Part shown: one piece after another, positions 1 through 64,000 of the stretch
Numbering within the stretch: position 1 is the stretch's first letter
How the letters are laid out: each line of letters opens with the position of its first letter
IMG/VR virus record: IMGVR_UViG_3300042261_002385
Coordinates: 1-64,000 of that record
Strand: one strand, 5' to 3'
DNA length: 64,000 nt
Translations under genes and position numbers: made by a program
Notes under the pieces: model-generated
What the model was told of the DNA's origin: nothing
Databases searched by the model: none
What the model saw: the letters and a program-made list of their open reading frames with translations, nothing else

Positions 1-531
1 CTATTTTAGTAAAGAATTTAATTTATCTTCTCTTAATTCATCTACAGTTTTTATTCTATATTTTTTTTTAAGAATAACGTCATAAAAATTCACTTTAGTG
101 CTTACTCCATTTTTTGATAGTTTCCAGATTTGTGGATATTCTTCTTGACACTGAGTAGCTCTATCAAATTTAGATTTGGTCTTATCTGTTTCATATTGAT
201 AGTAAAGCCAACTTTCCCAATAGTGGTTTTCTTCAATAGCTGAAATTATGATTGCGATTTGCCACTTAAAAAAGACAAATGAAATTAGAGGTGACCACTC
301 AAATCTAAATTCACCAAACTTTGTTTTCCAACCAAGAGTTACAATATCAAATCCGATTTTTTTTGGCACATATTTTAAATATCCCGGTTTATCAGGATCT
401 TTAATCGTCTTTCTGGGTAAAAAATAAGGCGTGCCAATTTTTACTTTACCGATATAGAATTTTAGTTTTGGTCTAACAAATGGTGTATTGAAATATGAAA
501 GAAACTCTTTGAGTTTTTTAAAGCCAGTCAT
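1..531 (-). CDS. hypothetical phage protein; C-terminal RxxKLxxLL motif
   Basis: 176-aa ORF, coupled to the upstream 518-697 ORF (ATGA-type overlap); ends DELREDKLNSLLK. Confidence 0.7.
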   Translation of the reverse strand: MTGFKKLKEFLSYFNTPFVRPKLKFYIGKVKIGTPYFLPRKTIKDPDKPGYLKYVPKKIGFDIVTLGWKTKFGEFRFEWSPLISFVFFKWQIAIIISAIEENHYWESWLYYQYETDKTKSKFDRATQCQEEYPQIWKLSKNGVSTKVNFYDVILKKKYRIKTVDELREDKLNSLLK

Positions 532-697
532 TTTTGTGTTTTAATTTACGAGTATAGTCTTTTGCGGACTTATGGATTTTATGTTTTGCAATCCATCCAG
601 TAGCGTTCTGGAGCTCAATTTCACGCGAAGCTTTTTTAGAAGCCTTCAAAGAATCTAATTTTGTAAAAGTTCCGATATGTATCACTCCAGATTTCAT
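518..697 (-). CDS. small basic protein (59 aa) with ArfA-like C-terminal YxRKxKH motif
   Basis: Not in ORF track. Hand-translated MKSGVIHIGTFTKLDSLKASKKASREIELQNATGWIAKHKIHKSAKDYTRKLKHKNDWL; host-type promoter immediately upstream. Confidence 0.7.
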   Translation of the reverse strand: MKSGVIHIGTFTKLDSLKASKKASREIELQNATGWIAKHKIHKSAKDYTRKLKHKNDWL

Positions 698-701
698 AAT
701 A

Positions 702-733
702 CAAATATAGTAATAATAAGTGAAGTTGACAAA
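702..733 (-). promoter_or_regulatory. Bacteroidota housekeeping-sigma promoter (-33 TTTG / -7 TAnnTTTG)
   Basis: Minus strand TTTG-N20-TATATTTG, 4 nt before the ATG at 697. Confidence 0.75.
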
Positions 734-735
734 TT

Positions 736-743
736 AATATATA
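736..743 (+). promoter_or_regulatory. putative phage late-type promoter AATATATA
   Basis: Recurrent octamer just upstream of structural genes; back-to-back with the host-type promoter. Confidence 0.55.
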
Positions 744-762
744 CATAAAATTCGAAATCAAT

Positions 763-1563
763 ATGAACGAGGTAAATGGATATGGCGACTCTTATGTTCC
801 TTATCAGGGTGGTTATACAATAGAAGAATTTATAGACTTAGTTCAAACAGAGTTGACAATAGCATGTGCTTTACCTAAGACACTACCAGATGTTTCAATC
901 AGACAGATTGTTGAGTCTAAATGTTTGCCTTATTTCTATCGCAGATACCAATATGCTGTTCAGAAAATGTATTTTTTAATTCAGAAAGAAGCTTTCTTTA
1001 CAGAAGAATTTACTAAGTATAATTTTGTTAATGTTCCATGTGAAATTCAATCTGTAATTTACTTATATGAAGTTAGAGGACAAAGTCTTTTTCAATTAGG
1101 TATTAACACACCAAACCTTTCTGTGAACTTAGGTGTTACTAATCAACCTTACTTATCATCATATGTGACCACTATTGGTGAGTTAGGAGTTTACAAAACG
1201 TTGTTGGATAATATGTCAGATATGTTAAATCAACTTAACAAATACACACTGAAACATCATTTTAATCAACTGAACCATAGACTTCACATTTTGACCAATG
1301 TTCAGTATGACGTTATTATGGAAGCTTATGCTAATATACCAAGAGAAAATTTATTCAGAGATGATTTATTCTACAAATATGTAGTTGGTCAATCAAAAGT
1401 AATGTTAGGCAACTTAGTTGGTCGTTATGACTTTACATTACCTGGTGGAGTTAAAATTCAAGCATCTGATTTAATTTCTCAGGGTAAAGAAGAAATTCAA
1501 CAAGTAGAAGAGGAAATCAAAGGACAATCTGATTCAGCTTGGTTTGTGTTAGTTAAGAAGTAA
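763..1563 (+). CDS. neck / head-completion protein, T4 gp13-like
   Basis: C-terminal LGNLVGRYDFTLPGGVKIQASDLISQGKEEIQQVEEEI matches the gp13 LPGGV...I..EA..EI..LE pattern. Confidence 0.7.
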   Translation: MNEVNGYGDSYVPYQGGYTIEEFIDLVQTELTIACALPKTLPDVSIRQIVESKCLPYFYRRYQYAVQKMYFLIQKEAFFTEEFTKYNFVNVPCEIQSVIYLYEVRGQSLFQLGINTPNLSVNLGVTNQPYLSSYVTTIGELGVYKTLLDNMSDMLNQLNKYTLKHHFNQLNHRLHILTNVQYDVIMEAYANIPRENLFRDDLFYKYVVGQSKVMLGNLVGRYDFTLPGGVKIQASDLISQGKEEIQQVEEEIKGQSDSAWFVLVKK

Positions 1564-1564
1564 T

Positions 1565-2590
1565 TTATTTGTTATATCTCATAAAAGAATTCTGAGAAAT
1601 AATCTCATACTTGACTTCTCCAATAAAATCTTTAAGATTTCTACTATCACAATAAGACATAGCAGACTTAAGATAATCAGTAAAATTTTCACACCAACCT
1701 TCTAATGTATATTCTACTTTATTGTATTTTGTTATACCTTCACCAGTCTTAAGTTCAGCTCTATTCCAAGATTTCTGAACTTCTTTTGTAGACATACCTC
1801 GATAGTATTTGTAAATATCAACACCTGCATCAAAAGCATTCATTGCTTTTTTGAAATCTACTTGATAGTATTGAGACTGTGAATCTTTCATAAAGGTCTC
1901 ACCACAACTATCTAAACACTTATTAAAGATTCCACCAAGCATCACATAATCAGCTCCTAAAGCTAAAGCTTTAATAATATCAGAGAAATTTTTAAATCCA
2001 CCATCTGCAACAATCTTAGTTGGTTTATCATAAATAGCTTTAAAATAAGCACATTCTGAAATTAGTGAAGCCATCGGATAATGAATAGAGACGTTGGCGG
2101 ATGTCGTGCAAGCAGAACCTCCACCAATTCCCACTCGTATATAATCGACGCCTATTTCACAATACTTTTTATAAGTATCTGGGTTGGCGATATTCCCAAT
2201 CATCAACTCACATTTATCACCATAAGTTTCTTTAATTCTCTTTGATGTATCATATAGTTTTTGCATATGACCATTTGCAACATCGATTAAAACTCTTTTG
2301 GGTAATTGTGATTTACTATTCAATAGTTCAATTATTTCATCTAATCCATAAGAATAGAAAAAATCATCTGATCCATCAATTTTAATATCTTTCCACTTGA
2401 CATTTCGAGGCAGACATATGTTAATGTTGTTATTTACAAATTGACTAACATTTGTTTCATCAATTACTTTATCCATTGGTGCAGTAAAAAGAGGTAGTTT
2501 ACCAACATAAGTAGGGTCAATTTCTTTTCTCGAAGAAATACTACTCAAAGTTTCAGGCACAATCGAAATATCGTTCCAATCAAATTTCAT
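1565..2590 (-). CDS. guaC: GMP reductase / IMPDH family oxidoreductase
   Basis: APMD, IDVANGH, RVGIGGGSACTT, ADGG, MLGG and YRGMST motifs; no CBS domains. Confidence 0.8.
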   Translation of the reverse strand: MKFDWNDISIVPETLSSISSRKEIDPTYVGKLPLFTAPMDKVIDETNVSQFVNNNINICLPRNVKWKDIKIDGSDDFFYSYGLDEIIELLNSKSQLPKRVLIDVANGHMQKLYDTSKRIKETYGDKCELMIGNIANPDTYKKYCEIGVDYIRVGIGGGSACTTSANVSIHYPMASLISECAYFKAIYDKPTKIVADGGFKNFSDIIKALALGADYVMLGGIFNKCLDSCGETFMKDSQSQYYQVDFKKAMNAFDAGVDIYKYYRGMSTKEVQKSWNRAELKTGEGITKYNKVEYTLEGWCENFTDYLKSAMSYCDSRNLKDFIGEVKYEIISQNSFMRYNK

Positions 2591-2607
2591 AAAAAGTGGA
2601 TTATTTT

Positions 2608-2919
2608 TTAATAGAAGATGTATCTATCTTCTTCTTGAATACAGTAAATTGAAATTGGATAAAGTCTAACTTCTCCTTCTGATTCATCAATTACAAATCT
2701 CATAGTGCCATCAATTATGTCTTCATTTACAACTTTGACAGTTGAGTTGTGTAGACCATTAAATATTATCCAATTGATTTCATCGTCTTGTGGAATTGTC
2801 AGGAAATGTTTTTTTCCAATTATCTTACCACCAAATCCTTCTTCAAAATAGGCTAATTGAATTAGGTTTTTAATTTCTTCTGTTCTTTTGATTTCTACTC
2901 TGATTTCGTGTTTTGTCAT
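2608..2919 (-). CDS. hypothetical protein
   Basis: 103-aa ORF co-oriented with guaC. Confidence 0.6.
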   Translation of the reverse strand: MTKHEIRVEIKRTEEIKNLIQLAYFEEGFGGKIIGKKHFLTIPQDDEINWIIFNGLHNSTVKVVNEDIIDGTMRFVIDESEGEVRLYPISIYCIQEEDRYIFY

Positions 2920-2993
2920 TGTTTTAATTTTGAATACTTAGATTTTATACGTTTTTTTTAGAAAGTTGTTAGGTAAAATTAAATATATAATAT

Positions 2994-3575
2994 ATGATTT
3001 GTAAAAAATGCAATACTGAAAAAAGTCTATCTGATTTTCATAATGATACCAAATCAAAAACTGGTAAACAATGCTATTGTAAAACTTGTGCAAAAAAAAT
3101 ACAAAACCAATACTATAAAGAAAACAAAAACAGAGTATTACAGAGAAAAAAAATCTATAGAAATACGGATGAATATAAAAAAAGGAGTAGAGAGTATGAA
3201 TTGGAATATTCAAAAATTCGAAAAGTAAGAGGTAAAACACTTACTGTAAGATTTTCTATGTCATTAAGAGATATACTAAAGAGATGTCTAAAATATAAAG
3301 GAATAAAAAAGAATAGTAGAACTTTCGAAATACTTGGTTATGATGTAAAAAAATTTAGACAGAGAATAGAATGTCAATTTAAAGATGGTATGTGTTGGGA
3401 AAATTATGGAGATTGGGAAATAGACCATAAAAAACCAATTAGTAAATTTGATAAAAGTGCAAAAATTAGTTTAATTAATTCATTATGTAATTTACAACCT
3501 TTGTGGAAAAAAGATAATAGAATGAAAGGAAACAAATTTGATTTAAAAAACGGCTTAGGACCCGTTATAGTTTAG
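2994..3575 (+). CDS. free-standing HNH homing endonuclease with N-terminal Zn ribbon
   Basis: CKKC..CYCKTC N-terminus; WEIDHKKPIS...NLQPLWKKDNRMKGNK HNH motif. Confidence 0.85.
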   Translation: MICKKCNTEKSLSDFHNDTKSKTGKQCYCKTCAKKIQNQYYKENKNRVLQRKKIYRNTDEYKKRSREYELEYSKIRKVRGKTLTVRFSMSLRDILKRCLKYKGIKKNSRTFEILGYDVKKFRQRIECQFKDGMCWENYGDWEIDHKKPISKFDKSAKISLINSLCNLQPLWKKDNRMKGNKFDLKNGLGPVIV

Positions 3576-3595
3576 CCCCACCGGGTAGACTGAAG

Positions 3596-3625
3596 AAAAA
3601 AGGGGAATTCGCTACTCCCCTTTTT
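3596..3625. terminator. bidirectional intrinsic terminator
   Basis: AAAAAAGGGGA-ATTCGCTAC-TCCCCTTTTT between convergent genes. Confidence 0.8.
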
Positions 3626-3629
3626 CATT

Positions 3630-3830
3630 TTATAGATGTAGAATTTCTAATTTATCTAGCGTTCCTCTTTTAACCTTATCAAACTGTTCTGGATTATTTA
3701 GAGTTCTGGCTTTTTGCCAATCGCCATCAAAATAGGGATAGCCACCTTTGAGACCGACAAAAACTTGGTCATATTGATTAACTATGATATACTCAGATAA
3801 TTTTTTTTCGATAATTTTTTTTCTCCCCAT
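3630..3830 (-). CDS. small hypothetical protein
   Basis: 66-aa ORF ending at the terminator. Confidence 0.6.
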   Translation of the reverse strand: MGRKKIIEKKLSEYIIVNQYDQVFVGLKGGYPYFDGDWQKARTLNNPEQFDKVKRGTLDKLEILHL

Positions 3831-3858
3831 AATTTGACAAATTTACCAAATTTTAATT

Positions 3859-3888
3859 AAACAACCACATTCTTTTACAATATATAAT
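3859..3888 (+). promoter_or_regulatory. putative phage two-box promoter AAACAA-N16-TATATAAT
   Basis: Same two-box architecture as upstream of gp32, 11959, gmd, 35203, 44747, 47292 and 48850. Confidence 0.5.
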
Positions 3889-3911
3889 CTAAATAATCTA
3901 AATAATAATTT

Positions 3912-4871
3912 ATGAATGAACATATACTAACTGAAAATCCTAACCGTTTTGTATTGTTTCCCCTAAAGTATAATGAAATATGGGAACTTTACAAAACTGC
4001 TGAGCACTCTTTCTGGACTGCTGAGGAAATCGATCTTGCACAAGACTTAACTGACTGGAACGAAAAACTTAACAAAGATGAAAAACATTACATCAAACAC
4101 GTATTAGCTTTCTTTGCTGCGTCTGATGGTATTGTAAATGAAAATTTAGCTGAAAACTTTCTTAAAGAAGTTCAATATCCAGAGGCAAAGTGTTTTTACG
4201 GATTTCAAATTGCTATTGAAAATATTCACTCTGAAACTTATTCACTTTTGATTGACACTTATATCAAAAATGCTGAAGAAAGAGATTATCTTTTCAATGC
4301 TATACAAACTGTTCCAGCTGTTACTAAGAAAGCAGAGTGGGCTCTTAAGTGGATTTCATCAGAATCATTCGCTGAAAGACTTATTGCTTTTGCAGCAGTT
4401 GAGGGTATCTTTTTCTCAGGTTCATTCTGTTCAATTTTCTGGTTAAAGAAAAGAGGATTGATGCCAGGTCTTACTTTCTCTAATGAGTTAATCTCGAGAG
4501 ATGAAGGTTTACACTGTATGTTCGCTTGTCTTTTACACAATAAATATATTCAAAACAAAGTTTCTGAATCTAGAATTAAAGAAATTATTTGTGAAGCTGT
4601 TGAAATTGAAAAAGAATTCATTACAGATTCACTACCTGTTGCCTTAATCGGTATGAATGCCAAATTGATGCAACAATACATTGAATACGTTGCTGATTTC
4701 TGGTTATCAGAATTAGGATGTTCAAAAGTTTATAATGTAGAGAATCCATTTGATTTTATGGAAATGTTATCTCTTCAGAATAAATCTAATTTCTTTGAAA
4801 AGAGAGTTTCAGAATATCAGAAAGCATCGGACAAAGCTATTGACTTTGATAATTTGGATGATGATTTCTAA
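3912..4871 (+). CDS. nrdB: ribonucleotide reductase class Ia beta subunit
   Basis: [45 protein letters not shown] and [10 protein letters not shown] motifs. Confidence 0.97.
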
Positions 4872-4895
4872 TCGTTTTTTCTTTTTTTTGTTTTT

Positions 4896-4922
4896 AACCC
4901 ACTTAATTAAGTGGGTTTTTTA
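4896..4922 (+). terminator. intrinsic terminator after nrdB
   Basis: AACCCACTT-AATT-AAGTGGGTT followed by a T run. Confidence 0.85.
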
Positions 4923-4956
4923 TTTTAATATATAATTGTAGAAAATATAAATATTT

Positions 4957-6027
4957 ATGAAGTATTTAAAATTATTTGAGGATAATTCCGACTCTAAATT
5001 AGAATTGGTCAAAAATATAATTAAAGAAAACCAATTCTTGTCTAAATATGCTGAACAAATTTCACAAGAATCTTTAAAAGAATTCAATGAATATATTTAT
5101 GTAAAGTTACCAGAAGAATTAAATTCACCACATATAAATAAGCATTTTGATAAAAACAATCCTGGTTCTATTTGGTCCATAAGTAAAGAAGAAGTTAGTG
5201 AACTCATACTTGAAACTCTTACTAAAGAGCCTACAAAATCTTTACAAGAAGGACCTACTTTCAAATATAAGTGGCTTAATTTAGAATATACAAAACCCGT
5301 TGGGTTTGATAGTCTGAAAAAAGTTGATGGTGATATATCAAAAGAGGTTGACCTAGAACCATTCGGAATGGTTGACAGAGTCAAAGAGTGGGAAAAAGTT
5401 GACGCTGTTGCTAAACAAAATGGATATGAACTAGTTGCAAAAGAAGGGGGTGAAACAAGAGAATATACTGAAGAAGATTTGAAAAATAACGTTGCTTGTT
5501 TTATTAAACAAGAAGTTGGTGTTGTTGAAGGTGATAAAATGCAAAATCCAACTAAAACTTATAATTTAATCACTGCTAAAGTAGGAGAGGTTGCTGGAAA
5601 ACCAGTCTTAACACTTATGACGGTTTTTCCAGGTATTAATCCAGTAGACAAAGATGGTAAAGATATAACTAATAAAAAAGATTTATCAGTGGCTGGTTAC
5701 GCACTTATAAAATCTAAACCAACAAACGAAAATAATTTATCTAAAGTCAAAAAATTTGAAGATTTCATAAAAGAGTCTCTACCTCGTCAACATACAGTCG
5801 ATCAGTGGAAAAAACTTAGAAAAATGACTAAAGGTGTCGATATAGGTGATCGTATTTCTGATTTAAATAAACAGGGAGCTAATATTCAGTACTACCAAAA
5901 TGTAGTAGACTCAGGAATTGAATCTTATGAAGATTTTGAAAAACACAATAAAAAATTTATACCTGGTTGGAATGTTAAAGGTTTAACAAGTCCATTTTCA
6001 GGAGAAGGAAAAAAATTAAAGAAATGA
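4957..6027 (+). CDS. putative virion-internal protein (MKYLKLFE tag, internal second tag)
   Basis: N-terminal MKYLKLFE; internal LSKVKKFEDFIKES; AATATATA at 4927-4934. Confidence 0.75.
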   Translation: MKYLKLFEDNSDSKLELVKNIIKENQFLSKYAEQISQESLKEFNEYIYVKLPEELNSPHINKHFDKNNPGSIWSISKEEVSELILETLTKEPTKSLQEGPTFKYKWLNLEYTKPVGFDSLKKVDGDISKEVDLEPFGMVDRVKEWEKVDAVAKQNGYELVAKEGGETREYTEEDLKNNVACFIKQEVGVVEGDKMQNPTKTYNLITAKVGEVAGKPVLTLMTVFPGINPVDKDGKDITNKKDLSVAGYALIKSKPTNENNLSKVKKFEDFIKESLPRQHTVDQWKKLRKMTKGVDIGDRISDLNKQGANIQYYQNVVDSGIESYEDFEKHNKKFIPGWNVKGLTSPFSGEGKKLKK

Positions 6028-6299
6028 AACATTTAAAAACATTTGAATCTTATGGTAAAATAGATTCTGATATACATCAAGATATAGCAAATGACCTTCT
6101 ACCAAGATTTCAGAAAATCAAAGATGAGCAAGGTAAATTTACAATGCAAGATTATATTAAATATATGGAGGACAGAGGAGCCGATCCAATGATGGTTGAT
6201 TGTGTTGCATCATGTATTGTCAATATGGGGTTTGACTTTGATTTTGAAAAGAACGATGATGATGATATTGAATTTGTATTGAAAAATACTATTTATTAA
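6024..6299 (+). CDS. putative virion-internal protein (MKHLKTFES tag)
   Basis: Tag-family N-terminus; ATGA overlap with the previous gene. Confidence 0.7.
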   Translation: MKHLKTFESYGKIDSDIHQDIANDLLPRFQKIKDEQGKFTMQDYIKYMEDRGADPMMVDCVASCIVNMGFDFDFEKNDDDDIEFVLKNTIY

Positions 6300-6483
6300 T
6301 CAACTTCAATATATCTTTATATTCATTTATCATCTTTTCAAAAAGAGGCTCATCAAAACTTTTCATCATATTTAGAAGTCTTCCAATTCCAGATTCAGCT
6401 GGTGTCAATTTTCTATTTTTAATTTGAATCATTTTACTTTTGATTTCTTTCTCTAATCTAATTAAGTCTCTTTCTCTTGCCAT
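6289..6483 (-). CDS. small hypothetical early protein
   Basis: 64-aa ORF; TATCTTTG -7 box at 6499-6506 on the minus strand. Confidence 0.65.
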   Translation of the reverse strand: MARERDLIRLEKEIKSKMIQIKNRKLTPAESGIGRLLNMMKSFDEPLFEKMINEYKDILKLINK

Positions 6484-6544
6484 ATTTTAACGTTTCTACA
6501 AAGATAATAATCCTTTTTAAGATGAAAAAATAATATATACCATT

Positions 6545-6937
6545 ATGAAGAGACTAAGAAGATTCAATGAAAGTAAAACTGATATAGATTATGACTATGT
6601 ATATCAATGCTTTGCTGACCTTTTAGATGATAATAAGGCAGAAATTAGACAATATGAAACTGATTATCAAAAGTATATTACTATAGATTTAAAAATTAAT
6701 CAATCTAATCCAGAAAGAAGAGACACTGGAAGAACTATGAAGATTGAAGACTCTAAATTATTTGACTATATAAACGGTGTAAAATCAAATAGCGAATTGT
6801 TACAAGAAGTTGAAATTGCATTAAATAGACTATCGGAAGAATATCCAGAATATAGAGTCAATTTTGATGTATATGCTTATTCAATTCATATAAATGTCTT
6901 TGGTGGAGAGGAGAAAAAAGAACAGTATCCATTTTAA
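6545..6937 (+). CDS. putative virion-internal protein (MKRLRRFNES tag)
   Basis: Tag-family N-terminus; AATATATA at 6532-6539. Confidence 0.7.
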   Translation: MKRLRRFNESKTDIDYDYVYQCFADLLDDNKAEIRQYETDYQKYITIDLKINQSNPERRDTGRTMKIEDSKLFDYINGVKSNSELLQEVEIALNRLSEEYPEYRVNFDVYAYSIHINVFGGEEKKEQYPF

Positions 6938-6938
6938 G

Positions 6939-7775
6939 ATGAAAAAATTAGAAACATATAAGTCTTTCTTTGAATCTCAAAAACAATATTCTATTTATGA
7001 CTTCTATGATTATCTTAGAAATAACCATTGGTCAAATACTGATATATCAACTTTAGAAAGATGGACTGACCATTTTGTAGGTGAAGGTTGGTGGAATAAA
7101 ATCAAATCACATGTTGATAGAATTTTTCAGGTTCTTTCAGAAGTTGACATGAATCATATCAGTGATGCAATGCTCGAAATATTTGATACAGTTCCTGATG
7201 AAAAAGAAAAGAATATCTATTGTGCCGTTCTTTATGGAGATTACGAAAAGATAAATGATAGCAATGAGTATAAATATAATGGAACTATGCCTATTTTTGA
7301 ATCAGATGATATGAAAAGAAAAAGTTATATTTTACATAATATAATTTTTGAAATTGTAAGACCAACAATATCTTACTCAAAAATAACAGGCAATGATATA
7401 GAATTTAGACCGACACCAGAAGCATATTACGTTACCGATAAAAAGTGGCAATGTCAAAATTTTGACTTTTCTCAATTTACCGAACTCAAAGACTATGAGA
7501 TGAAAAGTCTGAAATTCTATTCTCCAGAAAATGTGCTTAGTATGTATAAACCAGGTGTTGTAATTGATATTGGTGGTTGGTCATCTTTAGATTCTCGTAG
7601 AACAGGTGAAATGAGTTTAGTAGAGTTAGAAAAAGAGTTAGATGATAGAATTAATTTAATTACAGCAGAAATAGAATATGAAGAAGTCTTTTGGCCATTT
7701 TCAAGAAAAGAAAGATACTTTGATACATCACAACCAATATATGACTATACTTTAAAAATATTATTGAAAATGTAA
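6939..7775 (+). CDS. putative virion-internal protein (MKKLETYKSFFES tag)
   Basis: Start moved from track 6894 to ATG 6939, 1 nt after the previous stop, which exposes the tag. Confidence 0.7.
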   Translation: MKKLETYKSFFESQKQYSIYDFYDYLRNNHWSNTDISTLERWTDHFVGEGWWNKIKSHVDRIFQVLSEVDMNHISDAMLEIFDTVPDEKEKNIYCAVLYGDYEKINDSNEYKYNGTMPIFESDDMKRKSYILHNIIFEIVRPTISYSKITGNDIEFRPTPEAYYVTDKKWQCQNFDFSQFTELKDYEMKSLKFYSPENVLSMYKPGVVIDIGGWSSLDSRRTGEMSLVELEKELDDRINLITAEIEYEEVFWPFSRKERYFDTSQPIYDYTLKILLKM

Positions 7776-8584
7776 TGAAGTATCTAAAAAAGTACATTCA
7801 ATTTATTTCAGAAGAGATTTTTAATCTTCCATCTTGGCCTTCACTATTTAATCAAGACAAAAATGGATATGTTTTACCAATGTTAATTTGGTCACAGGAT
7901 GTATTCGATGGTGCTTTTAGAGAAGGTGACTATGATACAAAAAAAACACCAACTGGTGTGAAACTTGTAAAGAGTTGGAATTTAGAAAACAATTTAATGG
8001 GTTCATTTTTTGAGTTTGTTGGTGAATTTGTAATTTTCACACATATTAAAGAAGTTAATTTAGAATTTTGTGAATCTAAAGAAAAGGGATATACACTTCC
8101 GGAAAATTTAAGTGAAAGAGTAAATAATTTATATGAACAATATGGTTTAGGAACTCCTATTTTTGTCACAGTTGTTAAAAAATATGAAGATGGTGTAAAG
8201 GTAGTGACCACTGGTTCTAATTGGCACTTAGTTTCTAAATTAGGTATTAAAAAGTTAGGCACAACTACTTATAAAGGATTTGTAAAAGAAACAAAGATTC
8301 CACTTTATAGTGATGATACACAAACACCGGAATCAAAAGAAGCTATTTGGAAAAAACTTTTACAAGATGAAAGTTGTGAGGTAGTTGTTTGGTCTCAAAA
8401 TATGAAAAAAGAATTTCCAATTGAGATGATTGATGGAAATCCTTACTACAGTGGAAATATTCCTGTTTATTTTGGTGATAAAGAAATGAACCAACAATTT
8501 TTAGATTTAGCTGGCGAAGATGAAGAAAAGTATAAAAAGATAAAATCTCTAACAAAAAACTTAAAATTGAAATCGGTTAAATGA
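7775..8584 (+). CDS. putative virion-internal protein (MKYLKKYIQFISEE tag)
   Basis: Tag-family N-terminus; coupled by TAATG overlap. Confidence 0.7.
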   Translation: MKYLKKYIQFISEEIFNLPSWPSLFNQDKNGYVLPMLIWSQDVFDGAFREGDYDTKKTPTGVKLVKSWNLENNLMGSFFEFVGEFVIFTHIKEVNLEFCESKEKGYTLPENLSERVNNLYEQYGLGTPIFVTVVKKYEDGVKVVTTGSNWHLVSKLGIKKLGTTTYKGFVKETKIPLYSDDTQTPESKEAIWKKLLQDESCEVVVWSQNMKKEFPIEMIDGNPYYSGNIPVYFGDKEMNQQFLDLAGEDEEKYKKIKSLTKNLKLKSVK

Positions 8585-9129
8585 AATATTTAAAATCATA
8601 TAAATTATTTGAAAAAAAGAAAGAAGACAAAGTTGAACTACCTAATCTTTCAGAACTCAAAATTGTTGAATTAAAAACAATTGAGGGTAAAAATAAATGG
8701 CATCACAAAAAAGATAAATTGATACATATGGTTTTAGATTTAGGAGAGTGGGAAGAATTTCCATCAAGTAAAATTCCAAACTTTCATAAAAACATTAAAA
8801 AATACATTCCATCAATGAATGAACATAGATGTTCAATTGGTCGTAAGGGTGGTTTTTTCACAAGAGTTAAAAAAGGAACCTGGCTAGGTCACATAATTGA
8901 ACATATAGCACTTGAATTACAAACATTAGCTGGTCATGATACAGGATTCGGTAGAACAAGAGGCACTGGAAAAAAAGCAGAATATAATGTCATATTTAAT
9001 TATGAAGAAAAACAAGTTGGTTTATTAGCCGCTAGAGAAGCTGTTAAAGTAGCCAAGTCTTTAATTAAAGAAGAAAATCCTGAAATAGAAGATATAGTAA
9101 AAAAGTTAAAGGATAAAATTAAAAAATGA
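8581..9129 (+). CDS. stand-alone cyanophycin synthetase N-domain homologue with N-terminal tag
   Basis: LDLGEWEEFPS..IPNF...HRCSIGRKGGFFTRVKKGTWLGHIIEHIALELQTLAG...FGRTR matches the CphA1 N domain, including Cx19Hx3H. Confidence 0.85.
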   Translation: MKYLKSYKLFEKKKEDKVELPNLSELKIVELKTIEGKNKWHHKKDKLIHMVLDLGEWEEFPSSKIPNFHKNIKKYIPSMNEHRCSIGRKGGFFTRVKKGTWLGHIIEHIALELQTLAGHDTGFGRTRGTGKKAEYNVIFNYEEKQVGLLAAREAVKVAKSLIKEENPEIEDIVKKLKDKIKK

Positions 9130-9836
9130 AGTATCTAAAATCATATAAATTATTTGAATCTGTTGATAAATCAAAATTCCCAACTTATACAGAATTACAT
9201 GACTTCTTTGTAGAATTAGAAGATGATGATATTACTAAATTCAATTATAGAGGTGATATGCTTTATCTATTTTTTCCACAAAGATGGGAAAGATCCATTC
9301 AATCACGATTATATTATGATATGTCTTTTGAAGAAGACTTTTTAAATCATAAACCAAAAGAACTAATGGGTGAAACTTGGAGTGAATTTTTTATGGATCC
9401 ACTGGATTATTCAGATAAAAGATTTCTTAGAAGCAGAGCAGAATGGATCCACTTAAATGATATAGAGGAAAAAAGAACAAATATACAACAACTAAGAAAA
9501 GATGTTAAAACATTCGAAGAATTATTTGTAGAAGAAATAGAAAAAGGCAATATAAAAGCTTATCCATTTATACGTATGAGATTTGATATCTTTAAACCAG
9601 AACACTTAGATGAAGTAATAGAAAGACTAAAAATGGTTTATGAAGCTACTGATTTCAGACCACTCTGGGGATTCTGGCTTGAAGATTATGCTGATGAAAA
9701 TAGTTTTGATGTAATGACTTTTGTAAACTCAAGTCTTTATTTAGTTAACTGCTCAGATGAAGAATATCAACATTTAGCTGAAATATTTAATGAAAGTAAT
9801 TTAGATAAACAAGTAACAAAACATTTCATAAAGTAG
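9126..9836 (+). CDS. putative virion-internal protein (MKYLKSYKLFES tag)
   Basis: First 11 residues identical to those of the 8581 protein. Confidence 0.7.
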   Translation: MKYLKSYKLFESVDKSKFPTYTELHDFFVELEDDDITKFNYRGDMLYLFFPQRWERSIQSRLYYDMSFEEDFLNHKPKELMGETWSEFFMDPLDYSDKRFLRSRAEWIHLNDIEEKRTNIQQLRKDVKTFEELFVEEIEKGNIKAYPFIRMRFDIFKPEHLDEVIERLKMVYEATDFRPLWGFWLEDYADENSFDVMTFVNSSLYLVNCSDEEYQHLAEIFNESNLDKQVTKHFIK

Positions 9837-9857
9837 AAAAGGTAGAAAAGGTAGAAG
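9833..9857 (+). repeat. tandem 9-bp direct repeat GTAGAAAAG x2 plus partial copy
   Basis: GTAGAAAAG-GTAGAAAAG-GTAGAAG immediately upstream of AATATATA (9867-9874). Confidence 0.8.
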
Positions 9858-9878
9858 TTTTATCTTAATATATAACTT

Positions 9879-10625
9879 ATGAAAACATGCTCTAAATGTA
9901 AAATAGAAAAAGAATTATCTGATTTTTATAAAAAGAAAGCCTCTAAAGATGGCTTTAGAAGTGAATGCAAGAAATGTATTCTAAATAAAGGAAAAATTTA
10001 TTACCAGGATAATAAAGATGAAAGATTAGATTATTACTACAATAACAGAGAAGAAATTCTTGAAAAGAAAAAGGTATATTACCAGGATAATATAGAGAAA
10101 ATATCTGAAAAGGATAAAAAACGTTATAGTGAAAATAAAGAAAAAGAGAATGAACGAACTAAAATGTATTATTCCGAAAATAAAGATATTATTTCTGAAA
10201 GAAAAAGAAAAAAGTATAATGAAAATCCAGATAAAGAACGAAAACGTATTTCCTTATATAGAAAGAAAAATAAAGATAGAATAAATGAGAAGATTAGATT
10301 AAGAAAACAAGATGATACTTTGTATAAAGCAAAAATGGCAATACGCTCAGTCATATCTTGTTCAATTAGAAACCAAGGATATAAGAAAAATAGTCTAACA
10401 TATGAAATACTATGTTGTTCTTATGAAGATTTTAAGTCATATATAGAGGAACAATTTACAGAAGGAATGTCTTGGGAGAATTATGGAGAATGGCATTTGG
10501 ATCATAAAACACCGATAAGTTGGGCAGATAGTGAAGAAAAAGTCTATGAATTAAATCATTACTTAAATTTTCAACCATTATGGGCTTTTGACAATCTATC
10601 AAAAGGAAACAAATGGTCAGATTAA
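9879..10625 (+). CDS. free-standing HNH homing endonuclease (same family as 2994-3575)
   Basis: CSKC..CKKC; WHLDHKTPIS...NFQPLWAFDNLSKGNK. Confidence 0.85.
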   Translation: MKTCSKCKIEKELSDFYKKKASKDGFRSECKKCILNKGKIYYQDNKDERLDYYYNNREEILEKKKVYYQDNIEKISEKDKKRYSENKEKENERTKMYYSENKDIISERKRKKYNENPDKERKRISLYRKKNKDRINEKIRLRKQDDTLYKAKMAIRSVISCSIRNQGYKKNSLTYEILCCSYEDFKSYIEEQFTEGMSWENYGEWHLDHKTPISWADSEEKVYELNHYLNFQPLWAFDNLSKGNKWSD

Positions 10626-10638
10626 AATATAATAAATT

Positions 10639-10788
10639 ATGAAATCAAAAACAAAAAGAAAGTTAAAAATATACTTTTCTATGGATCCTGACTTATATGG
10701 AATATTTGAAAAACATATAGATCAAAATCTATTAGACAAGTCTAAAGTTATAGAGAAATTAATTGAGGAATATATGAAAAATAAATAA
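10639..10788 (+). CDS. ribbon-helix-helix-type small DNA-binding protein (49 aa)
   Basis: Not in track. MKSKTKRKLKIYFSMDPDLYGIFEKHIDQNLLDKSKVIEKLIEEYMKNK has an alternating beta strand, two helices and an S.VI..LI..Y pattern. Confidence 0.6.
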   Translation: MKSKTKRKLKIYFSMDPDLYGIFEKHIDQNLLDKSKVIEKLIEEYMKNK

Positions 10789-10814
10789 ACTTTCCAAATT
10801 AATTTTGATATAAA
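10787..10814 (+). promoter_or_regulatory. putative phage two-box promoter AAACTT-N16-TATAAA
   Basis: Identical spacing recurs at 11887-11914. Confidence 0.5.
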
Positions 10815-10860
10815 TCATATCAAATCAAAAGATTTGAATAACAAAAAATAAAAAGCAATT

Positions 10861-11829
10861 ATGGCAATTAATGAATTAGATGACCTATTCAATGGCGGAC
10901 TGGACAGTAAAATGGACTTCTTAAATGAGCAAAAAACAACAACAAACAACGACGGTATTTACCGAGTTGATCTTTCAAAATGTAAGGATAAAAAGAAGGG
11001 TTGGCGCAGTGTTGTTCGTTTTCTCCCTAACTTGACCAAAGATGGTAAAGTTGGTCAATCAGCAATTGAGAAAATTACTCATTATGTTGATATTAAACAA
11101 CCTAAAGAATTAAGCGGATGGTTTGATAGTCCAAAGAATTTCAATGAGAAATGTGCTTTGACTGATCTTTACTATACAATGCAAAATTCTAAAAATGCAA
11201 TTCTTATTGAGAAGTCAAAACAGTTGAAGTATTCTAAAAAATACTACTCTTATGTTTTAGTATTAGAAGATGAGCAACAACCAGAAAATGTTGGAAAAAT
11301 TATGATTTTCCAATATGGTAAAACAATCAAAGATAAAATTCAAGCTGAGAAGAACGGTGAAATCTCAGGTGTTCCTTGTAACGTATTTGATTTAGCAGCA
11401 GGAAAAGATTTCGTTCTTGTAGTTAAAGAAATTCAAACTGGTGACGAAACATATCCTGATTACAAAATGAGTATGTTTAAACCAGAAACTACTTCTCTTC
11501 CAATTTACTTTAAAGAGAAAGGAGCTTTCAAAAATGCACCTCTTAATGAAGGTAAAATCGAAGCTTCGGTTCAAGGTAAAATCAAAGATTTTTTACTTGA
11601 AAGAGACCACGATTTAGAAGAGTATTCACCAAAAGCTCTTACCGAAGAACAACAAGCTAAAATCACTGAGATTACAAATTTCTTAACTGGTAAAGCTTCA
11701 TCTTCTTACAGCTCAGCTAAGGCAGAGTCAAAACCTTCTTCAGATGATTTTGATTTTGATGATAATTTCTCTTCAACTACATCTTCTGCTACAGAAGAAG
11801 AAGAGGATGACTTCTTCGCTGATATGTAA
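10861..11829 (+). CDS. gp32: single-stranded DNA-binding protein, T4 gp32-like
   Basis: VVRFLP, YYSYVLVLED, IFQYGKTIKDKI, FDLAAGKDF and YPDY motifs; acidic C-terminal tail. Confidence 0.9.
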   Translation: MAINELDDLFNGGLDSKMDFLNEQKTTTNNDGIYRVDLSKCKDKKKGWRSVVRFLPNLTKDGKVGQSAIEKITHYVDIKQPKELSGWFDSPKNFNEKCALTDLYYTMQNSKNAILIEKSKQLKYSKKYYSYVLVLEDEQQPENVGKIMIFQYGKTIKDKIQAEKNGEISGVPCNVFDLAAGKDFVLVVKEIQTGDETYPDYKMSMFKPETTSLPIYFKEKGAFKNAPLNEGKIEASVQGKIKDFLLERDHDLEEYSPKALTEEQQAKITEITNFLTGKASSSYSSAKAESKPSSDDFDFDDNFSSTTSSATEEEEDDFFADM

Positions 11830-11847
11830 TAATATCAAAAAACTAAT

Positions 11848-11877
11848 AAAATCCCACAATTTTTGTGGGATTTTTTT
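11848..11877 (+). terminator. intrinsic terminator after gp32
   Basis: AAAATCCCACAA-TT-TTGTGGGATTTTTTT. Confidence 0.85.
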
Positions 11878-11958
11878 GTTTTATATAAACTTAGCCACTA
11901 AATAAGAATATAAAAAGTGACTAAAGTTATATATACTTCAAAAAATTGAACCTCTTTT

Positions 11959-12951
11959 ATGAGTTTAGAAAATAAAAAATTTAGAAATAATAAAACTGGT
12001 GAAGTAGTAAAAGTAATCAGTGCATTTGAAAATATTGCAGTTCTTGAGAATAAGCAAAAAACAACAGTAAGTGATTTGATGAATCCATCAATTTATACTG
12101 AAGAAATTGATCCAAGTAGTTTTTTTTCAAATCAATCAGCTTATAACATTCTGGCTGAAAAAATAAAAACTATTCCAACACATATGATTAAAGACGATGA
12201 AACAAATCCAGTTGTAAATTTGAATCCAACATATAATTCAAACATGCAGTTTTCACCAACAGTGAATGAAAGTGCTATTGTTATGACGACAGAGGAAGAT
12301 GAAAGAGCCGAGCTAGCAAGAAAGTATGGAGTCACTGAAGATTCAACACAAAGTCTTCAAAGACAAAATGAGGCTTTTGCTAGAATTTTAGGTGAAGATT
12401 CCGATAATGAGTTACCACAAATACCGGTAAGACAATTTGATGAAACACCAGTTCAAAGAGTTGAAGTTAATAGAGAAGAAATGAATGTAGTAAATCAAAT
12501 TAGTCCTCAGAATTCACAACAAATTAATAATCAAACAGTTCAACAAATTGAAGATCCAATTATTACGATGTTTAAAAGAACTAAAAGGTCTGTTGACTTT
12601 AAAGTAACTGTTGATATATCTGATAAAATTCCAAGACTTGACTTTATTGAAATGATGGAGGACTCATATGAAGTATCAATGATTGATTACTTAGCTGAAG
12701 AGTTCACTAATAAAATTTTAAATGATCCTTCTTTAATCAAAGAATCTATCAAAAGTAAAATCAAACAATTGGTATATGGTGGAGATGTGAAATTTCAACC
12801 ACCAATAAATTCTCAAATCACCGATGCGGTCACTCAAATTGAAAAACATGAATCACTTTCTCACGAGAAAGAACCAGTTTTGTCAAAAGACCTTCCTAAA
12901 AAAACAACTACTAGAAAGCCAAGAGCCAAAAAAGAACCAATTCAAAAATGA
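11959..12951 (+). CDS. hypothetical protein
   Basis: 330-aa ORF with Q/N-rich linker and basic tail. Confidence 0.75.
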   Translation: MSLENKKFRNNKTGEVVKVISAFENIAVLENKQKTTVSDLMNPSIYTEEIDPSSFFSNQSAYNILAEKIKTIPTHMIKDDETNPVVNLNPTYNSNMQFSPTVNESAIVMTTEEDERAELARKYGVTEDSTQSLQRQNEAFARILGEDSDNELPQIPVRQFDETPVQRVEVNREEMNVVNQISPQNSQQINNQTVQQIEDPIITMFKRTKRSVDFKVTVDISDKIPRLDFIEMMEDSYEVSMIDYLAEEFTNKILNDPSLIKESIKSKIKQLVYGGDVKFQPPINSQITDAVTQIEKHESLSHEKEPVLSKDLPKKTTTRKPRAKKEPIQK

Positions 12952-13346
12952 TAGATGAAAGTTTTATAAAAGCCGCCATAAAAATCAGAAGACAATATCT
13001 TAAATTAACAAATAATCTGTCCTTTTACAAAAGAAAAGCAGAAGACGTAATCGCGAATTTAGAAGATATTGTTAATAAGATTGAAAAAATTCAAAAAGAA
13101 TCAGAAGTTCAAGTCAATACAAATAATGAAGCAATAACTGTTCAACTAACAAAACTTCTTGTTGATATAGAATCTGAAGGAAGAGCCGTCGAATCATTAA
13201 TAGATCCACTAAATCAAGAAATTGAAAAATTAGGCTTAGAAGAGCAAGAATTATGGAGAAATATTAAAAATAAATATCCAAATATTTCTGATGAAGAAAT
13301 TGTCAATCACGTAAGAAATAGACTTATTGATGAAGGCCTTTCTTAA
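12948..13346 (+). CDS. hypothetical coiled-coil protein
   Basis: 132 aa, heptad-like; ATGA overlap. Confidence 0.7.
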   Translation: MIDESFIKAAIKIRRQYLKLTNNLSFYKRKAEDVIANLEDIVNKIEKIQKESEVQVNTNNEAITVQLTKLLVDIESEGRAVESLIDPLNQEIEKLGLEEQELWRNIKNKYPNISDEEIVNHVRNRLIDEGLS

Positions 13347-13391
13347 TAGAAAGGTTTATTTTTTTATATATACTACAAAATAATTCTTTAA

Positions 13392-15458
13392 ATGGCGAAG
13401 CTATCTAAGTTTGTTAAAGTAGATAAAAATGTTCTTCTAGAATATGTTTACGATGATGAAAATAACATTGGTGAATCTTACGAAGTCTTAGTAAACTCTA
13501 AAGATAGAAGACAGTCATACTTTGCTACATCCACATCTGGAACTAATAATACTCTGAATAATTCACTTTTTGTATTAGACAAAGTATCTAACAAATACGG
13601 TAAGATAAATACATCACAATATAGTTTTTTACAAACAAAAAGTTATTCTTCTTCGACTCCAATTACACATGATAAGCTGATAGTTCATTTACCTATAAAC
13701 TGGACTTTTGGAGAGTATTTAGGATTTTATGTAAAAATATTTGCATATGACGTCCTCAATCAAACAAGCTATGATTTAAGTAATTACTATTTTGATATGA
13801 CAGATTCAGCACAAAGTTATATGCTGAATTTTACATCACCTCCTCTACTATTCGCAGAGAAATTGTGGGGAAAAAATTTGACCATAGAGTTTCCATCAGT
13901 ATCAGCTATTGCCTCTCAAAGAGTAAATAATAGACCTAAAGAGAGTAGTTTAAATGCAAATTTAACAAATGGTTCGGGTTTCAGCTTAACAACTCCAGTT
14001 TTTATAGATTTTCACTTTATTAATAATATACAAACTATTAATGCGGTAACAAGTTATTTACTAAATCCTAAAGTTTCTGTAAGTGTTCCTCAGACTCCAG
14101 AGTTTGAAAATTTAGGACTCAAAATTGAACACTCTCCAAACGGAGACTATTTCGAAATTTATGGAACCTACAACGGAACTATTGCAGGATTTAAGCAGTT
14201 CATAGATGATTCATTTGTTGCGGGTAGTAGATACTATGTTCAGTATAGTATTACTACTTTTGAACAGAATGTTAGAGGAAAAACAATAACCGCAGAAGTA
14301 ATAGATAATTTTAACGAAACAATTGAATTTAGACCAATTATAAAAGCTTCAACAACTACAGCTATAATTGATGTCGAAATGAGATTAATAGACGCAGTTA
14401 CTGAAAGCACAATCATGAGAAGAGCGTCATATGGTATGTTGCAAGATGAGGTTTCAAGATATTCATTAAATCTAATTAAAATCAATCTTAAAAATGCTAA
14501 TAAACCAAAGATTTATAATACTAAACTTAATAGACCAATTGAGACTAAAGGTATTGAAGATAGGATTAGAAATATTCAAAATAAAAACAAAGGTCTTGGT
14601 CCTGTAAAAAATAAAACCATCGATAATGGAGTCTCTTCTATTCAATTTGATCCTACTATAACTGGTTTGATATCAACTGGTATAAAAGATATTGTGATGG
14701 GTGCATTTCCAACGATGGGAACAGACCAGAGTAATCTCAATTTAGTGATTCAAAAAATAGCAAGTGAAGTAGCCAGAAACCTCTCAGGTGGAACTAATCC
14801 TGTAGGTATCGCTTCGTCTCCTCCAGCGACTGTTGAATATCAATTCTTTGATAAGAAAAATGTTACTGTAAAGATTGATGGTAATGCAGAATACGATGCT
14901 CAAGGACAAGGTTTAATAGTAATAGATATGACGGCTGATACAATAGCTCCTATAAACTTTTTGATAACCGACGGACCAGCAAATGAGCCGAAAAATTTAT
15001 CAAGACTTAATGATATTTTATTAGTTTTTAGTGATGCTAGAAGCACAGAAAAAATACCAGAAAGTTCATACAGAACATCTGGTGCTTCTGACTTAGATAG
15101 AGGTTTAGTTTATTTCGAAATTAACGATAGAAGTAAACAAAATATTAGAAAATTCTATGACGGTGGAAACAAAAACTTTTCAATAGTAGGTGTTTCAAAT
15201 GGTAAAGAGTTTCAAATTTATAGAGGAGTTTTCGAACTCTCAGATTCTAAAACTATGTTAGCTCAAAACGAAGCTATCATAAAAGCTAAATTAGATAAAC
15301 AAAAAGAACAAGCTGCAGCTGCTCTCAACGGCACACCTAATCCATCTACAAAATCAGATCCGTCTAATACTGCAGCCGCTGCTGCAAATTCAGGAACTAC
15401 AGGTGGAACAGGTGATCCTAATGATAAAACTGGAAATGCTCCAAAAAAGAAGGGATAA
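13392..15458 (+). CDS. probable virion structural protein
   Basis: 688 aa, beta-rich; TATATA box upstream; adjacent to the tail-tube-fold gene. Confidence 0.6.
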   Translation: MAKLSKFVKVDKNVLLEYVYDDENNIGESYEVLVNSKDRRQSYFATSTSGTNNTLNNSLFVLDKVSNKYGKINTSQYSFLQTKSYSSSTPITHDKLIVHLPINWTFGEYLGFYVKIFAYDVLNQTSYDLSNYYFDMTDSAQSYMLNFTSPPLLFAEKLWGKNLTIEFPSVSAIASQRVNNRPKESSLNANLTNGSGFSLTTPVFIDFHFINNIQTINAVTSYLLNPKVSVSVPQTPEFENLGLKIEHSPNGDYFEIYGTYNGTIAGFKQFIDDSFVAGSRYYVQYSITTFEQNVRGKTITAEVIDNFNETIEFRPIIKASTTTAIIDVEMRLIDAVTESTIMRRASYGMLQDEVSRYSLNLIKINLKNANKPKIYNTKLNRPIETKGIEDRIRNIQNKNKGLGPVKNKTIDNGVSSIQFDPTITGLISTGIKDIVMGAFPTMGTDQSNLNLVIQKIASEVARNLSGGTNPVGIASSPPATVEYQFFDKKNVTVKIDGNAEYDAQGQGLIVIDMTADTIAPINFLITDGPANEPKNLSRLNDILLVFSDARSTEKIPESSYRTSGASDLDRGLVYFEINDRSKQNIRKFYDGGNKNFSIVGVSNGKEFQIYRGVFELSDSKTMLAQNEAIIKAKLDKQKEQAAAALNGTPNPSTKSDPSNTAAAAANSGTTGGTGDPNDKTGNAPKKKG

Positions 15459-15461
15459 AAA

Positions 15462-16061
15462 ATGAGATTAAGTAGTCAAGCCAGTCAGTTTATATTCAAT
15501 TTACCATCGGATTTTTTACCTACAGAAATTTTAGAAACATATAGTCCGATTCTTGAAAAAAATTGGATTCAATATGAAGATGTAGTCTCATATTTGAACT
15601 CTACTATTAAATCGGTCAATTTTCCAGGAGTCAATTTTGAGATGCCAAAGCAAATAACAATGAGAGGTAAAGAAAGACAATTCAAACCAGCTAAAAACGT
15701 TCAAGATATTACGACAACTCATGATTTGACAGTGACTTTTAGAAGTGTGGATTCTGATCTTAACTATTGGCTAATGTTTGACATAATAACTAAACATTAT
15801 TTAGATCTTGAAAATGCCTTTGTTAATCCGTTTACCATAACCTGTGTAGACATACATAGAGATGCAATTTACGTTATAAGGTTTTACGAAATAATACTCA
15901 AAGGCATGTCTGAAAATACTTTTAATTATTCACTACAAAAAGTTGCTACGAAAGACTTTACGATTACATTTCACTTTAATTTCTATGATATTCAGTTCCT
16001 ACTTAATCAAAGTAAAGTTTTAGAATTAGGAGCAGTTCCGTCAATTATTCAGAGAATATAA
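15462..16061 (+). CDS. tail-tube-fold protein (T4 gp3 tail terminator / gp19-like)
   Basis: KSVNFPGV...DLTVTFRSVDSDLNYWLMF resembles the gp3 V.LPG...L.V.F.VDED..NY pattern. Confidence 0.6.
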   Translation: MRLSSQASQFIFNLPSDFLPTEILETYSPILEKNWIQYEDVVSYLNSTIKSVNFPGVNFEMPKQITMRGKERQFKPAKNVQDITTTHDLTVTFRSVDSDLNYWLMFDIITKHYLDLENAFVNPFTITCVDIHRDAIYVIRFYEIILKGMSENTFNYSLQKVATKDFTITFHFNFYDIQFLLNQSKVLELGAVPSIIQRI

Positions 16062-16064
16062 AAG

Positions 16065-17060
16065 CTAAATCATTTTTTTTGAAATCCACTCATATGTTTT
16101 ACGTAATCCTTTTTCTAAAGGATAATTTATCTCATATCCGATTTTTTCAAAGAATAATTTATTATCAGATTTTCTACCCATTACTCCAATCGGACACTTA
16201 TGACCATATTTTTTTTCAAAATCCTCACCAAAAATGTTATTAATTTTGATGGATTTGTCTGCAATTTTAGAAACGATTTCGACCAATTGATTGATTGTAA
16301 CCATTTCTTCTGAACCAATGTTTACAGGACCAGTAAATTCCGAATTCATTAATTTATCAACTGCCGTCAAACATTCATCAATAAATAAGAAAGATCTTGT
16401 TTGAGTTCCATCACCCCAAATCTCAATCTCACCATTAGATTCTAGAACTTTTCTACAAACTGCTGCCGGTGCTTTTTCTTTTCCACCAGTCCAAGTCCCT
16501 TCAGGACCAAAGATGTTATGAAATCTAGCTATTCGAACATTTAGATTATAATTTCTCATATAAGCCAAGTATAATCTTTCACTGAATAATTTTTCCCAAC
16601 CATACTCGGAATCCGGATTAGCTGGATATGCTGAACTTTCCTCACAATTAGGATTATTCGGGTCTAATTGATTGTGCTCAGGATAAATACAAGCAGATGA
16701 AGAATAAAAAACTTTTTTTACTTTTGTCAAAACACACTCATTTACAACATTTAGATTTATCATAGCTGAATTATGCATGACATTAGCATCATTTTCACCT
16801 GTAAAGATGTAACCAGCACCTCCCATATCAGCTGCTAGTTGATAAACCTCATCAAATCCATTTTCAATATGGAAAACATCTTTAATAAAATTCAAATCTT
16901 TCAAATCTCCTTTGTAAAAATCATCACAAATAATATTATGTCCTAAATGCTCATGATTTTTTATATCAGCGATTCTCACATAAGAATTTTCACTTTTTAG
17001 TTTTCTACCAAGATGACCACCAATAAAGCCACCACCACCAAGTATTAAAATTTTTTTCAT
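16065..17060 (-). CDS. GDP-mannose 3,5-epimerase-like NAD-dependent epimerase
   Basis: GGGGFIG, LAADMGGAGYI, YSSSACIYP and AYPANPDSEYGWEKLFSER motifs. Confidence 0.85.
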   Translation of the reverse strand: MKKILILGGGGFIGGHLGRKLKSENSYVRIADIKNHEHLGHNIICDDFYKGDLKDLNFIKDVFHIENGFDEVYQLAADMGGAGYIFTGENDANVMHNSAMINLNVVNECVLTKVKKVFYSSSACIYPEHNQLDPNNPNCEESSAYPANPDSEYGWEKLFSERLYLAYMRNYNLNVRIARFHNIFGPEGTWTGGKEKAPAAVCRKVLESNGEIEIWGDGTQTRSFLFIDECLTAVDKLMNSEFTGPVNIGSEEMVTINQLVEIVSKIADKSIKINNIFGEDFEKKYGHKCPIGVMGRKSDNKLFFEKIGYEINYPLEKGLRKTYEWISKKMI

Positions 17061-17063
17061 TTT

Positions 17064-17996
17064 TTAAAATTGTTTTTTGTAAATTTTATAGAAATCTTTA
17101 GTTCTCTCAGGTAAATAAGACTCGAAATTACTTAAATCGTTAATCAATTTAAGAGTATTTCTATATCCAATAATCTCATTTTCTAAGTTCTTTATAAGAT
17201 CTTGAACATTTCTATCCTGATACACTGTAGCTTTTGAATAAGCCACTGAATTAGGAAAGTGATATTGAAGTATATAAGAAGCCCATATATCATCCATTCT
17301 GCCAATGAATGGAAATACACAATATACTGGTATGACATCTCTTGATAAAAAAGTATTCTGTGAATTAAATGGTGAAATAACATTTGAACAATAAGGTTCT
17401 TGTATATCAGAATATTTGACAATTGGCTTGAGAGTCAGTCGGGCCATTGCGTCTATATCAGGATCACCATCCCACAAATCAGCCTGAACAAGAATTTTTC
17501 TTTTTGTTTTACCTTTATATTGAACATTATGTCTTTTTTGTAGATACTCAATAGGATATCCTCTATGCCAAACGTAATTGTCTTTAGTTATAGATAACGG
17601 ATCAAATACATTTAGTTCAGGCTCATAAATATCCAACTCGACTTCTTTATTTACTAAAATGTTTTTACCCCAATCGTCATAAGGTATATTATCATCATCG
17701 ACAGTAGCTACTATTTCCGAACCAAGTTTGTAAGCTTCGACAAATCCAATATTTCTTCTTTGAATAGTGTTCCAACCAATTACTTCACTTAGTTCTGTGT
17801 ATTTTTCATCCTGTTGTTCAGGAGTCAAATATATGACATTTTTATACTTCGACTGAAGTTCTAAATATTCGGAATGTGGTGTTTTTTTATCTCCTATAAT
17901 TATAAAATTCCAACAATCATTTTCTGATATCTGACAGAATTTGAGTGTTGCCTCTGTTGGTTTATTTATCGTTGTAGTAACTATTGATTTAATCAT
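17064..17996 (-). CDS. STELLO/RGP (GT75)-like glycosyltransferase or mutase
   Basis: IVTTTIN, RRNIGF, TVDDDN, WHRGYP, GDPDIDAMARL, PFNSQNTF and RMDDIW motifs. Confidence 0.7.
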   Translation of the reverse strand: MIKSIVTTTINKPTEATLKFCQISENDCWNFIIIGDKKTPHSEYLELQSKYKNVIYLTPEQQDEKYTELSEVIGWNTIQRRNIGFVEAYKLGSEIVATVDDDNIPYDDWGKNILVNKEVELDIYEPELNVFDPLSITKDNYVWHRGYPIEYLQKRHNVQYKGKTKRKILVQADLWDGDPDIDAMARLTLKPIVKYSDIQEPYCSNVISPFNSQNTFLSRDVIPVYCVFPFIGRMDDIWASYILQYHFPNSVAYSKATVYQDRNVQDLIKNLENEIIGYRNTLKLINDLSNFESYLPERTKDFYKIYKKQF

Positions 17997-18005
17997 ATTT
18001 CTAAT

Positions 18006-18890
18006 TTAATTTTTGTAGATTATTACATCTTGCTCATTAATAAGACCCCATCCATCTTCATTAGCTTTAAATTTAGGAGCAACATTGGCTTGGTTATAAC
18101 CATTTACGTCTCCACCTATACCTTTGTGACATAAATGGAAAAAGGTCATGCCTAAGTCATACAAATCACCCATACATTTGTATTGTCTGGTGTATCTATT
18201 GTGCATTTCCACATCTACAAATCCCCATCTTGTTAATTCTTCGTAAAAAAAAGTTGACTCTTCACAGATTTTTCTACTGAGTAGAGTTCCAATTGCACCT
18301 CCTCCGAATTGAGAAAGGGAAATTTTGGAAAGTATAGGAAAAACACCATGATCTACTTCTATTGGAGGCCAGCAAGTTCTACCACTGGCTTCCCATTTTT
18401 CTATCTCTGTATCTAAATTTTTAATTCCGTCACAAGACTCATGTAATTTTTCACTGATATGCCATCTAGAAGCCCAATAGAACGCATTGTCATCAGATGT
18501 CAACAGCAGCTCATACATTTTTTTAAAGCTATCAAAAGGTATATAACCATCCGCATCTATGACTAATATAAATTTACCTTTAGATCTTCTAAAAGCCGCG
18601 TTAGCTGCATGTGAAGTAGAAAACGGAGAGTCTGTATATTTTCTACAAACTTCTTTTGGTATATAAACCCAGTTTAAAAAATCATTCTGATTAATTTCTA
18701 AATAATCCGATAATTTTATATCACTTCCCCAATCAGAAACTACTATTTCGATATCATTTGCTCCAAGTTTTGAGATATTATCAACTAGCTTACTTAAGTT
18801 AAGTTTTAGTCTGTGTGGAAAGTTTCCTAAATAATTGTCATTCCTACCATATGTTATAATAGAAAGTAAAATTTCTTTTTTTTCTGTCAT
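18006..18890 (-). CDS. GT-A fold (GT2-like) glycosyltransferase
   Basis: GRNDNY, IVVSDWGS, NAAFRRSKGKFILVIDADG and WGFVD motifs. Confidence 0.75.
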   Translation of the reverse strand: MTEKKEILLSIITYGRNDNYLGNFPHRLKLNLSKLVDNISKLGANDIEIVVSDWGSDIKLSDYLEINQNDFLNWVYIPKEVCRKYTDSPFSTSHAANAAFRRSKGKFILVIDADGYIPFDSFKKMYELLLTSDDNAFYWASRWHISEKLHESCDGIKNLDTEIEKWEASGRTCWPPIEVDHGVFPILSKISLSQFGGGAIGTLLSRKICEESTFFYEELTRWGFVDVEMHNRYTRQYKCMGDLYDLGMTFFHLCHKGIGGDVNGYNQANVAPKFKANEDGWGLINEQDVIIYKN

Positions 18891-18966
18891 TATGTTATTT
18901 TATTTTTTTCTTTCAAAAATTGAAAAACCACATCTATCCTGTAGGTCATCAACAATATTTGTCCAA

Positions 18967-19758
18967 TTATGTTTTATACTTATCCTTTATCTCATTCATT
19001 TTATTTATGAGTGTAAAATCATCAGTATATTCAATATTAAATTGTAGATTAGGTTTTCTAAAATGATGTATTCTAAGTTTATAGTCATCAATTCTATATT
19101 TCGAATCTATTAGCTCTTGTAAAGTCGCCTCTGTTCTACCTTCAATAAGTCTTAAATAATGAACATGAACGGCTTCATCCATTTTACTAGAAATGACTAA
19201 AGACTTATATCGGTTAAGTCCATATTCTTTAAATTTTAAAGAATCCCATCTTTTACTTGTTCTTTTATTTGTAGTATACCAATCACCTAATTCATAACCG
19301 TCATCTAAAACATCAAATGAATTTATAACTAATTGGTCTATGTTTCTATTTTTTAACTCATTTTCTATCGTAGTAGATATTTTCTCATCTAAATTAGATA
19401 CTAAAAATTCATCGACATCTACAAAAACTGATATTGCATCTGGATTTATAGACTTCACAATATTATTACCACTTGTAAAAGACCTTCTAATTCTATCACT
19501 AAGAGTTACATCTCCATGGTAAGACTCCGAATTTTTACAGTTTTCAAAAGAATATACATTGCCAAATCCATCAGACTTATTGATTATAATATTTATATTG
19601 TAAGAATCGCTTATTAATTTCATCTTCTCTACGGTATCGTCTTCAGATGAATCATCATACATTATAAAAGTGTCAAAACCTTGTTCATGGTGATATAATA
19701 ACCAATCTTTAATTCTATCAGATTGGTCTTTGAGTTGTGTTATAATTACATTTTTCAT
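18967..19758 (-). CDS. GT92/GT2-like glycosyltransferase
   Basis: WLLYHHEQGFDTFIMYDDSSED; FVDVDEFL. Confidence 0.7.
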   Translation of the reverse strand: MKNVIITQLKDQSDRIKDWLLYHHEQGFDTFIMYDDSSEDDTVEKMKLISDSYNINIIINKSDGFGNVYSFENCKNSESYHGDVTLSDRIRRSFTSGNNIVKSINPDAISVFVDVDEFLVSNLDEKISTTIENELKNRNIDQLVINSFDVLDDGYELGDWYTTNKRTSKRWDSLKFKEYGLNRYKSLVISSKMDEAVHVHYLRLIEGRTEATLQELIDSKYRIDDYKLRIHHFRKPNLQFNIEYTDDFTLINKMNEIKDKYKT

Positions 19759-20618
19759 AAATTTTTTTCCTTTAATTTTATATTGTTAAAAATTAATTCA
19801 CATCTTTTTTCGAAAGAATGGTTTTCTAATACATATTCACTAGCTCTTTTTGCGATATCTTCTCGTTCTTGTTCGTTTTCAAGATAATATTTTATCTTTT
19901 TTGATAAATCATCATCTGAATAATAAAACATTTTTGAAACGTCTTCATTATAATCTACAAACTTGTGAAAATTCTCGTTGTAGTTTGTAAGCATGAATGA
20001 ACCAGCTGCTATTATTTCAAAATATTTACTATTCATGTCGTAAGACATAGATAAATTAAAACATATTTTTGTTCTTTGCATCTCCTTTATGTAGTCATCA
20101 CCAAAAGCCATAAGGTGTTCAATTCCAAATTTTTCACACATAATTTTTCTTTCCGGAATCATTCCACCAATCAAAGCCAAATCTCTAGTTTTTTCACTAA
20201 TGTATCTTGGTCCATAATGTATTTTAGAAACCGCTAATGGCATCCAAAACGAATTAGGTAAATTATATCTCTCAAAATCTTCTTTGTTATTAAATGCGAC
20301 AAAGTCAATTTTACCCTGTTGAATAAATGGTCTATAATCAACAATGTGAGTATCTATTGCCCAGAACAATTTTGGTGTTTTAATCTTGCTCCAATCCCAC
20401 CATTTCCAATCACTATATGTCCAATAATTCTCAGTAATAATAACTAAATCATACAGATGTGCTACAAATGGAATTTCTATTTCTGATTTCTCACCATTTG
20501 GTCCATAAACATCACACTCATGTCCTAAATTTCTTAATGCATAACAGAACTCATAACCTTCTTTCCAATCAGAGTGTGGTTTACCCGCTAGTAATATATC
20601 AGCTACTAATATTTTCAT
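19755..20618 (-). CDS. CgeB-like GT-B glycosyltransferase
   Basis: FWAIDTH; KICFNLSMSYDMNSKYFEIIAAGSFMLT; YYLENEQEREDIA. Confidence 0.75.
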   Translation of the reverse strand: MKILVADILLAGKPHSDWKEGYEFCYALRNLGHECDVYGPNGEKSEIEIPFVAHLYDLVIITENYWTYSDWKWWDWSKIKTPKLFWAIDTHIVDYRPFIQQGKIDFVAFNNKEDFERYNLPNSFWMPLAVSKIHYGPRYISEKTRDLALIGGMIPERKIMCEKFGIEHLMAFGDDYIKEMQRTKICFNLSMSYDMNSKYFEIIAAGSFMLTNYNENFHKFVDYNEDVSKMFYYSDDDLSKKIKYYLENEQEREDIAKRASEYVLENHSFEKRCELIFNNIKLKEKNL

Positions 20619-20631
20619 ATTTTCTTTTATT

Positions 20632-21360
20632 TTATATTATTGTAACTCCTCTATGTTTTACAACCTCGGAAGCACATTTATTAGCAAAAATTATCGATTT
20701 ATGAATATCTCCACTTTTGAGAAATTCTATAACTAAACCCGACATAAAGCTATCACCAGCACCTGATGTATCTTTAACTTCTACTCTGTCAACTTTGTAT
20801 TTTTTTCCATTGAACTCACAACCATCACCACCCATTGTGTGTATTATTTTATGAGAAAATTCGTCTGTGATAAAATCTTTTGACTTATTGAACTCAAAAT
20901 CATTTATTTTGATAAATTTACAATCTTTTATCCAATTACCTAATATTTTTTTAGTATCAACAAAAACATTATCATGTTTAGCTGAAATAGATTGTATATC
21001 ACTTTCAGTAAGAAAACCCTTATTATAATCTGATATAACAATAATATCATAATCATAATTTATTTTTGATAAATCTATTCTTTCTATTTTATCATTTGAA
21101 TCAACTCTGAAAAACATATGGTTTGATTGGTCATGAACATATCTTGTTTTAGTAATATTATACCAATTATAGTTAGTAATTATGTCACACTCAATATATT
21201 GTTCTATATTTCTTTGAACGTTTTTCGCCATTCCTCCATTTTCTTGTTGATTTATAACATTCAATACAGGAACTGGTGCATCAGGACACAATCTATGAGC
21301 ATTACAGTAAACAAAAATGTCCCTACAACTTTCACCAATTATCAAAACTCTCTTCTTCAT
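20632..21360 (-). CDS. PfkB-family sugar kinase, HldE/RfaE1 heptose-kinase-like
   Basis: IIGESCRD...RLCPDAPVPV, GGMAKNV, SDYNKG and DTSGAGDSF motifs. Confidence 0.8.
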   Translation of the reverse strand: MKKRVLIIGESCRDIFVYCNAHRLCPDAPVPVLNVINQQENGGMAKNVQRNIEQYIECDIITNYNWYNITKTRYVHDQSNHMFFRVDSNDKIERIDLSKINYDYDIIVISDYNKGFLTESDIQSISAKHDNVFVDTKKILGNWIKDCKFIKINDFEFNKSKDFITDEFSHKIIHTMGGDGCEFNGKKYKVDRVEVKDTSGAGDSFMSGLVIEFLKSGDIHKSIIFANKCASEVVKHRGVTII

Positions 21361-21361
21361 T

Positions 21362-22420
21362 TTAAATAGTTTCTTTATCTTTTAGCAAGCTTTCAACTGT
21401 TTCTTTTGGTCCAAAATTTAATTCTTCAAAAGATAACTCTTCATTTAGTCGTTCTTTTCCAAAAATCTCTAAAATTCTATTAGCGATAGTGACCTTTGTA
21501 GGATAGTAGTGTTTTGTTAAATGATGAGATGTCGGAACTGGAACATTTGGTGCGGATACTTTACAGGGCTTATACTTAAGACTATCAAAAACTTCTGTAG
21601 TTATGTTTGATATTATTTCAGAACCAATACTAAACGCATCATTGCAAGTATCAACGGTCAGAATTCTACCAGTTTTCTTGACTGATTTGATTATAGAATC
21701 ATAGTCAATAGGATTCACACTTACTAAATCAATCAACTCAACATCAATACCAGTATTTTTAATCATATCAACCGCCTTCATTGAATCTATCAATCCATCA
21801 CCATAAGCGACAACAGTTATATCATTTCCCTCACAAACCACATTTACTTTGTCTAACGGTTTCTTAAAGTATTCTGTTGAAACATTCTGTTTCATTCCTT
21901 TTAACCATAGATGTTCTAAAATAATTACAGGGTTGTTATCCTCGACAGCTGATATTAATAAACCTTTGGCCATTTCGGGTGTCGATGGAATTACACATTT
22001 TAAACCAGTCGTGTTTCCAAACATCGAGTATAAAGACTGCGAGTGCTGAGGTCCAGTTCCCCATTGTCTTCCTACAACCAATCTAATTACAATTGGAACC
22101 GGATTATCACCCCCAAAACTGTAATTCCATTTAGAAGCCTGTGTTAAGTATGAATCAGCAGCGAATAGTCCAAATTCAACTCTATCATGATGTATTATAG
22201 GCCTCAAACCACCCAGAGCAGCACCAACACAGGCCATAGTTGTCGAAAATTCAGAGTTTGGAGTATCAAAAACTCTATCGGGGTGTATATTTTTCAAACC
22301 TGGAGCTGATACATAATTAGCACCTAATCCCATTATAAAGACTCTTGGGTCATTTTCAATTGATTGATGGATAGCTTCTTTTATAGCATCTCCGTAAGTA
22401 ATTTCTCTTTTATCTTTCAT
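21362..22420 (-). CDS. ThDP-dependent E1 beta-like subunit
   Basis: DTPNSE, GPQHSQ and DLVSVNPID motifs; start reassigned to ATG 22420 (MKDKREITY). Confidence 0.85.
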   Translation of the reverse strand: MKDKREITYGDAIKEAIHQSIENDPRVFIMGLGANYVSAPGLKNIHPDRVFDTPNSEFSTTMACVGAALGGLRPIIHHDRVEFGLFAADSYLTQASKWNYSFGGDNPVPIVIRLVVGRQWGTGPQHSQSLYSMFGNTTGLKCVIPSTPEMAKGLLISAVEDNNPVIILEHLWLKGMKQNVSTEYFKKPLDKVNVVCEGNDITVVAYGDGLIDSMKAVDMIKNTGIDVELIDLVSVNPIDYDSIIKSVKKTGRILTVDTCNDAFSIGSEIISNITTEVFDSLKYKPCKVSAPNVPVPTSHHLTKHYYPTKVTIANRILEIFGKERLNEELSFEELNFGPKETVESLLKDKETI

Positions 22421-23393
22421 AAACATCTTCGTATAAATCTTTTTTATCAGGATCAACATCCAGTTCACACTCTCTAATAGTGGATTTTATATAGTCTAAA
22501 ACTTCACTTTTGATTTGATTAATTTCATTTTTACCACCTAAATCAATAATTTGATTTTCTATTTTGACAAGTGGACAATTTTCAACTCTATTATGAAAAT
22601 TATCATCTTCACTTCGATACCAAGAAATTTTATCTTTATCATCAAATAAAGGCGAACTATGTGACATATGTCTATAAACAAAACATTCCAACACAACAGG
22701 TAGATTGTTTTCTTTAATACTTTCAATTGCTAATTTTGTGGTATTAAAAACACTAAAGTAATCATTTCCATCAGCTTTAAAATAGTTAGCACCTAAACCA
22801 TTTACTATTGTTTTGACATCATAATTTGTAGATCTTCTATCTTTTATAACACTATTTATAGAATAGCTGTTATTTTCAACAATTATCAATAGAGGTAAAT
22901 TGAAAAGACTTGAAAAATTTAGACTCTCGTAAACAATTCCTTCTTCTGAAGCTCCATCACCTAAAAAACAGACCACAATATTATCAGTTTTGTTAAATTT
23001 TTCACTTAGAGCTAGACCAGATGCTAATCCAGTAACACTTCCCAAAATTGGTGTGCTACCCATAAAATTTACACTTTTGTCAATCATGTGCATTGAGCCA
23101 CCTTTACCTGAACAACATCCGGTTTTTTTACCTAACATTTCAGCAATCATTCCTTTTAAACTCCCTCCTTTTGCAAGATAATGACCATGTGAACGGTGAT
23201 TTCCTAGAACTTTATCATCATGTTTAAGATTGTCACAAACTCCAGCCGCAATAGCCTCTTGTCCAACGTAAAAGTGTACAATACTAAAAATTTTATTATC
23301 GATATAATACTTTGCCATTTCCTCTTCAGCAGACCTGATTAGAAATAAGTTCTTATAAATTTTTAGCAAAGAATCTAATTTTTTTTCTTCCAT
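22410..23393 (-). CDS. ThDP-dependent E1 alpha-like subunit
   Basis: HFYVGQEA, HRSHGHYLA, GKGGSMH and GDGASEEG...VENN motifs. Confidence 0.9.
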   Translation of the reverse strand: MEEKKLDSLLKIYKNLFLIRSAEEEMAKYYIDNKIFSIVHFYVGQEAIAAGVCDNLKHDDKVLGNHRSHGHYLAKGGSLKGMIAEMLGKKTGCCSGKGGSMHMIDKSVNFMGSTPILGSVTGLASGLALSEKFNKTDNIVVCFLGDGASEEGIVYESLNFSSLFNLPLLIIVENNSYSINSVIKDRRSTNYDVKTIVNGLGANYFKADGNDYFSVFNTTKLAIESIKENNLPVVLECFVYRHMSHSSPLFDDKDKISWYRSEDDNFHNRVENCPLVKIENQIIDLGGKNEINQIKSEVLDYIKSTIRECELDVDPDKKDLYEDVYER

Positions 23394-23401
23394 ATTTTTT
23401 T

Positions 23402-24439
23402 TTATTTTTTATTTATATTTATCATTATACGACCAGCCTGTCCAGACTTTAATAAATCAAATGCTTCATTAATATTGTCTAAATTAAAAGTATGAGTTAT
23501 TAATTTTTCAAAATTCAATAATCCCATTTTGTGTAGTTTTATATATCTCGGTATATCTTCCGTAGGATTTGTCTTACCACCTTGAGTTGCCTTTATTGTT
23601 TGACCATTACCAGAGAAAAGTTTGTTAGCATTTGGTATATTAACACTTTTACCTGGTTTTGTTTGACCAACCAAAATTAGTCGACCATTACCAGACAATT
23701 TTGGAATTACTGACTCTAATACTGAAGAAATTCCAGTAGTTTCTATAATCACATCAATTGAACCATCTTTAATTAAGTCATTTATATCCAAATCTTTCAC
23801 ATTAAAATAGTCAGTCGCTCCGATTTCTTTAGAAATTTTTTCTTTTTCATTATTTACATCAATACCAATTATTGGATAAGCATTTGATAATTTAGCAGCT
23901 TCAATTAAATGAAGTCCAAGACCTCCACAACCAACAACCAAAACACTTTCTCCAAATTTCACTTGAGCTTCATTTGTAATAGTGCCCATTGCGGTCGTCA
24001 TAGCGCAACCTAATAAAGCACATAGCTCTTCTGGTGTATCAATAGGCACAGATGTTAGTCTATTTTCAGAGACTACTGAATACTCACTTATGGTTGTAAC
24101 TTTACCACTTGACATTTTTTTTCCATTAAAAGTGTAAGTTGGAAAATTCGATTCTATACCGTCTCCTTTTCTCCAGTGCATCACGACTTTATCACCAACT
24201 TTCACAGTTGTGACACCAGGTCCTATTTCTTCGACAATTCCACATCCCTCATGTCCCATCAAATGAGGAACAAAACCTGCGTTACCTTTTTCTCCAGCAA
24301 TTTCTTGTAGCTGAGCTCCACACAATCCACTTACAAGTATTTTGACTAAAACTTGACCAATTTGTAATTCCGTTGTTTGAATTACATCCACTGAGAGTGG
24401 TTTATTAATTTCAGTTAGAATGGCTGCTTTGAATTTCAT
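23402..24439 (-). CDS. Zn-dependent alcohol dehydrogenase (MDR family)
   Basis: GLCGAQ, GHEGCG and GCGGLG motifs; lacks the structural-Zn cysteine cluster. Confidence 0.85.
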   Translation of the reverse strand: MKFKAAILTEINKPLSVDVIQTTELQIGQVLVKILVSGLCGAQLQEIAGEKGNAGFVPHLMGHEGCGIVEEIGPGVTTVKVGDKVVMHWRKGDGIESNFPTYTFNGKKMSSGKVTTISEYSVVSENRLTSVPIDTPEELCALLGCAMTTAMGTITNEAQVKFGESVLVVGCGGLGLHLIEAAKLSNAYPIIGIDVNNEKEKISKEIGATDYFNVKDLDINDLIKDGSIDVIIETTGISSVLESVIPKLSGNGRLILVGQTKPGKSVNIPNANKLFSGNGQTIKATQGGKTNPTEDIPRYIKLHKMGLLNFEKLITHTFNLDNINEAFDLLKSGQAGRIMININKK

Positions 24440-24440
24440 T

Positions 24441-25121
24441 TTAATTAATTATTTTTTTTACGTATTTATAAATTGGAGTTTCCATAAACCCCTGTTTTCT
24501 AGCGTATCTATGTGCATAAGTTTGAGAATTTAAATTCAAAGAATCAATTATGAATAAAAAAGAACTCTCAATCAAGTGAGCTTCTTTGGCACATTCTATA
24601 ACTTTGATATAGTCAAAAATATTATCTGTAATATCTCTATTTGGTCTTATAATTCTAAGACCATTAGTTTGAAATTTACTAGTGTCAATTTGAAATCTAT
24701 CATCTTCGTGAACAAAAATATAATCCTGCCCATCGACCAAGTCAAAATAAGTAAATATTTTTTGTTCTCTATCAACATCTCTATCAAGTTTAAAATTAGA
24801 CCATCTAACTTCAAAATCAATTCTGAATTGGTTATAAAAGGATGCATCAAAATTTTCAGATTCCGATGAATACATATTATCAAATCCAACTATTATCACA
24901 TCATTCATATTCTTTGATTGTAAGAAATTGATAACGTCTGAGTCGGTTGGTAATGAGATAATACTTAAATTATTGAGGTCTCTATACATGAATTCAACAC
25001 TTTCTTTATTGTGTGGTTTACAAAACAAAGAAATATTTTCAAATTCACTAGCAAATTTCCTTACTAAACCATTACATATTATATGGTCGCCAAGTCCAAG
25101 ATGATGATAGATGTATTTCAT
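24441..25121 (-). CDS. putative glycosyltransferase-like protein
   Basis: HHLGLGDHIICNG N-terminus, ESSF motif, operon context. Confidence 0.55.
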   Translation of the reverse strand: MKYIYHHLGLGDHIICNGLVRKFASEFENISLFCKPHNKESVEFMYRDLNNLSIISLPTDSDVINFLQSKNMNDVIIVGFDNMYSSESENFDASFYNQFRIDFEVRWSNFKLDRDVDREQKIFTYFDLVDGQDYIFVHEDDRFQIDTSKFQTNGLRIIRPNRDITDNIFDYIKVIECAKEAHLIESSFLFIIDSLNLNSQTYAHRYARKQGFMETPIYKYVKKIIN

Positions 25122-25177
25122 TACATTTTTATTTTTTTATCATTCCGATTTCTTATGAATTTCAATGACATTTCAAA

Positions 25178-25855
25178 TTATCCGATTATATTTTTTATCA
25201 ATTTCCAATGGTCGGAATGTCTAACGTCATTTTCATCAAATATTTCACCAACGAATTCGTAATCAATTCTCTTAGTTGGAAAAGGTCTTATTTCTTGTCC
25301 AAATTTTAGATTGAACTCTGAATGCTCTAAAGATTTATCTTTGACAAATGGATAGATTACTTGACCTAAAAAATCTTGATCTATACCTTTTCTATGAAAT
25401 TGATTCCACTTTTCAATTGTTTGTGAAAAATTCACATTCCTTAATATACCATTTCGACATCCCCACATACCTCCCAGTATTGGAACAGTATGATATGGAT
25501 GATCTCTCATAATATGAAAGTCTTTATCTGATTCAAGCCACTCTTGTATGGCATTAAACTCTCTATCAGAAAACCTTGAATCACAATCTCTTGATAAATA
25601 TATGTCTACATCTGGTTCTTCAACAGCCCAGAATCTCCAGAACATACCATGAAATGAATCTTTTGATTTTACTAAAATCACTTCAACATTTTCGCCCTTT
25701 ATAGTGTCTATAAGTTCTTTATCAGAAGAATCATCTATGTAAAATCTACAAATCCAACCGGGAAAATATTTTGAAGCCAATTCTATATTTCTCAAAGCAC
25801 CAACCCAATACATAGGGTGATTGCCCCATAAAGAATAAGCAACTATATTTTTCAT
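25178..25855 (-). CDS. putative GT-A glycosyltransferase-like protein
   Basis: YSLWG, MFWRF, SRDCDSR (DxD), MRDHPYH and ILGGMWG motifs. Confidence 0.6.
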   Translation of the reverse strand: MKNIVAYSLWGNHPMYWVGALRNIELASKYFPGWICRFYIDDSSDKELIDTIKGENVEVILVKSKDSFHGMFWRFWAVEEPDVDIYLSRDCDSRFSDREFNAIQEWLESDKDFHIMRDHPYHTVPILGGMWGCRNGILRNVNFSQTIEKWNQFHRKGIDQDFLGQVIYPFVKDKSLEHSEFNLKFGQEIRPFPTKRIDYEFVGEIFDENDVRHSDHWKLIKNIIG

Positions 25856-26526
25856 TATATTTGGAAATCATTTTTTACAAAGACAGAATCCCACTGAATA
25901 TTTCCAAGAAGTCTATATCCTTTAGATTTTAAAAACTCTGTTTCTTTTTCTAATCCATAGTTGTTTTCTATAAGAAATAGTGTGATATCTACTTTATCAA
26001 AATTTATTGAATTTAGGACTTGTAGCTCAGCTCCTTCGACGTCAATTGATATAAAATCGATTGATTTTAAATCGTGTTTATCAAAAAGAGTCTCAAGTCT
26101 AACAGCCTTCATTGGAATTTCTTGACTTTTTGAAAAAAGTTCGTGGCCTTCGGGATATGATTTATACATTTCTAGCTCTCTATTAATTCTATCCAGATGT
26201 TGTGTATTGTAAAACTCCATAATACCACTAAGAACATTACAAGGACCTTCAATTGATAAAAAATTAATATCCATTTCTGTATCAGAAATAGCACAGTTTT
26301 CGAATACTGAATTAGGTCTTGGATGTTCATTTCTTTTGTTGTATTCTACTGGATTTGGTTCTATTAAAAGACCTTTCCAGTTTCTTTCTTTTTCAAAAAA
26401 CCAAGTATTAGAAGCTCCAAATCCATCAAGTGCTCCTACTTCTACGAAAACACCTTCAGTTTTACCTCTAAATATTTGTTGATCAAGAATTAAATCTTGT
26501 TGAATTTGTGATTTACTATTATTCAT
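25855..26526 (-). CDS. FkbM-family SAM methyltransferase
   Basis: FVEVGALDG, LLIEPNP and ISIDVEGAE motifs. Confidence 0.9.
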   Translation of the reverse strand: MNNSKSQIQQDLILDQQIFRGKTEGVFVEVGALDGFGASNTWFFEKERNWKGLLIEPNPVEYNKRNEHPRPNSVFENCAISDTEMDINFLSIEGPCNVLSGIMEFYNTQHLDRINRELEMYKSYPEGHELFSKSQEIPMKAVRLETLFDKHDLKSIDFISIDVEGAELQVLNSINFDKVDITLFLIENNYGLEKETEFLKSKGYRLLGNIQWDSVFVKNDFQI

Positions 26527-26530
26527 TTAT

Positions 26531-27358
26531 TTAGTCAAAAATTTTATACAAGAAAGATTTTATGTTTTCAATCTTATTATCTTCTGGAATATTATAGTCA
26601 TTGAACCAAGGTTGGTTTAACTTCTCCAAATATTTATCATCATTTTTATCAAGCTCAATTATGTATCCAATTAAGTCATCTTCACTATTAAAGTCATAAT
26701 AGTTTACAAAAGATTTAGTGTTAAACTCTTTACCAATTAGTGGATTACCCCAATATATTGGCATTGAATTGACTGTCATTGGTTCCATAATTTTTTCAGT
26801 AGTATAACCCGGATGCTCGGGTCTATACGCATTGTTTTCAAAAGATATTGTAAATTTATACTCTGATTGAAATTGTCTTTTATTTTGTACAGGTCCACCG
26901 ACGTTGTTCATAAATCTACCACCGGAATCAACTTTTTTATATTTTGATAACTTAGTAAAAAAACTATTTCTTCTGTCACAGTTACCATTTGAAACAACAA
27001 AATTGCAAAACTTTCTTTTTGCTAAATTCTTTTCTATCATTTTAGGATTTACTAAATCATAGTATCCATCATATAATAAATAATGTGGAAGACGATAATT
27101 TCTTGAATCATCTAAATAGTCAAAAGAAAAAGAGTAGTCACAATAATCTAAAGGTGGAGCAACGTTTTCTCCGGTATAGAATATTTTCTTACAATTGAGC
27201 TGTTGATGTTGATTACCAAATAAAGAAAAGAATAGATAGTCAGGATTATTTGAAATCTCAACGTCAAAATTTTCTTTAAGTAAATTATAAAAATAGTTGT
27301 CTGTTCTATTGAAACCTCCCCAAAAATCAGAGAAGTTTATTTTAATTTTTTTCTTCAT
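26531..27358 (-). CDS. GT10 alpha-1,3/4-fucosyltransferase-like
   Basis: YTGEN, RLPHY, FCNFVVSN, YKFTISFEN, YTTEKI and PIYWG motifs. Confidence 0.85.
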   Translation of the reverse strand: MKKKIKINFSDFWGGFNRTDNYFYNLLKENFDVEISNNPDYLFFSLFGNQHQQLNCKKIFYTGENVAPPLDYCDYSFSFDYLDDSRNYRLPHYLLYDGYYDLVNPKMIEKNLAKRKFCNFVVSNGNCDRRNSFFTKLSKYKKVDSGGRFMNNVGGPVQNKRQFQSEYKFTISFENNAYRPEHPGYTTEKIMEPMTVNSMPIYWGNPLIGKEFNTKSFVNYYDFNSEDDLIGYIIELDKNDDKYLEKLNQPWFNDYNIPEDNKIENIKSFLYKIFD

Positions 27359-27359
27359 A

Positions 27360-28061
27360 TTATACTAATATTCTTTTTTCAACTTCCATAAGTTTTCTTT
27401 TATTCCAAGTTATGTCATCCTCAGCCCATTTTGAATTATACGCTTGGTCAGCTTGGTCAGCATTTCTTTTACCAGCTGCATAATGAAGATGTTCAAATGT
27501 AGTCTCATCGTTTAATCTATCATCGTAAAGTAATCCTAAATCTTTTAAGTTCATGTATAACTCACAATCTGAGAACATATGATTATAAGCTGGATGATAT
27601 ATTGTCATATTTAGCTTTTTTAGACAACCATAAGTCATTATAGGTATAGTAATTGCAGCATGTAACATATTGGTAGAATCAGGTAGTTGATATCCATCTC
27701 TGACCATAAGCCCAACATCTCCTTTACCTTCTAATTTATTTACTAAATAAGTGTCCCAACCGTTGGGTGCTAAAAAATCATCTGATGCAAAAACAACTAT
27801 ATCACTATCATTACAACTTCCCATCTTGACACCTAAGTTTGAAGACAGTTGATATGATGGAAAACAAACTCCAATTTTGTTTGTATTGAGTGTAATAAGA
27901 AAATTATTTTTTAAATATTCTTTTAACTCAGAAGCATGTTGTTCCCAGTTGACAGCAACATAAGTCTGTATATTTTGTGGATTGTCAGCTCTCTTAATCC
28001 ATTCAGAGTGCATTTCTTTGAATTGAGCTGGTCTTAAAGTGCACCATAAGATATGTATCAT
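27360..28061 (-). CDS. putative GT2-like glycosyltransferase
   Basis: ASDDF DxD-like motif; YHPAYNHMFSDCEL; FEHLH. Confidence 0.6.
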   Translation of the reverse strand: MIHILWCTLRPAQFKEMHSEWIKRADNPQNIQTYVAVNWEQHASELKEYLKNNFLITLNTNKIGVCFPSYQLSSNLGVKMGSCNDSDIVVFASDDFLAPNGWDTYLVNKLEGKGDVGLMVRDGYQLPDSTNMLHAAITIPIMTYGCLKKLNMTIYHPAYNHMFSDCELYMNLKDLGLLYDDRLNDETTFEHLHYAAGKRNADQADQAYNSKWAEDDITWNKRKLMEVEKRILV

Positions 28062-29158
28062 AAGTCATTTTTAATTTTATTTACGAAATGTAAAGCACTT
28101 TCAATGACTTTGTGCATGTCGTAATATTTATATTCAGCTAATCTACCTCCGAAATAAACATTCGGAATGGTATCAGCTTCATTTTTATATTCTAAATATT
28201 TAGAATTGTTTTCTAAATCATTCACTGGATAATAAGGTTCTGTCTTAGTAGCAACATACTCTATTGGATACTCCCAAGATACCCAAGTTACTTCTGAATC
28301 AGAATTTTCAAAGTGTTTATGTTCTATTATTCTTGTCCAATCAACTTCATCACTGGTATAATTCATCATAGCTACTCCCTGATAATTATCGGCATAAAAT
28401 TTCTTGTGTTCAAATTTAGTTGTTTTATACTCTAATTCTCCAAATTTAAAATTAAAAAATGCATCTATTGGACCTGTATAGATAATTTTATCTGACAAAG
28501 AATCCCAGTGTTTTTTATTACTAAGGTAGTCTTCTTCTAATCGAACTTCAACTCCTTTGAGTAACTTATCAAATATTTGTGTATATCCACCGATTGGAAT
28601 TCCTTGGTATTTATCATTGAAGTAATTATTATCATACGTGAACCTCACCGGAAGTCTTTTAATTATCTCTTTTGGTAAATCTTTAGGATCTTTTTTCCAT
28701 TGTTTCTTTGTATAACCTTTAATTAATTTCTCATAAACGTCTCGACCTACAAGTTTAATTGCTTGTTCTTCAAGATTATTTGGATTATCTATTTCAGAAG
28801 ATTGTTTTTGAATTATGGATTTAGCTTCTTTTGGACTTGTCACACCCCATATTTTGTTGAATGTCCACATATTGAATGGTAAAGAATATAACTCACCATT
28901 GTAATTTGCTACTGGTCTTAAAGTGAAATTATTAAAGTCAACAAACTGATTTATCCAGTTCCAAACCTCATCATTAGATGTGTGAAAAATGTGAGGTCCA
29001 TAAGTATGTATATTTATATTGTCTCGGTTTTCTGTATAGCAATTACCGCCTATATGATTTCTTTTTTCTAGAACTAAACATTTTTTTCCTAACTTGTTTA
29101 ATTCATAAGCACATATTGAACCAAAAAATCCACTTCCAACAATTATAAAATCATACAT
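28058..29158 (-). CDS. glf: UDP-galactopyranose mutase
   Basis: GSGFFG, HIGGNCY, YGPHIFHT, YQGIP, TRIIEHKHF, PYYP and GRLAEYKYYDM motifs. Confidence 0.95.
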   Translation of the reverse strand: MYDFIIVGSGFFGSICAYELNKLGKKCLVLEKRNHIGGNCYTENRDNINIHTYGPHIFHTSNDEVWNWINQFVDFNNFTLRPVANYNGELYSLPFNMWTFNKIWGVTSPKEAKSIIQKQSSEIDNPNNLEEQAIKLVGRDVYEKLIKGYTKKQWKKDPKDLPKEIIKRLPVRFTYDNNYFNDKYQGIPIGGYTQIFDKLLKGVEVRLEEDYLSNKKHWDSLSDKIIYTGPIDAFFNFKFGELEYKTTKFEHKKFYADNYQGVAMMNYTSDEVDWTRIIEHKHFENSDSEVTWVSWEYPIEYVATKTEPYYPVNDLENNSKYLEYKNEADTIPNVYFGGRLAEYKYYDMHKVIESALHFVNKIKNDL

Positions 29159-29160
29159 AC

Positions 29161-30198
29161 TTATTTTTGATTTTTTATATCATTAATAATCATCAATTTG
29201 ACAAGTTGCTCAAATTTAATTTTAGGTTGCCATCCTAATATATTTTTAGCTTTTGTATAATCACCAAGTAAAATATTTACTTCAGCTGGTCTGTAGTATT
29301 TTTCATCTACTTCTATGATTGTCAATCCGTTATCTAAAATACCTCTTTCAGAAACTCCTTCTCCAACCCAATTGATATTCCATCCACATTCTTTACAAGC
29401 TAATTCGACAAACTCTTTTATAGTATGAGTTTCTCCGGTGGCTAAAACATAATCATCACCTACTTCTTGTTGAAGCATCATCCACATTCCCTCTACAAAA
29501 TCTTTTGCGTGACCCCAGTCTCTCTTAGAATAAAGATTACCTAATTTCAAAATAGGAAAATCTTGACGACCTTCATCTAAGTACTTTTTGATTTTAGCAA
29601 GTCCTAATGTAATTTTTCTAGTAACAAACGTTTCACCTCTTCTTTCACCTTCATGATTAAATAATATACCATTACTAATGTGCATACCGTATGATTCTCT
29701 ATAGTTTTTTGTAATCCAAAGTCCATAAATTTTTGCAACACCATAAGGGCTTCTAGGATGCATTGGTGAAACTTCTGTATATCCAGATTCAGGCATGTTA
29801 TAACCCATACCCCCATATAATTCAGAAGTTGATGCTTGATAAACTTTTGATTTAGGACAGTGGTTTTTTACAGCCTCTAATATAGATAGTGTTCCAAGTC
29901 CATCACACTGAGCAGTATAATAAGGTATTTCAAAACTTACTTTAACATGAGATTGAGCAGCCAAGTTATAAACTTCATCTGGTTGTATTTGTGAAACAAG
30001 ATTAGAAATTACTAATGGATCAGTAACATCTCCGTAATGAAGTGTGAGTTTATCAAAGATGTGGTCTATTCTATCGGTATTAAACGTAGAAGTTCTTCTT
30101 ATAATACCATGCACTTCGTAATCTTTTTCTAGTAATAATTCAGCAAGATGAGATCCATCCATACCTGTAATTCCTGTAATTAGTGCGATTTTTTTCAT
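29161..30198 (-). CDS. gmd: GDP-mannose 4,6-dehydratase
   Basis: ITGITGMDG, LAAQSHVKVSF, QASTSELYG, SPYGVAK and FNHE..RRGETFVTRK motifs. Confidence 0.97.
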   Translation of the reverse strand: MKKIALITGITGMDGSHLAELLLEKDYEVHGIIRRTSTFNTDRIDHIFDKLTLHYGDVTDPLVISNLVSQIQPDEVYNLAAQSHVKVSFEIPYYTAQCDGLGTLSILEAVKNHCPKSKVYQASTSELYGGMGYNMPESGYTEVSPMHPRSPYGVAKIYGLWITKNYRESYGMHISNGILFNHEGERRGETFVTRKITLGLAKIKKYLDEGRQDFPILKLGNLYSKRDWGHAKDFVEGMWMMLQQEVGDDYVLATGETHTIKEFVELACKECGWNINWVGEGVSERGILDNGLTIIEVDEKYYRPAEVNILLGDYTKAKNILGWQPKIKFEQLVKLMIINDIKNQK

Positions 30199-30199
30199 T

Positions 30200-31069
30200 T
30201 TATATTTTAGTTTTTATATAATCTTTTAGATTTTGTTTAGCAGACCAACCTATTCTATAAAAGGTTTCTTCCCAATTAGATTCGGTGTGAAGTCCTTCAT
30301 TTCTTCTGAGTGGTGTAAATTTAATCTTAGAATCATCATTTTTTACAATCATCATAGCCAAGTCAATAATTTTGATAGGATTTCCCATACCTAAATCAAA
30401 GTTATCAGCTTTCCACTCTCCTTCACTTATCTTTATCAAACCATCACAAATATCATTTACTGATGTAAAATCTCTTGATTGTTGACCATCACCAACTACA
30501 GTCAATTTTTGACCACTTCTCATTTGAGACAAGAATTTAGCAACAACAGTAGCCCATTCACCTTTATTTGGCTCGCGGTTACCGTAAACATTATAGAAGG
30601 TGGCCATAGCACAGTTTAATCCATAACACTCAGCATACATTTTTAAAACACCTTCTCCTACTACTTTTGAAAAAGTGTATGGGCTAATATAATCAGAGCC
30701 ATGATTCTTAGAAGATGTTGTTGAGTATACAACAATACCTGAATCGGATTTGTGTGCGAATTCCATAATTTTCATAGTCCCAAGTGCATTAGACTCAAAC
30801 CACTGCATTGGATCATCAAATGAAGGTTGGATTCTAGCTTCAGCAGCTAAATGAAATATTCTATCATATCTTTTGCCTTTTAAGACATCAAAAATGTGTA
30901 AGATGTCTGATACATAATATTTGGCTTTGGAATTTTTATAATCAATTGAAGATGAGGTAGAACTTAAGTTATCCAGCACATCGACTTCGAATCCTAAGTC
31001 AACTAACTTATCAACTAAATTCGAACCAACAAAACCAAGACCACCAGTTACTAAAACTTTATTTGACAT
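30200..31069 (-). CDS. NAD-dependent epimerase/dehydratase (extended SDR)
   Basis: TGGLGFVGS, HLAA, SPYTFSK (YxxxK), NVYG and RDFT motifs. Confidence 0.85.
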   Translation of the reverse strand: MSNKVLVTGGLGFVGSNLVDKLVDLGFEVDVLDNLSSTSSSIDYKNSKAKYYVSDILHIFDVLKGKRYDRIFHLAAEARIQPSFDDPMQWFESNALGTMKIMEFAHKSDSGIVVYSTTSSKNHGSDYISPYTFSKVVGEGVLKMYAECYGLNCAMATFYNVYGNREPNKGEWATVVAKFLSQMRSGQKLTVVGDGQQSRDFTSVNDICDGLIKISEGEWKADNFDLGMGNPIKIIDLAMMIVKNDDSKIKFTPLRRNEGLHTESNWEETFYRIGWSAKQNLKDYIKTKI

Positions 31070-31979
31070 ACTCTGCGTAAGTTCTTTCTAATCCTTCTCT
31101 TAAAGGTGTTTTATAAACCCAACCTAATTCCTTTAATTTAGAAACGTCAGATAATTTCTTTGGAGTGCCATCTGGCTTGTCTGTATTGAAATAAATATCA
31201 CCTTGGAATCCAATAACATCTTTGACTAAATAGGACAATTCTTTAATTGTTAAATATTCACCTGTTCCAATATTTACTATTTCAGATGAATCATAATTTT
31301 GCATAAGATAGACACAAGCATCAGCTAAATCATCGACATACAAAAATTCTCTCATAGGTGTTCCTGTTCCCCAGATTTCAACTACATCTCTATTTTCAAT
31401 TTTAGCTTCATGAAATTTTCTAATAAGGGCTGGTAAAACGTGTGAGTTATTTAAGTCGTAATTATCGTTTGGTCCATATAAATTTGTTGGCATAACTGAA
31501 ATAAAATTATCACCATATTGTTTATTGAAATCCTGACACATTTTTATACCAGATATTTTAGCTATCGCATAAGCATCATTAGTTGGTTCTAACAAACCAG
31601 TCAAAAGATATTCTTCTTTTATTGGCTGTGAACTTAATTTTGGATAAATACAAGTGGAACCTAAAAAGAGTAACTTTTTACAATGGTTATCATGAGCTGC
31701 TTTGATGATATTTGATTGTATCATTATATTCTCATAGATAAAGTCAGCTCTAAAATCATCATTAGCTTTTATACCACCGACTTTTGCGGCAGCTAAAAAA
31801 ACATACTCAGGCTTTTCAAAGTGAAAAAAATGATTTACTTGAAACTGATTTGTCAAATTCACCTCTTTTCTGGATTTTGTTATTATGTTAGTAAATCCTA
31901 ACTCTTTGAGTTTTCTTACTATTGCTGAACCGACCATTCCATTATGACCAGCTACATAAATTTTTGAATCTTTATTCAT
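31059..31979 (-). CDS. fcl: GDP-L-fucose synthase
   Basis: AGHNGMVGSA, AAAKVGGI, LGSTCIYP, YAIAK, PTNLYGPNDN, SHVLPAL and REFLYVDD motifs. Confidence 0.97.
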   Translation of the reverse strand: MNKDSKIYVAGHNGMVGSAIVRKLKELGFTNIITKSRKEVNLTNQFQVNHFFHFEKPEYVFLAAAKVGGIKANDDFRADFIYENIMIQSNIIKAAHDNHCKKLLFLGSTCIYPKLSSQPIKEEYLLTGLLEPTNDAYAIAKISGIKMCQDFNKQYGDNFISVMPTNLYGPNDNYDLNNSHVLPALIRKFHEAKIENRDVVEIWGTGTPMREFLYVDDLADACVYLMQNYDSSEIVNIGTGEYLTIKELSYLVKDVIGFQGDIYFNTDKPDGTPKKLSDVSKLKELGWVYKTPLREGLERTYAEYVK

Positions 31980-32006
31980 TTAACAATTCATTTATTTTTT
32001 ATTATA

Positions 32007-32040
32007 TAAAAAAAAAGAGAGAAGTTACTCTCTCTTTTTT
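32007..32040. terminator. intrinsic terminator between clpC and the glycan island
   Basis: A-run-GAGAGA-AGTTAC-TCTCTC-T-run. Confidence 0.8.
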
Positions 32041-32043
32041 TAA

Positions 32044-34176
32044 TTACTCTTCGGTTTTCTTCTTACGAGTTTTCTTTTTCTTTTCTGATTCAATAGTTAC
32101 TACCATTTTTTCTGACTCACTGTTATAATCAAGAATTAAAGTAGAACCTTTTTCAGGATTATATTGAATAATGTCCTCTGTTAAAACATCTTCAACGTGT
32201 CTTTGTATTGCTCTTTTTAAAGGACGTGCTCCGTATTGTGGATCAAATCCTTCAGAAGCAATATACTCGATAGCAGAGTCAGTAATTGTAAGTTTGAATT
32301 CCATTTTCTCAACTCTTTCAATCAATTTTTCTAATTCAATTTTGATAATTTGATTAATATCATCTTTAGAAAGAGAATTAAACATAACTACATCATCTAC
32401 ACGATTTAAGAACTCAGGTGCAAATTTTTTCTTCAACTCTTTTTCAATCACAGCTTTTGATTCATCTTCAGCTGCTGCTAATTTATTTTTAGTTGAGAAT
32501 CCAACTCCAGTTCCAAAATCTTTCAACTGACGTGAACCAGTGTTTGAAGTCATGATGATAATTGAGTTTTTGAAATTTACTTTACGACCTAAAGAATCTG
32601 TTAATTGGCCATCATCTAAAACTTGTAAAAGTAAATTGAAAACCTCAGGATGAGCTTTTTCAATCTCATCGAGTAAGATTACAGAATAAGGCTTACGTCT
32701 AACTTTTTCAGTTAACTGACCACCTTCATCGTGACCAACATATCCTGGAGGAGCTCCGACTAAACGAGAGACTGCGAATTTCTCCATATACTCAGACATA
32801 TCAATTCTTACAAGTGCATCTTCTGAATCAAAAAGATATTTAGCTAATACCTTTGCCAACTGTGTTTTACCGACACCAGTTGGTCCTAAGAACATAAATG
32901 AACCAATAGGTTTGTTAGGATCTTTTAATCCAACACGACCTCTTTGAATAGCTTTAACAATTTTTCTAACTGCTTCTTCTTGACCAATAACTTTACCAGT
33001 AATTGATGTTCCCATTTTAGCAAGTTTTTCATTTTCATTCTGAGAAACTTTTGTTACCGGAATCCCAGACATCATTGCAACAACTTCGGCTACTGCGTCT
33101 TCATCAACTGTTTGACGATTGTTTTTCTGGTCTTCTTCCCAAGACTTGCGAGCTTTTTCTAAGTCAGTGTTTAATTGTCTTTCAACATCTCTCAACTTAG
33201 CAGCTTCTTCATATTTTTGAGAACGAATTACATCATTTTTCTTTTCTTTAATTTCAATAATCTTTTTTTCAATGTCTGTGATTTCTTTAGGAACATTGAT
33301 ATTAGAAATATGAACTCTTGCTCCTACTTCATCTAAAGCATCAATTGCTTTATCTGGTAAAAATCTATCATTAAGATATCTTTCAGTCAAGTCAACACAA
33401 GCTTTTATAGCAGCATCTGTGTAAGAAACATTGTGATGATGTTCGTAACGGTCTTTAATATTATTCAATATCTGGACAGTCTCTTCAGCAGTAGCTGGCT
33501 CAACTTGCACTTTTTGAAAACGTCTTTCTAAAGCTCCATCTTTTTCAATGTGTTTGCGATATTCATCTAACGTAGTTGCTCCAATGATTTGAATCTCACC
33601 ACGAGCTAAAGCTGGTTTTAACATATTAGATGCATCCAAAGAACCAGAAGCTCCACCTGCACCGATGATAGTATGAATTTCATCAATAAAAAGAATAATA
33701 TCTGGTTCTTTTTCCATTTCAGACATAAGTGCTTTAATACGTTCTTCAAATTGTCCACGATATTTAGTTCCAGCGACCATAGAAGCCAAATCTAACATCA
33801 CAACTCTTTTATTAAAAAGTAATCTTGAAACTTTTCGTTGAACGATTCTCAAAGCCAGTCCTTCAGCAATTGAAGACTTACCAACACCTGGCTCACCAAT
33901 TAAAATTGGGTTATTCTTTTTTCTACGAGAGAGAATTTGTGATACTCTTTCAATTTCTTTTTCTCTACCTACGATTGGATCTAGTCTGCCATCTTCAGCC
34001 ATTTTAGTCAAATCTCGGCTATAAGTGTCCAAAACTGGAGTTTTAGACTTACCTTCATTCTTCTTTGAAGAACTAGAACCAAACTTATCATCATCTTCAT
34101 CATCCTCTAAAGAAGCTTTAATGTCTGGACTTACATAATCTTTACCCTCTAAGTTATTTGTTGTGTTATTCATCAT
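32044..34176 (-). CDS. clpC: ClpC-type AAA+ chaperone lacking the N-terminal Clp-repeat domain
   Basis: Two Walker A motifs (GEPGVGKS, GPTGVGKT), UVR-type middle domain, VGF ClpP loop; begins just before KSKTPVLD. Confidence 0.9.
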   Translation of the reverse strand: MMNNTTNNLEGKDYVSPDIKASLEDDEDDDKFGSSSSKKNEGKSKTPVLDTYSRDLTKMAEDGRLDPIVGREKEIERVSQILSRRKKNNPILIGEPGVGKSSIAEGLALRIVQRKVSRLLFNKRVVMLDLASMVAGTKYRGQFEERIKALMSEMEKEPDIILFIDEIHTIIGAGGASGSLDASNMLKPALARGEIQIIGATTLDEYRKHIEKDGALERRFQKVQVEPATAEETVQILNNIKDRYEHHHNVSYTDAAIKACVDLTERYLNDRFLPDKAIDALDEVGARVHISNINVPKEITDIEKKIIEIKEKKNDVIRSQKYEEAAKLRDVERQLNTDLEKARKSWEEDQKNNRQTVDEDAVAEVVAMMSGIPVTKVSQNENEKLAKMGTSITGKVIGQEEAVRKIVKAIQRGRVGLKDPNKPIGSFMFLGPTGVGKTQLAKVLAKYLFDSEDALVRIDMSEYMEKFAVSRLVGAPPGYVGHDEGGQLTEKVRRKPYSVILLDEIEKAHPEVFNLLLQVLDDGQLTDSLGRKVNFKNSIIIMTSNTGSRQLKDFGTGVGFSTKNKLAAAEDESKAVIEKELKKKFAPEFLNRVDDVVMFNSLSKDDINQIIKIELEKLIERVEKMEFKLTITDSAIEYIASEGFDPQYGARPLKRAIQRHVEDVLTEDIIQYNPEKGSTLILDYNSESEKMVVTIESEKKKKTRKKKTEE

Positions 34177-34199
34177 AAGTGTTATTTTTTATCTTTTAT

Positions 34200-34613
34200 T
34201 TATATGTTTTTATTTTTAGAAGTTTCATTAAGTAATTCATCTATGATTTCGTCTCTTCTTTCATCCACTGGTCTTACTTTTGCAAAATCACTAATTATAT
34301 CCATAACTATTAAATTAGTAGTCGGATCTGTAATGATTGATTTTATTCTACAACCGTTAGCCGTAAAACTACTTGAAGACATATTAAATTTATATCCTAT
34401 TGTCTGTGATTGATTTCTTTTATCAAATAAATTAAAGAAATAATCTGAGTTTGTCTTGCTGTAATCTACTGATATTTTTATATCGATTGTTTGACTATTC
34501 TGTTGTATTATTTTAGCGTATCCGTAATTATTATTAGCAGTGTCGATGTTAAATTGAATTCCTATATCTCTAGCTGTAAAATTATCTTCATCTATTTTGA
34601 ACCAATCACCCAT
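34200..34613 (-). CDS. hypothetical protein; C-terminal RRDEIIDELL motif
   Basis: 137-aa ORF, coupled to its neighbours. Confidence 0.7.
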   Translation of the reverse strand: MGDWFKIDEDNFTARDIGIQFNIDTANNNYGYAKIIQQNSQTIDIKISVDYSKTNSDYFFNLFDKRNQSQTIGYKFNMSSSSFTANGCRIKSIITDPTTNLIVMDIISDFAKVRPVDERRDEIIDELLNETSKNKNI

Positions 34614-35203
34614 TAAGCTAATTTAAAGTTTTTTAAGAAGTCTCTTAGGAAAACATTTTTTTCACCTCCAACTATTTTTTTCCATTCTTCATACACTTTT
34701 TTATCCTCTTTTTTGTCAGATGCCTTAATCTGTTGAGCCAACATAAAAGAAGTAGTATAGTAGTCTGAACGGATTAAATCACCATAATTATCGATAACCC
34801 AATCTTCAAAGTCAGGATATTTTTTTCTATTAAAGACTCTTTCATCGGCAATAAAAACTATTGCAGTAAGTTGGTCTCCTAAATCCGGTTCATTAAAAAT
34901 TGCTAAATCTACATTATGTTCTTTAAGTAATTGTAAATGATTATTTAGTGTTCCAAACTGTGAACCATCTTCATTATATTTATAGTTAGTTGTTCCACCG
35001 TTAAGTATGATGAATGTTTTCCAATTATCAGCCCAATCGTCGTAGATTTGAGATGAATTGAGACTCAATTTACTAAGTGAAATTGTCATTTTTACACGTT
35101 GACCATACTCTACGACAGCGTGACCGAATTGTATAGCTTGTTGTATCGGTGAAATGTTGTATGGGACTAATCCATACATTCTAAGTTCTAATTTTTCTTC
35201 CAT
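34613..35203 (-). CDS. peptidyl-tRNA hydrolase 2 (PTH2)-like protein
   Basis: AIQFGHAV, W..KTFIILNGG and FNEPDLGDQLTAI follow the PTH2/PTRHD1 pattern. Confidence 0.6.
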   Translation of the reverse strand: MEEKLELRMYGLVPYNISPIQQAIQFGHAVVEYGQRVKMTISLSKLSLNSSQIYDDWADNWKTFIILNGGTTNYKYNEDGSQFGTLNNHLQLLKEHNVDLAIFNEPDLGDQLTAIVFIADERVFNRKKYPDFEDWVIDNYGDLIRSDYYTTSFMLAQQIKASDKKEDKKVYEEWKKIVGGEKNVFLRDFLKNFKLA

Positions 35204-35242
35204 AGAAATTATATAAAATCGCTACTATAAGTTTTAGATAAT

Positions 35243-35749
35243 TTAATTGGTTTGATTTTTATTTACAAATTTGTTTGACAAGTTTCTATTTCCGAATTGC
35301 TTCATACCGGTGACTTCCATCAATAATTTATCAGAGATAAATTTTGGAATTTTGACTTCAAACTCCATAGAAGGAACTTCAATTTCAGCTACAATTAAGT
35401 GATGTCCATTATTAAAGACATCAACTTCCCATTTTAAATCACCATCTGGATAAATTAGTCTTTCTTTAGAAATATATTTAGACTGAGATACTTTGCACCT
35501 TTCAACAAACTGATTAAATTCTTCAGAAGTGATAATCTTTTCATCTTCTTCATTAATACCAGGTGCAATATTTTTCTTGATAGTGTGAACAAAATAAAAT
35601 CCTTTAACATCAGAGTAACATGATCTGGCTCTTTCCCAGATACCTTCTGTGTTTTTTAAATACCATTGAAATATTTCTATGGTTTCAGATGGTTCACCTT
35701 TTGGTATTGCTTTCAAAAGATATTTTCGTTCAATTTCTATATTCATCAA
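35243..35749 (-). CDS. CYTH-domain (triphosphate tunnel) protein
   Basis: EIERKYLL (ExExK), WEVDVF and LIVAEIE motifs. Confidence 0.85.
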   Translation of the reverse strand: MMNIEIERKYLLKAIPKGEPSETIEIFQWYLKNTEGIWERARSCYSDVKGFYFVHTIKKNIAPGINEEDEKIITSEEFNQFVERCKVSQSKYISKERLIYPDGDLKWEVDVFNNGHHLIVAEIEVPSMEFEVKIPKFISDKLLMEVTGMKQFGNRNLSNKFVNKNQTN

Positions 35750-35774
35750 ATTACTACCTTAAAAAATTAATAAA

Positions 35775-35800
35775 TAAAAAACCCATCCGAAGATGGGATT
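35775..35800 (-). terminator. intrinsic terminator ending the tRNA/ncRNA transcript
   Basis: Minus strand CCCATC-TTCG-GATGGG followed by a T run. Confidence 0.85.
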
Positions 35801-35820
35801 TCAGTACACGTCTGGGTTAG

Positions 35821-35926
35821 CAGCCCGTAGAGGATTCGAACCTCTGTATCCTAATGAAAAGTTAGGCGTCCTCTACGTTCACGAAGTTTCTGTATCTCTT
35901 TTAAGAGTCCACTAGACGAACGGGCC
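35821..35926 (-). tRNA. atypical tRNA-Glu-type gene with ~34-nt D-loop insertion and off-register anticodon loop (CUUUUCA)
   Basis: Acceptor GGCCCGT/ACGGGCT, D stem GTCT/GGAC, anticodon stem CCTAA/TTAGG, T arm AGAGG-TTCGAAT-CCTCT. Confidence 0.75.
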
Positions 35927-35936
35927 AAGTTTTTTT

Positions 35937-36009
35937 AGTGTGGGGTTACAGTACCCACCCTGTCCTCAAGAAGACAGACTCCCTAACTTAAAGGGTAAAG
36001 TTAACCACT
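35937..36009 (-). ncRNA. 73-nt multi-hairpin structured RNA candidate
   Basis: AGTG/CACT closing stem; hairpins CCCT/AGGG, CTGTC/GACAG and GTGGG/CCCAC. Confidence 0.4.
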
Positions 36010-36070
36010 ACGAAAACTTCGTGGTCGGTCTGAGTCTCGCTCTCAGAGGTTCCTATGAACCGACCAAAAA

Positions 36071-36930
36071 AGGTTGAGATTACACCTTTGACGACAGAAC
36101 TTTAGTTGGATTATTGTTTCCCTTCTTATCCACTTCCTTTTGAGAAGTATTCTGTCAGTGACGATTGGTTAGACCAATCACTTCTTGAGTTACTAACTAC
36201 TCTCTACTTATTCCGCTTATTCAATCCTGCCGGACTGATTCGAGATTCGACTCTCTATAATTTTTTCGGTAAAATCACATTGGCCTTTCGAGCTTCAGTG
36301 GCTATGGACATCCCATAACTATGTAGTCACCTTTCATTAGTAACTAGGCGACACTTTCGATTTCTTAATTTTAAATGTTTCCAATTAACAGTTAGAAATT
36401 TAGTGCCTTGTAGATTTGTCGAAGTCGTGGTCACCTCTCAGCTCCCAAAGCTTTTGACCTCAGGAATACTGGACAACTCCGTGTAGTGCCTCCACTACAA
36501 CTCTTTAAGATATCTTCACTACATTTCCCCTGGTAGAGAAAAGAGTGTCAAATAACGACACCACTCGTACATTTGATTGTCTTTCAACTTTAAGACACCT
36601 CTTGAGTTGGATTCCGCAATGATAACAACCGGTGAGTCACTACTTCTTGCAACAATCCTATGGGTTAATCCTGTTCCTCTTCCGAGGTCAACCAAACAAT
36701 CTACAATTGCCTGGTCACAAATCCATTTCATCTACAGTGTTACCCTCGACTAATAAGGTTTTGTGGTGTCCCACTTGCTTACTCGACCTCAAACCCGAAG
36801 GTTTAAGACGCAAACACACTTAGCAATTGTGTTCACTTTATCCCGCTTTCACGGTTTATTTTAAGGACTATAAGCCGCCCTTCTCAACAGTCAGCCGAAA
36901 CCGACTGTTAAAGACTAATATTTCAAAGAA
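36071..36930 (-). ncRNA. large structured ncRNA, GOLLD-like (~860 nt)
   Basis: No credible ORF, GC-enriched, many hairpins; downstream of tRNA-Met; ends GGTGTAATCTCAACC plus a T run; size and tRNA-cluster context fit GOLLD. Confidence 0.65.
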
Positions 36931-36956
36931 CTATGTTCTCCGTTGAGAACTCTTTG

Positions 36957-37029
<73 letters not shown>

Positions 37030-37067
37030 ATGTGTATTTTTATATATCTTATTTCATTTTTGTTTTA

Positions 37068-37099
37068 CAAAGATAAAAACTTTTTTTTAAAAAAACAAA
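37068..37099 (-). promoter_or_regulatory. Bacteroidota-type promoter for tRNA-Met and the large RNA
   Basis: TTTG-N20-TATCTTTG. Confidence 0.8.
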
Positions 37100-37116
37100 T
37101 CTTTTGTAAAATTTTG

Positions 37117-37204
37117 TGGGAAAGGAGTGGACTCGAACCACCGAAGATCTATTGAGACCAGTCACATTACTATGTAACTCCATTTGCCGCTCTGGAACTT
37201 CCCC
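37117..37204 (-). tRNA. atypical tRNA-Tyr-type gene with 8-nt anticodon loop (AUAGUAAU)
   Basis: Type II cloverleaf: GGGGAAG/CTTTCCC, A73, variable arm GGTCT-CAAT-AGATC, anticodon stem GTTAC/GTGAC. Confidence 0.75.
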
Positions 37205-37218
37205 GTCGTTTGTGAATA

Positions 37219-37250
37219 CAAAGATAAGGCAAGTTTATGGTTTTACCAAA
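37219..37250 (-). promoter_or_regulatory. Bacteroidota-type promoter for the tRNA-Tyr-like gene
   Basis: TTTG-N20-TATCTTTG. Confidence 0.8.
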
Positions 37251-37266
37251 TAATTTAGAAAAAAAA

Positions 37267-37776
37267 TTAATTTAATTGTGGAGTATAAGGAAGAAGGTCT
37301 TCATCACCAATGATATTCAGTTGTTTACAAACTTTAATAAAGGCGTCAGCTATCTGGAAAACATCTTCTATGTCTTCAAAAGTAAAAGTGTGTTTTACCC
37401 ACTCTTCTTCATTTTCATGATCTTCAATATTTCTAAGAATACTACCTATATAAAAACCACCATCGTGATAAGCAAATGATAATTGAGCGTAATACTCATT
37501 GTCGTTATCAACAGGCTCTTTAGAAGTTGCATAAAAAGAAATTAATAACGAACCTTCTAATCTTTTAGCGTCTTTTCTAAATCTTGTTAATATAGGATAT
37601 CGAAATAAGATTTTTTTTAATTCACTTTCAGTGTTTATCTTATTGGAGTGTGTATAATAAGATTTCATAGTTTGACTACCAGGTTCAAATTCACCTCTTA
37701 GATTAGGAATTTCTAATCTATCTCTCATCTCTTCATCGTCAAAACCTACTTCTTCATAAAATCTTCTGATTCTCAT
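37267..37776 (-). CDS. hypothetical protein with tag-like N-terminus (MRIRRFYEE)
   Basis: AATATATA at 37781-37788 (minus strand). Confidence 0.7.
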   Translation of the reverse strand: MRIRRFYEEVGFDDEEMRDRLEIPNLRGEFEPGSQTMKSYYTHSNKINTESELKKILFRYPILTRFRKDAKRLEGSLLISFYATSKEPVDNDNEYYAQLSFAYHDGGFYIGSILRNIEDHENEEEWVKHTFTFEDIEDVFQIADAFIKVCKQLNIIGDEDLLPYTPQLN

Positions 37777-37786
37777 AAATTATATA

Positions 37787-38656
37787 TTAAATTTCTGTTT
37801 TATAAATATTTTCTTCTAAATAAGTCAATAGATTTTCAAGTAGATTGTTTGCTCTTTCAAAAAACTCTTTTGTTTTTTTAAAGTTTTTATTAGCCGTATT
37901 ATAGTCGATTCCTCTATTGACGTAAAAAGCCTCAACTAACTCATCTGGAACATAAATACCAGAATATTTTAATTGCATAATAAATGGCATTACTACGTTT
38001 TTAGGATTATGAGCAAATCCATCATCTAATACATCACTGTATGATGGTGGTAATTCTTTGCCTTCATAATCATTGGCACCATCATCACCGTGAACATAAA
38101 AAGCAGCAACTTTTCCTTCTAAATGGTTTCTTAATAAATGATTATGATTTCCAGAACGAGCGAATTTTCCAGTAACTTCTGAGTTTTTTATATTATCATC
38201 ACCCATTAACTTTTTTGCATCACTTATTGTGAGTGTTTGATTAACACAAACAAGTCTATCAAAAAGTAATTTAATTTGAGAAGTTAGTGAGTGCCAATGA
38301 ATTGGTGAAACAACAATAAACGCATCACATTGTTTTAGTAGGTCGTATACACCTTCTTCTTTTAGTAAGTCAGGTTTTTCTGAATCTCCTTTAAAATAAC
38401 AAGAACAGGAAAAGTGACAGTGAAATCCACCTGAAGTTGAGATACATCCTTTACAAGGTTGTATAGTAGGTCTTTTGGATTGATTTACAGATAAATCTAT
38501 TACTTGAAAATTGATAAATGGTGACCATTTTTTTAAAATGTATTCAACAACTTTATGAGTCTTAGACTCCATGTTGGAACAAGTCTCAGGATCTCTTGGT
38601 GAGCCCTGAAAAACTAATACTCGTGGTTTCCAATCCCCTAATTTTCTAATTTTCAT
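37787..38656 (-). CDS. flavodoxin-fold iron-sulfur flavoprotein / NADPH-FMN reductase family
   Basis: FQGSPR, CKGC..CHFSCSC and SPIHWHSLTSQIKLLFDRL motifs. Confidence 0.8.
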   Translation of the reverse strand: MKIRKLGDWKPRVLVFQGSPRDPETCSNMESKTHKVVEYILKKWSPFINFQVIDLSVNQSKRPTIQPCKGCISTSGGFHCHFSCSCYFKGDSEKPDLLKEEGVYDLLKQCDAFIVVSPIHWHSLTSQIKLLFDRLVCVNQTLTISDAKKLMGDDNIKNSEVTGKFARSGNHNHLLRNHLEGKVAAFYVHGDDGANDYEGKELPPSYSDVLDDGFAHNPKNVVMPFIMQLKYSGIYVPDELVEAFYVNRGIDYNTANKNFKKTKEFFERANNLLENLLTYLEENIYKTEI

Positions 38657-38680
38657 TAGGGTATATATTAAAAGATAAAA

Positions 38681-38995
38681 CTAACTAGCGGTATTTCCAG
38701 TAAAGAATATCTTTTTTTCATCAATTAATCTTTCTAACAAAACTGGATCTTCGGATTCTATGATATAATGAACTCCTTCATTTCTCATTAAGAAGAAATA
38801 TTTGATACCATCTATTTCAACATCATAAACTCTGATATGTTTAGGGTATTTTTCCATATCAAAACCTCTTGTCCAAGAAAGTATTTGATTTACTTCTTCA
38901 TTTGTTTCATAGTTTACAGTCTTGAAGGTATAAAGGTCTTCTGGTTCAGAAACGAACCAATGCTTTTTTTCTTTACTAAAATAAACTTTATTCAT
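38681..38995 (-). CDS. hypothetical protein
   Basis: 104-aa ORF. Confidence 0.6.
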   Translation of the reverse strand: MNKVYFSKEKKHWFVSEPEDLYTFKTVNYETNEEVNQILSWTRGFDMEKYPKHIRVYDVEIDGIKYFFLMRNEGVHYIIESEDPVLLERLIDEKKIFFTGNTAS

Positions 38996-38996
38996 T

Positions 38997-39344
38997 TTAA
39001 ATATTTTTTTTAACTAAACTTTCTAAAGTTTTTTTAAGCTCCTTAGTAAGTTCAACTTCATCTTCATCAATGTAGAGATAGTCAATATCTATTTCTACAT
39101 CAGTGATATGCACTTCACCATCTTCTGGTTCCATATAAGTCGCAGGTTGATACCAAGACCAACCTCTAATTGTGAGAGTAAAGTCAATCATAACTTCAAC
39201 ACCACCACAATCAAATGTCAGAACTTGTGCATCTTGACTGTAGTAACCGTCATACTCACAAATATAATAATCCCAATCATCAAAAACTTCTTTACTCTTA
39301 AGAACTAAGTTATCAAAATCAATCAGTTTTTTTATTGGAATCAT
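38997..39344 (-). CDS. hypothetical acidic protein
   Basis: 115-aa ORF; TATCTTTG box at 39365-39372. Confidence 0.65.
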   Translation of the reverse strand: MIPIKKLIDFDNLVLKSKEVFDDWDYYICEYDGYYSQDAQVLTFDCGGVEVMIDFTLTIRGWSWYQPATYMEPEDGEVHITDVEIDIDYLYIDEDEVELTKELKKTLESLVKKNI

Positions 39345-39407
39345 ATATATACTTATTATTTATACAAAGATAGTAAGAACTAACGAAATTAGAAAGTATT
39401 TAAGGAT

Positions 39408-39884
39408 TTAATTTAGAAAAATTATTTGATCGAAGCCTTCTTCGTATGTAGGTTCCTGGTATGAGTCAATCATAGATTTTATTACAGATGGAGGTATCCA
39501 CTTATTCTCTTTTGAATTTCTATCAATGTTTCTTTTTTGATATTCTTCATCGGACAATATTGGAAATACTACGGCAACTTTTGTGTGGTTAGGAAAATTT
39601 AACAATGTTGCTTTTCTTCTTTTAGCACTCATATTTGTCATATCAATTGTAGTAGAAATACCGTTGAGACCAGCTTGTTGTAGTCTTTCTAATAATAATT
39701 TATCAACTTGTTTTTGGTCTACAGTTTCAAAGGCTAAGTTATAGTCTCTAGTTCCTGCGACTTCCATAACTATTTCATCTCTTGATATAACGTAAGTATT
39801 TGGATAGTTGTTTCTTATCCAAGTTGATTTACCAGATAAAGTAGGTCCAACCAAAACCAAAACAAAAGGTTCTTTTAATTTCAT
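39408..39884 (-). CDS. AAA_33 / polynucleotide-kinase-like P-loop protein
   Basis: LVGPTLSGKSTW, ISRDEI and IDMTN...RR motifs; start reassigned to 39884, 4 nt after the TATATTTG box. Confidence 0.8.
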   Translation of the reverse strand: MKLKEPFVLVLVGPTLSGKSTWIRNNYPNTYVISRDEIVMEVAGTRDYNLAFETVDQKQVDKLLLERLQQAGLNGISTTIDMTNMSAKRRKATLLNFPNHTKVAVVFPILSDEEYQKRNIDRNSKENKWIPPSVIKSMIDSYQEPTYEEGFDQIIFLN

Positions 39885-39936
39885 ACTACAAATATATATT
39901 AAATAATTTAAAACAGGAAAATTAATATATAGATTT

Positions 39937-41847
39937 ATGATTTTAAGATATAATAATTTCATTGAAGGAGATACACTTTTTGAAAGTTTAATAAATGAAA
40001 CTTATGTTTATTACGTAAAAGACTTTAAAGATGTTCTTTATAAATTATCAAGACAATCTCAGATAGCAAAAGATCTTATTGATTTAGAATATAGAGATGT
40101 TAAAAATGATATGACTTTTATTTCTCTTTCTGATAGAGAAGGATACATTTCAGGTTCTACATTAAGAAACTTAAAAAAGAATGTAGAAAAATCTTTCAAA
40201 GATTGGGCTGAAGGCCAAAATTTAGGTGATGAACGAACTCAAAAAGTTTTAGACACAATGATTGACAAAATTGAAAAAGGTGAGACCTCTCAATCGGATG
40301 TCAATTTTATGTTTAAAGAATATGATTTAGGGACCAAATCAAGAAATGATGTAAAACTAGGTAGATTGATAAATGCACTTTTGCCAGGAAAATACACTTC
40401 AAAAGATATTGAAGAATTTACAAATAAATTTAAAGCTACTCTTTCAAACCAAGGTGAACGCTTTGAAGAAGTTTCTGGTGAGGATATTGAAAATTGGTAT
40501 TCAGCTGGAAACTATAAAGAAATGTCTGGAACTCTTGGAAACTCTTGTATGGCACAAAAAACTGGACTGTTTAAGATTTATACTGAAAATCCAGATGTTT
40601 GTAAGATGTTAATTCTTTTAGAAGACGATAAACTAATTGGAAGAGCCCTAGTATGGAAATTGAGTTCAATTAAAATTTATGGAAAAGATCCAGCACAAGA
40701 TAGTTGGTTTATGGATAGACAATATACAATTAAAGATTCCGATGTTGAGAAATTCAGAAACTACGCTAAAGAAAAAGGTTGGATTTATAAGTCATCTAAT
40801 AATCATCATTCGTTTAGTAATGTAACAATAGAAGGAGAAGAAAAAAATGCCACATTAGAAGTTCAAGTGAAAGCAACTAACTACGGTCAATATCCATATA
40901 TGGATACTTTCAGAAGATTTGATCCGAATGAAGGAATTCTTTATAACGATGATGATGAAGATGAAAGCTATGAAGGTCAATACATTTTATCCGATACGGG
41001 TGGTGGATATCAAGAAATTGAATCCGGTGTTTGGTCTGAATGGCATGATAGAAGAATTCCACATGATGAAGCAGTTTGGTCTGATTGGGCCGATTCTTAT
41101 CTTTATAGAGATAGTGCAATTTATATAGAAACAGGATCTCGTAGATATAGAGACTCTTGGTATCCAGAAGATTGTGATGACATTGTTTATGATGAGTGGA
41201 TTGATGAACCAATACATACTGATGATGCTGTTTACTCAGATGCTTATGGTTACCATCTTTATGACGAAAATGCTGTTGAAGCTATTAAGAAAATAGACTC
41301 TGATGGAGAAGCAATTGGAGCTGATTCAAACTGGTATCATCGTGATGATGATGATATTATTCATGCAGGTTATTACAGAGGTCAAAAATGGTATAAAATA
41401 CTTTCACAAGAATGGTCGAGTTGGGTCGATTATGATTGGGCTTTAAGAGAATTATTTACATTAGACTATAAAGATGAGCCTATTCCAGTAAGATATGAAT
41501 TAGATGTTTATAAAATAATTGGTGAAAAACCAGAGGAGTTAGACAATGTTAAATATCTATCTAAGGTAGATGCATTAGTTTTAGGTATTAAAATTGATAA
41601 TGAGACCGAAAGATTTACTGACAAATTTGCTTATGAAGATAGTATCTTATCTATAAGAGATATGATTAAATCTAAACTTAACTCAGAAATAAAAAGAATT
41701 GAAGATATAATTGAAGAAAGGGGTCAATTACAAATTAAATTCAGTGACGAGGAGAAAGAAAATTATAGAAAACAAATCAGAGGTAAATTAGAAAGATATC
41801 AAACCAGATTAGAAGAAATAGACACAAATGAATTTATTGAAAAATAA
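39937..41847 (+). CDS. large conserved phage protein with tag-like N-terminus and acidic ~13-aa repeats
   Basis: MILRYNNFIE; SCM, GRALVW, FMDRQY and YPYMDTF motifs; AATATATA at 39924-39931. Confidence 0.75.
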   Translation: MILRYNNFIEGDTLFESLINETYVYYVKDFKDVLYKLSRQSQIAKDLIDLEYRDVKNDMTFISLSDREGYISGSTLRNLKKNVEKSFKDWAEGQNLGDERTQKVLDTMIDKIEKGETSQSDVNFMFKEYDLGTKSRNDVKLGRLINALLPGKYTSKDIEEFTNKFKATLSNQGERFEEVSGEDIENWYSAGNYKEMSGTLGNSCMAQKTGLFKIYTENPDVCKMLILLEDDKLIGRALVWKLSSIKIYGKDPAQDSWFMDRQYTIKDSDVEKFRNYAKEKGWIYKSSNNHHSFSNVTIEGEEKNATLEVQVKATNYGQYPYMDTFRRFDPNEGILYNDDDEDESYEGQYILSDTGGGYQEIESGVWSEWHDRRIPHDEAVWSDWADSYLYRDSAIYIETGSRRYRDSWYPEDCDDIVYDEWIDEPIHTDDAVYSDAYGYHLYDENAVEAIKKIDSDGEAIGADSNWYHRDDDDIIHAGYYRGQKWYKILSQEWSSWVDYDWALRELFTLDYKDEPIPVRYELDVYKIIGEKPEELDNVKYLSKVDALVLGIKIDNETERFTDKFAYEDSILSIRDMIKSKLNSEIKRIEDIIEERGQLQIKFSDEEKENYRKQIRGKLERYQTRLEEIDTNEFIEK

Positions 41848-41848
41848 T

Positions 41849-42436
41849 TTATTTTAGGCTCATAACCTTCTTTGCTTCATTAAAAGAATCCTTACATCTT
41901 TCAGGAGTCATACAATAACTTCTTGTGTGAAGATAACCACTACTATTATAAATCTCTCTTACAAACTTATCTTCAATCTTTCGAAAACCATGAAGTTTCA
42001 AAACAAGTTTATAGTAATCTAAACAATTGTCTAGGCTAATTGGTGCTTCATAAAGAATAAAATTAGAATGACCAGATAGTAGTTTAGAAATATTCGATTT
42101 TACAAATGGTGTAATTTCTAATTTTGAAAGAAAAGAAACTTTTTGAGGACTTGATTTGACAGATTCAACAATTAAATCTTTTAGTTTTTGAACATTTTGA
42201 GCATATTCATCACCAAGCATGATATCTAATTTATTTTCTCTGGTAAGAATTGATTGATAAGTATCTAAAAGTTCAGAACCAGTCAAATCTGATTTTATCT
42301 CAGCTTCTAAAACTCGGATTCTATATTTAGAAATATCTTTACGATTAATTTTATCATTGGTTAGTAGTTTAGCAACAGAGTCTTCATCGTATAAGACTTT
42401 AACATCATCATTTGTATAAACTAAATATAACATCAT
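41849..42436 (-). CDS. hypothetical early protein; internal RENKLDIML motif
   Basis: 195 aa; TTTG-N19-TATTTTTG promoter at 42442-42472. Confidence 0.7.
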   Translation of the reverse strand: MMLYLVYTNDDVKVLYDEDSVAKLLTNDKINRKDISKYRIRVLEAEIKSDLTGSELLDTYQSILTRENKLDIMLGDEYAQNVQKLKDLIVESVKSSPQKVSFLSKLEITPFVKSNISKLLSGHSNFILYEAPISLDNCLDYYKLVLKLHGFRKIEDKFVREIYNSSGYLHTRSYCMTPERCKDSFNEAKKVMSLK

Positions 42437-42477
42437 AATTACAAAAATAATGATTTAGTTCAAACTCACAAAATTTT

Positions 42478-43200
42478 TTACAATCTTTCTTCTGCTAATT
42501 GACAATAATCTTCTGTAATATCAAAACCAATATAATTTCTTCCTAATTTTTTTGCTACTGATGTCGTTGTTCCACTACCATTAAATGGATCCAAAACGAC
42601 GCTTCCGATGTAAGAGTGCATTTTGATACAGCGAATTGCCAATTCTTCTGGATAAGGTGCTGGGTGATTTCTTTTTTTAGCACTTTCTGGAGCAATTACC
42701 CAAAGACCATTTGTCCATTGAACAAACTCTTCTTTAGTTAAATCAGTTTCACCTTTTTCTAAAATCTTAGGTGATCCTTTATGAAAATTGATTATCATTT
42801 CAAAAGGAGGGAGAATTCTTGGATTTGATGGACTTTTCCAACTACCCCAAGCCGTTCTTTTGGGAATTTGATTTTTATTCCAAATAATAAACTCTCTAAA
42901 AGTGAATCCTACTTCTTGAAATATATTTGTAAAGGTCGCGTAAGATGGTTCATTTAACTGAGACTGAAAACAACCAATTTGTAAACAAAATCTACCACCT
43001 GGTTTCAGAACTCTATAACACTCTGAAATCCACTCTTTACACCAGTTGTAATAAGCTTCGAGTTTCATCGAGTCATTGTGATGAGCGTATTCTATATTTA
43101 GATTATAAGGAGGTGATGTTAAAACTAAATCAACCGTTGCCTCAGTCATTTGTTTTAAACCCTCAATACAATCACCGTGGTAGATTTTATTTACTTCCAT
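42478..43200 (-). CDS. orphan beta-class DNA methyltransferase (N4-C / N6-A)
   Basis: LTSPPYN (motif IV) before VLDPFNGSGTT (motif I); HPAPYPEEL; start reassigned to MEVNKIYHGD. Confidence 0.9.
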   Translation of the reverse strand: MEVNKIYHGDCIEGLKQMTEATVDLVLTSPPYNLNIEYAHHNDSMKLEAYYNWCKEWISECYRVLKPGGRFCLQIGCFQSQLNEPSYATFTNIFQEVGFTFREFIIWNKNQIPKRTAWGSWKSPSNPRILPPFEMIINFHKGSPKILEKGETDLTKEEFVQWTNGLWVIAPESAKKRNHPAPYPEELAIRCIKMHSYIGSVVLDPFNGSGTTTSVAKKLGRNYIGFDITEDYCQLAEERL

Positions 43201-43201
43201 A

Positions 43202-43969
43202 TTATTTAAAAGGATAACAATTATCAATCATTCTGTGATGAAGGTTAGCAATTCTAACAACCTTTGTTACTGGAAATTCAAAATCTTCAGTGTCTATTGC
43301 TTCGTTACAAGAGTCAATCATATTAATCCATTGGTCAGAGATATATTCCCACTTACCTTCATTATGCCATTGTTCAAAGGTTTCTCTCATTTCTTCCTCA
43401 TCCCAACTTTCAACGTCCTCCTTTTTAGTATAAGAATCTTCTGAACATTGACTAAGAAGATATTCTTTAACTTCTTCGATGTCTTCATCACCGTTTACAT
43501 AGTATGCTGGATCTCCGATACACTCATCTTCTAAAGAATTTTCATCTTCTGAGTATACACCATTATAAATACGAGCGACTCCACACTGAGTTTCAGTTTC
43601 ATCCCACCATTTACAAGTCAACTCAACATTTGGAAAATCCTGACAAAGACTATATAACTTAATTAAAAAACCATCGGGAATGTATGAAGGTGATTCAATT
43701 CTGATATCATCATCGATTCCTACAGTAATCCATTTTGTTCCAACATTGTCATAAAGCCAACCATGCATTACACCAGAATCTGAAATTGGATATTCAGTCT
43801 CACCATTGTTGTAAGGTTTGCTAAGTTCTTCTTCTGTGTAAAAAGTTTTAACGATTTGTAGAGTTTCTTTACCATATTCAGCACTAGGCATAGATTCAAT
43901 CATATCACAGATTTTGTCCATAGCTTCTTGTGGTTCTATAGTAACGCGAGAGTAAATAAAATTTGCCAT
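43202..43969 (-). CDS. hypothetical protein, paralogue A (possible YubB/DUF1281-like ferredoxin fold)
   Basis: MANFIYSRVTIEPQEAM; NVGTKW; CKWWDETETQCGVA. Confidence 0.7.
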   Translation of the reverse strand: MANFIYSRVTIEPQEAMDKICDMIESMPSAEYGKETLQIVKTFYTEEELSKPYNNGETEYPISDSGVMHGWLYDNVGTKWITVGIDDDIRIESPSYIPDGFLIKLYSLCQDFPNVELTCKWWDETETQCGVARIYNGVYSEDENSLEDECIGDPAYYVNGDEDIEEVKEYLLSQCSEDSYTKKEDVESWDEEEMRETFEQWHNEGKWEYISDQWINMIDSCNEAIDTEDFEFPVTKVVRIANLHHRMIDNCYPFK

Positions 43970-43994
43970 AATTTAGTTATTATTTTTTTGTTTA

Positions 43995-44747
43995 TTAATT
44001 TTCGAATGGATAGCAATTAGGAATCATTTCAAATCTCATTTTTGCTATTTTTTTAATTTTTAAGATAGGTGTTTCTTCAAGTGGATTTTTTATAGCTTCA
44101 TCACATAGTTGGAACATTTCAGACCAACTATTTGAAATACTATTCCACTTTTCATCAATTTTACTATTTTCGAATAAATCTCTTAAGTCATCTTCTTGCA
44201 TAAGTTCAATATCTTCAGAGTAGACAACATTCGACAAATTCGTTCTAATCCAGTCTTTTACAATTTCAATGTCTTCAAAACCAGATGGATAATAACACGT
44301 ATCGAAAACTCCTTCAGATTCAAAATAAACTTCATCTTCAGTGTAGTGACCGTTTTTGACAAGTGCAACACCACACTGAGTTTCAGTTTCATCCCACCAC
44401 TTACAGTTTATAGAGACATCATCAAATTCTTGAATACAGTGTTCATATAATTTTATAAGAAAACCAGCTGGAATTATAGTAGGTGAGTTGATAGTAATTT
44501 CATCATCTTCAACATTAGCATTAACCCAACTTGTTCCGATATTGTTTTCTAACCAAACACGGTCAACAGTTGTTTCAGATATATTTGATAAAAAATCTTC
44601 ACTAAATTGGTCAGAATAAAATTTTTTGATAACTGCTTTTGTTTCTTGTCCAAAAGGAACATTTGAAATACTTTTAATCATATCATAAATTTTATTCATA
44701 GCCTCTTGTGGTTGAATTGTGACTTTAGAATAAATAAAATTCGCCAT
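43995..44747 (-). CDS. hypothetical protein, paralogue B of 43202-43969
   Basis: MANFIYSKVTIQPQEAM; CKWWDETETQCGVA. Confidence 0.7.
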   Translation of the reverse strand: MANFIYSKVTIQPQEAMNKIYDMIKSISNVPFGQETKAVIKKFYSDQFSEDFLSNISETTVDRVWLENNIGTSWVNANVEDDEITINSPTIIPAGFLIKLYEHCIQEFDDVSINCKWWDETETQCGVALVKNGHYTEDEVYFESEGVFDTCYYPSGFEDIEIVKDWIRTNLSNVVYSEDIELMQEDDLRDLFENSKIDEKWNSISNSWSEMFQLCDEAIKNPLEETPILKIKKIAKMRFEMIPNCYPFEN

Positions 44748-44776
44748 AATTTAAAGTTTATTTTTTATATAAATTT

Positions 44777-45502
44777 TTACTTCAAAGTTTGACTACAAAT
44801 TAAAACTCTGACTTTATTATTTTCGGTCTTTACAAGTCTGTGATAACCATCTATCACTTTAAAATTAGTGCCATTTTTTTTAACAATACCTCTTATACCA
44901 GAATATTCTTTATCAGAGTAATGATGAAGGCCATCTATAATAATATTTGATTTGTGTTCTCTGTTAGGAAATATTATACTATCAATTGAAATAGTATCAA
45001 CATAATAATCACAGTCCTTTATACTATCAATTAAAAATCCATTTTCAAGTATAAGCAATCCTTCTACTCTTTCAGATAAATCATCTATTAATAGATGTTG
45101 TTCAATTTTATCAGAAAGCTTTACTAATATTTCTTCTTTAAGTTTGATTTCTTCTATTTCTTGTCCATAATAACCGTTACAAATAGTTGTTTGCCAATTT
45201 TCGGATTTCCAAACATTAAATATTCTTAATATTCTATCAATAGTGTATTTTTCTATTTCAGAAGATATACCCCACAGTGAATTTATTTTATTATTTCTCT
45301 TTGTTGATAGTGTATTTGAAAAAATGTCAGAGTAAATCTCATTAGTCAATTTAGAAATATCAATGTAATTAATTTTTATATTAGTAATTACACCACATCT
45401 ACAAAGACCTTCTTCATAGCAACAAGAAGTTTCGCAACTATATTCAGTATCATAAGTATATGAGACTAAGTGTTGAAAATCATTTCTTAAGAATTCTATC
45501 AT
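44777..45502 (-). CDS. protein with C-terminal ParB/Srx-like domain
   Basis: FKVIDGYHRL; Cys-rich N-terminus; internal RNNKINSL motif. Confidence 0.6.
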   Translation of the reverse strand: MIEFLRNDFQHLVSYTYDTEYSCETSCCYEEGLCRCGVITNIKINYIDISKLTNEIYSDIFSNTLSTKRNNKINSLWGISSEIEKYTIDRILRIFNVWKSENWQTTICNGYYGQEIEEIKLKEEILVKLSDKIEQHLLIDDLSERVEGLLILENGFLIDSIKDCDYYVDTISIDSIIFPNREHKSNIIIDGLHHYSDKEYSGIRGIVKKNGTNFKVIDGYHRLVKTENNKVRVLICSQTLK

Positions 45503-45801
45503 TTTTTATTTTTAATTCTCATTTTATGAGACTTTCCTTCTAAAATCTTATAGATGTAAACCTTGTTATCTTTCACTTGTGAAAAAACGTCTAGTAAAGC
45601 AGAACCATTAATTTGATACCAATTCATAGGCAGCAATTCTTCTTTTGGGTAAATCGCATGTTGGTTCAATCTATTGATTGTTTTTGTTTTATCGTTGATA
45701 GGTTTATCTAAATAAAAAAACCCCTCAAATTTAAGAACTTTTTGTTTTTCTTTAATCTGTTCCTTAATTTTTGATATAATGTGAGTTCTGATAAAGTCCA
45801 T
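45499..45801 (-). CDS. hypothetical protein
   Basis: 100 aa, coupled to its neighbours. Confidence 0.65.
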   Translation of the reverse strand: MDFIRTHIISKIKEQIKEKQKVLKFEGFFYLDKPINDKTKTINRLNQHAIYPKEELLPMNWYQINGSALLDVFSQVKDNKVYIYKILEGKSHKMRIKNKK

Positions 45802-46196
45802 TAGAATAAATGTTTGTTTGCGTTATCTAAATATGATTGTATGTTTTTTCTACCTGCAGGATTTGCAGAGTGAACGATATATTTTGGAAGAATACTTCCG
45901 TTGTCTACACAATAATCTACTAACCATTTAGCACAATCAAGTCCAGTCTCTTCAACTCCAAGTTGATCTGATGAAAACTCCCAATCAGAAAAGTCAACTT
46001 CGTAATGAATGTCTGCTAAATCGTGGTCAAAACTTATTAAGTCTGGAACACCATTAGATAATATCCAGTTTACAAACTCTCTATAATTTCTTACAATAGA
46101 CCAATCGTTATCCCAAAATATCTTGTTGTAGTTAGATGGAACCAAGTTTATTGCATCTTTCGGCTGTCTTATATCATCTAAAAATAGTTTTTTCAT
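45801..46196 (-). CDS. cyclic-phosphate-processing receiver-domain protein
   Basis: LFLDDIR.P, VRNY.EF, ISFDHDL, TGLDCAKWL and VHSANPAG motifs. Confidence 0.8.
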   Translation of the reverse strand: MKKLFLDDIRQPKDAINLVPSNYNKIFWDNDWSIVRNYREFVNWILSNGVPDLISFDHDLADIHYEVDFSDWEFSSDQLGVEETGLDCAKWLVDYCVDNGSILPKYIVHSANPAGRKNIQSYLDNANKHLF

Positions 46197-46615
46197 TTTT
46201 TCTCTTTTTTATATCTATCAATTACTCTACCTCTAAGTTCTGTAGTAGAAAATGAATGTTTTCTTGAGTTGTAATAAATTTCTACGTGTTGTAAATCTTT
46301 ACCAGTAAAATCTTTTTGTTTATATTCATCACCAACAATTCTAATATCAATCGGATAAGAATGTAGTATGTCCAATAATTCTTTTTCTGTAGCGTAAATT
46401 ACAATTTCATCAACATATTTACAGGCTTCTAATTGAACAAATCTTTCAAATATACTTTGAATAGGTTTATTTTTATCTGGTCTATCAACAGTCGGATCGG
46501 TTTGTAACCCTACAATAAGATAGTCACACACGGATTTTGCTTCTTTTAACATCATTATATGCCCTGCGTGAAAAAGATCAAAACAAGAGCAAGTAAATCC
46601 AACTTTTTTACTCAT
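46193..46615 (-). CDS. TagD/RfaE2-like cytidylyltransferase
   Basis: FDLFHAGH, LIVGL and RKHSFSTTELR motifs. Confidence 0.85.
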   Translation of the reverse strand: MSKKVGFTCSCFDLFHAGHIMMLKEAKSVCDYLIVGLQTDPTVDRPDKNKPIQSIFERFVQLEACKYVDEIVIYATEKELLDILHSYPIDIRIVGDEYKQKDFTGKDLQHVEIYYNSRKHSFSTTELRGRVIDRYKKEKK

Positions 46616-46797
46616 TAGTCTAAATAAATTTCATGGAAGACAATACAGTAAGCATTGAGTTTAGCCGCTTGTTCAAAAGTCATAGAAAAAGAGTCTTTAT
46701 CATTTTGTGACAATTCCTTTTCCATTTTTTGAATTAGTGCGTTAGCGTAAATTTGAGCTAAATTTTTGATAATATTTATTCTTAATTTCTTTAACAT
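46615..46797 (-). CDS. small hypothetical protein
   Basis: 60 aa, TAATG-coupled. Confidence 0.55.
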   Translation of the reverse strand: MLKKLRINIIKNLAQIYANALIQKMEKELSQNDKDSFSMTFEQAAKLNAYCIVFHEIYLD

Positions 46798-46827
46798 AGA
46801 TACTTTTTTTGCTAATATACAAAAAAA

Positions 46828-47292
46828 TTAAGGAAGTTGAAAGTTTTTTAGAAATTCTTTTTCAATTGTAGATAATTTATCTACGGAACCAAGAGCCGAT
46901 ATCCGGTCTAATACGTTATCTATATTTAAATGTTCAAATATCCAGTCATTTACATCGTCGATAAAAAAACTATACTTTATAGAATTGATTGTGCTCAATA
47001 ATGGTTTTAATTCATCTTCTAAGTCAATTTTAAACTCTAAAATGTCGTTAGACAAGTCTGATATTGCATGAATTATAAGATTATTAATTAGAATATCTGA
47101 ATATTTTTGTAATTCAGTAGGTTTACAAATGACGTAACAAATATATCTGTCTTTATAATCTTGATAGTCAAAGAAAGATTCGGCATCTAAATCAGAAATT
47201 TTTTGTTTTTCATGTTCAGAAAGCCTTTCATATTCATCATTTAGACCAGATGAAGACTTTTCAAACATAATTTTGTAAACATGACTTTTCAT
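46828..47292 (-). CDS. hypothetical protein
   Basis: 154 aa; AAACTT-N15-TATATA upstream. Confidence 0.7.
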   Translation of the reverse strand: MKSHVYKIMFEKSSSGLNDEYERLSEHEKQKISDLDAESFFDYQDYKDRYICYVICKPTELQKYSDILINNLIIHAISDLSNDILEFKIDLEDELKPLLSTINSIKYSFFIDDVNDWIFEHLNIDNVLDRISALGSVDKLSTIEKEFLKNFQLP

Positions 47293-47355
47293 AGAGTATA
47301 TATTTTTTTATTTTTTTAAGTTTAATCTTTATGCTTGTTTTTAGATATAATATTG

Positions 47356-47745
47356 ATGGAAGAAAAAAAACTACCAGATTCATATGTTCCTGACAGAAGA
47401 CTCAAAGAGTACCCAACCGAATTAGGCTCTCAGAACTTCTCTCCTGATGATATACAATTATTTAAATTAGAAAAAACTAGTAAACTTAAACATCACTTCT
47501 CATCTAAATTCGAAGAAATTCAAAAAGAATATCAAAAATTGATTAAAGAAATTTCAATAAACGAAAGACTTTATTTAGCAAAACATAACTTTGAACCATT
47601 AGCTGGTCACACTTACTTTCTTTATCAAAAAAACAACGAAGAGTTCTTATCTATAATTTCACCAGAAGAATGGAAAAATAGATATACTTATATAGGTAAG
47701 TTTCAATTTTTATCAGATGGTCGTTGGTTAGAAATTGATGACTAA
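47356..47745 (+). CDS. DUF2452-like protein
   Basis: YPTELGS..F and FEPLAGHTYFLY...LSIISPEEW motifs; start reassigned to MEEKK. Confidence 0.7.
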   Translation: MEEKKLPDSYVPDRRLKEYPTELGSQNFSPDDIQLFKLEKTSKLKHHFSSKFEEIQKEYQKLIKEISINERLYLAKHNFEPLAGHTYFLYQKNNEEFLSIISPEEWKNRYTYIGKFQFLSDGRWLEIDD

Positions 47746-47747
47746 TT

Positions 47748-48449
47748 ATGAAAAAAAACATTTTCTGGACTGGTGGATTTGATAGCACATTTAGACTTTT
47801 ACAGATTGTAAATGATATCGAAGTTGAGGAGATTAACATTTTTTATGTTTCTCTCTTAATAGATAATAAAGAATCTTCTAAAGTATCAAGACGTAGTTTA
47901 GACATAGAGCTAAAAACTATGTCAAACATATTATCAGAAATTGATACTACTAAAATTAAATGTTTTACCATAATTGGAAAATCAGAAACACTACTACTCT
48001 GTAATTTAATCTTTAGCTTTGGATTTATGAATTACATCACAAAAGAAGAAGTAATTTACACAGATAAGACTAAAATCAACTTTTTTGATTTATATAGAAA
48101 CAATTTTGTAAATAGACCGATATCACAATATACTTACATATCTCAACTTCTTGAGGAATTAGATATTGAAGCAGAGATATCTTTAGAATTCAATCCTAAC
48201 AACTCTGCTTCCTTCTGGAGTTTGTTGTCTTCAGCCATACAAAATAATAGAATAATAAAAATAAGACCGGAACTTGAAGCTTTTTCAAGATTTCAATTAC
48301 CTATAATTAATCTTACAAAAGAAGATATGCTAGAGATTGCTATAAAAAATGGTTGGGAAAAAATACTTCAGTTGACATGGTCTTGTTGGTATCCAATCGG
48401 TGAAACATCTTGTGAATCTTGTTTTGCTTGTAAAAGACGAGTTCTTTAG
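47748..48449 (+). CDS. QueC-like PP-loop ATPase with C-terminal Zn site
   Basis: FWTGGFDST PP-loop; TWSCWYP....CESCFACKRR. Confidence 0.7.
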   Translation: MKKNIFWTGGFDSTFRLLQIVNDIEVEEINIFYVSLLIDNKESSKVSRRSLDIELKTMSNILSEIDTTKIKCFTIIGKSETLLLCNLIFSFGFMNYITKEEVIYTDKTKINFFDLYRNNFVNRPISQYTYISQLLEELDIEAEISLEFNPNNSASFWSLLSSAIQNNRIIKIRPELEAFSRFQLPIINLTKEDMLEIAIKNGWEKILQLTWSCWYPIGETSCESCFACKRRVL

Positions 48450-48522
48450 TCGGGAAGACAGGACTCGAACCTGCGGCCTGATGGTCCCAAACCACCCGAT
48501 CTACCAACTGATCTACTTCCCG
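48450..48522 (-). tRNA. tRNA-Pro(TGG)
   Basis: Full cloverleaf CGGGAAG/CTTCCCG; loop TTTGGGA. Confidence 0.95.
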
Positions 48523-48531
48523 AAATTTTAG

Positions 48532-48604
48532 CGGACGTGACGGGAGTTGAACCCGCTCCGAACTGCGTGACAGGCAGACATCTTAACCGTTTGACCTCAC
48601 ATCC
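48532..48604 (-). tRNA. tRNA-Asp(GTC)
   Basis: GGATGTG/CACGTCC, G73, loop CTGTCAC; A at position 8. Confidence 0.9.
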
Positions 48605-48621
48605 GTATATCAATTATATTG

Positions 48622-48694
48622 TTGTCCCACAAGGGTTCGAACCTCGACTCTTCTGGACCAAAACCAGACGTGTTGCCAATTACACCATAGGACA
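48622..48694 (-). tRNA. tRNA-Gln(TTG)
   Basis: TGTCCTA/TGGGACA; loop TTTTGGT. Confidence 0.95.
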
Positions 48695-48696
48695 AT

Positions 48697-48729
48697 AAAA
48701 AACCCGATTAGTTTTTGACTAACCGGGTT
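48697..48729 (-). terminator. attenuator terminator directly upstream of tRNA-Gln
   Basis: Minus strand AACCCGGTTAG-TCAAAAA-CTAATCGGGTT-TTTT; one G-U pair works only on the minus strand. Confidence 0.85.
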
Positions 48730-48754
48730 TTACAAATTCGTTTTAATTAAAACA

Positions 48755-48850
48755 TTAACTTATTGTAAAGACATAGTTAGCCATTCTCCCAGGGTCCTGA
48801 TCCTGAGGTTGTGGATTAACTTGTGTAATATTCATTTTAAATGTTTTCAT
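48755..48850 (-). CDS. leader peptide (31 aa) MKTFKMNITQVNPQPQDQDPGRMANYVFTIS
   Basis: Not in track. A-rich Bacteroidota-type start context; promoter AAACAG-N15-TATATA upstream; PQPQDQDP run at 48791-48814. Confidence 0.75.
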   Translation of the reverse strand: MKTFKMNITQVNPQPQDQDPGRMANYVFTIS

Positions 48851-48928
48851 TATTTGTTATATATTGAATTATTATTCTCTGTTTGTCAAATTTATATACA
48901 AAAATACAAAAAAGATTTTAAAATATTT

Positions 48929-50344
48929 CTATTTTCTTATGAAATTTTCATAAGTAGCTAATTTTACTAGTTTAGGTTGTTTTAGATTTCTACACTCTTG
49001 AACAAAATTATCTAATATAATCCAAGTCTCCTGTAATTCTTCAGGATGAAATAATATTCCATATCTACCTAATTTTTTATTAGATATACCTGCAATGGTT
49101 TCACCAAGCATTGCAATATTTTCAAAATCAACAGGAACATTTACTGGGTAGTCGTGAAAACAAAAATTTACTTTCTGCTGTGTCAAGTCAATTCCTTTGA
49201 ATAAAAAATGTTCAGTATCAAAATCAGTCAAGTTGAAAAATCCGCAGTTTAGTTCTCCTCCATCGATACTTCGTCCGTAAAACTTAGCCATAGACTGAAA
49301 TCCATAACACATTGCTAAAATTGGACAGGTAAGAATTTTTAACGCCTCCTCTGAAGCTTCATATTCTGTGTTTGAATCCGGCTTTCTCATACTGTAATCA
49401 GAACCAGTTGATAAAGCACCAATGATGTTATATTCTTGATTATATTTTCTTACTTCTTCAGGTGAACAAGCCGCTTTAAAAGGAATATCTCTGACTCTCA
49501 AATATCTAGCTACTTTAGGAAAATATTTAAATTGAGGTGATTTAGCATTGTTTATAATTAAAAATATATCCTCTTTGTCAGAGTTGGATTCTTTGTATGC
49601 ATTTCCAAACTCAATCAAATCAGAATCATCATTATATAGGTGTTTTGGATTGTCATTTTCATGTTCATAACTTTCGTAGTGCTCATCAAGAAATTTTAAG
49701 TCTTCTGAAGTAATTTTGATACCATGGTCAAAACAATTAAAAAATTTCACCAAGTCTTCTATTGACTCATCAGTAAATCCCCAATGAGTTTCAGGATCAT
49801 ACTTTGAACCAACTGAAGTATAATGAATTACATTAATTTTATTTGGAGCTTCAAGTGTAAACTCAACAGCCATATTGTTACCATAAGTAATATCAACCAA
49901 AAGTTTGATTTGGTCTTCTTCTGTGTGTAGATCTCCTTGGCCAATTTTTGAAAAGTGTATATCAAACTCAAGCATTGCTGGTTCACCATTTTGTAAGGCG
50001 TAGTTAGGGTCTAGAGGTATAGGCTCACCAGAATTTGTAGATTTAGATTGGTCAGCACTATTATAGTAGTATGTAAACTGCACTAATGCATTATCAATAG
50101 AACATTCGTTTTTATCAAATACATATTCTTTTGTTCCAGTAACGTCTGTTAGAGTTAAATCTTTGTTTAACTTCTTTAGATTCGGATTTGAATGGATCGT
50201 GAATGTCTCTGGTAAAAGTTTTTCAAACCAATCTTGTTGAAACATAGAAATTCTACCGTCAATATGAATTGGTTCACCAGCGTGAGGAAGTGATTTATTT
50301 CTATACTCTTTACTGAGACCTTCATATTTTTTAAGATATTTCAT
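48929..50344 (-). CDS. tagged protein (MKYLKKYE) with C-terminal class I glutamine amidotransferase domain
   Basis: PILAMCYGFQ nucleophile elbow and GILFHPE His-Glu; AATATATA at 50350-50357. Confidence 0.8.
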   Translation of the reverse strand: MKYLKKYEGLSKEYRNKSLPHAGEPIHIDGRISMFQQDWFEKLLPETFTIHSNPNLKKLNKDLTLTDVTGTKEYVFDKNECSIDNALVQFTYYYNSADQSKSTNSGEPIPLDPNYALQNGEPAMLEFDIHFSKIGQGDLHTEEDQIKLLVDITYGNNMAVEFTLEAPNKINVIHYTSVGSKYDPETHWGFTDESIEDLVKFFNCFDHGIKITSEDLKFLDEHYESYEHENDNPKHLYNDDSDLIEFGNAYKESNSDKEDIFLIINNAKSPQFKYFPKVARYLRVRDIPFKAACSPEEVRKYNQEYNIIGALSTGSDYSMRKPDSNTEYEASEEALKILTCPILAMCYGFQSMAKFYGRSIDGGELNCGFFNLTDFDTEHFLFKGIDLTQQKVNFCFHDYPVNVPVDFENIAMLGETIAGISNKKLGRYGILFHPEELQETWIILDNFVQECRNLKQPKLVKLATYENFIRK

Positions 50345-50391
50345 AATACTATATATTATTTTTTTATTACGAAATATAATATATTCAATGA

Positions 50392-50811
50392 TTAGAGACC
50401 TAAATTATTTATTTTTTTATTTCTGACATCAGAAAGATTATGTATTGCGTAGACTGAGTTTTTTGTAATAATTATACAATCATCTATAATTTGTTCAACT
50501 TTAGAAGTATACCAACTCGAATTTTTTATAGTAAAAGATTGACCAACTACTGGATCCCCATCTGATAGACCTTTAAGCGTATCCATAAATTGATTACCGA
50601 GCAAAGAACTTCTAAAAACTTGAGGTTTTCCAACAATCGATTTAGATGTTTTTAAGAAACTATATTCATCACAATTCTGTATTAATATAGAAACATAGTA
50701 GTCAAATAATTGTTCTCCATCAGAGACAATCATAATAGTTTTTTTACCAGAACTTGAAACAGCTGGTAAAATATTACCTATTTTTAATATTTCAACTACT
50801 TTGTTCATCAA
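50392..50811 (-). CDS. hypothetical protein; C-terminal RNKKINNL motif
   Basis: 139 aa. Confidence 0.65.
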   Translation of the reverse strand: MMNKVVEILKIGNILPAVSSSGKKTIMIVSDGEQLFDYYVSILIQNCDEYSFLKTSKSIVGKPQVFRSSLLGNQFMDTLKGLSDGDPVVGQSFTIKNSSWYTSKVEQIIDDCIIITKNSVYAIHNLSDVRNKKINNLGL

Positions 50812-51286
50812 ATAAACTGTCTAAAGCGTGTTTTCTTTTAACATATGAATCGAATGCAACTTTTAAAGTCATATTTTTCATATAAAAATGAAAAAAAGAA
50901 TTTATATCAACTCTTATTAACCAACCTGGATTTGTCTCACCGATTATTATTGATTTTTTTTGTTTTTCATCCCATCTTTTTTGGAATTTCTTCACCACCT
51001 CAATAACGATTGATTTTTTATTCTTTTTTGATATTTTAATCTTTTCACCAGAGCTAAAAGAAGTATTGGCTTTTGGGTCTTTACAATATCCAGAAAATGA
51101 GTAATAGTTACTAAACTCTATTAGCTCACCAATTTGTAAATAGTCTACAAACTCTTGCATTTCAAGTTGGTTGAATTGTTCTCTCAATCTATTTAAATCT
51201 TGATGCAACTCATTTAATTGTTTATGTAAGACTTTTGACTTATTGGTTTTTTCGTCAATTAAATTTTGTAGTTGTGATAAGTTCAT
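50792..51286 (-). CDS. hypothetical protein with N-terminal coiled coil
   Basis: 164 aa. Confidence 0.65.
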   Translation of the reverse strand: MNLSQLQNLIDEKTNKSKVLHKQLNELHQDLNRLREQFNQLEMQEFVDYLQIGELIEFSNYYSFSGYCKDPKANTSFSSGEKIKISKKNKKSIVIEVVKKFQKRWDEKQKKSIIIGETNPGWLIRVDINSFFHFYMKNMTLKVAFDSYVKRKHALDSLFDEQSS

Positions 51287-51423
51287 TTTTGGTCTAATTT
51301 TAGAAAACGTTTAGAAAGAATTCCAGATCTAAAATAATCTTTAGCCTCTATAGCTTTCTCAAAGTCTTTATAGATTAAATTTTTAATTTTTTTCTTCTGG
51401 TTATATTTTTTTATCAAACGCAT
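51283..51423 (-). CDS. small basic early protein (46 aa)
   Basis: Not in track. MRLIKKYNQKKKIKNLIYKDFEKAIEAKDYFRSGILSKRFLKLDQK; ATGA overlap with the next gene; TATATTTG box 4 nt upstream. Confidence 0.6.
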   Translation of the reverse strand: MRLIKKYNQKKKIKNLIYKDFEKAIEAKDYFRSGILSKRFLKLDQK

Positions 51424-51438
51424 GTTACAAATATACGA

Positions 51439-51468
51439 AAAAAAAGTCGGAAATTATCCGACTTTTTC
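51439..51468. terminator. intrinsic terminator
   Basis: A-run-GTCGGA-AATTA-TCCGAC-TTTTT. Confidence 0.75.
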
Positions 51469-51699
51469 TAACAAATTTTTATTAATTTTTTTAAACTGAT
51501 TTTCTAAATGTAGTTCAAGTTTTTCATTTATAAATTCTCTATCTGAAGAAAGCCAAAGTATGTCTACAGTTCTATTTTTATATCCATAATGATATCTTCT
51601 AAAGTATTTATTGTCTAACTCAACTTTAGTGTATCTAGCACAATTAGTTATAAATTTATCTTTAATAATCTTCATATTTTTAATCATAAAATCCATCAC
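51454..51699 (-). CDS. hypothetical protein
   Basis: 81 aa. Confidence 0.55.
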   Translation of the reverse strand: MMDFMIKNMKIIKDKFITNCARYTKVELDNKYFRRYHYGYKNRTVDILWLSSDREFINEKLELHLENQFKKINKNLLEKVG

Positions 51700-52924
51700 A
51701 CATATCTAAATATGACTCAGTGTCAAAAAAACTATCACCGGTATCACCTAAATCGTCTGCTTTTGAGTAATCTAATTCAGGTAAATATTGAATCAAATCA
51801 TTTCTATCACACTCAGTTGAGTAATTGTGTTTGTAATTAACTTTAAGTTTGAATCCATTCCATTCCGATGTTTCATATTCGAGGTCAAGTGATTTTAACA
51901 AAGAGTCAATTATGACTTTTTCTTCTAAAATCCTCTCTTTACACAAATCAACTGATACAACTTTTTTAGTCCATTCTTCTATTTCTATCTTTGAGACATA
52001 GTTGTATTTCTTATCGTGAAACCAAATATTTTCGGTTTTAGTTTTAGGCTTAGTAATTGAACCCCAATTATTGTAACTACTGTAACCACTTTGTCTAGCT
52101 CCATATCTAGTTCCATAGTAGTAATCATCATCATCCCAACCTGGATAGCCCCAGCCACCATAACCACCATATGATTTATACTCTGTTTTAGAAGGGTCTC
52201 TTTCGACAGGTAGATTATTCCAATCAACTTTCAAACAAGCCTCAGCTAATTTTTCTAAGTGTTCAATATTTTGAGTCTCAGAAAAAGTGTGTTCTGATTG
52301 ATATCCTACAGAAATGTTAGTACATTCTGGGTAGATAGAAATAAACTGAAAAGAATCAGTCAAAACACCAGTTGGGTCATTTTCATATTTGAAAGTGTTA
52401 TCAGCTAAATTTAATTGCTCAGATAACGCTGTTCCGAAAGCATCAGAAGCACATCTTCTACTACTTTGATAAGTAATTACAGATTTTGTTCCTCTACGGT
52501 CAAAAGATATAACTTTATTAATACCTTCTATTTTAGTTTCTTTTTGAATACCAGCGACTTTCTTAGAACCAATACATCCTACTTCTTCACCTAAGAAGAA
52601 ATAATAAAGACCAGGTATGTTGTTTTTAATCATATACAACATAATAGTGACTCCTGCTTTATCATCCGCTCCTAAAATAGATTTACCATCTGTTTTGATT
52701 ATGTTTCCATCAAATACGTGATTTACAGGTGTGTTAGCAGAAGTTGCTGTATCTAAGTGAGACGTAAACATTACATCACTTTCTCCTATTTTAATAAATA
52801 GATTTCCGAATTCATCCTCTTTAAGACCATCTACAGTGGAGAAAAGTATAGGAAATAATTCGGTTTCTGTTCCGTGAGGATAAGTCCGACTAGTCAACTC
52901 TAAGAACTTTTCTTTAATTTTCAT
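51680..52924 (-). CDS. M28/M20-like Zn peptidase with Tyr/Gly-rich linker
   Basis: SHLDT, LGADDKAG, GEEVGCIGS, SFDRRG and NISVGY..EHT motifs. Confidence 0.8.
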   Translation of the reverse strand: MKIKEKFLELTSRTYPHGTETELFPILFSTVDGLKEDEFGNLFIKIGESDVMFTSHLDTATSANTPVNHVFDGNIIKTDGKSILGADDKAGVTIMLYMIKNNIPGLYYFFLGEEVGCIGSKKVAGIQKETKIEGINKVISFDRRGTKSVITYQSSRRCASDAFGTALSEQLNLADNTFKYENDPTGVLTDSFQFISIYPECTNISVGYQSEHTFSETQNIEHLEKLAEACLKVDWNNLPVERDPSKTEYKSYGGYGGWGYPGWDDDDYYYGTRYGARQSGYSSYNNWGSITKPKTKTENIWFHDKKYNYVSKIEIEEWTKKVVSVDLCKERILEEKVIIDSLLKSLDLEYETSEWNGFKLKVNYKHNYSTECDRNDLIQYLPELDYSKADDLGDTGDSFFDTESYLDMCDGFYD

Positions 52925-52990
52925 AGTTTAATTTTTTACTTCAATTAAGTTTAGAACTTTTCTAAACTACTATCCTTTGATAGATTTATA

Positions 52991-53022
52991 CAAATATACG
53001 GAAGTTTAGTTGTTTTAACAAA
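52991..53022 (-). promoter_or_regulatory. Bacteroidota-type promoter for the peptidase operon
   Basis: TTTG-N20-TATATTTG. Confidence 0.8.
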
Positions 53023-53068
53023 TTATTCACAAAATTATTGTGGATAAATATTTTTAATATATACTAAT

Positions 53069-55309
53069 ATGAATATTTCATCAGATCTTATATTAGGAAA
53101 ACTTGTAATTTCAGACAAATTTGACCCAACAGTAGGCACACAGTCAGCAAATGCATGTCCCACTTTTACAAATATTGGCGACGAGTATATTTTATCATTT
53201 CCCGAAATTCAAAATGTCAAAACTTTAACAAGATTTTTTTATGACACAATAGGTTTAACAGATGGTAGATACCTACTAAACTATTATAGAGTCTCGAGAG
53301 ATGGCCAAAATTGGTCAGAATGGTTAGACTTGACGCTTAAGATTACTAATTTTCCAATTGTAGATCCATTAGATCCATTCTACTTAGAGATAAAATGGGT
53401 AAGAAAAGGTGTTTCAAATATTGGTATTATTAGAATTTTAGAGTATAATATTCAAGGTGAATTAGAAAGAAGTATTCAAGAAGAGGAAGGAACATCAGTA
53501 ATACCAGCTGGTAAAACACTAATAATCAAACCTCCATTTATTTTTAAAGTTTTTAAGATAAACGACATTGAAATTATTTCTTCATCAGGTATACCAACTG
53601 GTTGTAAAATATCTTACAGATTTTCACAGGATAGTGCAAGAAGTTGGTCTGATTATGAATTATTCACAAAAGAAAATATATTTAGTAGAAGAATTAATCC
53701 GATAAGATTTTTTCAGATTGAATATTTAATTGAAAACAATTCTACACAGAGTGTAACAATTCAAGATATAAATTTGATTGGTGATTTTCAAAATGTTTCA
53801 GAAGACTCAAAGAAAACTAACTTATTTGGAATTAGACAGTGTTGTCAATCAAACATAATGGGCACATATGATGAGAACGGCAATTTTGTTCCAAACACAA
53901 ACTTAAATGCTAGTGGAAGCTCAGGCGGACCAGGATGTGATACTGATAATTCATCTCTGCCGAAAATGACAACTGATGAAAAAGCAAATCTATTTAATCC
54001 ATATCAACAAAGTCAAGCAATGAATTTGCTTCAAAAACTGAGTAATGATGCTCAAATGGTATTTGGTCACCGTGTAATCTACTACGCCACTGACCCAGAT
54101 AGAAAAGGACAAGATTCTATACTACATGAATATCAATTATACAATGTAGTTTGTGATGGTGAATTGAAAGTTTCAGTCGAAGGAAATCAATTTCCAGACT
54201 CTCAGATTGTTATGAATCAGTTTGATTTGACTTTATTTGAAACATTTCAAGTTCACATTACCAAACAACAATTCAAAGAAGTCTTTGGCGCTCAAAGAAG
54301 ACCAGCTAAAGAAGATTTTCTTTACTTCTGTGATCTTAACAGGATGTATGCTGTTGACCATGCTCAGCAATTTAGAAATTTTAATAACGCTGCAATTTAT
54401 TACAAATTAGTTCTGAAAAAATATCACAAAACTGCAAATATCAATTATGGAGATGAAAATATCAAACAGAGTGTTGATAAGTTAACTAAAAATACAACTA
54501 TTAATGAGTTATTTGGAACTGAAGATAACCAAGAAAAGAAAGCAATTGCTAACAAAGACCAATTTAAACCATTAACAACTGAAGTAATTCGATTAGAATA
54601 CAATGCTACAATTGACAAAGAATTGATTGAGAATTCAACTACAATAATATCTAAAGCTCATTATGATTTAGCTTCATTAAATTATAGAGCACTGGCGGTA
54701 AAATATGTAAATTCTAACCCAATACTATCACCAAGTAATAATATCGGTTTTATGTGTTGGTTCAACATAAATAATTATATAGCAGGTGAAAAATATAATT
54801 TCTTGAGTTATTACAACTATGCACTAAATCTTGGTTACAAGTTTGAACTTGAAAGTGATGAATTAAAATTTACTCTGAACGGAGTCACCTACAGTCAACA
54901 TCTTATGGGTCAACCTACAAACAATGCTTTAGCTCTGAATGAAGATACTTGGTATTGTTATTTAGTAAATATTGATCAAAGAAATAGAAAAGCTGAACAG
55001 TTTATTTATAAGAGAAATGTTGATGAAGAAAGTGAGGCAGCTAATTTATCTTACACGATGCTTAGACAAGTTTACAAACAATCGTTTGAAATTGAACCAA
55101 TTGAATTTGAAGCTGAAGGATTTAATCCACAGATATACGCTTCGGATATGAAACTTACAAATCTTAGATTGTTTAGTGAAATTATACCTGAAAAAGAACA
55201 TAATAAACTATGTAATCAATATATTATTAGAGATGACTCTAAATATCTAATATTTGCAGACAACGCGACTACAAGATTGTATCTACCGAGATTCCCATTA
55301 TTTGAATAA
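53069..55309 (+). CDS. neck protein, T4 gp14-like core with N-terminal extension and LamG-like C-terminus
   Basis: FGHRVIYY; FQVHITKQQF...RRPAKEDFLYFCDLNRMYAV; C-terminal FMCWFNI..TWY..LRLF; AATATATA at 53056-53063. Confidence 0.65.
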   Translation: MNISSDLILGKLVISDKFDPTVGTQSANACPTFTNIGDEYILSFPEIQNVKTLTRFFYDTIGLTDGRYLLNYYRVSRDGQNWSEWLDLTLKITNFPIVDPLDPFYLEIKWVRKGVSNIGIIRILEYNIQGELERSIQEEEGTSVIPAGKTLIIKPPFIFKVFKINDIEIISSSGIPTGCKISYRFSQDSARSWSDYELFTKENIFSRRINPIRFFQIEYLIENNSTQSVTIQDINLIGDFQNVSEDSKKTNLFGIRQCCQSNIMGTYDENGNFVPNTNLNASGSSGGPGCDTDNSSLPKMTTDEKANLFNPYQQSQAMNLLQKLSNDAQMVFGHRVIYYATDPDRKGQDSILHEYQLYNVVCDGELKVSVEGNQFPDSQIVMNQFDLTLFETFQVHITKQQFKEVFGAQRRPAKEDFLYFCDLNRMYAVDHAQQFRNFNNAAIYYKLVLKKYHKTANINYGDENIKQSVDKLTKNTTINELFGTEDNQEKKAIANKDQFKPLTTEVIRLEYNATIDKELIENSTTIISKAHYDLASLNYRALAVKYVNSNPILSPSNNIGFMCWFNINNYIAGEKYNFLSYYNYALNLGYKFELESDELKFTLNGVTYSQHLMGQPTNNALALNEDTWYCYLVNIDQRNRKAEQFIYKRNVDEESEAANLSYTMLRQVYKQSFEIEPIEFEAEGFNPQIYASDMKLTNLRLFSEIIPEKEHNKLCNQYIIRDDSKYLIFADNATTRLYLPRFPLFE

Positions 55310-55532
55310 AAATATTCAATGAAACTCATAAAATTCTAGTCTATAATCAGCATATAATAACTTAGAAGAGTAAATACACATTAAATTTACACATATGCAA
55401 TATATAGATTGTTGTGCTTTGCATAATAAAATTGCTCGACCGGCCCATGGTAGATGGGGGTTTCTGAGAGTTGAATAGTGAGTGTGGAAGATTCTTCAAG
55501 TGAGTGAAAAATTATAAAAATAGTTTTTTGCC

Positions 55533-58500
55533 ATGAGAAATTTTCTTTCTTGTTTTTTTTTATTTCTAACATCTTATCTTTTTTCTCAAAGTTGTTTACA
55601 CACACTTTACATGACCGACACATATGGTGATGGCTGGAATGGTAATTATGCGTCAGTTTCTGTGAACGGCGTTACAGTAATTTCTAACGTGACTTTAAAC
55701 AGTGGATTAGGACCAGCAACTGTCACATTTAATGCAACAGCCGGTCAAACAATAAGAGTGTGGAGATCTATCACTGGTTCTTGGACTAACGAGTGTCAAA
55801 TCCGCGTAACTAGTAGCACAGGTGCAACAGTAATAGCTCTACAAACTTTACAACCCGGTTCACCAACATCAGGAGGATCGACAGGTTCAGCTCAGTGTTC
55901 AGCCGGTGGCGGTGGATCAGCGACCTTAGTTCCTTATAGTGGATTCAACTCAGTAAATTGTGGAACAAACACAACACTCTATGACCACGGAGGTCAATTT
56001 GGTAATTACTCAAACAATGCAAATGGATATACTGTATTAAATAACGGAGGTTCGGCTGTAATATCTCTTAACGGAACTTCATCCGGTGAATCCTGTTGTG
56101 ATAGAGTAAGGATTTATTTAGGCATAGGAACTGGAGGAGCTTTAATTGGAACGTATTGGATGAATTCAAATATACCGAACATCAACTCATCTCCTGGTCA
56201 ACCTTTGACTGTTCAGTTTCTTTCAGATGGTTCAGTCACAGGAAGTGGATTCACCATAAACGTGACTTATTCAGGCAACTGTTCATCTGGTGCTCCTCCA
56301 GATCCTTCATCTATATCATCAACAAGTGCTACGATATGCACTGGACAATCAGTGACATTAACAGCGAATGGTTCAGTAGGAACTACTTATTGGTTTACGA
56401 ATGGTTGTAATACCGTAGGTCAAATTGGTACAGGTAATTCTATCACAGTCAATCCAAACACAACTACGACCTACTGGGCTAGAAACTTCAATTCCGGCTT
56501 CTGGTCTTCAGGTTGTGCTCAATACACAGTTTCAGTCACATCACTACCACAACCACCAAACCAATTAACTTATACTATCAACTGCGGAGTATCACCAACA
56601 CTTACAGCGGTCGGTGGAGCGGGAAATTACCAGTGGTGGTCTAACTCAAACGCTACTGGCTTACTGTGGTCTGGACAAACATATAATCCAGGAGCGTTAA
56701 ATCAAAATACGACTTTTTGGGTTACTACATCGAATGGTGTTTGTAACTCGACAACTAGTGCCTATCAAGTAAATACTACAGCATTAACTCAACCAACAGC
56801 AAACAACACCTCAGTGAATTGTGGAAGTTCAACCACTTTGAGCATCACAAATGCGGCAAGTAATGTCAATTGGTATACCAATTCTAATGGAACAGGACAA
56901 GTTGGTAGTGGATCAACATTTACAACACCTCAACTCACTACTAATACGACTTATTATGTTGGTTCAGGTTCTGGCGCATGTGCAACACCACTTACTCCGG
57001 TTACTGTTAGTGTAAATAATAATCTAGCACAACCTACATCAAACAACACTTCTATTAATTGTGGACAGACTTCTACACTAACCGCTTCTGGTGGAACTGG
57101 AACTTACGCCTGGTATTCTAATTCAAATGCAACTGGTCAACTCGGAACAGGTGCAAATTTTACAACACCACAACTTACAACAAATACTACTTATTATGTC
57201 ACTTCAACTGCTGGATCGGCTACTACTCAAAGCGTTGGTTTCAACAATTGTTACGCCATAAATAACTGGTCACTTCAACATTTAAACGGAGGAAATGGTT
57301 CAGTCAACACTACTGGATCACCAAATAGTATACAACTTACTGGACCTGATGGAACCGGTGGTAACTCTTATACATTATATCAAATTACTGTTGCAGCGAC
57401 AGGAACCATAAGTTGGAACTGGACAGTTTCTCACAATGACTGTAGTTATGACACCTATGGTTATAGAATAAACGGAACGGATTATCCATTGGCAACTTGT
57501 AGTGCTTCAGGTTCGACTTCAGTGAATGTAACGGCTGGTCAAACATTTGCCTTTTACGGAAGATCTCACGATGGTTGTTGCGGAACTTTTACTGCAACAA
57601 TCTCTAACTTTAACAAACCTTGCTCTGGCCAAGCTTGTTTCTCTCAACCTGTAGCTGTCACAGTAACGGTGAATCCGTTAACCGCGCCTGTAGTAAATAA
57701 CACTTCTATTAATTGTGGTTCTACTGCGACGATAAACGCTTCTGGTAATGGAACTATAACCTGGTATCAAAATTCTAACCTGACTGGATCTGTTGCCACC
57801 GGAAATCAATGGACAACTCCGACTCTTACAACATCAACAACATATTATTTACAATCAACTAGTGGTTCATGTCAGAGCTCGTCGACTCCGGTTACGGTGA
57901 CCGTAAACCCACTAGCGTCTCCTACTGTTTCCGGAAACACATCATTGTGTGTTGGAAATAATACTACACTCTCAGCGTCTGGTGGTAGTAGCTATACCTG
58001 GTTTGCAAACTCTAACGGAACTGGTCAATTAGGAACCGGATCAAACTATACCACTCCAAATTTAAATTCAAATACGACATATTATGTTCAATCAGGAACT
58101 GCTCCTCAGACACAAACCGCAGTATTCAATATTAATAGTTTTGGCCAATTAATCAATATGAACTCAAATTGTGGAGGCGGTTCTTATTATAATGGATGTA
58201 GTGGATCAACAGGGTTTAGTTGGGTTAGTTCTATACCAGCTGGAGCTACTATTACATCAGTTCAGATTCAGTTATCGGTCGGTGTTGAGTGTCAAGCAGG
58301 AACGAGGTCAACAACACTCAATGGTGTTGGTGGTCCTACTTTCAACACAATTGGTAATTGTAGCTGTTCAGGTAGTGTAAACCCAATAATTACCCTAAAT
58401 ATGAATGTGGCTAATTATATAGCCAATGGAACTAATCAATTTTTAATTACTAATCCACCAAGTTGCTTTGGTTTATTCAGTGGTAGTGGTGGATTACCAG

Positions 58501-60722
58501 GTCTATTTGCTAGAGTGACCGTAACTTATCAAACAGGGTCAGCTTGTGTTTCACAACTAACCGCCGTGCCTATAACAGTAAATGCGAGTCCAACTATCAC
58601 AGCAACGGCAACAAATCCTACAATATGCCAAGGTCAATCTACACAACTAAATGCATCAGGAGCTACAACTTATAGTTGGTCAGGGGGAGCTGGTAATGGC
58701 TCACAAATTTCTGTTAGCCCAAATGCTACCACAACTTATACGGTTACCGGTCAAGTGGCCGGTGGATGTCAAGGTCAGACACAATTGACTATAACGGTAA
58801 ATCCCCTGCCAAATTCAAATGCCGGTCCTGATATCATAGGATCTGTCACTTGTGGAAAAGATAATATTAACTTACAAGCTACTTCACTTTCTGCCGGACA
58901 AACAGGAGCATGGCAGATTATAAGTGGTCCGAACGGAATCGCTAGTTTGAACACACCAACAACTTTATTTCAAGGACAATATGGAGCAACTTATACACTT
59001 CAATGGAATGTTACAAATACTACTACAGGTTGTGTTGGGACAGACCAAATGATTCTCACATTTAATCAACCAAACGCGGCTTCTTTATCCGGTTTAATCG
59101 GAAACGGTGACCTACTCTGGTGTGGCTTAACAAGTAATGATTGGTCGACATCAACCAACTGGTATCAGAATATGGGTAGTTATTATCAAAGAATGTCAGG
59201 AGCTGCTCAACCTGTAATCTCTAGCCAAGTGTTTACACTTAATCAAGCAACTGGTGGTATATGTATAGGAAGTCAAAACCCAACACTGAGTATCACAAGT
59301 AACGCATACGATGTTTTTGTCAATCCTGGAATCACTCTAAATCTTACAAATGATAGTTTGAATATTGCTCATGACCTAAACAATAGTGGAACAATCGTAG
59401 CATCTACTGGATTAGTCAATTTCACCGGTAGTCTCAACTCAAATATTAACGGTTCCGGTTCAACCCAATTGTTTAATATGAGAGTTAACAAATCCGCGGG
59501 TTCCACACTGACACTAAACCAACCAGTCAGTGTTACAAATAATCTTAATATGGTTCAGGGTAATATTTTTACTACAACGACTAATTTACTAACTTTAGGT
59601 TCAAGTAGTGCTAATCCCGGAACACTCGTCTATAACACAGGAACTATCGTAGGTCCTTTCAGAAGATATTTTTCAAATTCAACTACAAATGGAAATGGTG
59701 GTTTGTTTCCAGTTGGAACTCAAACTTACAACAGATACTCTGATTTTAATTTCACATCTACTCCTGGCACAAATCAGTTCTTAACGGTTCAATATAAAAC
59801 AGGAGCGCCTCTGGTTGGAGGAACTCCACTATACAATGGTCTTCCATTAGTAGTTTCTGGCTCATTGATTCAAAATTACTCAATAGATGGATATTGGGAA
59901 GTTACACCTACTTCAAATAATTACTCGTCTTCAATTTGTCAAACACCTTACAATGTCACTCTATTCGCTAATAATCTAACCGGTATGAACACACCCCAGA
60001 TTTGTAGAATAATTAAATCACCGGGTTCAAATCACACAACTTGGCAAGCTTGTGGCGCACACGTAAGTATTCCTGGTAACGCAAATGCACAAGCATTTTT
60101 GATTACAAGTAACAACACACAAGGATTCAGTTGGTTTAATATTGGAACTCCAAATTCACAGGCACTACCTGTTGAGCTTTTGAGTTTTGATGGTGAGTGT
60201 CAGAATGAATTTATTAAATTAAATTGGTCAACTTCTACTGAACACAATTCATCTTATTTCGAAGTTCAAAAATCTATCGATGGAATTTCTTGGAGAAGTT
60301 TGACTACTTTGTCAGCTGCTGGTAATTCAACTCAAAAGTTAGATTATACAACTTCTGATTTCGAAAAAATCGAGGGAAATAATTACTATAAGCTTGTTCA
60401 ATTTGACTATGATGGCCAGTCTAAAGAATATGGACCAATAAATATCAGTTGTGAATCAGTGTCAAAAGGATATTTTTCAGTATTTCCGAATCCAAGTTCA
60501 GGTCAATTCCAATTGGTCTTGAATGATAAAAATTTGCTCGGTGAAAGTGAGGTTATAGTCAATGACACTAAGGGTTCGCAAATTTTTAACAAAATAATTA
60601 ATGTGAAACCTGGAATAAACACCTTTTTAATCGAAGAATTAAAAAATTCAAATGGTTTATACTATATATACATCAGAAACAGTAGTGTAACAACATCTGT
60701 AATAAAAATTGAAATTAGATAA
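55533..60722 (+). CDS. 1729-aa T9SS-secreted adhesin (signal peptide, CUB, Ig-like repeats, type A CTD)
   Basis: Signal peptide ...YLFS/Q; CUB-like (YDHGG..YSNN..FLSDGSVTGSGF); repeats ..TFTTPQLTTNTTYYV; LPVELLSF; FSVFPNPSSG CTD. Confidence 0.9.
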   Translation: MRNFLSCFFLFLTSYLFSQSCLHTLYMTDTYGDGWNGNYASVSVNGVTVISNVTLNSGLGPATVTFNATAGQTIRVWRSITGSWTNECQIRVTSSTGATVIALQTLQPGSPTSGGSTGSAQCSAGGGGSATLVPYSGFNSVNCGTNTTLYDHGGQFGNYSNNANGYTVLNNGGSAVISLNGTSSGESCCDRVRIYLGIGTGGALIGTYWMNSNIPNINSSPGQPLTVQFLSDGSVTGSGFTINVTYSGNCSSGAPPDPSSISSTSATICTGQSVTLTANGSVGTTYWFTNGCNTVGQIGTGNSITVNPNTTTTYWARNFNSGFWSSGCAQYTVSVTSLPQPPNQLTYTINCGVSPTLTAVGGAGNYQWWSNSNATGLLWSGQTYNPGALNQNTTFWVTTSNGVCNSTTSAYQVNTTALTQPTANNTSVNCGSSTTLSITNAASNVNWYTNSNGTGQVGSGSTFTTPQLTTNTTYYVGSGSGACATPLTPVTVSVNNNLAQPTSNNTSINCGQTSTLTASGGTGTYAWYSNSNATGQLGTGANFTTPQLTTNTTYYVTSTAGSATTQSVGFNNCYAINNWSLQHLNGGNGSVNTTGSPNSIQLTGPDGTGGNSYTLYQITVAATGTISWNWTVSHNDCSYDTYGYRINGTDYPLATCSASGSTSVNVTAGQTFAFYGRSHDGCCGTFTATISNFNKPCSGQACFSQPVAVTVTVNPLTAPVVNNTSINCGSTATINASGNGTITWYQNSNLTGSVATGNQWTTPTLTTSTTYYLQSTSGSCQSSSTPVTVTVNPLASPTVSGNTSLCVGNNTTLSASGGSSYTWFANSNGTGQLGTGSNYTTPNLNSNTTYYVQSGTAPQTQTAVFNINSFGQLINMNSNCGGGSYYNGCSGSTGFSWVSSIPAGATITSVQIQLSVGVECQAGTRSTTLNGVGGPTFNTIGNCSCSGSVNPIITLNMNVANYIANGTNQFLITNPPSCFGLFSGSGGLPGLFARVTVTYQTGSACVSQLTAVPITVNASPTITATATNPTICQGQSTQLNASGATTYSWSGGAGNGSQISVSPNATTTYTVTGQVAGGCQGQTQLTITVNPLPNSNAGPDIIGSVTCGKDNINLQATSLSAGQTGAWQIISGPNGIASLNTPTTLFQGQYGATYTLQWNVTNTTTGCVGTDQMILTFNQPNAASLSGLIGNGDLLWCGLTSNDWSTSTNWYQNMGSYYQRMSGAAQPVISSQVFTLNQATGGICIGSQNPTLSITSNAYDVFVNPGITLNLTNDSLNIAHDLNNSGTIVASTGLVNFTGSLNSNINGSGSTQLFNMRVNKSAGSTLTLNQPVSVTNNLNMVQGNIFTTTTNLLTLGSSSANPGTLVYNTGTIVGPFRRYFSNSTTNGNGGLFPVGTQTYNRYSDFNFTSTPGTNQFLTVQYKTGAPLVGGTPLYNGLPLVVSGSLIQNYSIDGYWEVTPTSNNYSSSICQTPYNVTLFANNLTGMNTPQICRIIKSPGSNHTTWQACGAHVSIPGNANAQAFLITSNNTQGFSWFNIGTPNSQALPVELLSFDGECQNEFIKLNWSTSTEHNSSYFEVQKSIDGISWRSLTTLSAAGNSTQKLDYTTSDFEKIEGNNYYKLVQFDYDGQSKEYGPINISCESVSKGYFSVFPNPSSGQFQLVLNDKNLLGESEVIVNDTKGSQIFNKIINVKPGINTFLIEELKNSNGLYYIYIRNSSVTTSVIKIEIR

Positions 60723-61772
60723 ATGAAATTAAAGTTTTTATTATTGTTCATATTAAGTTGTCTACTGAATATTTCATTTTCACAAACACAGACCGTTAAT
60801 TTCAATTATACTGGTTCAGTTCAGACTTGGACTGTGCCACAGTGTGTAACTTCCATCAACGTAGTTGTAGCAGGTGCCAAAGGTGGTGGAGCTACAGGAG
60901 GAAATGGAGCTAGACTAACAGCAACTATCCCAGTCACACCGGGTCAAGTTTTGAATATTTATGTAGGAGGACAAGGCAGCTGTGGTAACAATTCAGGTGG
61001 TTGGAACGGTGGTGGAACAGGACATGCATCAAATCCAGCAAATGTTAATTATAATTCTTGTGGTGGCGGTGGAGCGACTGATATCAGAATCGGAGGAAAC
61101 GCACTAGTGAATAGAGTTATCGTTGCCGGAGGTGGTGGTGGAAAAAGTGGTGGTTCTTCTCCAGTCGCAGGTGGAGCAGCCAACTGTCAAAACGGCGCAC
61201 CAGGTGTTAGCACATACGGAGCAGGAGGCGGTGGTGGAACACAAGCTGCAGGCGGAGCTGGAGGAGCTCCTTGGGCAGGAACACCTCCTGGAGGTCAAGC
61301 CGGAACATTAGGTCAGGGAGGAAATGGTGGTTTCTGGTCAACTGCCTCTGGTGGAGGTGGTGGTGGTGGATACTACGGCGGTGGTGGCGGAGGTAACGAC
61401 GGCTGTTGCACTGGTTCAAATGGAGGTGGTGGTGGAGGTGCTGGTTCTTCTCTTCTACCAGCAGGAGGAACTTGTCTACCATCAAATAACACCGGAAATG
61501 GTTATGCTTCTATCACTTATACACCAGTCAATTTAGTTATAAATCCAACATCAACAAATGTGACTTGTTTTGGACTTTGTAATGGAACAGCAAATGCTAA
61601 TTATCCAGGTGCGACTTATCTGTGGTCAAATGGAGCAACAACACAATCAATAAGTAATCTCTGTCCAGGAAATTATACAGTAACTGTTAATTTGAACGGT
61701 TGCACGGCTACTGGCAGTGTCACTATAACACAACCACCTCAAATAGTTTTAGGCCCGATAAGCCACAACTAA
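60723..61772 (+). CDS. exported glycine-rich-domain protein with SprB-like repeat, ends PISHN
   Basis: Signal peptide ...ISFS/Q; GGGGATDIR and VAGGGGG motifs; YLWSNGATTQSISNLCPGNYTVTV. Confidence 0.85.
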   Translation: MKLKFLLLFILSCLLNISFSQTQTVNFNYTGSVQTWTVPQCVTSINVVVAGAKGGGATGGNGARLTATIPVTPGQVLNIYVGGQGSCGNNSGGWNGGGTGHASNPANVNYNSCGGGGATDIRIGGNALVNRVIVAGGGGGKSGGSSPVAGGAANCQNGAPGVSTYGAGGGGGTQAAGGAGGAPWAGTPPGGQAGTLGQGGNGGFWSTASGGGGGGGYYGGGGGGNDGCCTGSNGGGGGGAGSSLLPAGGTCLPSNNTGNGYASITYTPVNLVINPTSTNVTCFGLCNGTANANYPGATYLWSNGATTQSISNLCPGNYTVTVNLNGCTATGSVTITQPPQIVLGPISHN

Positions 61773-61790
61773 TAAAAATTAAATGAAAAA

Positions 61791-62357
61791 ATGAAAAATT
61801 TATTTTTACTACTATTGACTCTTTTGACAACAACAGTATTTGGTCAACTTGTTACAACAAATCCTGATACTGTATGTTATCAGACCCAGGCACTTTCTCA
61901 GTATCAAGTTACTTCAGTTGGTGCTGGAACTTACACTTGGACAGTTCCTGCCTGTGCCACTATAACTTCAGGTCAAGGCACGAATCAAATTCAAGTAAAC
62001 TGGTCTAACTGTCCTCCAGGATTAATCAACAATGCGATAAGTGTTGTTTACACTTCACAAGCTGGATGTCCTTCACCAGCTGTCAATTTGAATGTTTTGA
62101 TATACCAAGTCATACCAACTATAACACCTATTGGTCCTTTCTGTGTAACTGATCCTTGTGTTGCACTATCTGGATTACCAGCTGGTGGGACATGGACCGG
62201 AAATGGTGTTGTAAATGGTCAGTTCTGTCCTGGACAAGCTGGTCCAGGAGCTGCTACAATCACCTATACTTATACTAACAGTGGTTGTTCATTTACAGCA
62301 ACTACAAATACAGGTGTCTCTCCACAACCTACATTGACACCAATACAACACAATTAA
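61791..62357 (+). CDS. exported PKD/Ig-like protein, ends PIQHN
   Basis: Signal peptide ...TVFG/Q; YTWTVP...ITSGQGTNQIQVNW; GGTWTGNGV...F.P. Confidence 0.85.
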   Translation: MKNLFLLLLTLLTTTVFGQLVTTNPDTVCYQTQALSQYQVTSVGAGTYTWTVPACATITSGQGTNQIQVNWSNCPPGLINNAISVVYTSQAGCPSPAVNLNVLIYQVIPTITPIGPFCVTDPCVALSGLPAGGTWTGNGVVNGQFCPGQAGPGAATITYTYTNSGCSFTATTNTGVSPQPTLTPIQHN

Positions 62358-62364
62358 AAATTAT

Positions 62365-62934
62365 ATGAAACTATTTTTATTTTTGTTCTTACTTATTAGT
62401 CTAAATGTTTTTAGTCAACACTCGTTTGAAATATGTGAAAATTCAAATACGTTTACATATTCAACCACAATTGACTTAAACGGAACAGTAGAATGGTTTT
62501 TAAACGGTAGTTCAATTGGTCAGGGTCTTTCAATTGATATCACATATGATGAACCTGGAGAATTTCAATTAGTAGCAATGGGTTATAACGATTTAGGTTG
62601 TCCAGGAACACCACAAGTTTTAGATATTATAGTTACTCAATGTGATCCACTTATTTATTGGGTTCCTAATTCATTCACACCTGATGGAAATGAATTTAAT
62701 CAAACTTGGGGTCCTATATTGACAAGCGGTATTTCAGTTAATAATTTTTCACTAACAATTTATAATAGATGGGGAGCTATCATCTGGGAGTCCAAAGATG
62801 TCAATACTAAATGGGATGGAACATATGGAGGTTTTTTAGTTCCAGATGGAACATACTCTTGGATTATGAAATTAGATATGATAGACAATGATGGTAAAAA
62901 ATTAATTACCGGTCACGTTACAATCGTTAGATAA
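62365..62934 (+). CDS. exported protein with gliding-motility-associated (type B, CHU_C) T9SS CTD
   Basis: Signal peptide ...NVFS/Q; VPNSFTPDG..N; IYNRWG..IWES; WDGTY; PDGTYSW; GHVTIVR. Confidence 0.9.
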   Translation: MKLFLFLFLLISLNVFSQHSFEICENSNTFTYSTTIDLNGTVEWFLNGSSIGQGLSIDITYDEPGEFQLVAMGYNDLGCPGTPQVLDIIVTQCDPLIYWVPNSFTPDGNEFNQTWGPILTSGISVNNFSLTIYNRWGAIIWESKDVNTKWDGTYGGFLVPDGTYSWIMKLDMIDNDGKKLITGHVTIVR

Positions 62935-62935
62935 G

Positions 62936-63005
62936 TGCCGTGTATGAGGTTCGAACTCACTTAGCCCACCTTATGAGAGTAGGTTCTTTTCCACTAAGCC
63001 ACGGC
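62936..63005 (-). tRNA. degenerate tRNA with CAT anticodon (70 nt, lacks the 7-9 linker)
   Basis: GCCGTG/CACGGC, loop CTCATAA, T arm GTGAG-TTCGAAC-CTCAT. Confidence 0.55.
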
Positions 63006-63011
63006 TTTTAT

Positions 63012-63338
63012 TTAATGACTATGTATTACATTTTCTATTTTCTCATACAGTTTTATTTTCGGTAATACACCAACTTGTCTATCAACTACTTCACCATTTT
63101 TAAAAAAGATTATTGTAGGAATTCCTCTTACCCCATATTTATCAGGACTGATTGGATTCTCATCAATGTTTACTTTATAAACCACAATTTTTTCTTCTAA
63201 ATCATTTGAAGCTTCTTCTAATGCTGGAGCTAATGCTTTACAAGGATTACACCAATCGGCCCAAAAATCGACTAAAATTAATTTATCTGAACTTTTAATT
63301 ATATCTTGAAAGTTATCATCTGTTATACTTGCTACCAT
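63012..63338 (-). CDS. trxA: thioredoxin
   Basis: LVDFWADWCNPC; YGVRGIPT. Confidence 0.92.
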   Translation of the reverse strand: MVASITDDNFQDIIKSSDKLILVDFWADWCNPCKALAPALEEASNDLEEKIVVYKVNIDENPISPDKYGVRGIPTIIFFKNGEVVDRQVGVLPKIKLYEKIENVIHSH

Positions 63339-63369
63339 ATCTAAATTTTTTCTTTTATATATTTAATTT

Positions 63370-63458
63370 TGGTACTTCTGGTCGGACTCGAACCGACACG
63401 GACACAATGTCCAAGGGATTTTAAGTCCCTCGCGTGCTACCAATTTCGCCACAGAAGC
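63370..63458 (-). tRNA. tRNA-Leu(TAA), CCA encoded
   Basis: Type II cloverleaf; loop CTTAAAA. Confidence 0.95.
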
Positions 63459-63464
63459 TTGTTG

Positions 63465-63547
63465 TACCCTGGGAGAGACTCGAACTCTCACGCCTTTCGG
63501 CACCAGATCCTAAATCTGGCGTGTGCTACCAATTTCACCACCAAGGT
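63465..63547 (-). tRNA. tRNA-Leu(TAG)
   Basis: Type II cloverleaf; loop TTTAGGA. Confidence 0.95.
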
Positions 63548-63557
63548 AAGTAATTTG

Positions 63558-63631
63558 AGCATCCTGCCAGATTCGAACTGGCGTCTCTGGGTTACAAATC
63601 CAGAATAATTGACCAACTATACGAAGGATGC
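63558..63631 (-). tRNA. tRNA-Thr(TGT)
   Basis: GCATCCT/AGGATGC; loop TTTGTAA; A31-C39 mismatch; weak D stem. Confidence 0.8.
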
Positions 63632-63638
63632 AATTTTG

Positions 63639-63712
63639 AGACACTGGTCGGATTCGAACCGACATACCACAGTTTTGCAGACTGGGACCTAAAGCCATTC
63701 AGACACAGTGTC
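63639..63712 (-). tRNA. tRNA-Cys(GCA)
   Basis: GACACTG/CAGTGTC, U73, loop CTGCAAA. Confidence 0.9.
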
Positions 63713-63718
63713 GTTTTG

Positions 63719-63793
63719 TTGGAATGATAGGACTTGAACCTACGACCTCCACGGTATCAGCGTGGCGCTCTCGACCAACTGAGCTACATTCCA
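63719..63793 (-). tRNA. tRNA-Ile(GAT)
   Basis: TGGAATG/CATTCCA; loop CTGATAC. Confidence 0.92.
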
Positions 63794-63800
63794 ATTTTTG

Positions 63801-63865
63801 AGGTCAGTATGGGTCTCGAACCCATGACTCGCTTGCGTCCCACTATGAAGCCTTTTATAGTGACC
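63801..63865 (-). ncRNA. tRNA-like element with acceptor stem and T arm but no canonical D or anticodon arm
   Basis: GGTCACT/ACTGACC; ATGGG-TTCGAGA-CCCAT; middle region CACTAT/ATAGTG and CGC-AA-GCG. Confidence 0.55.
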
Positions 63866-63874
63866 AACCATTTG

Positions 63875-63945
63875 TACCCCGAAGTGGGTTCGAACCACTG
63901 CCATCTCCATGTAAAAGAGATACGCTACCATTACGCCATCGGGGC
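63875..63945 (-). tRNA. tRNA-Val(TAC)
   Basis: GCCCCGA/TCGGGGT; loop TTTACAT. Confidence 0.9.
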
Positions 63946-63953
63946 TTTTTTTG

Positions 63954-64000
63954 CGGACTGAGAGAATTACGATATCTCGACCTCAACCTTAACAGGGTTT
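63954..64000 (-). tRNA. tRNA-Asn(GTT), 3' half (cut by window edge)
   Basis: AACC-CTGTTAA-GGTT, G73; non-canonical T loop ATCGTAA. Confidence 0.6.

Follow-up and report, generated by a model that had tools for sequence, protein, structure and literature searches.

What is the ORF-poor, GC-enriched stretch at 36071-36930 of a freshwater virus genome, where does it begin and end, and how might its RNA be released from surroundings crowded with tRNA genes? The record that holds it is that of a virus of 436,265 bp, with at least 28 tRNA genes within 40 kb of the locus. We analysed its first 64,000 nt (hereafter the window, i.e., the whole stretch of DNA under analysis). An earlier note had read the minus strand at this place as a GOLLD-like non-coding RNA on the grounds of size, context and a resemblance at the 3′ end. 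GOLLD RNAs are among the largest non-coding RNAs of bacteria or phages, and the cage that they form exceeds the ribosome in size. Members have a structured 5′ domain of about 400 nt, exceed 800 nt in total and occur in phages or prophages, commonly next to tRNA genes. We know of no function for the family.

Identity and domains of the RNA gene

The Rfam model of GOLLD (RF02032), which spans the conserved 3′ domain only and has a gathering score of 150 bits, matched 36481..36071 on the minus strand with 294.4 bits (E 3.7e-83). The match covered model positions 1-416 of 416 and was not truncated. This strongly positive Infernal result bears out the family proposed in the earlier note. ROOL, the other family to be considered, had no covariance-model match in the whole 64-kb window, and the same Rfam scan at gathering thresholds detected no families besides GOLLD and tRNAs there. 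A single GOLLD copy is present in the 436,265-bp record. The parts of the gene are as follows.

36482..36955 (minus strand): GOLLD 5′ domain, matched at about 60 loci by an nhmmer profile; 103 RNAalifold pairs
36923..36955 (minus strand): 5′ leader of GOLLD, with the hairpin GUUCUC-AACG-GAGAAC at 36950..36935 followed by GUUCUUUGA at 36931..36923
36071..36481 (minus strand): conserved 3′ domain of GOLLD, matched by the full RF02032 model
36355..36420 (minus strand): A/U-rich unstructured linker within the 3′ domain, corresponding to unpaired columns of the Rfam alignment
36066..36071 (minus strand): U run after the last helix, read from the sequence and able to pair with the AAAGG run that precedes P27

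The features from which an RNA gene had been proposed were recovered. All five listed hairpins are present in the minus-strand sequence, and GC content is 0.39-0.44 across 35850-37050, compared with 0.27-0.33 in the flanks. Inside the stretch, only short ORFs of chance size (at most 70 aa) occur on both strands. The 891 nt from 36955 to 36065 folded to -264 kcal/mol against -221 ± 8 kcal/mol for dinucleotide shuffles (z = -5.3), with none of 20 shuffles folding as well. No tRNA was found by ARAGORN within the linker.

Because RF02032 is limited to the 3′ domain, the 5′ half was tested separately. An nhmmer profile of this half matched about 60 other environmental GOLLD loci, and 77 of the 103 pairs in its consensus, as counted by RNAalifold on 51 distinct sequences (alignment A2), had at least one compensatory double change. 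Judged by these comparisons, the upstream half is a lake-type GOLLD 5′ domain that is widely shared, and the gene is full-length. Covariation among homologues, which had been named beforehand as a test of the assignment, is present in the 5′ domain as well as in the 3′ domain.

The leader refines the 5′ boundary. A hairpin, 2-3 nt and then the invariant GUUCUUUGA are kept in 57 loci, and the stem of the hairpin covaries (GUUCUC/GAGAAC versus GUUACUC/GAGUAAC). The span 36930..36071 given in the earlier note was right as to the RNA gene and short at its 5′ start, since the conserved leader begins at about 36955/36950, some 25 nt further upstream. GOLLD proper most likely begins right after the neighbouring tRNA-Met. 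From about 36955 to 36066, the minus strand encodes GOLLD in full length (about 890 nt), and the genome that carries it is that of a freshwater phage of 436 kb. That the locus is a further member of the known GOLLD family, and no new kind of element, is well supported.

The nearest relatives of the locus were found by distant BLAST in LR745206 (634,780 bp) and LR756502 (642,428 bp), with about 72-74% identity over the whole locus; distant mode was needed, as megablast against the phage collection returned a tRNA-Met fragment only. Pattern scans of IMG/VR added more than 120 further GOLLD loci. The genomes LR745206 and LR756502 are those of freshwater and subsurface megaphages (PMC9723777), and their records come without annotation. 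Both share with the window the same leader and the same tRNA-like neighbours described below. They differ in the first of these neighbours, which is a full cloverleaf with a CUUUUCR loop in the two relatives and a minihelix in the window, and LR756502 differs further in having a tRNA-like element with a D-loop insert upstream of GOLLD where the window has tRNA-Met.

Promoters, tRNA genes and tRNA-like elements around the gene

The following features flank GOLLD, from its 5′ side to its 3′ side.

37219..37250 (minus strand): promoter-like site P1 of the Bacteroidota type (TTTG, 20 nt, TATCTTTG), by pattern match and sequence; precedes an odd type-II tRNA
37118..37204 (minus strand): odd long-arm tRNA with a Tyr-like GUA core, called by ARAGORN as 'tRNA-??? 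(agta)' with a 4-base anticodon
37068..37099 (minus strand): promoter-like site P2 (TTTG at 37099..37096, 20 nt, TATCTTTG at 37075..37068), then 'taaaacaaaa'
36956..37029 (minus strand): tRNA-Met (CAU), by Rfam tRNA (63.6 bits) and ARAGORN; abuts GOLLD
36022..36065 (minus strand): element A, a tRNA-like minihelix with a 7-bp acceptor-like stem (GGUCGGU/ACCGACC) on a 5-6-bp stem, the loop AGCGAGA and then A
35932..36020 (minus strand): element B, with the invariant 20-mer GUUUUCGUAGUGGUUAACUU, three hairpins and CACUAAA; conserved in 7 loci
35821..35926 (minus strand): element C, tRNA-like, with the acceptor GGCCCGU/ACGGGCU, a normal T arm, the loop CUUUUCA and a D-loop hairpin insert of about 36 nt
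35772..35797 (minus strand): intrinsic terminator CCCAUC-UUCG-GAUGGG (35797..35782) with a U run, by terminator scan

The promoter type was assessed by comparison among GOLLD loci. The pattern TTG-N17-23-TAnnTTTG, the known consensus of Bacteroidota primary-sigma promoters, was found upstream of the leader in 44 of 55 distinct loci, compared with 6% of random windows. The distance from the end of its -7 box to GUUCUUUGA was 24-28 nt in 39 of the 44 motif-bearing loci. P2 resembles the promoters of free-standing GOLLD genes both in type and in the bases that follow, and its box is identical to that of P1. In the window, tRNA-Met is inserted between P2 and the leader hairpin; a tRNA-Met directly upstream of GOLLD was found in four other loci as well (L002, L003, L005 and L008). 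Counted within the window alone, the Bacteroidota pattern showed no significant enrichment (7 sites versus 3.8 expected, 11 of 100 shuffles being as high), so the promoter claim is based on the comparison across GOLLD loci and not on enrichment in the window. A scan for sigma-70 promoters yielded no more sites than in shuffles and missed the relevant promoter type.

The earlier note had placed tRNA-Met and GOLLD under a shared host-type promoter. Their co-transcription is plausible, and we infer it from a Bacteroidota-type box that precedes tRNA-Met, none being present between the tRNA and GOLLD. The occurrence of this promoter type at a fixed distance in most loci suggests that lake-type GOLLD phages infect Bacteroidota, which would narrow the likely hosts and indicate where a culturable system might be sought.

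The odd tRNA between P1 and P2 has an anticodon arm that is one nucleotide too long and can be drawn with a 5-bp stem and an 8-nt loop (AUAGUAAU) or with a 6-bp stem and a 6-nt loop. Its homologue in LR745206 (L003 1005-1092) keeps the sixth stem pair with both sides changed, from A-U to G-C. As the extra pair is kept via a two-sided change, the odd tRNA is conserved and not an assembly error. A second tRNA-Met (G000 69437-69509) and a canonical tRNA-Tyr are located elsewhere in the genome. The possibility that odd tRNAs are the sole decoders for Tyr, Glu and Lys was ruled out by canonical copies elsewhere in the genome. In the tRNA-Met that abuts GOLLD, position 1-72 is unpaired on inspection (C opposite U), and the anticodon stem has two of the three consecutive G-C pairs; in bacterial initiator tRNAs, 1-72 is unpaired. 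Unusually long tRNA genes were also seen outside the window, namely a tRNA-Ile of 86 nt (G000:C1 64206-64290), a 128-nt Rfam match at 74781-74908 and an 89-nt tRNA-Lys(UUU) at 75000-75087 (both G000:C1; L130). Having insertions in its tRNA genes may be characteristic of the 436-kb genome in general.

On the 3′ side, almost every GOLLD end has the U run, and the terminator scan made no call at 36066..36071. The only canonical terminator at the locus is 35797..35782, about 290 nt beyond the U run, and it is likely the end of the primary transcript. The statement in the earlier note that the gene ends in a T run is true of the sequence; transcription probably does not stop there. In most lake GOLLDs there is no flanking tRNA, and a strong terminator follows 40-80 nt downstream.

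Elements A, B and C, which lie between the U run and the terminator, are conserved in the huge-phage clade. Element A corresponds to the top half of a tRNA, starts 6 nt after the last GOLLD helix and was not detected as a tRNA by Rfam or ARAGORN. Its homologues at the same position in L003 (LR745206), L012, L101 and L004 (LR756502) are full cloverleaves with a CUUUUCR loop, and four loci retain the reduced form, the minihelix. Compensatory changes were found in 7 of 19 pairs of element B (RNAalifold, 7 sequences). Element C fell below tRNA thresholds, with 21.9 bits for its 3′ part versus the Rfam cut-off of 29 and no ARAGORN call. Homologues of element C in L003 (about 2639-2728), L008, L005 and L101 carry D-loop inserts of about 18-36 nt at the same site and of different sequences, and the anticodon-type loop of all members is CUUUUCA or CUUUUCG, with UUU and then a pyrimidine (position 37). 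Taken alone, the downstream 296 nt folded no better than shuffles as a single sequence (z = -1.3).

The DUF2693-FD RNA model (RF02926) scored 18.6 bits (E 0.13) at 36065..36023, below its gathering score of 44.5. Element A and DUF2693-FD share their topology and the exact 7-nt loop AGCGAGA, which is a resemblance only. The DUF2693-FD motif may itself be a mimic of a tRNA top half.

The association of such modules with GOLLD 3′ ends extends beyond the huge phages. With a simple detector, an acceptor-on-T-arm module was found in 18 of 71 distinct GOLLD 3′ flanks, compared with 33 of 1420 shuffles. Six of the 18 matches were discounted as chance (A/T-rich), which leaves 12 credible modules in several GOLLD lineages, and all 12 start 5-14 nt after the GOLLD end. 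In further loci, ARAGORN called true tRNAs 9-19 nt after the GOLLD end. In several lineages, tRNAs or their mimics directly adjoin the GOLLD 3′ end at a fixed spacing, which yields a concrete, testable model of maturation.

An ORF of 167 aa (35243-35749, minus strand, start MNIEIERKYLL) comes right after the terminator. Its synteny with GOLLD extends to at least three phages, and in L005 and L101 its homologue is located downstream of their own terminators. The protein matched phrog_6660 (unknown function) only and no Pfam family. A CYTH identity, for which its ExExK-like start was considered, found no support, phrog_6660 being the sole match. A Pfam search of four neighbouring proteins gave nothing for three of them.

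The RNA in lakes and its proposed maturation

The sequence is present in many freshwater and drinking-water DNA runs and in six freshwater metatranscriptomes from several studies. RNA contigs were obtained in all six metatranscriptomes (identity at least 95-99%) and cover about 36083..36904 only. A contig of 733 nt (36172-36904) has 3 mismatches, and further contigs span 36172-36864, 36172-36847, 36433-36887 and 36767-36894. RNA depth was zero over 34800-36053 and 37080-38200, whereas two DNA runs (X1 and X4) gave even coverage over the full 3.4 kb, with depths of about 15x and 11x, so the RNA pattern is not an effect of DNA carry-over or filtering. This RNA evidence consists of contigs from assemblies, in which true ends are not reached and small RNAs are lost. 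In nature, GOLLD builds up as a discrete RNA of about 0.85 kb that lacks its flanks, and it is far more abundant than the neighbouring mRNAs. A stable transcript, another test named in the earlier note, was thus seen in six metatranscriptomes. Few transcripts of such a phage are as plentiful in lakes as GOLLD, and this speaks for a role of importance in infections under natural conditions. DNA depth over tRNA-Met (36966-37079) spiked to 910x and 3518x in the runs X1 and X4; the spikes are due to short contigs of other organisms' tRNA-Met genes and do not reflect the copy number of the locus.

Variation between strains was unevenly distributed. Over GOLLD, strain X4 had 2 SNPs in 832 nt. None was listed in 35750-36092, whereas 35300-35675 had 17, all of which fall within the neighbouring ORF. 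Such a distribution would be expected if the RNA genes were under stronger constraint.

We propose that transcription from the Bacteroidota-type promoter at 37099..37068 would give a precursor composed of tRNA-Met, GOLLD, the three tRNA-like elements and the terminator at 35797..35782. Host tRNA-maturation enzymes would trim the 3′ end of tRNA-Met, which would set the 5′ end of GOLLD, and a cut by RNase P at the 5′ side of the element A minihelix would set its 3′ end. Standard RNA-seq libraries would not retain the small products of this processing; none of the RNA contigs contained the 290 nt that separate GOLLD from the terminator. Taken jointly, the promoter-to-terminator precursor, the trimming of tRNA-Met and the RNase P cut seem to us slightly the better bet. 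The loop of element A (AGCGAGA) is not a T loop, which speaks against processing, and tRNA-type processing is not required family-wide, most lake GOLLDs being without a flanking tRNA. Punctuation by tRNAs is known from mitochondrial transcripts and from MALAT1 with its tRNA-like mascRNA. The GOLLD locus may work like these systems, with RNase P or RNase Z acting on flanking tRNAs or their mimics to define the ends of a long RNA, as an analogy of mechanism and not as homology. For the locus as a whole, we are highly confident in the reading as a full-length GOLLD gene, of which the tRNA-punctuated precursor and the cage assembly are the less certain parts.

The main rival to this proposal is that the 3′ end of GOLLD is formed by intrinsic termination at the U run, with the downstream tRNA-like elements belonging to a separate, weak or read-through unit that has no role in maturation. 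The run directly follows the helix AAAGGU...ACCUUU and is kept in nearly all GOLLD loci, the RNA contigs end within about 12 nt of it and no RNA was seen downstream; these contig ends fit cleavage, termination or rapid decay of the tail alike. However, the helix is A/U-rich, has a 9-nt loop and fails the terminator scan, and the strong terminator 40-80 nt further on in free-standing GOLLDs would be redundant if transcription stopped at the run. Moreover, tRNA or tRNA-like modules begin at a fixed 5-14 nt past the end in several lineages, and no promoter-like site is present between GOLLD and the tRNA-like elements. We therefore regard termination at the U run as doubtful, while giving it serious consideration.

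It is unlikely that the tRNA-like elements are functionless, decaying pseudogenes of the phage tRNA array and that GOLLD merely sits in a tRNA island. Such a history would fit the at least 28 tRNA genes nearby, which include canonical Tyr, Glu and Lys copies and a second Met, the scores of the elements below tRNA thresholds, and the pseudo-tRNAs in or near mycobacterial GOLLD (PMC6582537). It would not fit the finding that phages with a GOLLD of only about 74% identity have the same three elements in an unchanged order, with compensatory changes, nor the minihelix form kept in four loci, nor the absence of SNPs in 35750-36092 between strains that have 17 in the neighbouring ORF. The view that there is no functional GOLLD gene here at all would make the stretch a spacer with hairpins that arose by chance, a disrupted protein-coding gene or a large RNA of another family, e.g., ROOL; it could draw on the short ORFs found on either strand (at most 70 aa). 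It is scarcely credible in the face of a full-length match to the GOLLD covariance model with no other Rfam family, extensive covariation, an abundant discrete RNA and a fold z-score of -5.3.

Returning to the proposed tRNA-punctuated precursor, the repeated tie of GOLLD to tRNAs and tRNA mimics points to a role in translation or tRNA biology. An association of GOLLD with tRNAs has been noted in mycobacteria (PMC6582537) and in the discussion of the cryo-EM paper (PMC12286853), and we regard it as the best clue to what the cage does. A bolder extension is that huge phages have a dedicated tRNA-punctuated operon built around GOLLD. The mimics, i.e., the minihelix, the D-armless cloverleaf-like element and the tRNA with a CUUUUCR loop whose D loop is expanded by a hairpin, would then go beyond marking cleavage sites and serve as partner RNAs, either as cargo or tethered ligands of the cage or as decoys for host tRNA-targeting defences. 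We consider this extension improbable; if true, it would tie the function of GOLLD directly to tRNA biology.

Candidate cage-forming features and comparison with known systems

The structural reference for the family is GOLLD env-38, an 833-nt RNA from a marine metagenome encoded downstream of tRNA-Met, which forms a D7 homo-14-mer cage in cryo-EM (Kretsch et al. 2025, PMC12286853). Its contacts include a kissing interaction between L20 and J13/15, earlier predicted by covariation as a pseudoknot (a 9-10-bp pairing, treated as such in Rfam) and present in env-38 as the intermolecular bridge B7, and the symmetric kissing loops L21a and L21b, the former alternating between GC and CG among GOLLDs (PMC12286853). 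The interior of env-38 contains a disordered linker (PMC12286853). We placed its bridges, linker and loops on the window by model position only, so that the loop numbering is approximate. The corresponding features are as follows.

36337..36345 (minus strand): 5′ strand of a long-range pairing (J13/15 side); partner 36196..36188
36188..36196 (minus strand): 3′ strand of the long-range pairing (L20 side; B7 in env-38); partner 36345..36337
36222..36261 (minus strand): two adjacent hairpins, candidates for L21a and L21b, with the loops GUCGAA and then CCGGCA

In the window, the 9-bp pairing 36345..36337/36196..36188 is Watson-Crick throughout. Among 64 distinct GOLLD 3′ domains, each of its nine positions is paired in 60-64, with many compensatory pair types. 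The loop cores of the two candidate hairpins are self-complementary in the window (UCGA in the first, CCGG in the second); among relatives, the first loop is CGCAAG or GUCGAA, which is the GC or CG alternation published for L21a, and the second is CGCG in LR745206. With the bridge pairing and the loop cores kept, the sequence appears compatible with cage assembly, which falls short of proof. By extrapolation from one homologue, the released RNA would probably assemble into an RNA-only homo-14-mer cage as env-38 does.

The RNA described here and env-38 are alike in length (about 890 versus 833 nt) and in their position directly downstream of tRNA-Met. Both are organized in two domains and have an unstructured linker within the 3′ half; both keep the 9-bp J13/15-L20 pairing and self-complementary loop cores. 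They differ in that env-38 is of marine source, whereas the RNA described here belongs to a 436-kb freshwater phage and has tRNA-like elements downstream.

GOLLD was reportedly first described by Weinberg et al. 2009 in a prophage of Lactobacillus brevis ATCC 367, where the RNA is said to rise during phage-induced lysis. The L. brevis RNA is of the same Rfam family, has the conserved 3′ domain, is phage-borne and is located near tRNAs, as in the window. In contrast, the 5′ domain of the window is of the lake type found at about 60 environmental loci, and its signals are Bacteroidota-like and not those of Firmicutes. Mycobacterial GOLLD lies inside a cluster of 32 tRNA genes, has a pseudo-tRNA within it and shows low expression (PMC6582537). 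It is similar to the GOLLD gene of the window in having tRNA genes on both sides and an associated pseudo-tRNA, whereas the tRNA-like elements of the window lie outside the 3′ end and its RNA is abundant in metatranscriptomes. ROOL is another large ornate phage RNA encoded near tRNAs that forms an RNA-only cage (PMC12286853), but its sequence and fold are unrelated to those of GOLLD.

The literature searched did not mention GOLLD in genomes of this kind (436-642 kb, related to those of the largest known phages). What the locus adds is modest: the occurrence in a huge-phage genome, the expression in the environment, the refined 5′ boundary together with the promoter type, and the conserved tRNA-like neighbours of the 3′ end. 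IMG/VR labels the 436-kb record as a 'provirus' that is 95% complete; the relatives of its GOLLD locus are found in free megaphage genomes.

What the first reader, a model, noticed from the sequence alone, without database searches (positions are those of the whole stretch)
48450..48890. Leader-peptide attenuator controlling a phage tRNA operon: a PQPQDQDP sensor upstream of tRNA-Gln, -Asp and -Pro
Seen (minus strand, in order): promoter-like AAACAG-N15-TATATA; a 31-codon ORF (48850-48755); an 11-bp terminator hairpin with U-tract (48729-48697); then, within ~2 nt, tRNA-Gln, tRNA-Asp and tRNA-Pro. Codons 13-20 read CCA CAA CCT CAG GAT CAG GAC CCT (P-Q-P-Q-D-Q-D-P), eight consecutive codons for exactly the three amino acids of the downstream tRNAs. 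Codons 23-26 contain TGGCTAACT (48783-48775), which can form 9 bp with the terminator 5' arm GGTTAGTCA (48724-48716), mutually exclusive with the terminator. Established: this is the geometry of trp/his/thr-type ribosome-mediated attenuation. Inference: a ribosome stalled on Q/D/P codons leaves the antiterminator free and transcription reads into the tRNAs, while full translation lets the terminator form. The phage would thus make tRNA-Gln/Asp/Pro on demand when host pools are uncharged, depleted or cut by anticodon nucleases. I know of no described leader-peptide attenuator controlling tRNA genes in a phage.
Basis: partly seen in the sequence, partly recalled or inferred. Interest (0 to 1): 0.95.

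Follow-up and report, generated by a model that had tools for sequence, protein, structure and literature searches.

The report
Leader-peptide attenuator gating phage tRNA genes
A 31-codon mini-gene rich in proline, glutamine and aspartate codons, followed by a transcription stop signal, sits directly in front of a phage's tRNA genes for those three amino acids. Many unrelated copies of the same design in other phages indicate a switch that makes tRNAs only when ribosomes run short of them.

Summary

**The element, minus strand:**
- Conserved upstream boxes.
- A 31-codon ORF (48850-48755) containing the run P-Q-P-Q-D-Q-D-P.
- An intrinsic terminator (48727-48697).
- Two bases later, tRNA-Gln, tRNA-Asp and tRNA-Pro.

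**Homologues.** Forty distinct homologous leader ORFs were found in 634-kb and 642-kb uncultured huge phages and in about 75 metagenome contigs.
- All keep the reading frame, and Pro and Gln codons vary at third positions.
- 97% of the tRNAs in these units are Gln, Asp or Pro.

**Other families with the same architecture.** At least ten further, non-homologous leader families exist. Each is enriched in, or samples, the amino acids of its own downstream tRNAs:
- a Q-run before Gln;
- N/L/T/V/I/C/R before those tRNAs;
- K/H/F/W, S/R, E/Y and I/G/A leaders;
- a "sampler" leader in front of a 13-amino-acid tRNA array;
- three units in the cultured Cellulophaga phage phi4:1.

The true leader-to-tRNA pairing beats 10^6 of 10^6 random pairings.

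**Antiterminator.** In every family a segment just 3' of the codon run pairs with the terminator's 5' arm. It covaries with the terminator in one family.

No description of this was found in the searchable literature. I judge it a new variant of ribosome-mediated attenuation: a feedback control of tRNA supply. It has not been tested experimentally.

The parts
48887..48894 (-). TAAATTTG, a Bacteroidetes-type -7 promoter box (TAnnTTTG); likely host-sigma promoter of the leader-tRNA operon
   Evidence: One search gives its position. On its own the motif is not enriched in the window (113 found against 101 expected). A TAnnTTTG box lies 44-60 nt upstream of the leader ATG in 38 of 39 unique homologous upstream regions. 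It is also present in 7 of 7 NLT leaders and in the KHF, SR and sampler leaders.
48858..48865 (-). AATATATA gene-start motif, 7 nt before the leader ATG (a phage promoter element or a translation-initiation signal; undecided)
   Evidence: 12 of 17 occurrences in the window lie 4-19 nt before the ATG of an ORF of at least 50 aa, against 6.5% at random positions. The leader is a 13th case. The longer motif TAATATATA occurs 10 times against 2.6 expected. A related motif is present before leaders of all families.
48755..48850 (-). Leader ORF: 31 codons plus a TAA stop
   Evidence: There are 40 unique homologous ORFs of 27-35 codons, all in frame, with the stop 19-33 nt before the terminator. Pro columns vary only at the third position (CCG/CCT/CCA/CCC) and Gln columns use CAA/CAG. 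Summed entropy by codon position is 20.3 / 19.7 / 27.1.
48791..48814 (-). Regulatory codon run, codons 13-20: Pro-Gln-Pro-Gln-Asp-Gln-Asp-Pro
   Evidence: It is the only {P,Q,D} run of 8 or more in the six-frame translation, with none in 100 shuffles. The run is conserved in homologues.
48812..48824 (-). Segment 1 (anti-antiterminator strand), pairing with segment 2 in the untranslated leader
   Evidence: in the minimum-energy fold of the leader, nt 27-39 pair with nt 68-80, enclosing a small hairpin (48807-48802 with 48793-48788) formed by the codon run itself. A comparable 1:2 pairing is predicted in 28 of the 38 homologues that show the antiterminator. No covariation test was done.
48771..48783 (-). 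Segment 2. Its first 9 nt (TGGCTAACT, 48783-48775) are the antiterminator strand that pairs with the terminator's 5' arm
   Evidence: with the 3' arm removed, the fold has 48783-48775 paired to 48724-48716 (-16.5 kcal/mol for 48785-48712, z = -3.4). The same pairing is predicted in 38 of 44 homologues. The G(C/A)T-AAC-T codons have low third-position entropy, which points to an RNA constraint. In the window alone the complementarity is not significant (p = 0.2).
48697..48727 (-). Intrinsic terminator: 10-bp stem (48727-48718 with 48712-48703), 5-nt loop, T6 tract (48702-48697)
   Evidence: the only terminator-like site in 47500-50500.: -17.8 kcal/mol, z = -6.2. Against LR745206.1 there is one G-C to A-T compensatory pair and two G-C/G-U switches.
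48621..48694 (-). tRNA-Gln (anticodon TTG), first regulated gene; starts 2 nt after the T tract
   Evidence: ARAGORN; Rfam, 61 bits.
48531..48604 (-). tRNA-Asp (anticodon GTC)
   Evidence: 50.7 bits.
48449..48522 (-). tRNA-Pro (anticodon TGG)
   Evidence: 65.2 bits.
63370..63945 (-). Distal part of a second attenuated tRNA operon (Val, Ile, Cys, Thr, Leu, Leu). Its leader and terminator lie beyond the window's end
   Evidence: One search lists the tRNAs; locus L091, from the window's own contig, shows an N/L/T/V/I/C/R-rich leader and a terminator about 1 kb upstream of these tRNAs.

Best explanation
This is a ribosome-mediated (leader-peptide) transcription attenuator that gates a phage tRNA operon.

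**Proposed mechanism**
1. Transcription starts upstream of the 31-codon leader.
2. If nobody translates the leader, or the ribosome runs through it quickly, segment 1 (48824-48812) pairs with segment 2 (48783-48771). The terminator hairpin (48727-48703, followed by its T tract) then forms, and RNA polymerase stops 2 nt before tRNA-Gln.
3. If aminoacyl-tRNA-Pro, -Gln or -Asp is scarce, the ribosome stalls in codons 13-20. It holds segment 1 apart from segment 2.
4. Segment 2 then pairs with the terminator's 5' arm. The terminator cannot form, and polymerase reads into tRNA-Gln, tRNA-Asp and tRNA-Pro. Processing then releases the tRNAs from the transcript.
5. The result is negative feedback: decoding capacity for a codon family sets the synthesis of the tRNAs that read it.

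**Wider pattern**
- The same design, with different codon runs and unrelated terminator sequences, gates most other tRNA operons of this phage group.
- Some gates are nested inside an operon. For example, a Gln-only leader lies in front of the distal Gln tRNAs.
- The design also occurs in other Bacteroidota phages.

**What is shown and what is inferred**
- Shown: the anatomy, the conservation, the coding signature, the codon-tRNA correspondence, and the alternative pairings.
- Inferred: that the leader is translated, that the hairpin terminates, and the direction of the response.
For: **Anatomy.** (see the observation check).

**Homologues.**
- LR745206.1 has a homologous leader with 6 synonymous and 8 non-synonymous codon differences, and one compensated pair in the terminator stem.
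- The metagenome scan gave about 75 loci. They hold 40 unique leader ORFs, all in frame, with third-position variation at Pro and Gln codons.

**tRNA content of the units.**
- P/Q/D leaders: Asp 84, Pro 61, Gln 51, other 6.
- Q leaders: Gln 56 of 56.
- N/L/T leaders: only Leu, Asn, Thr, Arg, Val, Ile, Cys and Met.

**Independent families.**, including three units in the cultured Cellulophaga phage phi4:1.

**Statistics on leader-tRNA matching.**
- With 7 families, the true pairing is the best of 5040 permutations.
- With 11 families, 0 of 10^6 random pairings reach the true score. The same holds without the finding's own family.
- The sampler leader covers 13 of the 13 amino acids of its array and has no D, E, G or A. 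The simulated probability is 4e-6.

**Codon-level match.**
- Arg is AGA where tRNA-Arg(tct) follows, and CGC/CGA where tRNA-Arg(acg) follows.
- Ile is ATA where tRNA-Ile(tat) follows, and ATT/ATC where tRNA-Ile(gat) follows.

**Antiterminator.**
- In every family it lies 1-6 codons after the codon run. The Fisher combined p over 8 families is 1.4e-6.
- In the N/L/T family one member has a different terminator and a matching change in the leader segment. The alignment tool reports 4 of 12 pairs with compensatory changes.

**No internal promoter.** The T tract lies 2-38 nt (median 9) from the first tRNA.

**Upstream signals.** The promoter box and the gene-start motif are conserved upstream.

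**Lineage specificity.** T5 and a 735-kb phage have no terminator within 60 nt upstream of any tRNA.
Against: - No experimental data of any kind exist: no transcript ends, no ribosome footprints, no reporter assays.
- In the window alone the antiterminator complementarity is not significant (p about 0.2). An alternative partner for the 5' arm, GGACCCTGGGA at codons 18-22, has slightly better duplex energy.
- The P/Q/D homologues were collected with a pattern that fixed most of the terminator. Covariation of terminator and antiterminator therefore cannot be assessed in this family.
- The whole-peptide enrichment is modest for several families (E/Y p = 0.12, I/G/A 0.08, sampler 0.06, P/Q/D 0.013).
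- A ribosome sitting at the stop codon would not cover segment 2. Termination after full translation therefore relies on re-formation of the 1:2 pairing or on timing, and neither is shown.
- Some leader codons have no matching tRNA in the unit. Examples are AGT Ser codons in the S/R leader and Val-Val-Ile in one P/Q/D subfamily.
- Transcription-translation coupling in the presumed Bacteroidota hosts is assumed, not known to me.
Confidence: 0.85

Rival explanations
1. Ordinary terminator plus an unrelated small gene. The hairpin simply ends the upstream transcription unit. The 31-codon ORF encodes a small protein, or nothing at all. The tRNAs are made by constitutive leak-through, and the P/Q/D run is a coincidence.
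For: - Small ORFs are common in AT-rich phage DNA.
- The antiterminator is not significant in the window alone.
- Whole-peptide enrichment of P/Q/D is only p = 0.013.
Against: - The coincidence would have to recur in at least 10 other unrelated leader families, each matching its own tRNAs. No random pairing in 10^6 does as well.
- The ORF, its frame and its stop position are kept in 40 unique homologues.
- An antiterminator lies in the same relative place in every family.
- The leader has its own conserved promoter box downstream of the upstream gene.
Confidence: 0.04
2. RNA-only sensor (T-box-like). The leader RNA binds tRNAs directly through its codon-like triplets and switches the terminator without being translated.
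For: - T-box leaders do control translation-related genes by antitermination in response to uncharged tRNA (established knowledge).
- The codon runs would offer several specifier triplets.
Against: - No T-box or other Rfam family matches at E up to 1.
- The ATG, the frame and the stop are conserved. Indels come in multiples of three. Pro codons use all four third bases.
- The leader carries the same gene-start motif as 12 protein genes.
- The leaders are 80-120 nt long, far shorter than T-box leaders.
- There is no conserved UGGN bulge: segment 2 starts with UGG, GUG, AGG or GGG in different homologues.
Confidence: 0.04
3. Coupling-type attenuator with the opposite logic (pyrBI-like). A ribosome that translates the leader efficiently follows the polymerase and physically prevents the terminator hairpin from forming. 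Good tRNA supply would then give more tRNA transcription, and stalling would give termination.
For: - A translated leader directly upstream of a terminator is also the geometry of pyrBI-type control (established knowledge).
- The direction of the response has not been measured here.
Against: - The leader's stop codon lies 27 nt before the terminator's 5' arm in the window (19-33 nt's measure across the family). A terminating ribosome therefore cannot reach the hairpin.
- A conserved segment able to pair with the 5' arm lies just after the codon run in all families. That segment is needed only in the stall-gives-read-through model.
- Runs of cognate codons make no sense as a sensor under positive feedback.
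Confidence: 0.05

Closest known systems
Leader-peptide attenuators of amino-acid biosynthetic operons (trp, his, leu, thr, ilv, pheA of enterobacteria; related ones in Actinobacteria)
   Same: - A short translated leader with a run of regulatory codons.
- Three overlapping pairings: 1:2, 2:3 (antiterminator) and 3:4 (intrinsic terminator).
- A stalled ribosome selects the antiterminator.
- Multi-amino-acid leaders exist there as well: thr (Thr and Ile) and ilv (Ile, Leu, Val).
   Different: - The regulated genes here are tRNA genes, not biosynthetic enzymes. The loop therefore senses and corrects tRNA supply rather than amino-acid supply.
- The element is viral.
- Some gates are nested inside one operon.
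- One family uses a "sampler" leader with about one codon for each of 13 tRNA species.
- There is no sequence homology to known leaders.
Leader-peptide control of aminoacyl-tRNA synthetase genes (E. coli pheST; leuS, trpS, alaS and thrS leaders reported in Streptomyces lividans, PMC8079986)
   Same: Ribosome stalling at cognate codons controls a component of the translation apparatus that serves that same codon family.
   Different: - The target there is the charging enzyme. Here it is the tRNA itself.
- Those are single-amino-acid leaders in cellular genomes.
T-box riboswitches
   Same: They sense the state of a specific tRNA and switch between a terminator and an antiterminator upstream of translation-related genes.
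   Different: - T-box leaders act by direct RNA-tRNA binding, without translation, and have conserved Stem I and T-box motifs.
- None of these is present here.
- T-box leaders are not known to me upstream of tRNA genes.
tRNA gene clusters of phages T4 and T5
   Same: They are polycistronic phage tRNA arrays with small ORFs and stable RNAs interspersed (T5 annotation).
   Different: - In T5 the record annotates promoters rather than terminators in front of the tRNAs.
- My scan finds no terminator within 60 nt upstream of any of its 23 tRNAs.
- No codon-matched leaders are known there.

Membership tests
Ribosome-mediated (leader-peptide) transcription attenuator | A short ORF with a credible start in the 5' leader of the regulated transcript | tested here: met
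   - ORF at 48850-48755.
- 40 unique in-frame homologues with third-position variation.
- The gene-start motif AATATATA lies 7 nt upstream, as for 12 ordinary genes.
- Translation itself has not been observed.
Ribosome-mediated (leader-peptide) transcription attenuator | The leader is enriched in codons that report on the regulated product | tested here: met
   - Eight consecutive P/Q/D codons precede tRNA-Gln, -Asp and -Pro.
- Across 11 families the true pairing beats 10^6 of 10^6 random pairings.
- The match extends to codon level for Arg and Ile.
Ribosome-mediated (leader-peptide) transcription attenuator | An intrinsic terminator between the leader ORF and the regulated genes, with no promoter after it | tested here: met
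   - Hairpin of -17.8 kcal/mol (z = -6.2) followed by T6.
- A compensatory pair against LR745206.1.
- A 2-nt gap to tRNA-Gln; the median gap is 9 nt in 84 units.
Ribosome-mediated (leader-peptide) transcription attenuator | An antiterminator pairing (2:3) that is mutually exclusive with the terminator and lies just downstream of the regulatory codons | tested here: met
   - Window: 48783-48775 pairs with 48724-48716 in the truncated fold, but p = 0.2 on its own.
- Predicted in 38 of 44 homologues.
- Present in all other families, with p between 0.001 and 0.056 and a Fisher combined p of 1.4e-6.
- Covariation in the N/L/T family.
Ribosome-mediated (leader-peptide) transcription attenuator | An anti-antiterminator pairing (1:2) that a ribosome stalled on the regulatory codons would disrupt | tested here: inconclusive
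   - Predicted in the window's minimum-energy fold: 48824-48812 with 48783-48771, enclosing the codon run.
- Predicted in 28 of the 38 homologues that show the antiterminator.
- The leader-only fold is not better than shuffles (z = -0.5).
- No covariation test was made.
Ribosome-mediated (leader-peptide) transcription attenuator | Read-through responds to the supply of the cognate charged tRNA | not testable with these tools
   This needs reporter assays, Term-seq or in vitro transcription-translation.
T-box riboswitch | Stem I with a specifier loop, and a conserved T-box sequence in the antiterminator (matching Rfam RF00230) | tested here: not met
   Rfam cmscan at E up to 1 over 47500-50000 found only the three tRNAs and one chance snoRNA-like hit.
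Coupling-type attenuator (pyrBI-like) | The leader ORF extends to or into the terminator, so that a translating ribosome blocks the hairpin | tested here: not met
   The stop codon (48757-48755) lies 27 nt before the 5' arm (48727); one search's measure is 19-33 nt in the homologues.
Independent tRNA transcription unit behind an ordinary terminator | A promoter between the terminator and the first tRNA | tested here: not met
   - Only 2 nt separate the T tract from tRNA-Gln.
- No conserved TAnnTTTG box lies inside the leader's 3' part in the homologues (by inspection).
- By contrast, the window's unattenuated tRNAs at 37204 and 37029 each have a TATCTTTG box.

The most novel reading that the evidence does not exclude
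These phages may carry a complete, codon-resolved tRNA homeostat.

- Essentially every elongator-tRNA operon would be gated by its own leader peptide.
- Gates can be nested, for example a P/Q/D gate followed by a Gln-only gate.
- In phages with one large tRNA array, a single "sampler" leader would poll about one codon per tRNA species.
- The ribosome itself would report which decoding capacities are short, and the phage would top up exactly those tRNAs.

The design appears to have arisen or diversified repeatedly in Bacteroidota phages, from 145 kb to more than 600 kb. It may have been selected because hosts deplete or cleave tRNAs during infection.
Probability: 0.5. Interest if true: 0.95.

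Novelty: new variant of a known kind. Interest (0 to 1): 0.9.

Why it matters
- **What phage tRNAs are for.** This has been debated for 50 years: codon compensation, or replacement of tRNAs lost to host shut-off or to tRNA-cleaving defences. A sensor that turns tRNA genes on only when ribosomes stall at the matching codons would show that the phage treats tRNA supply as a limiting, monitored quantity. It would also make the question directly testable, by asking which perturbation opens which gate.
- **A new target for attenuation.** It would be the first case known to me of leader-peptide attenuation acting on tRNA genes. That closes a feedback loop that cells are not known to close in this way.
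- **Annotation.** It explains dozens of unannotated or "hypothetical" mini-ORFs inside phage tRNA arrays. It also gives a simple signature for annotating them.
- **A natural parts set.** The families together supply compact sensors of about 150 nt covering all 20 amino acids, for bacteria of the Bacteroidota.
- **An available test system.** The cultured pair Cellulophaga baltica and phage phi4:1 carries three such units, so experiments are possible now.

Tried and rejected
- **IMG/VR scans for the P/Q/D leader.** The degenerate leader pattern and the T-tract/tRNA-Gln junction returned only the window's own contig.
- **tblastn of the upstream 471-aa protein.** It found only the two huge-phage records. 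Synteny with the leader holds in one of them only.
- **blastn of the sampler and N/L/T leaders against GenBank phages.** No cultured homologue was found. phi4:1 was found only indirectly, through tRNA similarity.
- **Rfam.** No family matches the leader.
- **The sigma-70-type promoter scan.**
- **TAnnTTTG as a stand-alone signal.** It is not enriched in the window. Only its positional conservation counts.
- **Covariation of the terminator and antiterminator in the P/Q/D family.** This was not attempted, because my search pattern fixed those bases.
- **An internal promoter overlapping the leader's 3' end.** Some homologues have a TTTG 7-10 nt before the hairpin. I rejected it because the TA of the box is missing, it is not conserved across subfamilies, and a start there would still include the whole hairpin.
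- **Number of Gln codons versus position of the Gln tRNAs.** I looked for a link within the P/Q/D family and saw no clear trend. There is only an anecdote: two leaders with a single Gln codon have no Gln tRNA in the 0.75-1.1 kb available.
- **Literature.** Eight completed full-text searches of the held library found no description. Most subscription journals are not covered.
Full report
**1. The observation**

All features lie on the minus strand, in this order.
- The 471-aa gene ends at 48929.
- Then come a TAAATTTG box (48894-48887) and an AATATATA motif (48865-48858).
- Then comes an ATG-initiated ORF of 31 codons (48850-48755). Its codons 13-20 read Pro-Gln-Pro-Gln-Asp-Gln-Asp-Pro (48814-48791).
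- After 27 nt of spacer comes a hairpin: a 10-bp stem (48727-48718 with 48712-48703) and a 5-nt loop, followed by six T (48702-48697).
- Two bases later come tRNA-Gln(ttg), tRNA-Asp(gtc) and tRNA-Pro(tgg).

The hairpin is the only terminator-like site in 47500-50500. It folds at -17.8 kcal/mol, z = -6.2.

The P/Q/D run is the only run of 8 or more such residues in the six-frame translation of the whole window. None occurred in 100 dinucleotide shuffles.

**2. Structures in the window**

- The full leader's minimum-energy fold (-34.7 kcal/mol, z = -3.7) has two parts.
  - One is the terminator.
  - The other is a long-range helix between 48824-48812 (segment 1) and 48783-48771 (segment 2). It encloses a small hairpin formed by the codon run itself.
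- When the terminator's 3' arm is left out, as it is before polymerase has made it, segment 2 pairs instead with the 5' arm. This is 48783-48775 with 48724-48716. The fold of 48785-48712 is -16.5 kcal/mol, z = -3.4.
- This is the 1:2, 2:3, 3:4 layout of the trp attenuator.
- Caveats:
  - The leader-only fold is no better than shuffles (z = -0.5).
  - A plain duplex search finds the 2:3 complementarity unremarkable for this one sequence (p about 0.2).

**3. Homologues of this leader**

- The 634,780-bp uncultured phage LR745206.1 has the same unit.
  - The two leaders differ at 14 codons, 6 of them synonymous.
  - Four of the synonymous differences lie within the N-P-Q-P-Q-D-Q-D-P stretch.
  - The terminator stem carries one G-C to A-T compensated pair.
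- One scan of metagenome contigs with the terminator as pattern returned 78 loci, mostly from freshwater lakes and sludge.
  - About 75 of them have a 27-35-codon ORF ending 19-33 nt before the hairpin.
  - In those with enough downstream DNA, tRNAs follow.
  - Two loci without a leader or tRNAs are chance pattern hits.
- Among 40 unique ORFs, every one is in frame.
  - Pro columns use all four CCN codons. Third-position entropy there is 1.55-1.74 bits, against less than 0.85 at positions 1 and 2.
  - Gln columns use CAA and CAG.
  - The codons that make up segment 2 are constrained at third positions as well. That fits an RNA-level role.
- In 48 units the tRNAs up to the next terminator are Asp 84, Pro 61, Gln 51 and other 6.
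- The tRNA identity was not part of the search, so this is an independent result.

**4. The decisive test: other leaders and other tRNAs**

I looked upstream of every terminator that lies within 40 nt of a tRNA in the fetched loci. This revealed further, non-homologous families.
- A Gln-run leader (5-7 Gln in 14-21 codons) precedes two to four tRNA-Gln genes: 21 units, Gln 56 of 56. It usually sits directly after a tRNA and has no promoter box of its own, so it is an internal gate.
- An N/L/M/T/V/I/C/R leader precedes Asn, Arg, Leu, Val, Ile, Thr, Cys and Met tRNAs (7 loci).
- A K/H/F/S/W leader precedes Lys, His, Phe and Trp tRNAs.
- An S/R leader precedes Arg(acg) and Ser tRNAs.
- An E/Y/G leader precedes Glu and Tyr tRNAs.
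- An I/G/A leader precedes Ile(tat), Gly and Ala tRNAs.

Three further results extend this.
- The window's own contig, read beyond the window's end, carries the N/L/T-type leader. It lies in front of the cluster whose distal part is at 63370-63945.
- A different group of IMG/VR phage contigs has a "sampler" leader.
  - It contains all 13 amino acids of the tRNA array that follows it.
  - It contains none of D, E, G or A, whose tRNAs lie more than 5 kb away.
  - The simulated probability of both is 4e-6.
- The cultured Cellulophaga phage phi4:1 has three such units. Two are unannotated and one overlaps the "hypothetical" gp075.
  - A Q/R/L/H/E/P leader precedes Pro, Glu, Gln, His, Leu, Leu and Arg.
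  - A T/K/G/I/V/D/A/R leader precedes Ala, Lys, Ile, Gly, Met, Asp, Thr, Val and Arg.
  - An N/Y/S/W/F leader precedes Tyr, Ser, Asn, Trp and Phe.

**5. Statistics**

- I scored each leader (whole peptide minus Met1) against each tRNA set, as a z-score relative to the amino-acid usage of 112 long ORFs.
- With 7 families the true pairing is the best of all 5040 permutations.
- With 11 families no random pairing in 10^6 reaches it. The same holds when the finding's own family is removed.
- Own set scores best for 8 of 11 leaders.
- The match extends to codons.
  - Arg is AGA (10 of 10) where tRNA-Arg(tct) follows. It is CGC/CGA where tRNA-Arg(acg) follows.
  - Ile is ATA (3 of 3) where tRNA-Ile(tat) follows. 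It is ATT/ATC (17 of 17) where tRNA-Ile(gat) follows.

**6. The antiterminator across families**

- Each family has its own terminator sequence. In each, a leader segment 1-6 codons after the codon run is complementary to the terminator's 5' arm.
- The p values against 1000 dinucleotide shuffles are 0.001-0.056 for the other families and 0.2 for the window. The Fisher combined p over 8 families is 1.4e-6.
- In the N/L/T family six members pair CTGAGGGTT with AACCCTCAG. One member, with a different terminator, pairs GTTCGGGTT with AACCCGAAC, and this changes the encoded peptide.
- The alignment tool reports a 12-pair helix with 4 compensated pairs.
- For the Gln family the consensus fold also picks the antiterminator, with one compensated pair.
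- Minimum-energy folds of RNAs truncated before the 3' arm contain the antiterminator in 38 of 44 P/Q/D sequences, 16 of 19 Gln sequences and 6 of 7 N/L/T sequences.

**7. Transcription and translation signals**

- A TAnnTTTG box, the -7 element of Bacteroidetes promoters by established knowledge, lies 44-60 nt before the ATG in 38 of 39 P/Q/D upstream regions. It is also present in all N/L/T, K/H/F, S/R and sampler leaders.
- 14 of 18 Gln leaders lack the box and directly follow a tRNA.
- The motif alone is not enriched in the window. Its positional conservation is the evidence.
- AATATATA lies 4-19 nt before the ATG of 12 ORFs of at least 50 aa in the window, and 7 nt before the leader's ATG. 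The leader therefore looks like a normal gene start to this phage.
- The T tract is 2-38 nt (median 9) from the first tRNA in 84 units. No promoter fits there.
- The window's two unattenuated tRNAs (37204 and 37029) instead have their own TATCTTTG boxes and no leader.

**8. Mechanism and its weak points**

The best explanation is trp-type attenuation with tRNA genes as the output.
- A stall in the run keeps segment 1 away from segment 2.
- Segment 2 then captures the 5' arm, and polymerase reads into the tRNAs.
- Stalls with the A site on codons 13-19 leave segment 2 fully clear of a ribosome's leading edge. This is my estimate from known footprint sizes.

Three points are not settled.
- It is unclear how termination is ensured after full translation, because a ribosome at the stop codon would not cover segment 2.
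- It is unclear which upstream element is the promoter.
- It is unknown whether transcription and translation are coupled in the host.

The host is probably a member of the Bacteroidota.
- The promoter type points that way.
- The 634-kb and 642-kb genomes of Al-Shayeb et al. [quoted passage not shown] I identify LR745206.1 and LR756502.1 with those genomes by length only.

**9. Rivals**

- **Chance plus an ordinary terminator.** This is excluded by the replication across families.
- **A T-box-like RNA sensor.** This is contradicted by the coding signature, the gene-start motif and the absence of any Rfam match.
- **A pyrBI-like coupling attenuator with opposite logic.** This is contradicted by the 19-33-nt gap between stop codon and hairpin, and by the conserved antiterminator.

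**10. Comparison with what is known, and novelty**

- The mechanism class is classical.
- Leader peptides are also known in front of aminoacyl-tRNA synthetase genes. Examples are E. coli pheST, from my own knowledge, and leuS, trpS, alaS and thrS in Streptomyces (PMC8079986).
- I found no report of a leader-peptide attenuator in front of tRNA genes, in phages or in cells, in eight completed full-text searches. The huge-phage paper does not mention one.
- The arrangement is lineage-specific. Phage T5 (23 tRNAs) and a region of the 735-kb phage (16 tRNAs) have no terminator within 60 nt upstream of any tRNA.
- I classify the element as a new variant of a known kind. It is of high interest for three reasons.
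  - It gives a direct functional read-out of why phages carry tRNAs.
  - It is widespread.
  - It can be tested at once in a cultured phage-host pair.

Noticed in passing
window 36071-36481 (-): A full-length GOLLD RNA (Rfam RF02032, 294 bits, E = 4e-83) lies about 475 nt downstream of tRNA-Met. It is a large structured RNA of unknown function, encoded here by a huge phage next to tRNA genes.
   Followed up: no
window 37118-37204 (-): ARAGORN calls an 87-nt "tRNA-???" with a four-base anticodon (agta), which implies an 8-nt anticodon loop. It does not reach Rfam's tRNA gathering score. It has its own TATCTTTG box (37226-37219) and no leader. It may be an unusual or decayed tRNA.
   Followed up: no
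window 36956-37029 (-), box at 37075-37068: tRNA-Met(cat) has its own TATCTTTG promoter box and no leader or terminator. By eye, positions 1 and 72 are mismatched (C:U), as in initiator tRNAs. An initiator could not be sensed by elongation stalling, which would fit its being ungated. This was not tested.
   Followed up: partly
window, 17 sites (for example 50357, 39924, 53056, 9867): The 8-mer AATATATA lies 4-19 nt before the ATG of 12 ORFs of at least 50 aa, against 6.5% for random positions. It is either a phage-specific promoter element giving near-leaderless mRNAs or a translation-initiation signal.
   Followed up: partly
window 63794-63873 (-): The 80-nt spacer between tRNA-Val and tRNA-Ile has a T-arm-like GGTTCGAGACC stretch, but neither ARAGORN nor Rfam calls it a tRNA. 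Similar tRNA-like spacers occur in the LR745206.1 and LR756502.1 arrays.
   Followed up: no
window 47748-48449 (+) and 50344-48929 (-): A QueC-like ORF (Pfam PF06508; only the C-terminal part matches) converges on tRNA-Pro and ends at its last base. The 471-aa gene upstream of the leader has a class-I glutamine amidotransferase domain in its C-terminal third. Its N-terminal 200 aa are shared with the two huge phages.
   Followed up: partly
P/Q/D leader family (window 48802-48794 and homologues): - The codons GAT-CAG-GAT are invariant even at third positions in 37-40 of 40 unique leaders, unlike the neighbouring Pro and Gln codons.
- One subfamily inserts Val-Val-Ile codons that form a 9-bp hairpin with the following Asp-Pro-Asp-Thr codons, yet no Val or Ile tRNA follows.
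- The stretch may be a pause hairpin or GATC sites. It remains unexplained.
   Followed up: partly
L004 about 24530-24930 (minus strand; LR756502.1): An ORF of about 65 aa is inserted between the N/L/T-type terminator and the first tRNA-Asn. In this genome a protein gene therefore appears to have come under the tRNA attenuator's control.
   Followed up: no
L093 (Cellulophaga phage phi4:1, NC_021788.1: 87065-87189, about 87989-88160, 89771-89920): - Three leader-plus-terminator units lie inside the tRNA array of a cultured phage.
- Two are unannotated. One overlaps the "hypothetical protein" gp075, with a probable GTG start.
- The TATGTTTG box lies only 4 nt before the first leader's ATG, which suggests a leaderless mRNA.
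   Followed up: partly
window about 61440-61340 (-): Three runs of 6-7 consecutive proline codons lie in one reading frame.
   Followed up: no

What the first reader, a model, noticed from the sequence alone, without database searches (positions are those of the whole stretch)
55533..62934. Phage-encoded four-gene type IX secretion (T9SS) adhesin cassette
Seen: four co-oriented, Cys/Thr/Gly-rich ORFs, visibly more GC-rich than the flanks. Each has a Sec signal peptide followed by Gln (FS/Q, FS/Q, FG/Q, FS/Q). One has a type A CTD (LPVELLSF...FPNP), another a type B CHU_C CTD. They sit between a neck gene and a tRNA cluster, behind the phage-type AATATATA box (55399-55406). Established: these CTDs route proteins through the Bacteroidota T9SS to the cell surface, and Gln after signal peptidase I is the Bacteroidota pyroglutamate Q-rule. 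Type B substrates usually need a PorP/SprF partner, and none is encoded here. Inference: the phage uses the host T9SS to coat the infected cell with its own adhesins. Possible roles are clumping with uninfected cells to aid transmission, blocking receptors, jamming gliding, or deterring grazers.
Basis: partly seen in the sequence, partly recalled or inferred. Interest (0 to 1): 0.85.

Follow-up and report, generated by a model that had tools for sequence, protein, structure and literature searches.

The report
Phage-encoded T9SS surface-protein operon
A huge freshwater phage of Flavobacteria-like hosts carries an operon of secreted Ig-repeat proteins that bear the host's type IX secretion tags, and three of them look like one surface adhesin split into head, stalk and anchor, which suggests the phage rebuilds the surface of the cell it infects.

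Summary
Four abutting + strand ORFs (A 1729, B 349, C 188, D 189 aa) each start with a signal peptide followed by Gln. D carries a firm type B T9SS sorting domain. A carries a type A domain that only just reaches the cut-off. The window is the first 64 kb of a 436-kb IMG/VR contig related to the 634-642-kb Mahaphage genomes. Three independent assemblies carry the same gene order, and GC3 and codon usage match the phage, so it is not a chimera.

The cassette is two units. A belongs to a phage family of type A cargo preceded by a 23-nt leader element that is exact in 40 viral contigs. B-C-D is a conserved module found in more than 80 viral contigs and 460 protein clusters, and C has no match in 185,579 bacterial species genomes. 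It consists of a swappable head, a two-Ig stalk and an anchor, and only the anchor has a sorting domain. Head and stalk always end in His-Asn-stop. Fused single-gene versions in related phages and in Crocinitomicaceae are collinear with the gene order.

Display on the infected cell's surface through the host T9SS is the best reading, but export, subunit assembly and purpose are untested.

The parts
55399..55406 (+). AATATATA box, a putative phage promoter or start-proximal motif
   Evidence: 17 copies in the window against 9.1 expected. Most lie 5-26 nt upstream of an ATG on the same strand. This one lies 127 nt upstream of A.
55435..55465 (+). Conserved leader element, part 1 (31 nt, contains a short CCCAT/ATGGG hairpin)
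   Evidence: Identical in relatives whose intergenic DNA has otherwise diverged. The 23-nt core is exact in 40 IMG/VR contigs and always lies 60-95 nt before the ATG of a signal-peptide+Gln protein. No Rfam match.
55490..55505 (+). Conserved leader element, part 2 (GATTCTTCAAGTGAGT)
   Evidence: Nearly invariant in the 26-sequence alignment A6.
55533..60722 (+). Gene A: 1729-aa secreted Ig-repeat protein, a type A T9SS cargo candidate. Signal peptide 55533-55586, then Gln.
   Evidence: Seven PF19081 Ig_7 matches, 185 bits. The GDGWNG N-terminal domain and the C-terminus are conserved in relatives, while the middle repeats vary (816-819 aa in L009 and L010).
60480..60719 (+). Type A C-terminal sorting domain of A (residues about 1650-1729)
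   Evidence: TIGR04183 23.5 bits against cut-off 23, model positions 1-71 of 72. Five of 8 homologous tails match, best E 8e-8. PF18962 17.5 bits, below its cut-off.
60723..61772 (+). Gene B: 349-aa head subunit with no CTD. Signal peptide 60723-60782, Gly-rich head about 60867-61451, one SprB-like repeat about 61548-61760.
   Evidence: PF12810 44 bits. PHROG matches of unknown function. Residues 1-267 are 62-71% identical to the N-terminal heads of 890-2060-aa bacterial CHU_C proteins. A's stop abuts B's start (TAAATG).
61749..61769 (+). C-terminal tail of B (LGPISHN, then stop)
   Evidence: The same [IVL]xH[ND]-stop tail ends 165 of 1350 ORFs in the phage loci, essentially all head- or stalk-type, and 0 of 544 ORFs in bacterial loci.
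61791..62357 (+). Gene C: 188-aa stalk subunit with no CTD. Signal peptide 61791-61844, then two Ig-like domains.
   Evidence: PF19408 PKD_6 38 bits. AlphaFold model pLDDT 90 with two beta-sandwich domains. PDB matches are tandem-Ig adhesion molecules. 460 protein clusters, all unnamed. No match in GTDB species genomes.
62334..62354 (+). C-terminal tail of C (LTPIQHN, then stop)
   Evidence: His is invariant and Asn nearly so in 30 aligned homologues. All four synonymous codon pairs are used and the stop is always TAA.
62365..62934 (+). Gene D: 189-aa anchor subunit. Signal peptide 62365-62415, Ig-like domain about 62416-62640, then the CTD.
   Evidence: AlphaFold model pLDDT 88.5 with a seven-strand Ig domain plus a C-terminal sandwich. 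D always lies directly after C, and in most relatives its ATG overlaps C's stop (TAATG).
62662..62931 (+). Type B C-terminal sorting domain of D (residues 100-189)
   Evidence: PF13585 55.5 bits (cut-off 27) and TIGR04131 47 bits (cut-off 35).

Best explanation
This is a phage operon, transcribed from upstream of A through D, that sends phage-made proteins out through the host's own export route.

All four proteins would cross the inner membrane by Sec. Signal peptidase I would then cut them to expose Gln (the Bacteroidota Q-rule).

A is a giant Ig-repeat protein with a type A sorting domain. It would pass the T9SS and, like host type A cargo, be fixed to the outer surface.

B, C and D are one adhesin-like fibre encoded as three polypeptides. 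B is a swappable head, here a Gly-rich domain copied from host adhesins. C is a two-Ig stalk. D is an Ig domain plus a type B sorting domain that engages the T9SS and a host PorP/SprF-type anchor. The invariant His-Asn tails of B and C are proposed to dock each subunit onto the N-terminal domain of the next, so that the CTD-less parts travel and are displayed with D.

The outcome would be a remodelled surface on the infected Crocinitomicaceae-like cell. The likeliest purpose is to mask or replace T9SS-dependent surface structures that phages use as receptors. That would exclude competitors or keep progeny from sticking to infected cells and debris.

Shown: the gene structure, the sorting domains, conservation, phage origin and collinearity with fused homologues. 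Inferred: export, subunit assembly, surface display and purpose.

The confidence of 0.6 is for the core claim, T9SS-dependent display of phage proteins on the host surface. I put tail-mediated assembly of B, C and D at about 0.35-0.4, and the receptor-masking purpose lower still.
For: - Sorting domains.
- Signal peptide plus invariant Gln in the head, C and D families. The Q-rule itself is described in PMC5837995 and PMC10653852.
- Phage origin and contiguity: the 746-aa gene and the peptidase are 58-68% identical and syntenic in LR745206.1 and LR756502.1. Three independent assemblies show the same gene order at 100% identity. One contig spans 54000-59999 with no differences. Nineteen DNA runs from more than 10 studies hold 58-100% of the junction's words. 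GC3 and codon usage match the phage.
- Conservation: head-C-D is adjacent in about 80 IMG/VR contigs, mostly with a TAATG overlap between C and D.
- One protein in pieces: LR745206.1 has a single 732-aa ORF with SprB repeat, C-like and D-like parts in the same order. L201, L189, L202 and L207 are likewise fused. The 632-aa His-Asp-tailed (LGPISHD) head of L055 aligns end to end with the first 658 aa of a 1670-aa fused CHU_C protein of LR756502.1 (44% identity, E 7e-121). The C-to-D junction is collinear with the fused form without any indel, and the tails correspond to PKD_6 model positions that the split stalk lacks.
- Host: the nearest cellular CTDs and B-like heads are in Crocinitomicaceae, Fluviicola and Brumimicrobium, inside 800-2100-aa proteins.
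- A and the type B module are linked in two different gene orders.
- Receptor argument: Flavobacterium phage resistance maps to gliding and T9SS genes, per the title of bioRxiv 10.1101/2020.10.02.323337 (listed).
Against: - No experiment or expression time course is available. The RNA evidence is a few 151-nt contigs at depth 3 in one marine metatranscriptome, where DNA carry-over is possible.
- A's type A CTD only just reaches threshold, and only when the tail is scored alone.
- B and C have no known T9SS signal. Piggyback export through the T9SS is not an established mechanism, as far as I know.
- The model of D shows a complete seven-strand Ig domain starting at its mature N-terminus, so there is no obvious empty groove for a donated strand.
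- No PorP/SprF gene was found in the window. Only matches stronger than about E 4e-16 would have been displayed, and the remaining 372 kb of the contig was not seen.
- In many relatives the module lies among tail genes (sheath, tube), which also fits a virion-related role.
Confidence: 0.6

Rival explanations
1. Only D, and perhaps A, reaches the cell surface. B and C are periplasmic proteins with a separate job, such as interfering with the T9SS or gliding apparatus, envelope changes before lysis, or periplasmic superinfection exclusion. The His-Asn tail would then be a signal for something other than docking to the next subunit.
For: B and C lack any recognised CTD. D's Ig domain looks complete on its own. 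The His-Asn tail is absent from fused homologues, so fibre architecture does not need it.
Against: Gene order equals domain order in several independent fused homologues. C and D are translationally coupled. Heads are exchanged while the tail and the C-D pair stay constant. That is what a common docking interface would predict.
Confidence: 0.17
2. The proteins are virion or virion-assembly components, Ig-like decoration or fibre proteins, and the secretion signals are vestigial or serve another purpose.
For: In the L011-type contigs the module lies between tail sheath and tube genes and further tail-region genes (an unidentified ~770-890-aa ORF among them). In the window it follows a neck-like gene. 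B's Gly-rich domain matches PHROG families. Ig-like domains are common on phage structural proteins (my own knowledge).
Against: Three separate gene families keep intact signal peptides with the host-specific Gln at +1 and a scoring T9SS CTD across 30-67% sequence divergence. That argues for selection on export. Tailed-phage virions assemble in the cytoplasm.
Confidence: 0.1
3. It is host DNA, either an assembly chimera or a very recent, functionless capture of host adhesin genes.
For: B's head is 62-71% identical to bacterial proteins. GC is raised.
Against: Three independent assemblies and many runs carry both junctions. GC3 and codon use are those of the phage. C has no relative in 185,579 species genomes. 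The module is conserved in about 80 viral contigs.
Confidence: 0.03

Closest known systems
Type B CTD (CHU_C / TIGR04131) surface adhesins of Flavobacteriia, such as SprB, which is anchored by the PorP-like protein SprF (PMC9143113)
   Same: Signal peptide, Ig/SprB/PKD-type repeats and a C-terminal type B sorting domain. The nearest CTDs and head domains are in Crocinitomicaceae proteins of this kind.
   Different: Here the protein is phage-encoded and cut into three genes, each with its own signal peptide. Only the last piece carries the CTD, and the others end in a His-Asn tail that was not seen in 544 bacterial ORFs. No partner PorP/SprF gene was seen.
Type A CTD (TIGR04183) T9SS cargo, such as gingipains, whose CTD is cleaved by PorU and replaced by a link to anionic LPS (PMC8545088, PMC4804311)
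   Same: A has a signal peptide and a roughly 75-aa terminal domain that aligns over the whole model.
   Different: The score is at the cut-off. The gene is phage-encoded. It is preceded by a 23-nt leader element that is exact in 40 viral contigs.
Sortase B with substrate modules in huge phages of Gram-positive hosts (bioRxiv 10.64898/2026.10.24.761521)
   Same: A huge phage encodes signal-peptide proteins that carry the host's surface-sorting signal, proposed to display phage proteins on the bacterial surface.
   Different: That is a different secretion and anchoring system (cell-wall sortase). That preprint does not mention T9SS, and that phage brings its own sortase.
Q-rule signal-peptide proteins of Porphyromonas gingivalis phages (PMC10367356)
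   Same: Phage proteins adapted to Bacteroidota Sec/SPI export, with Gln at +1.
   Different: No T9SS sorting domains are reported there. Those are temperate phages of an oral pathogen and show no split architecture.
Phage-encoded envelope proteins such as T5 Llp and lambda Lom or Bor (my own knowledge)
   Same: Phage genes embedded in or near structural modules whose products sit in the host envelope and change adsorption or surface properties.
   Different: Those are single small lipoproteins or outer-membrane proteins exported by general pathways. They are not multi-subunit Ig fibres using a phylum-specific secretion system.

Membership tests
T9SS type B cargo (TIGR04131 / PF13585) | C-terminal domain scoring above the curated cut-offs, at the extreme C-terminus | tested here: met
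   D residues 100-189: 47 bits (cut-off 35) and 55.5 bits (cut-off 27). B and C have no match.
T9SS type B cargo (TIGR04131 / PF13585) | N-terminal Sec signal peptide | tested here: met
   Judged by eye and by a hydropathy scan. Conserved in 29 homologues. No dedicated predictor was available.
T9SS type B cargo (TIGR04131 / PF13585) | Cognate PorP/SprF-like outer-membrane partner, often encoded nearby | tested here: inconclusive
   No PorP_SprF match among the 25 strongest of 52 Pfam families found in 57 window ORFs. No recurrent neighbour occurs in the 80 closest bacterial loci either. The rest of the 436-kb contig was not examined.
T9SS type B cargo (TIGR04131 / PF13585) | Export depends on T9SS genes | not testable with these tools
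   Needs expression in wild type and in gldK or sprA mutants.
T9SS type A cargo (TIGR04183 / PF18962) | C-terminal domain scoring at or above the curated cut-off | tested here: inconclusive
   TIGR04183 gives 23.5 bits (cut-off 23) on the last 100 aa, 22.7 on the last 139 aa, and no listing for the whole protein. PF18962 gives 17.5 bits (cut-off 27). The match covers the full model, and 5 of 8 homologous tails match, best E 8e-8.
T9SS type A cargo (TIGR04183 / PF18962) | CTD cleavage by PorU and attachment to LPS | not testable with these tools
   Biochemical test.
Bacteroidota Q-rule SPI substrates | Gln at +1 after the signal-peptide cleavage site | tested here: met
   All four proteins. Gln is invariant in the C and D alignments and in head proteins. 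Pyroglutamate formation was not testable.
Mahaphage-type huge phages of Bacteroidota (PMC7162821) | Shared, syntenic core genes with the 634-735-kb genomes | tested here: met
   The 746-aa protein is 63% and 58% identical, and the peptidase 68% and 61%, in the same order in LR745206.1 and LR756502.1. Matches to the 735-kb genome and to Lak phages are weaker. No capsid or terminase phylogeny was done.
Donor-strand-complemented fibres (chaperone-usher or type V pili) | Subunit Ig fold lacking a strand that the neighbouring subunit supplies | tested here: not met
   The model of D has seven strands from its first mature residue. The tails do align to PKD_6 model positions missing from the split stalk. 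That leaves a resemblance in logic only, not membership.

The most novel reading that the evidence does not exclude
The His-Asn tail, together with the next subunit's N-terminal domain, is a docking device. It lets proteins without a CTD ride through the T9SS, or assemble on the surface, attached to one CTD-bearing anchor. Huge phages would then own a modular surface-display platform with a fixed anchor and stalk and exchangeable heads, some captured from host adhesins. The T9SS would be shown to handle multi-subunit cargo.
Probability: 0.3. Interest if true: 0.85.

Novelty: new variant of a known kind. Interest (0 to 1): 0.7.

Why it matters
T9SS cargo is regarded as a chromosomal trait of Bacteroidota. 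Five full-text searches found no paper describing phage-encoded T9SS cargo.

This phage family is large and environmentally widespread: 460 protein clusters, viral contigs up to 436 kb, and runs from lakes, estuaries and drinking water. It has kept such cargo under selection.

If the proteins are exported, huge phages reprogramme the outer surface of abundant freshwater and marine Flavobacteriales. That could affect superinfection, aggregation, gliding and particle attachment.

The split architecture gives a direct experimental handle on an open question, namely what the T9SS can carry and how type B cargo is anchored. The exchangeable-head design could also be used for surface display in Bacteroidota.

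Tried and rejected
- **Assembly chimera or recent transfer:** rejected by independent contigs, many runs and phage-like GC3 and codon use.
- **Stop-codon read-through or recoding joining the ORFs:** rejected. Each ORF has its own complete signal peptide, the stops are TAA (double in B), D is in another frame, and the window is densely coding under the standard code.
- **His-Asn conservation as a by-product of a translation-coupling RNA signal:** rejected. All four synonymous codon pairs occur, and heads keep the tail even with 10-18-nt gaps before the next gene.
- **B as a lipoprotein** (an LSC resembles a lipobox): unlikely. The bacterial homologues of the head lack the Cys and have SPI-type sites with Gln.
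- **Regex for a PorP/SprF N-terminal motif recalled from memory:** it hit nothing anywhere, so it is uninformative.
- **Rfam on the leader:** no match. Its predicted fold is not better than shuffles (z = -1.6).
- **PDB sequence searches of B and of A's N-terminus:** only low-complexity or CUB-like scraps.
- **NCBIfam and PHROGs on A, C and D:** nothing beyond the matches cited.
- **Co-variation of Asn/Asp between head and stalk tails:** too few events to interpret.
Full report
**What is there**

Four + strand ORFs fill 55533-62934: A (1729 aa), B (349 aa), C (188 aa) and D (189 aa). A's TAA abuts B's ATG. B and C are 18 nt apart, and C and D are 7 nt apart. No terminator-like site lies between them on the + strand. 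They are most simply one transcription unit.

All four proteins begin with a basic residue, a hydrophobic core and a small-residue site followed by Gln. In a crude scan of 63 window ORFs, only these and one Rossmann-fold false positive looked like signal peptides.

The raised GC content is a composition effect. GC2 is 0.37-0.62 against 0.29 elsewhere because the proteins are rich in Gly, Thr, Ser, Ala and Cys. GC3 (0.19-0.24) and synonymous codon choice (r = 0.93) match the other 59 genes.

**Sorting domains**

D ends in a type B domain well above both curated cut-offs (PF13585 55.5 against 27; TIGR04131 47 against 35).

A ends in a domain that aligns over the whole type A model but scores at the threshold. 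TIGR04183 gives 23.5 bits (cut-off 23) on the last 100 residues and 22.7 on the last 139. PF18962 gives 17.5 bits (cut-off 27). Five of eight homologous tails from related phages match, best E 8e-8.

B has a Gly-rich domain (PF12810) and one SprB-like repeat. C has a PKD-like domain. Neither has a CTD.

AlphaFold models built on about 30 homologues are confident. C is two Ig-like domains (pLDDT 90). D is a seven-strand Ig domain plus a C-terminal sandwich (pLDDT 88.5). Their nearest solved structures are tandem-Ig adhesion molecules and, for D, fragments of the Aureispira grappling-hook protein and PorU.

**It is a phage, and the junctions are real**

The window is positions 1-64000 of a 436,265-bp IMG/VR contig.

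The neighbouring 746-aa protein and an M28-like peptidase are 58-68% identical to, and syntenic with, genes of the 634-kb and 642-kb uncultured phages LR745206.1 and LR756502.1. These match the sizes of the largest circularised genomes in the huge-phage survey, which places all of its largest genomes in the Mahaphage clade with predicted Bacteroidetes hosts (PMC7162821). The 746-aa protein's middle part resembles the annotated neck protein of Tenacibaculum phage PTm1. Elsewhere the window encodes gp32-like SSB, RNR, ClpB-like and Lon-like proteins and tRNAs.

Two Logan assemblies and one JGI assembly carry peptidase, 746-aa gene, A, B, C, D and thioredoxin in the same order at 100% identity. 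One run's contig covers 54000-59999 without a difference. Nineteen DNA runs from more than ten studies of lakes, estuaries, drinking water and aquaculture hold 58-100% of the left junction's words.

**The cassette is two things**

*(i) The B-C-D module.* A search of IMG/VR with C returned 102 confirmed stretches. In the 80 kept, C is followed at once by a D homologue. In most, D's ATG overlaps C's stop as TAATG.

The gene before C is a secreted "head". It is a 197-aa family in 73 loci. Otherwise it is 173-632 aa of unrelated domains, including the window's B type and a galactose-binding-like type.

Every head and every C ends in [IVL]-x-His-Asn (rarely Asp) followed by TAA. All four synonymous codon pairs are used. 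This tail ends 165 of 1350 ORFs in the phage loci, 2 of 67 in the window (B and C) and 0 of 544 in bacterial loci.

C is the most conserved part (67% mean column identity, against 50% for D). It has 460 unnamed clusters in the 5.8-billion-protein collection and no relative in 185,579 species genomes.

*(ii) Gene A.* A belongs to a family with a GDGWNG-containing N-terminal domain, a variable Ig middle (816 to 1729 aa among close relatives) and a type A-like end.

Upstream lies a leader whose 23-nt core is exact in 40 viral contigs. It always sits 60-95 nt before the ATG of a signal-peptide+Gln protein, mostly of the A family. Most of those contigs lack the B-C-D module nearby. In four contigs a fused module lies just upstream of the leader and A. 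The two units are thus linked in two different gene orders.

**One adhesin in three pieces**

- LR745206.1 encodes a single 732-aa protein with a signal peptide, a head, a SprB repeat, a C-like part and a D-like part with CHU_C, in that order. The link into its D-like part still resembles D's signal-peptide core.
- L201 and three other contigs carry similar fusions.
- The 632-aa tailed head of L055 aligns over its full length with the first 658 residues of a 1670-aa CHU_C protein of LR756502.1 (E 7e-121).
- B's first 267 residues are 62-71% identical to the N-terminal heads of 890-2060-aa CHU_C proteins in Crocinitomicaceae and other Flavobacteriales MAGs.
- C's tail plus D's mature N-terminus is collinear with the fused L201 sequence without an indel.
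- The PKD_6 match starts at model position 2 in the fused protein but at 7-9 in split C proteins. The missing positions correspond to the preceding subunit's tail.

Gene order therefore equals domain order, and the breaks lie in inter-domain linkers.

**Host**

The closest cellular relatives of D's CTD are overwhelmingly in Crocinitomicaceae, Fluviicola, Brumimicrobium and Crocinitomix, where the domain closes long multi-domain proteins (median about 860 aa). In these 80 loci no PorP/SprF-like neighbour recurs. The lack of such a gene beside D is thus normal for this lineage. It does not show that none is needed (PMC9143113).

**Mechanism proposed**

1. Sec export and SPI cleavage expose Gln (Q-rule; PMC5837995, PMC10653852).
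2. A goes out through the T9SS as type A cargo.
3. D goes out as type B cargo and is held by a host PorP-like protein.
4. B and C are joined to D through their tails and displayed as head and stalk.

Everything after the sequence features is inference. The model of D shows a complete Ig domain, so classical donor-strand complementation is not indicated. What the His-Asn tail binds is unexplained.

As a purpose I favour masking or replacing T9SS-dependent surface structures that serve as phage receptors. Flavobacterium phage resistance maps to gliding and T9SS genes (bioRxiv 10.1101/2020.10.02.323337, by its title). The module sits beside late structural genes: a neck-like gene here, and sheath and tube genes in relatives.

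The same window holds a roughly 16-kb glycan-biosynthesis cluster. That fits a wider programme of surface remodelling.

**Expression**

One marine metatranscriptome contains 151-nt contigs 97-99% identical to A and to the 746-aa gene, at depth 3. DNA carry-over cannot be excluded.

**Novelty**

Full-text searches found:
- Q-rule proteins in Porphyromonas phages (PMC10367356);
- sortase B and its substrates in huge phages (bioRxiv 10.64898/2026.10.24.761521);
- a general remark on surface-localised proteins in huge phages (PMC7162821).

They found nothing on phage-encoded T9SS cargo or on His-Asn-tailed split cargo.

I rate this a new variant of a known kind. The components are ordinary T9SS cargo domains. 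The phage ownership, the split head-stalk-anchor design with an invariant tail, and the conserved leader are new.

Noticed in passing
window 55435-55465 and 55490-55505; loci L173-L212: A leader element upstream of gene A. Its 23-nt core is exact in 40 IMG/VR contigs and always lies 60-95 nt before the start of a signal-peptide+Gln protein, mostly A-family type A cargo. Third codon positions of the tiny ORF it contains (MVDGGF) are also invariant, so the constraint is on the nucleotides. No Rfam family matches.
   Followed up: partly
window, 17 sites (e.g. 736, 2982, 6532, 9867, 39924, 53056 on +; 37781, 38662, 47297, 50350, 63356 on -): AATATATA is about twice as frequent as expected. It usually lies 5-26 nt upstream of a start codon on the same strand, which suggests a phage promoter giving very short leaders. 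The cassette's copy is the exception at 127 nt.
   Followed up: partly
window about 16065-31979, - strand: A run of sugar-nucleotide and glycan genes: four epimerase/dehydratase-type proteins including GDP-mannose 4,6-dehydratase, UDP-galactopyranose mutase, GT2, GT1-like and GT10 fucosyltransferases, an FkbM methyltransferase, a pfkB kinase, and E1 dehydrogenase/transketolase-like pairs. A phage-encoded surface-polysaccharide pathway may belong to the same surface-remodelling theme.
   Followed up: partly
window 37118-37204, - strand: ARAGORN calls a tRNA of unknown identity with a four-base anticodon (agta), next to a tRNA-Met.
   Followed up: no
L082 4312-5466 and 11130-12497: This 190-kb viral contig has two further signal-peptide proteins with the His-Asn tail. 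One lies directly after its D gene, which hints at more than one tailed chain per genome.
   Followed up: no
window 62365-62934 (D): D has three Cys (24, 79, 93), all invariant in the family. An odd count leaves one that could be free or form an intermolecular bond. A thioredoxin gene lies next door on the other strand (63012-63338).
   Followed up: no
L003 (LR745206.1 25768-27966) and L004 (LR756502.1 514378-519390): The 634-kb and 642-kb megaphages carry fused type B cargo genes (732 aa and 1670 aa) at loci unrelated to the neck-like gene. The module has therefore moved within these genomes. LR745206.1 has four CHU_C-like places in all.
   Followed up: partly
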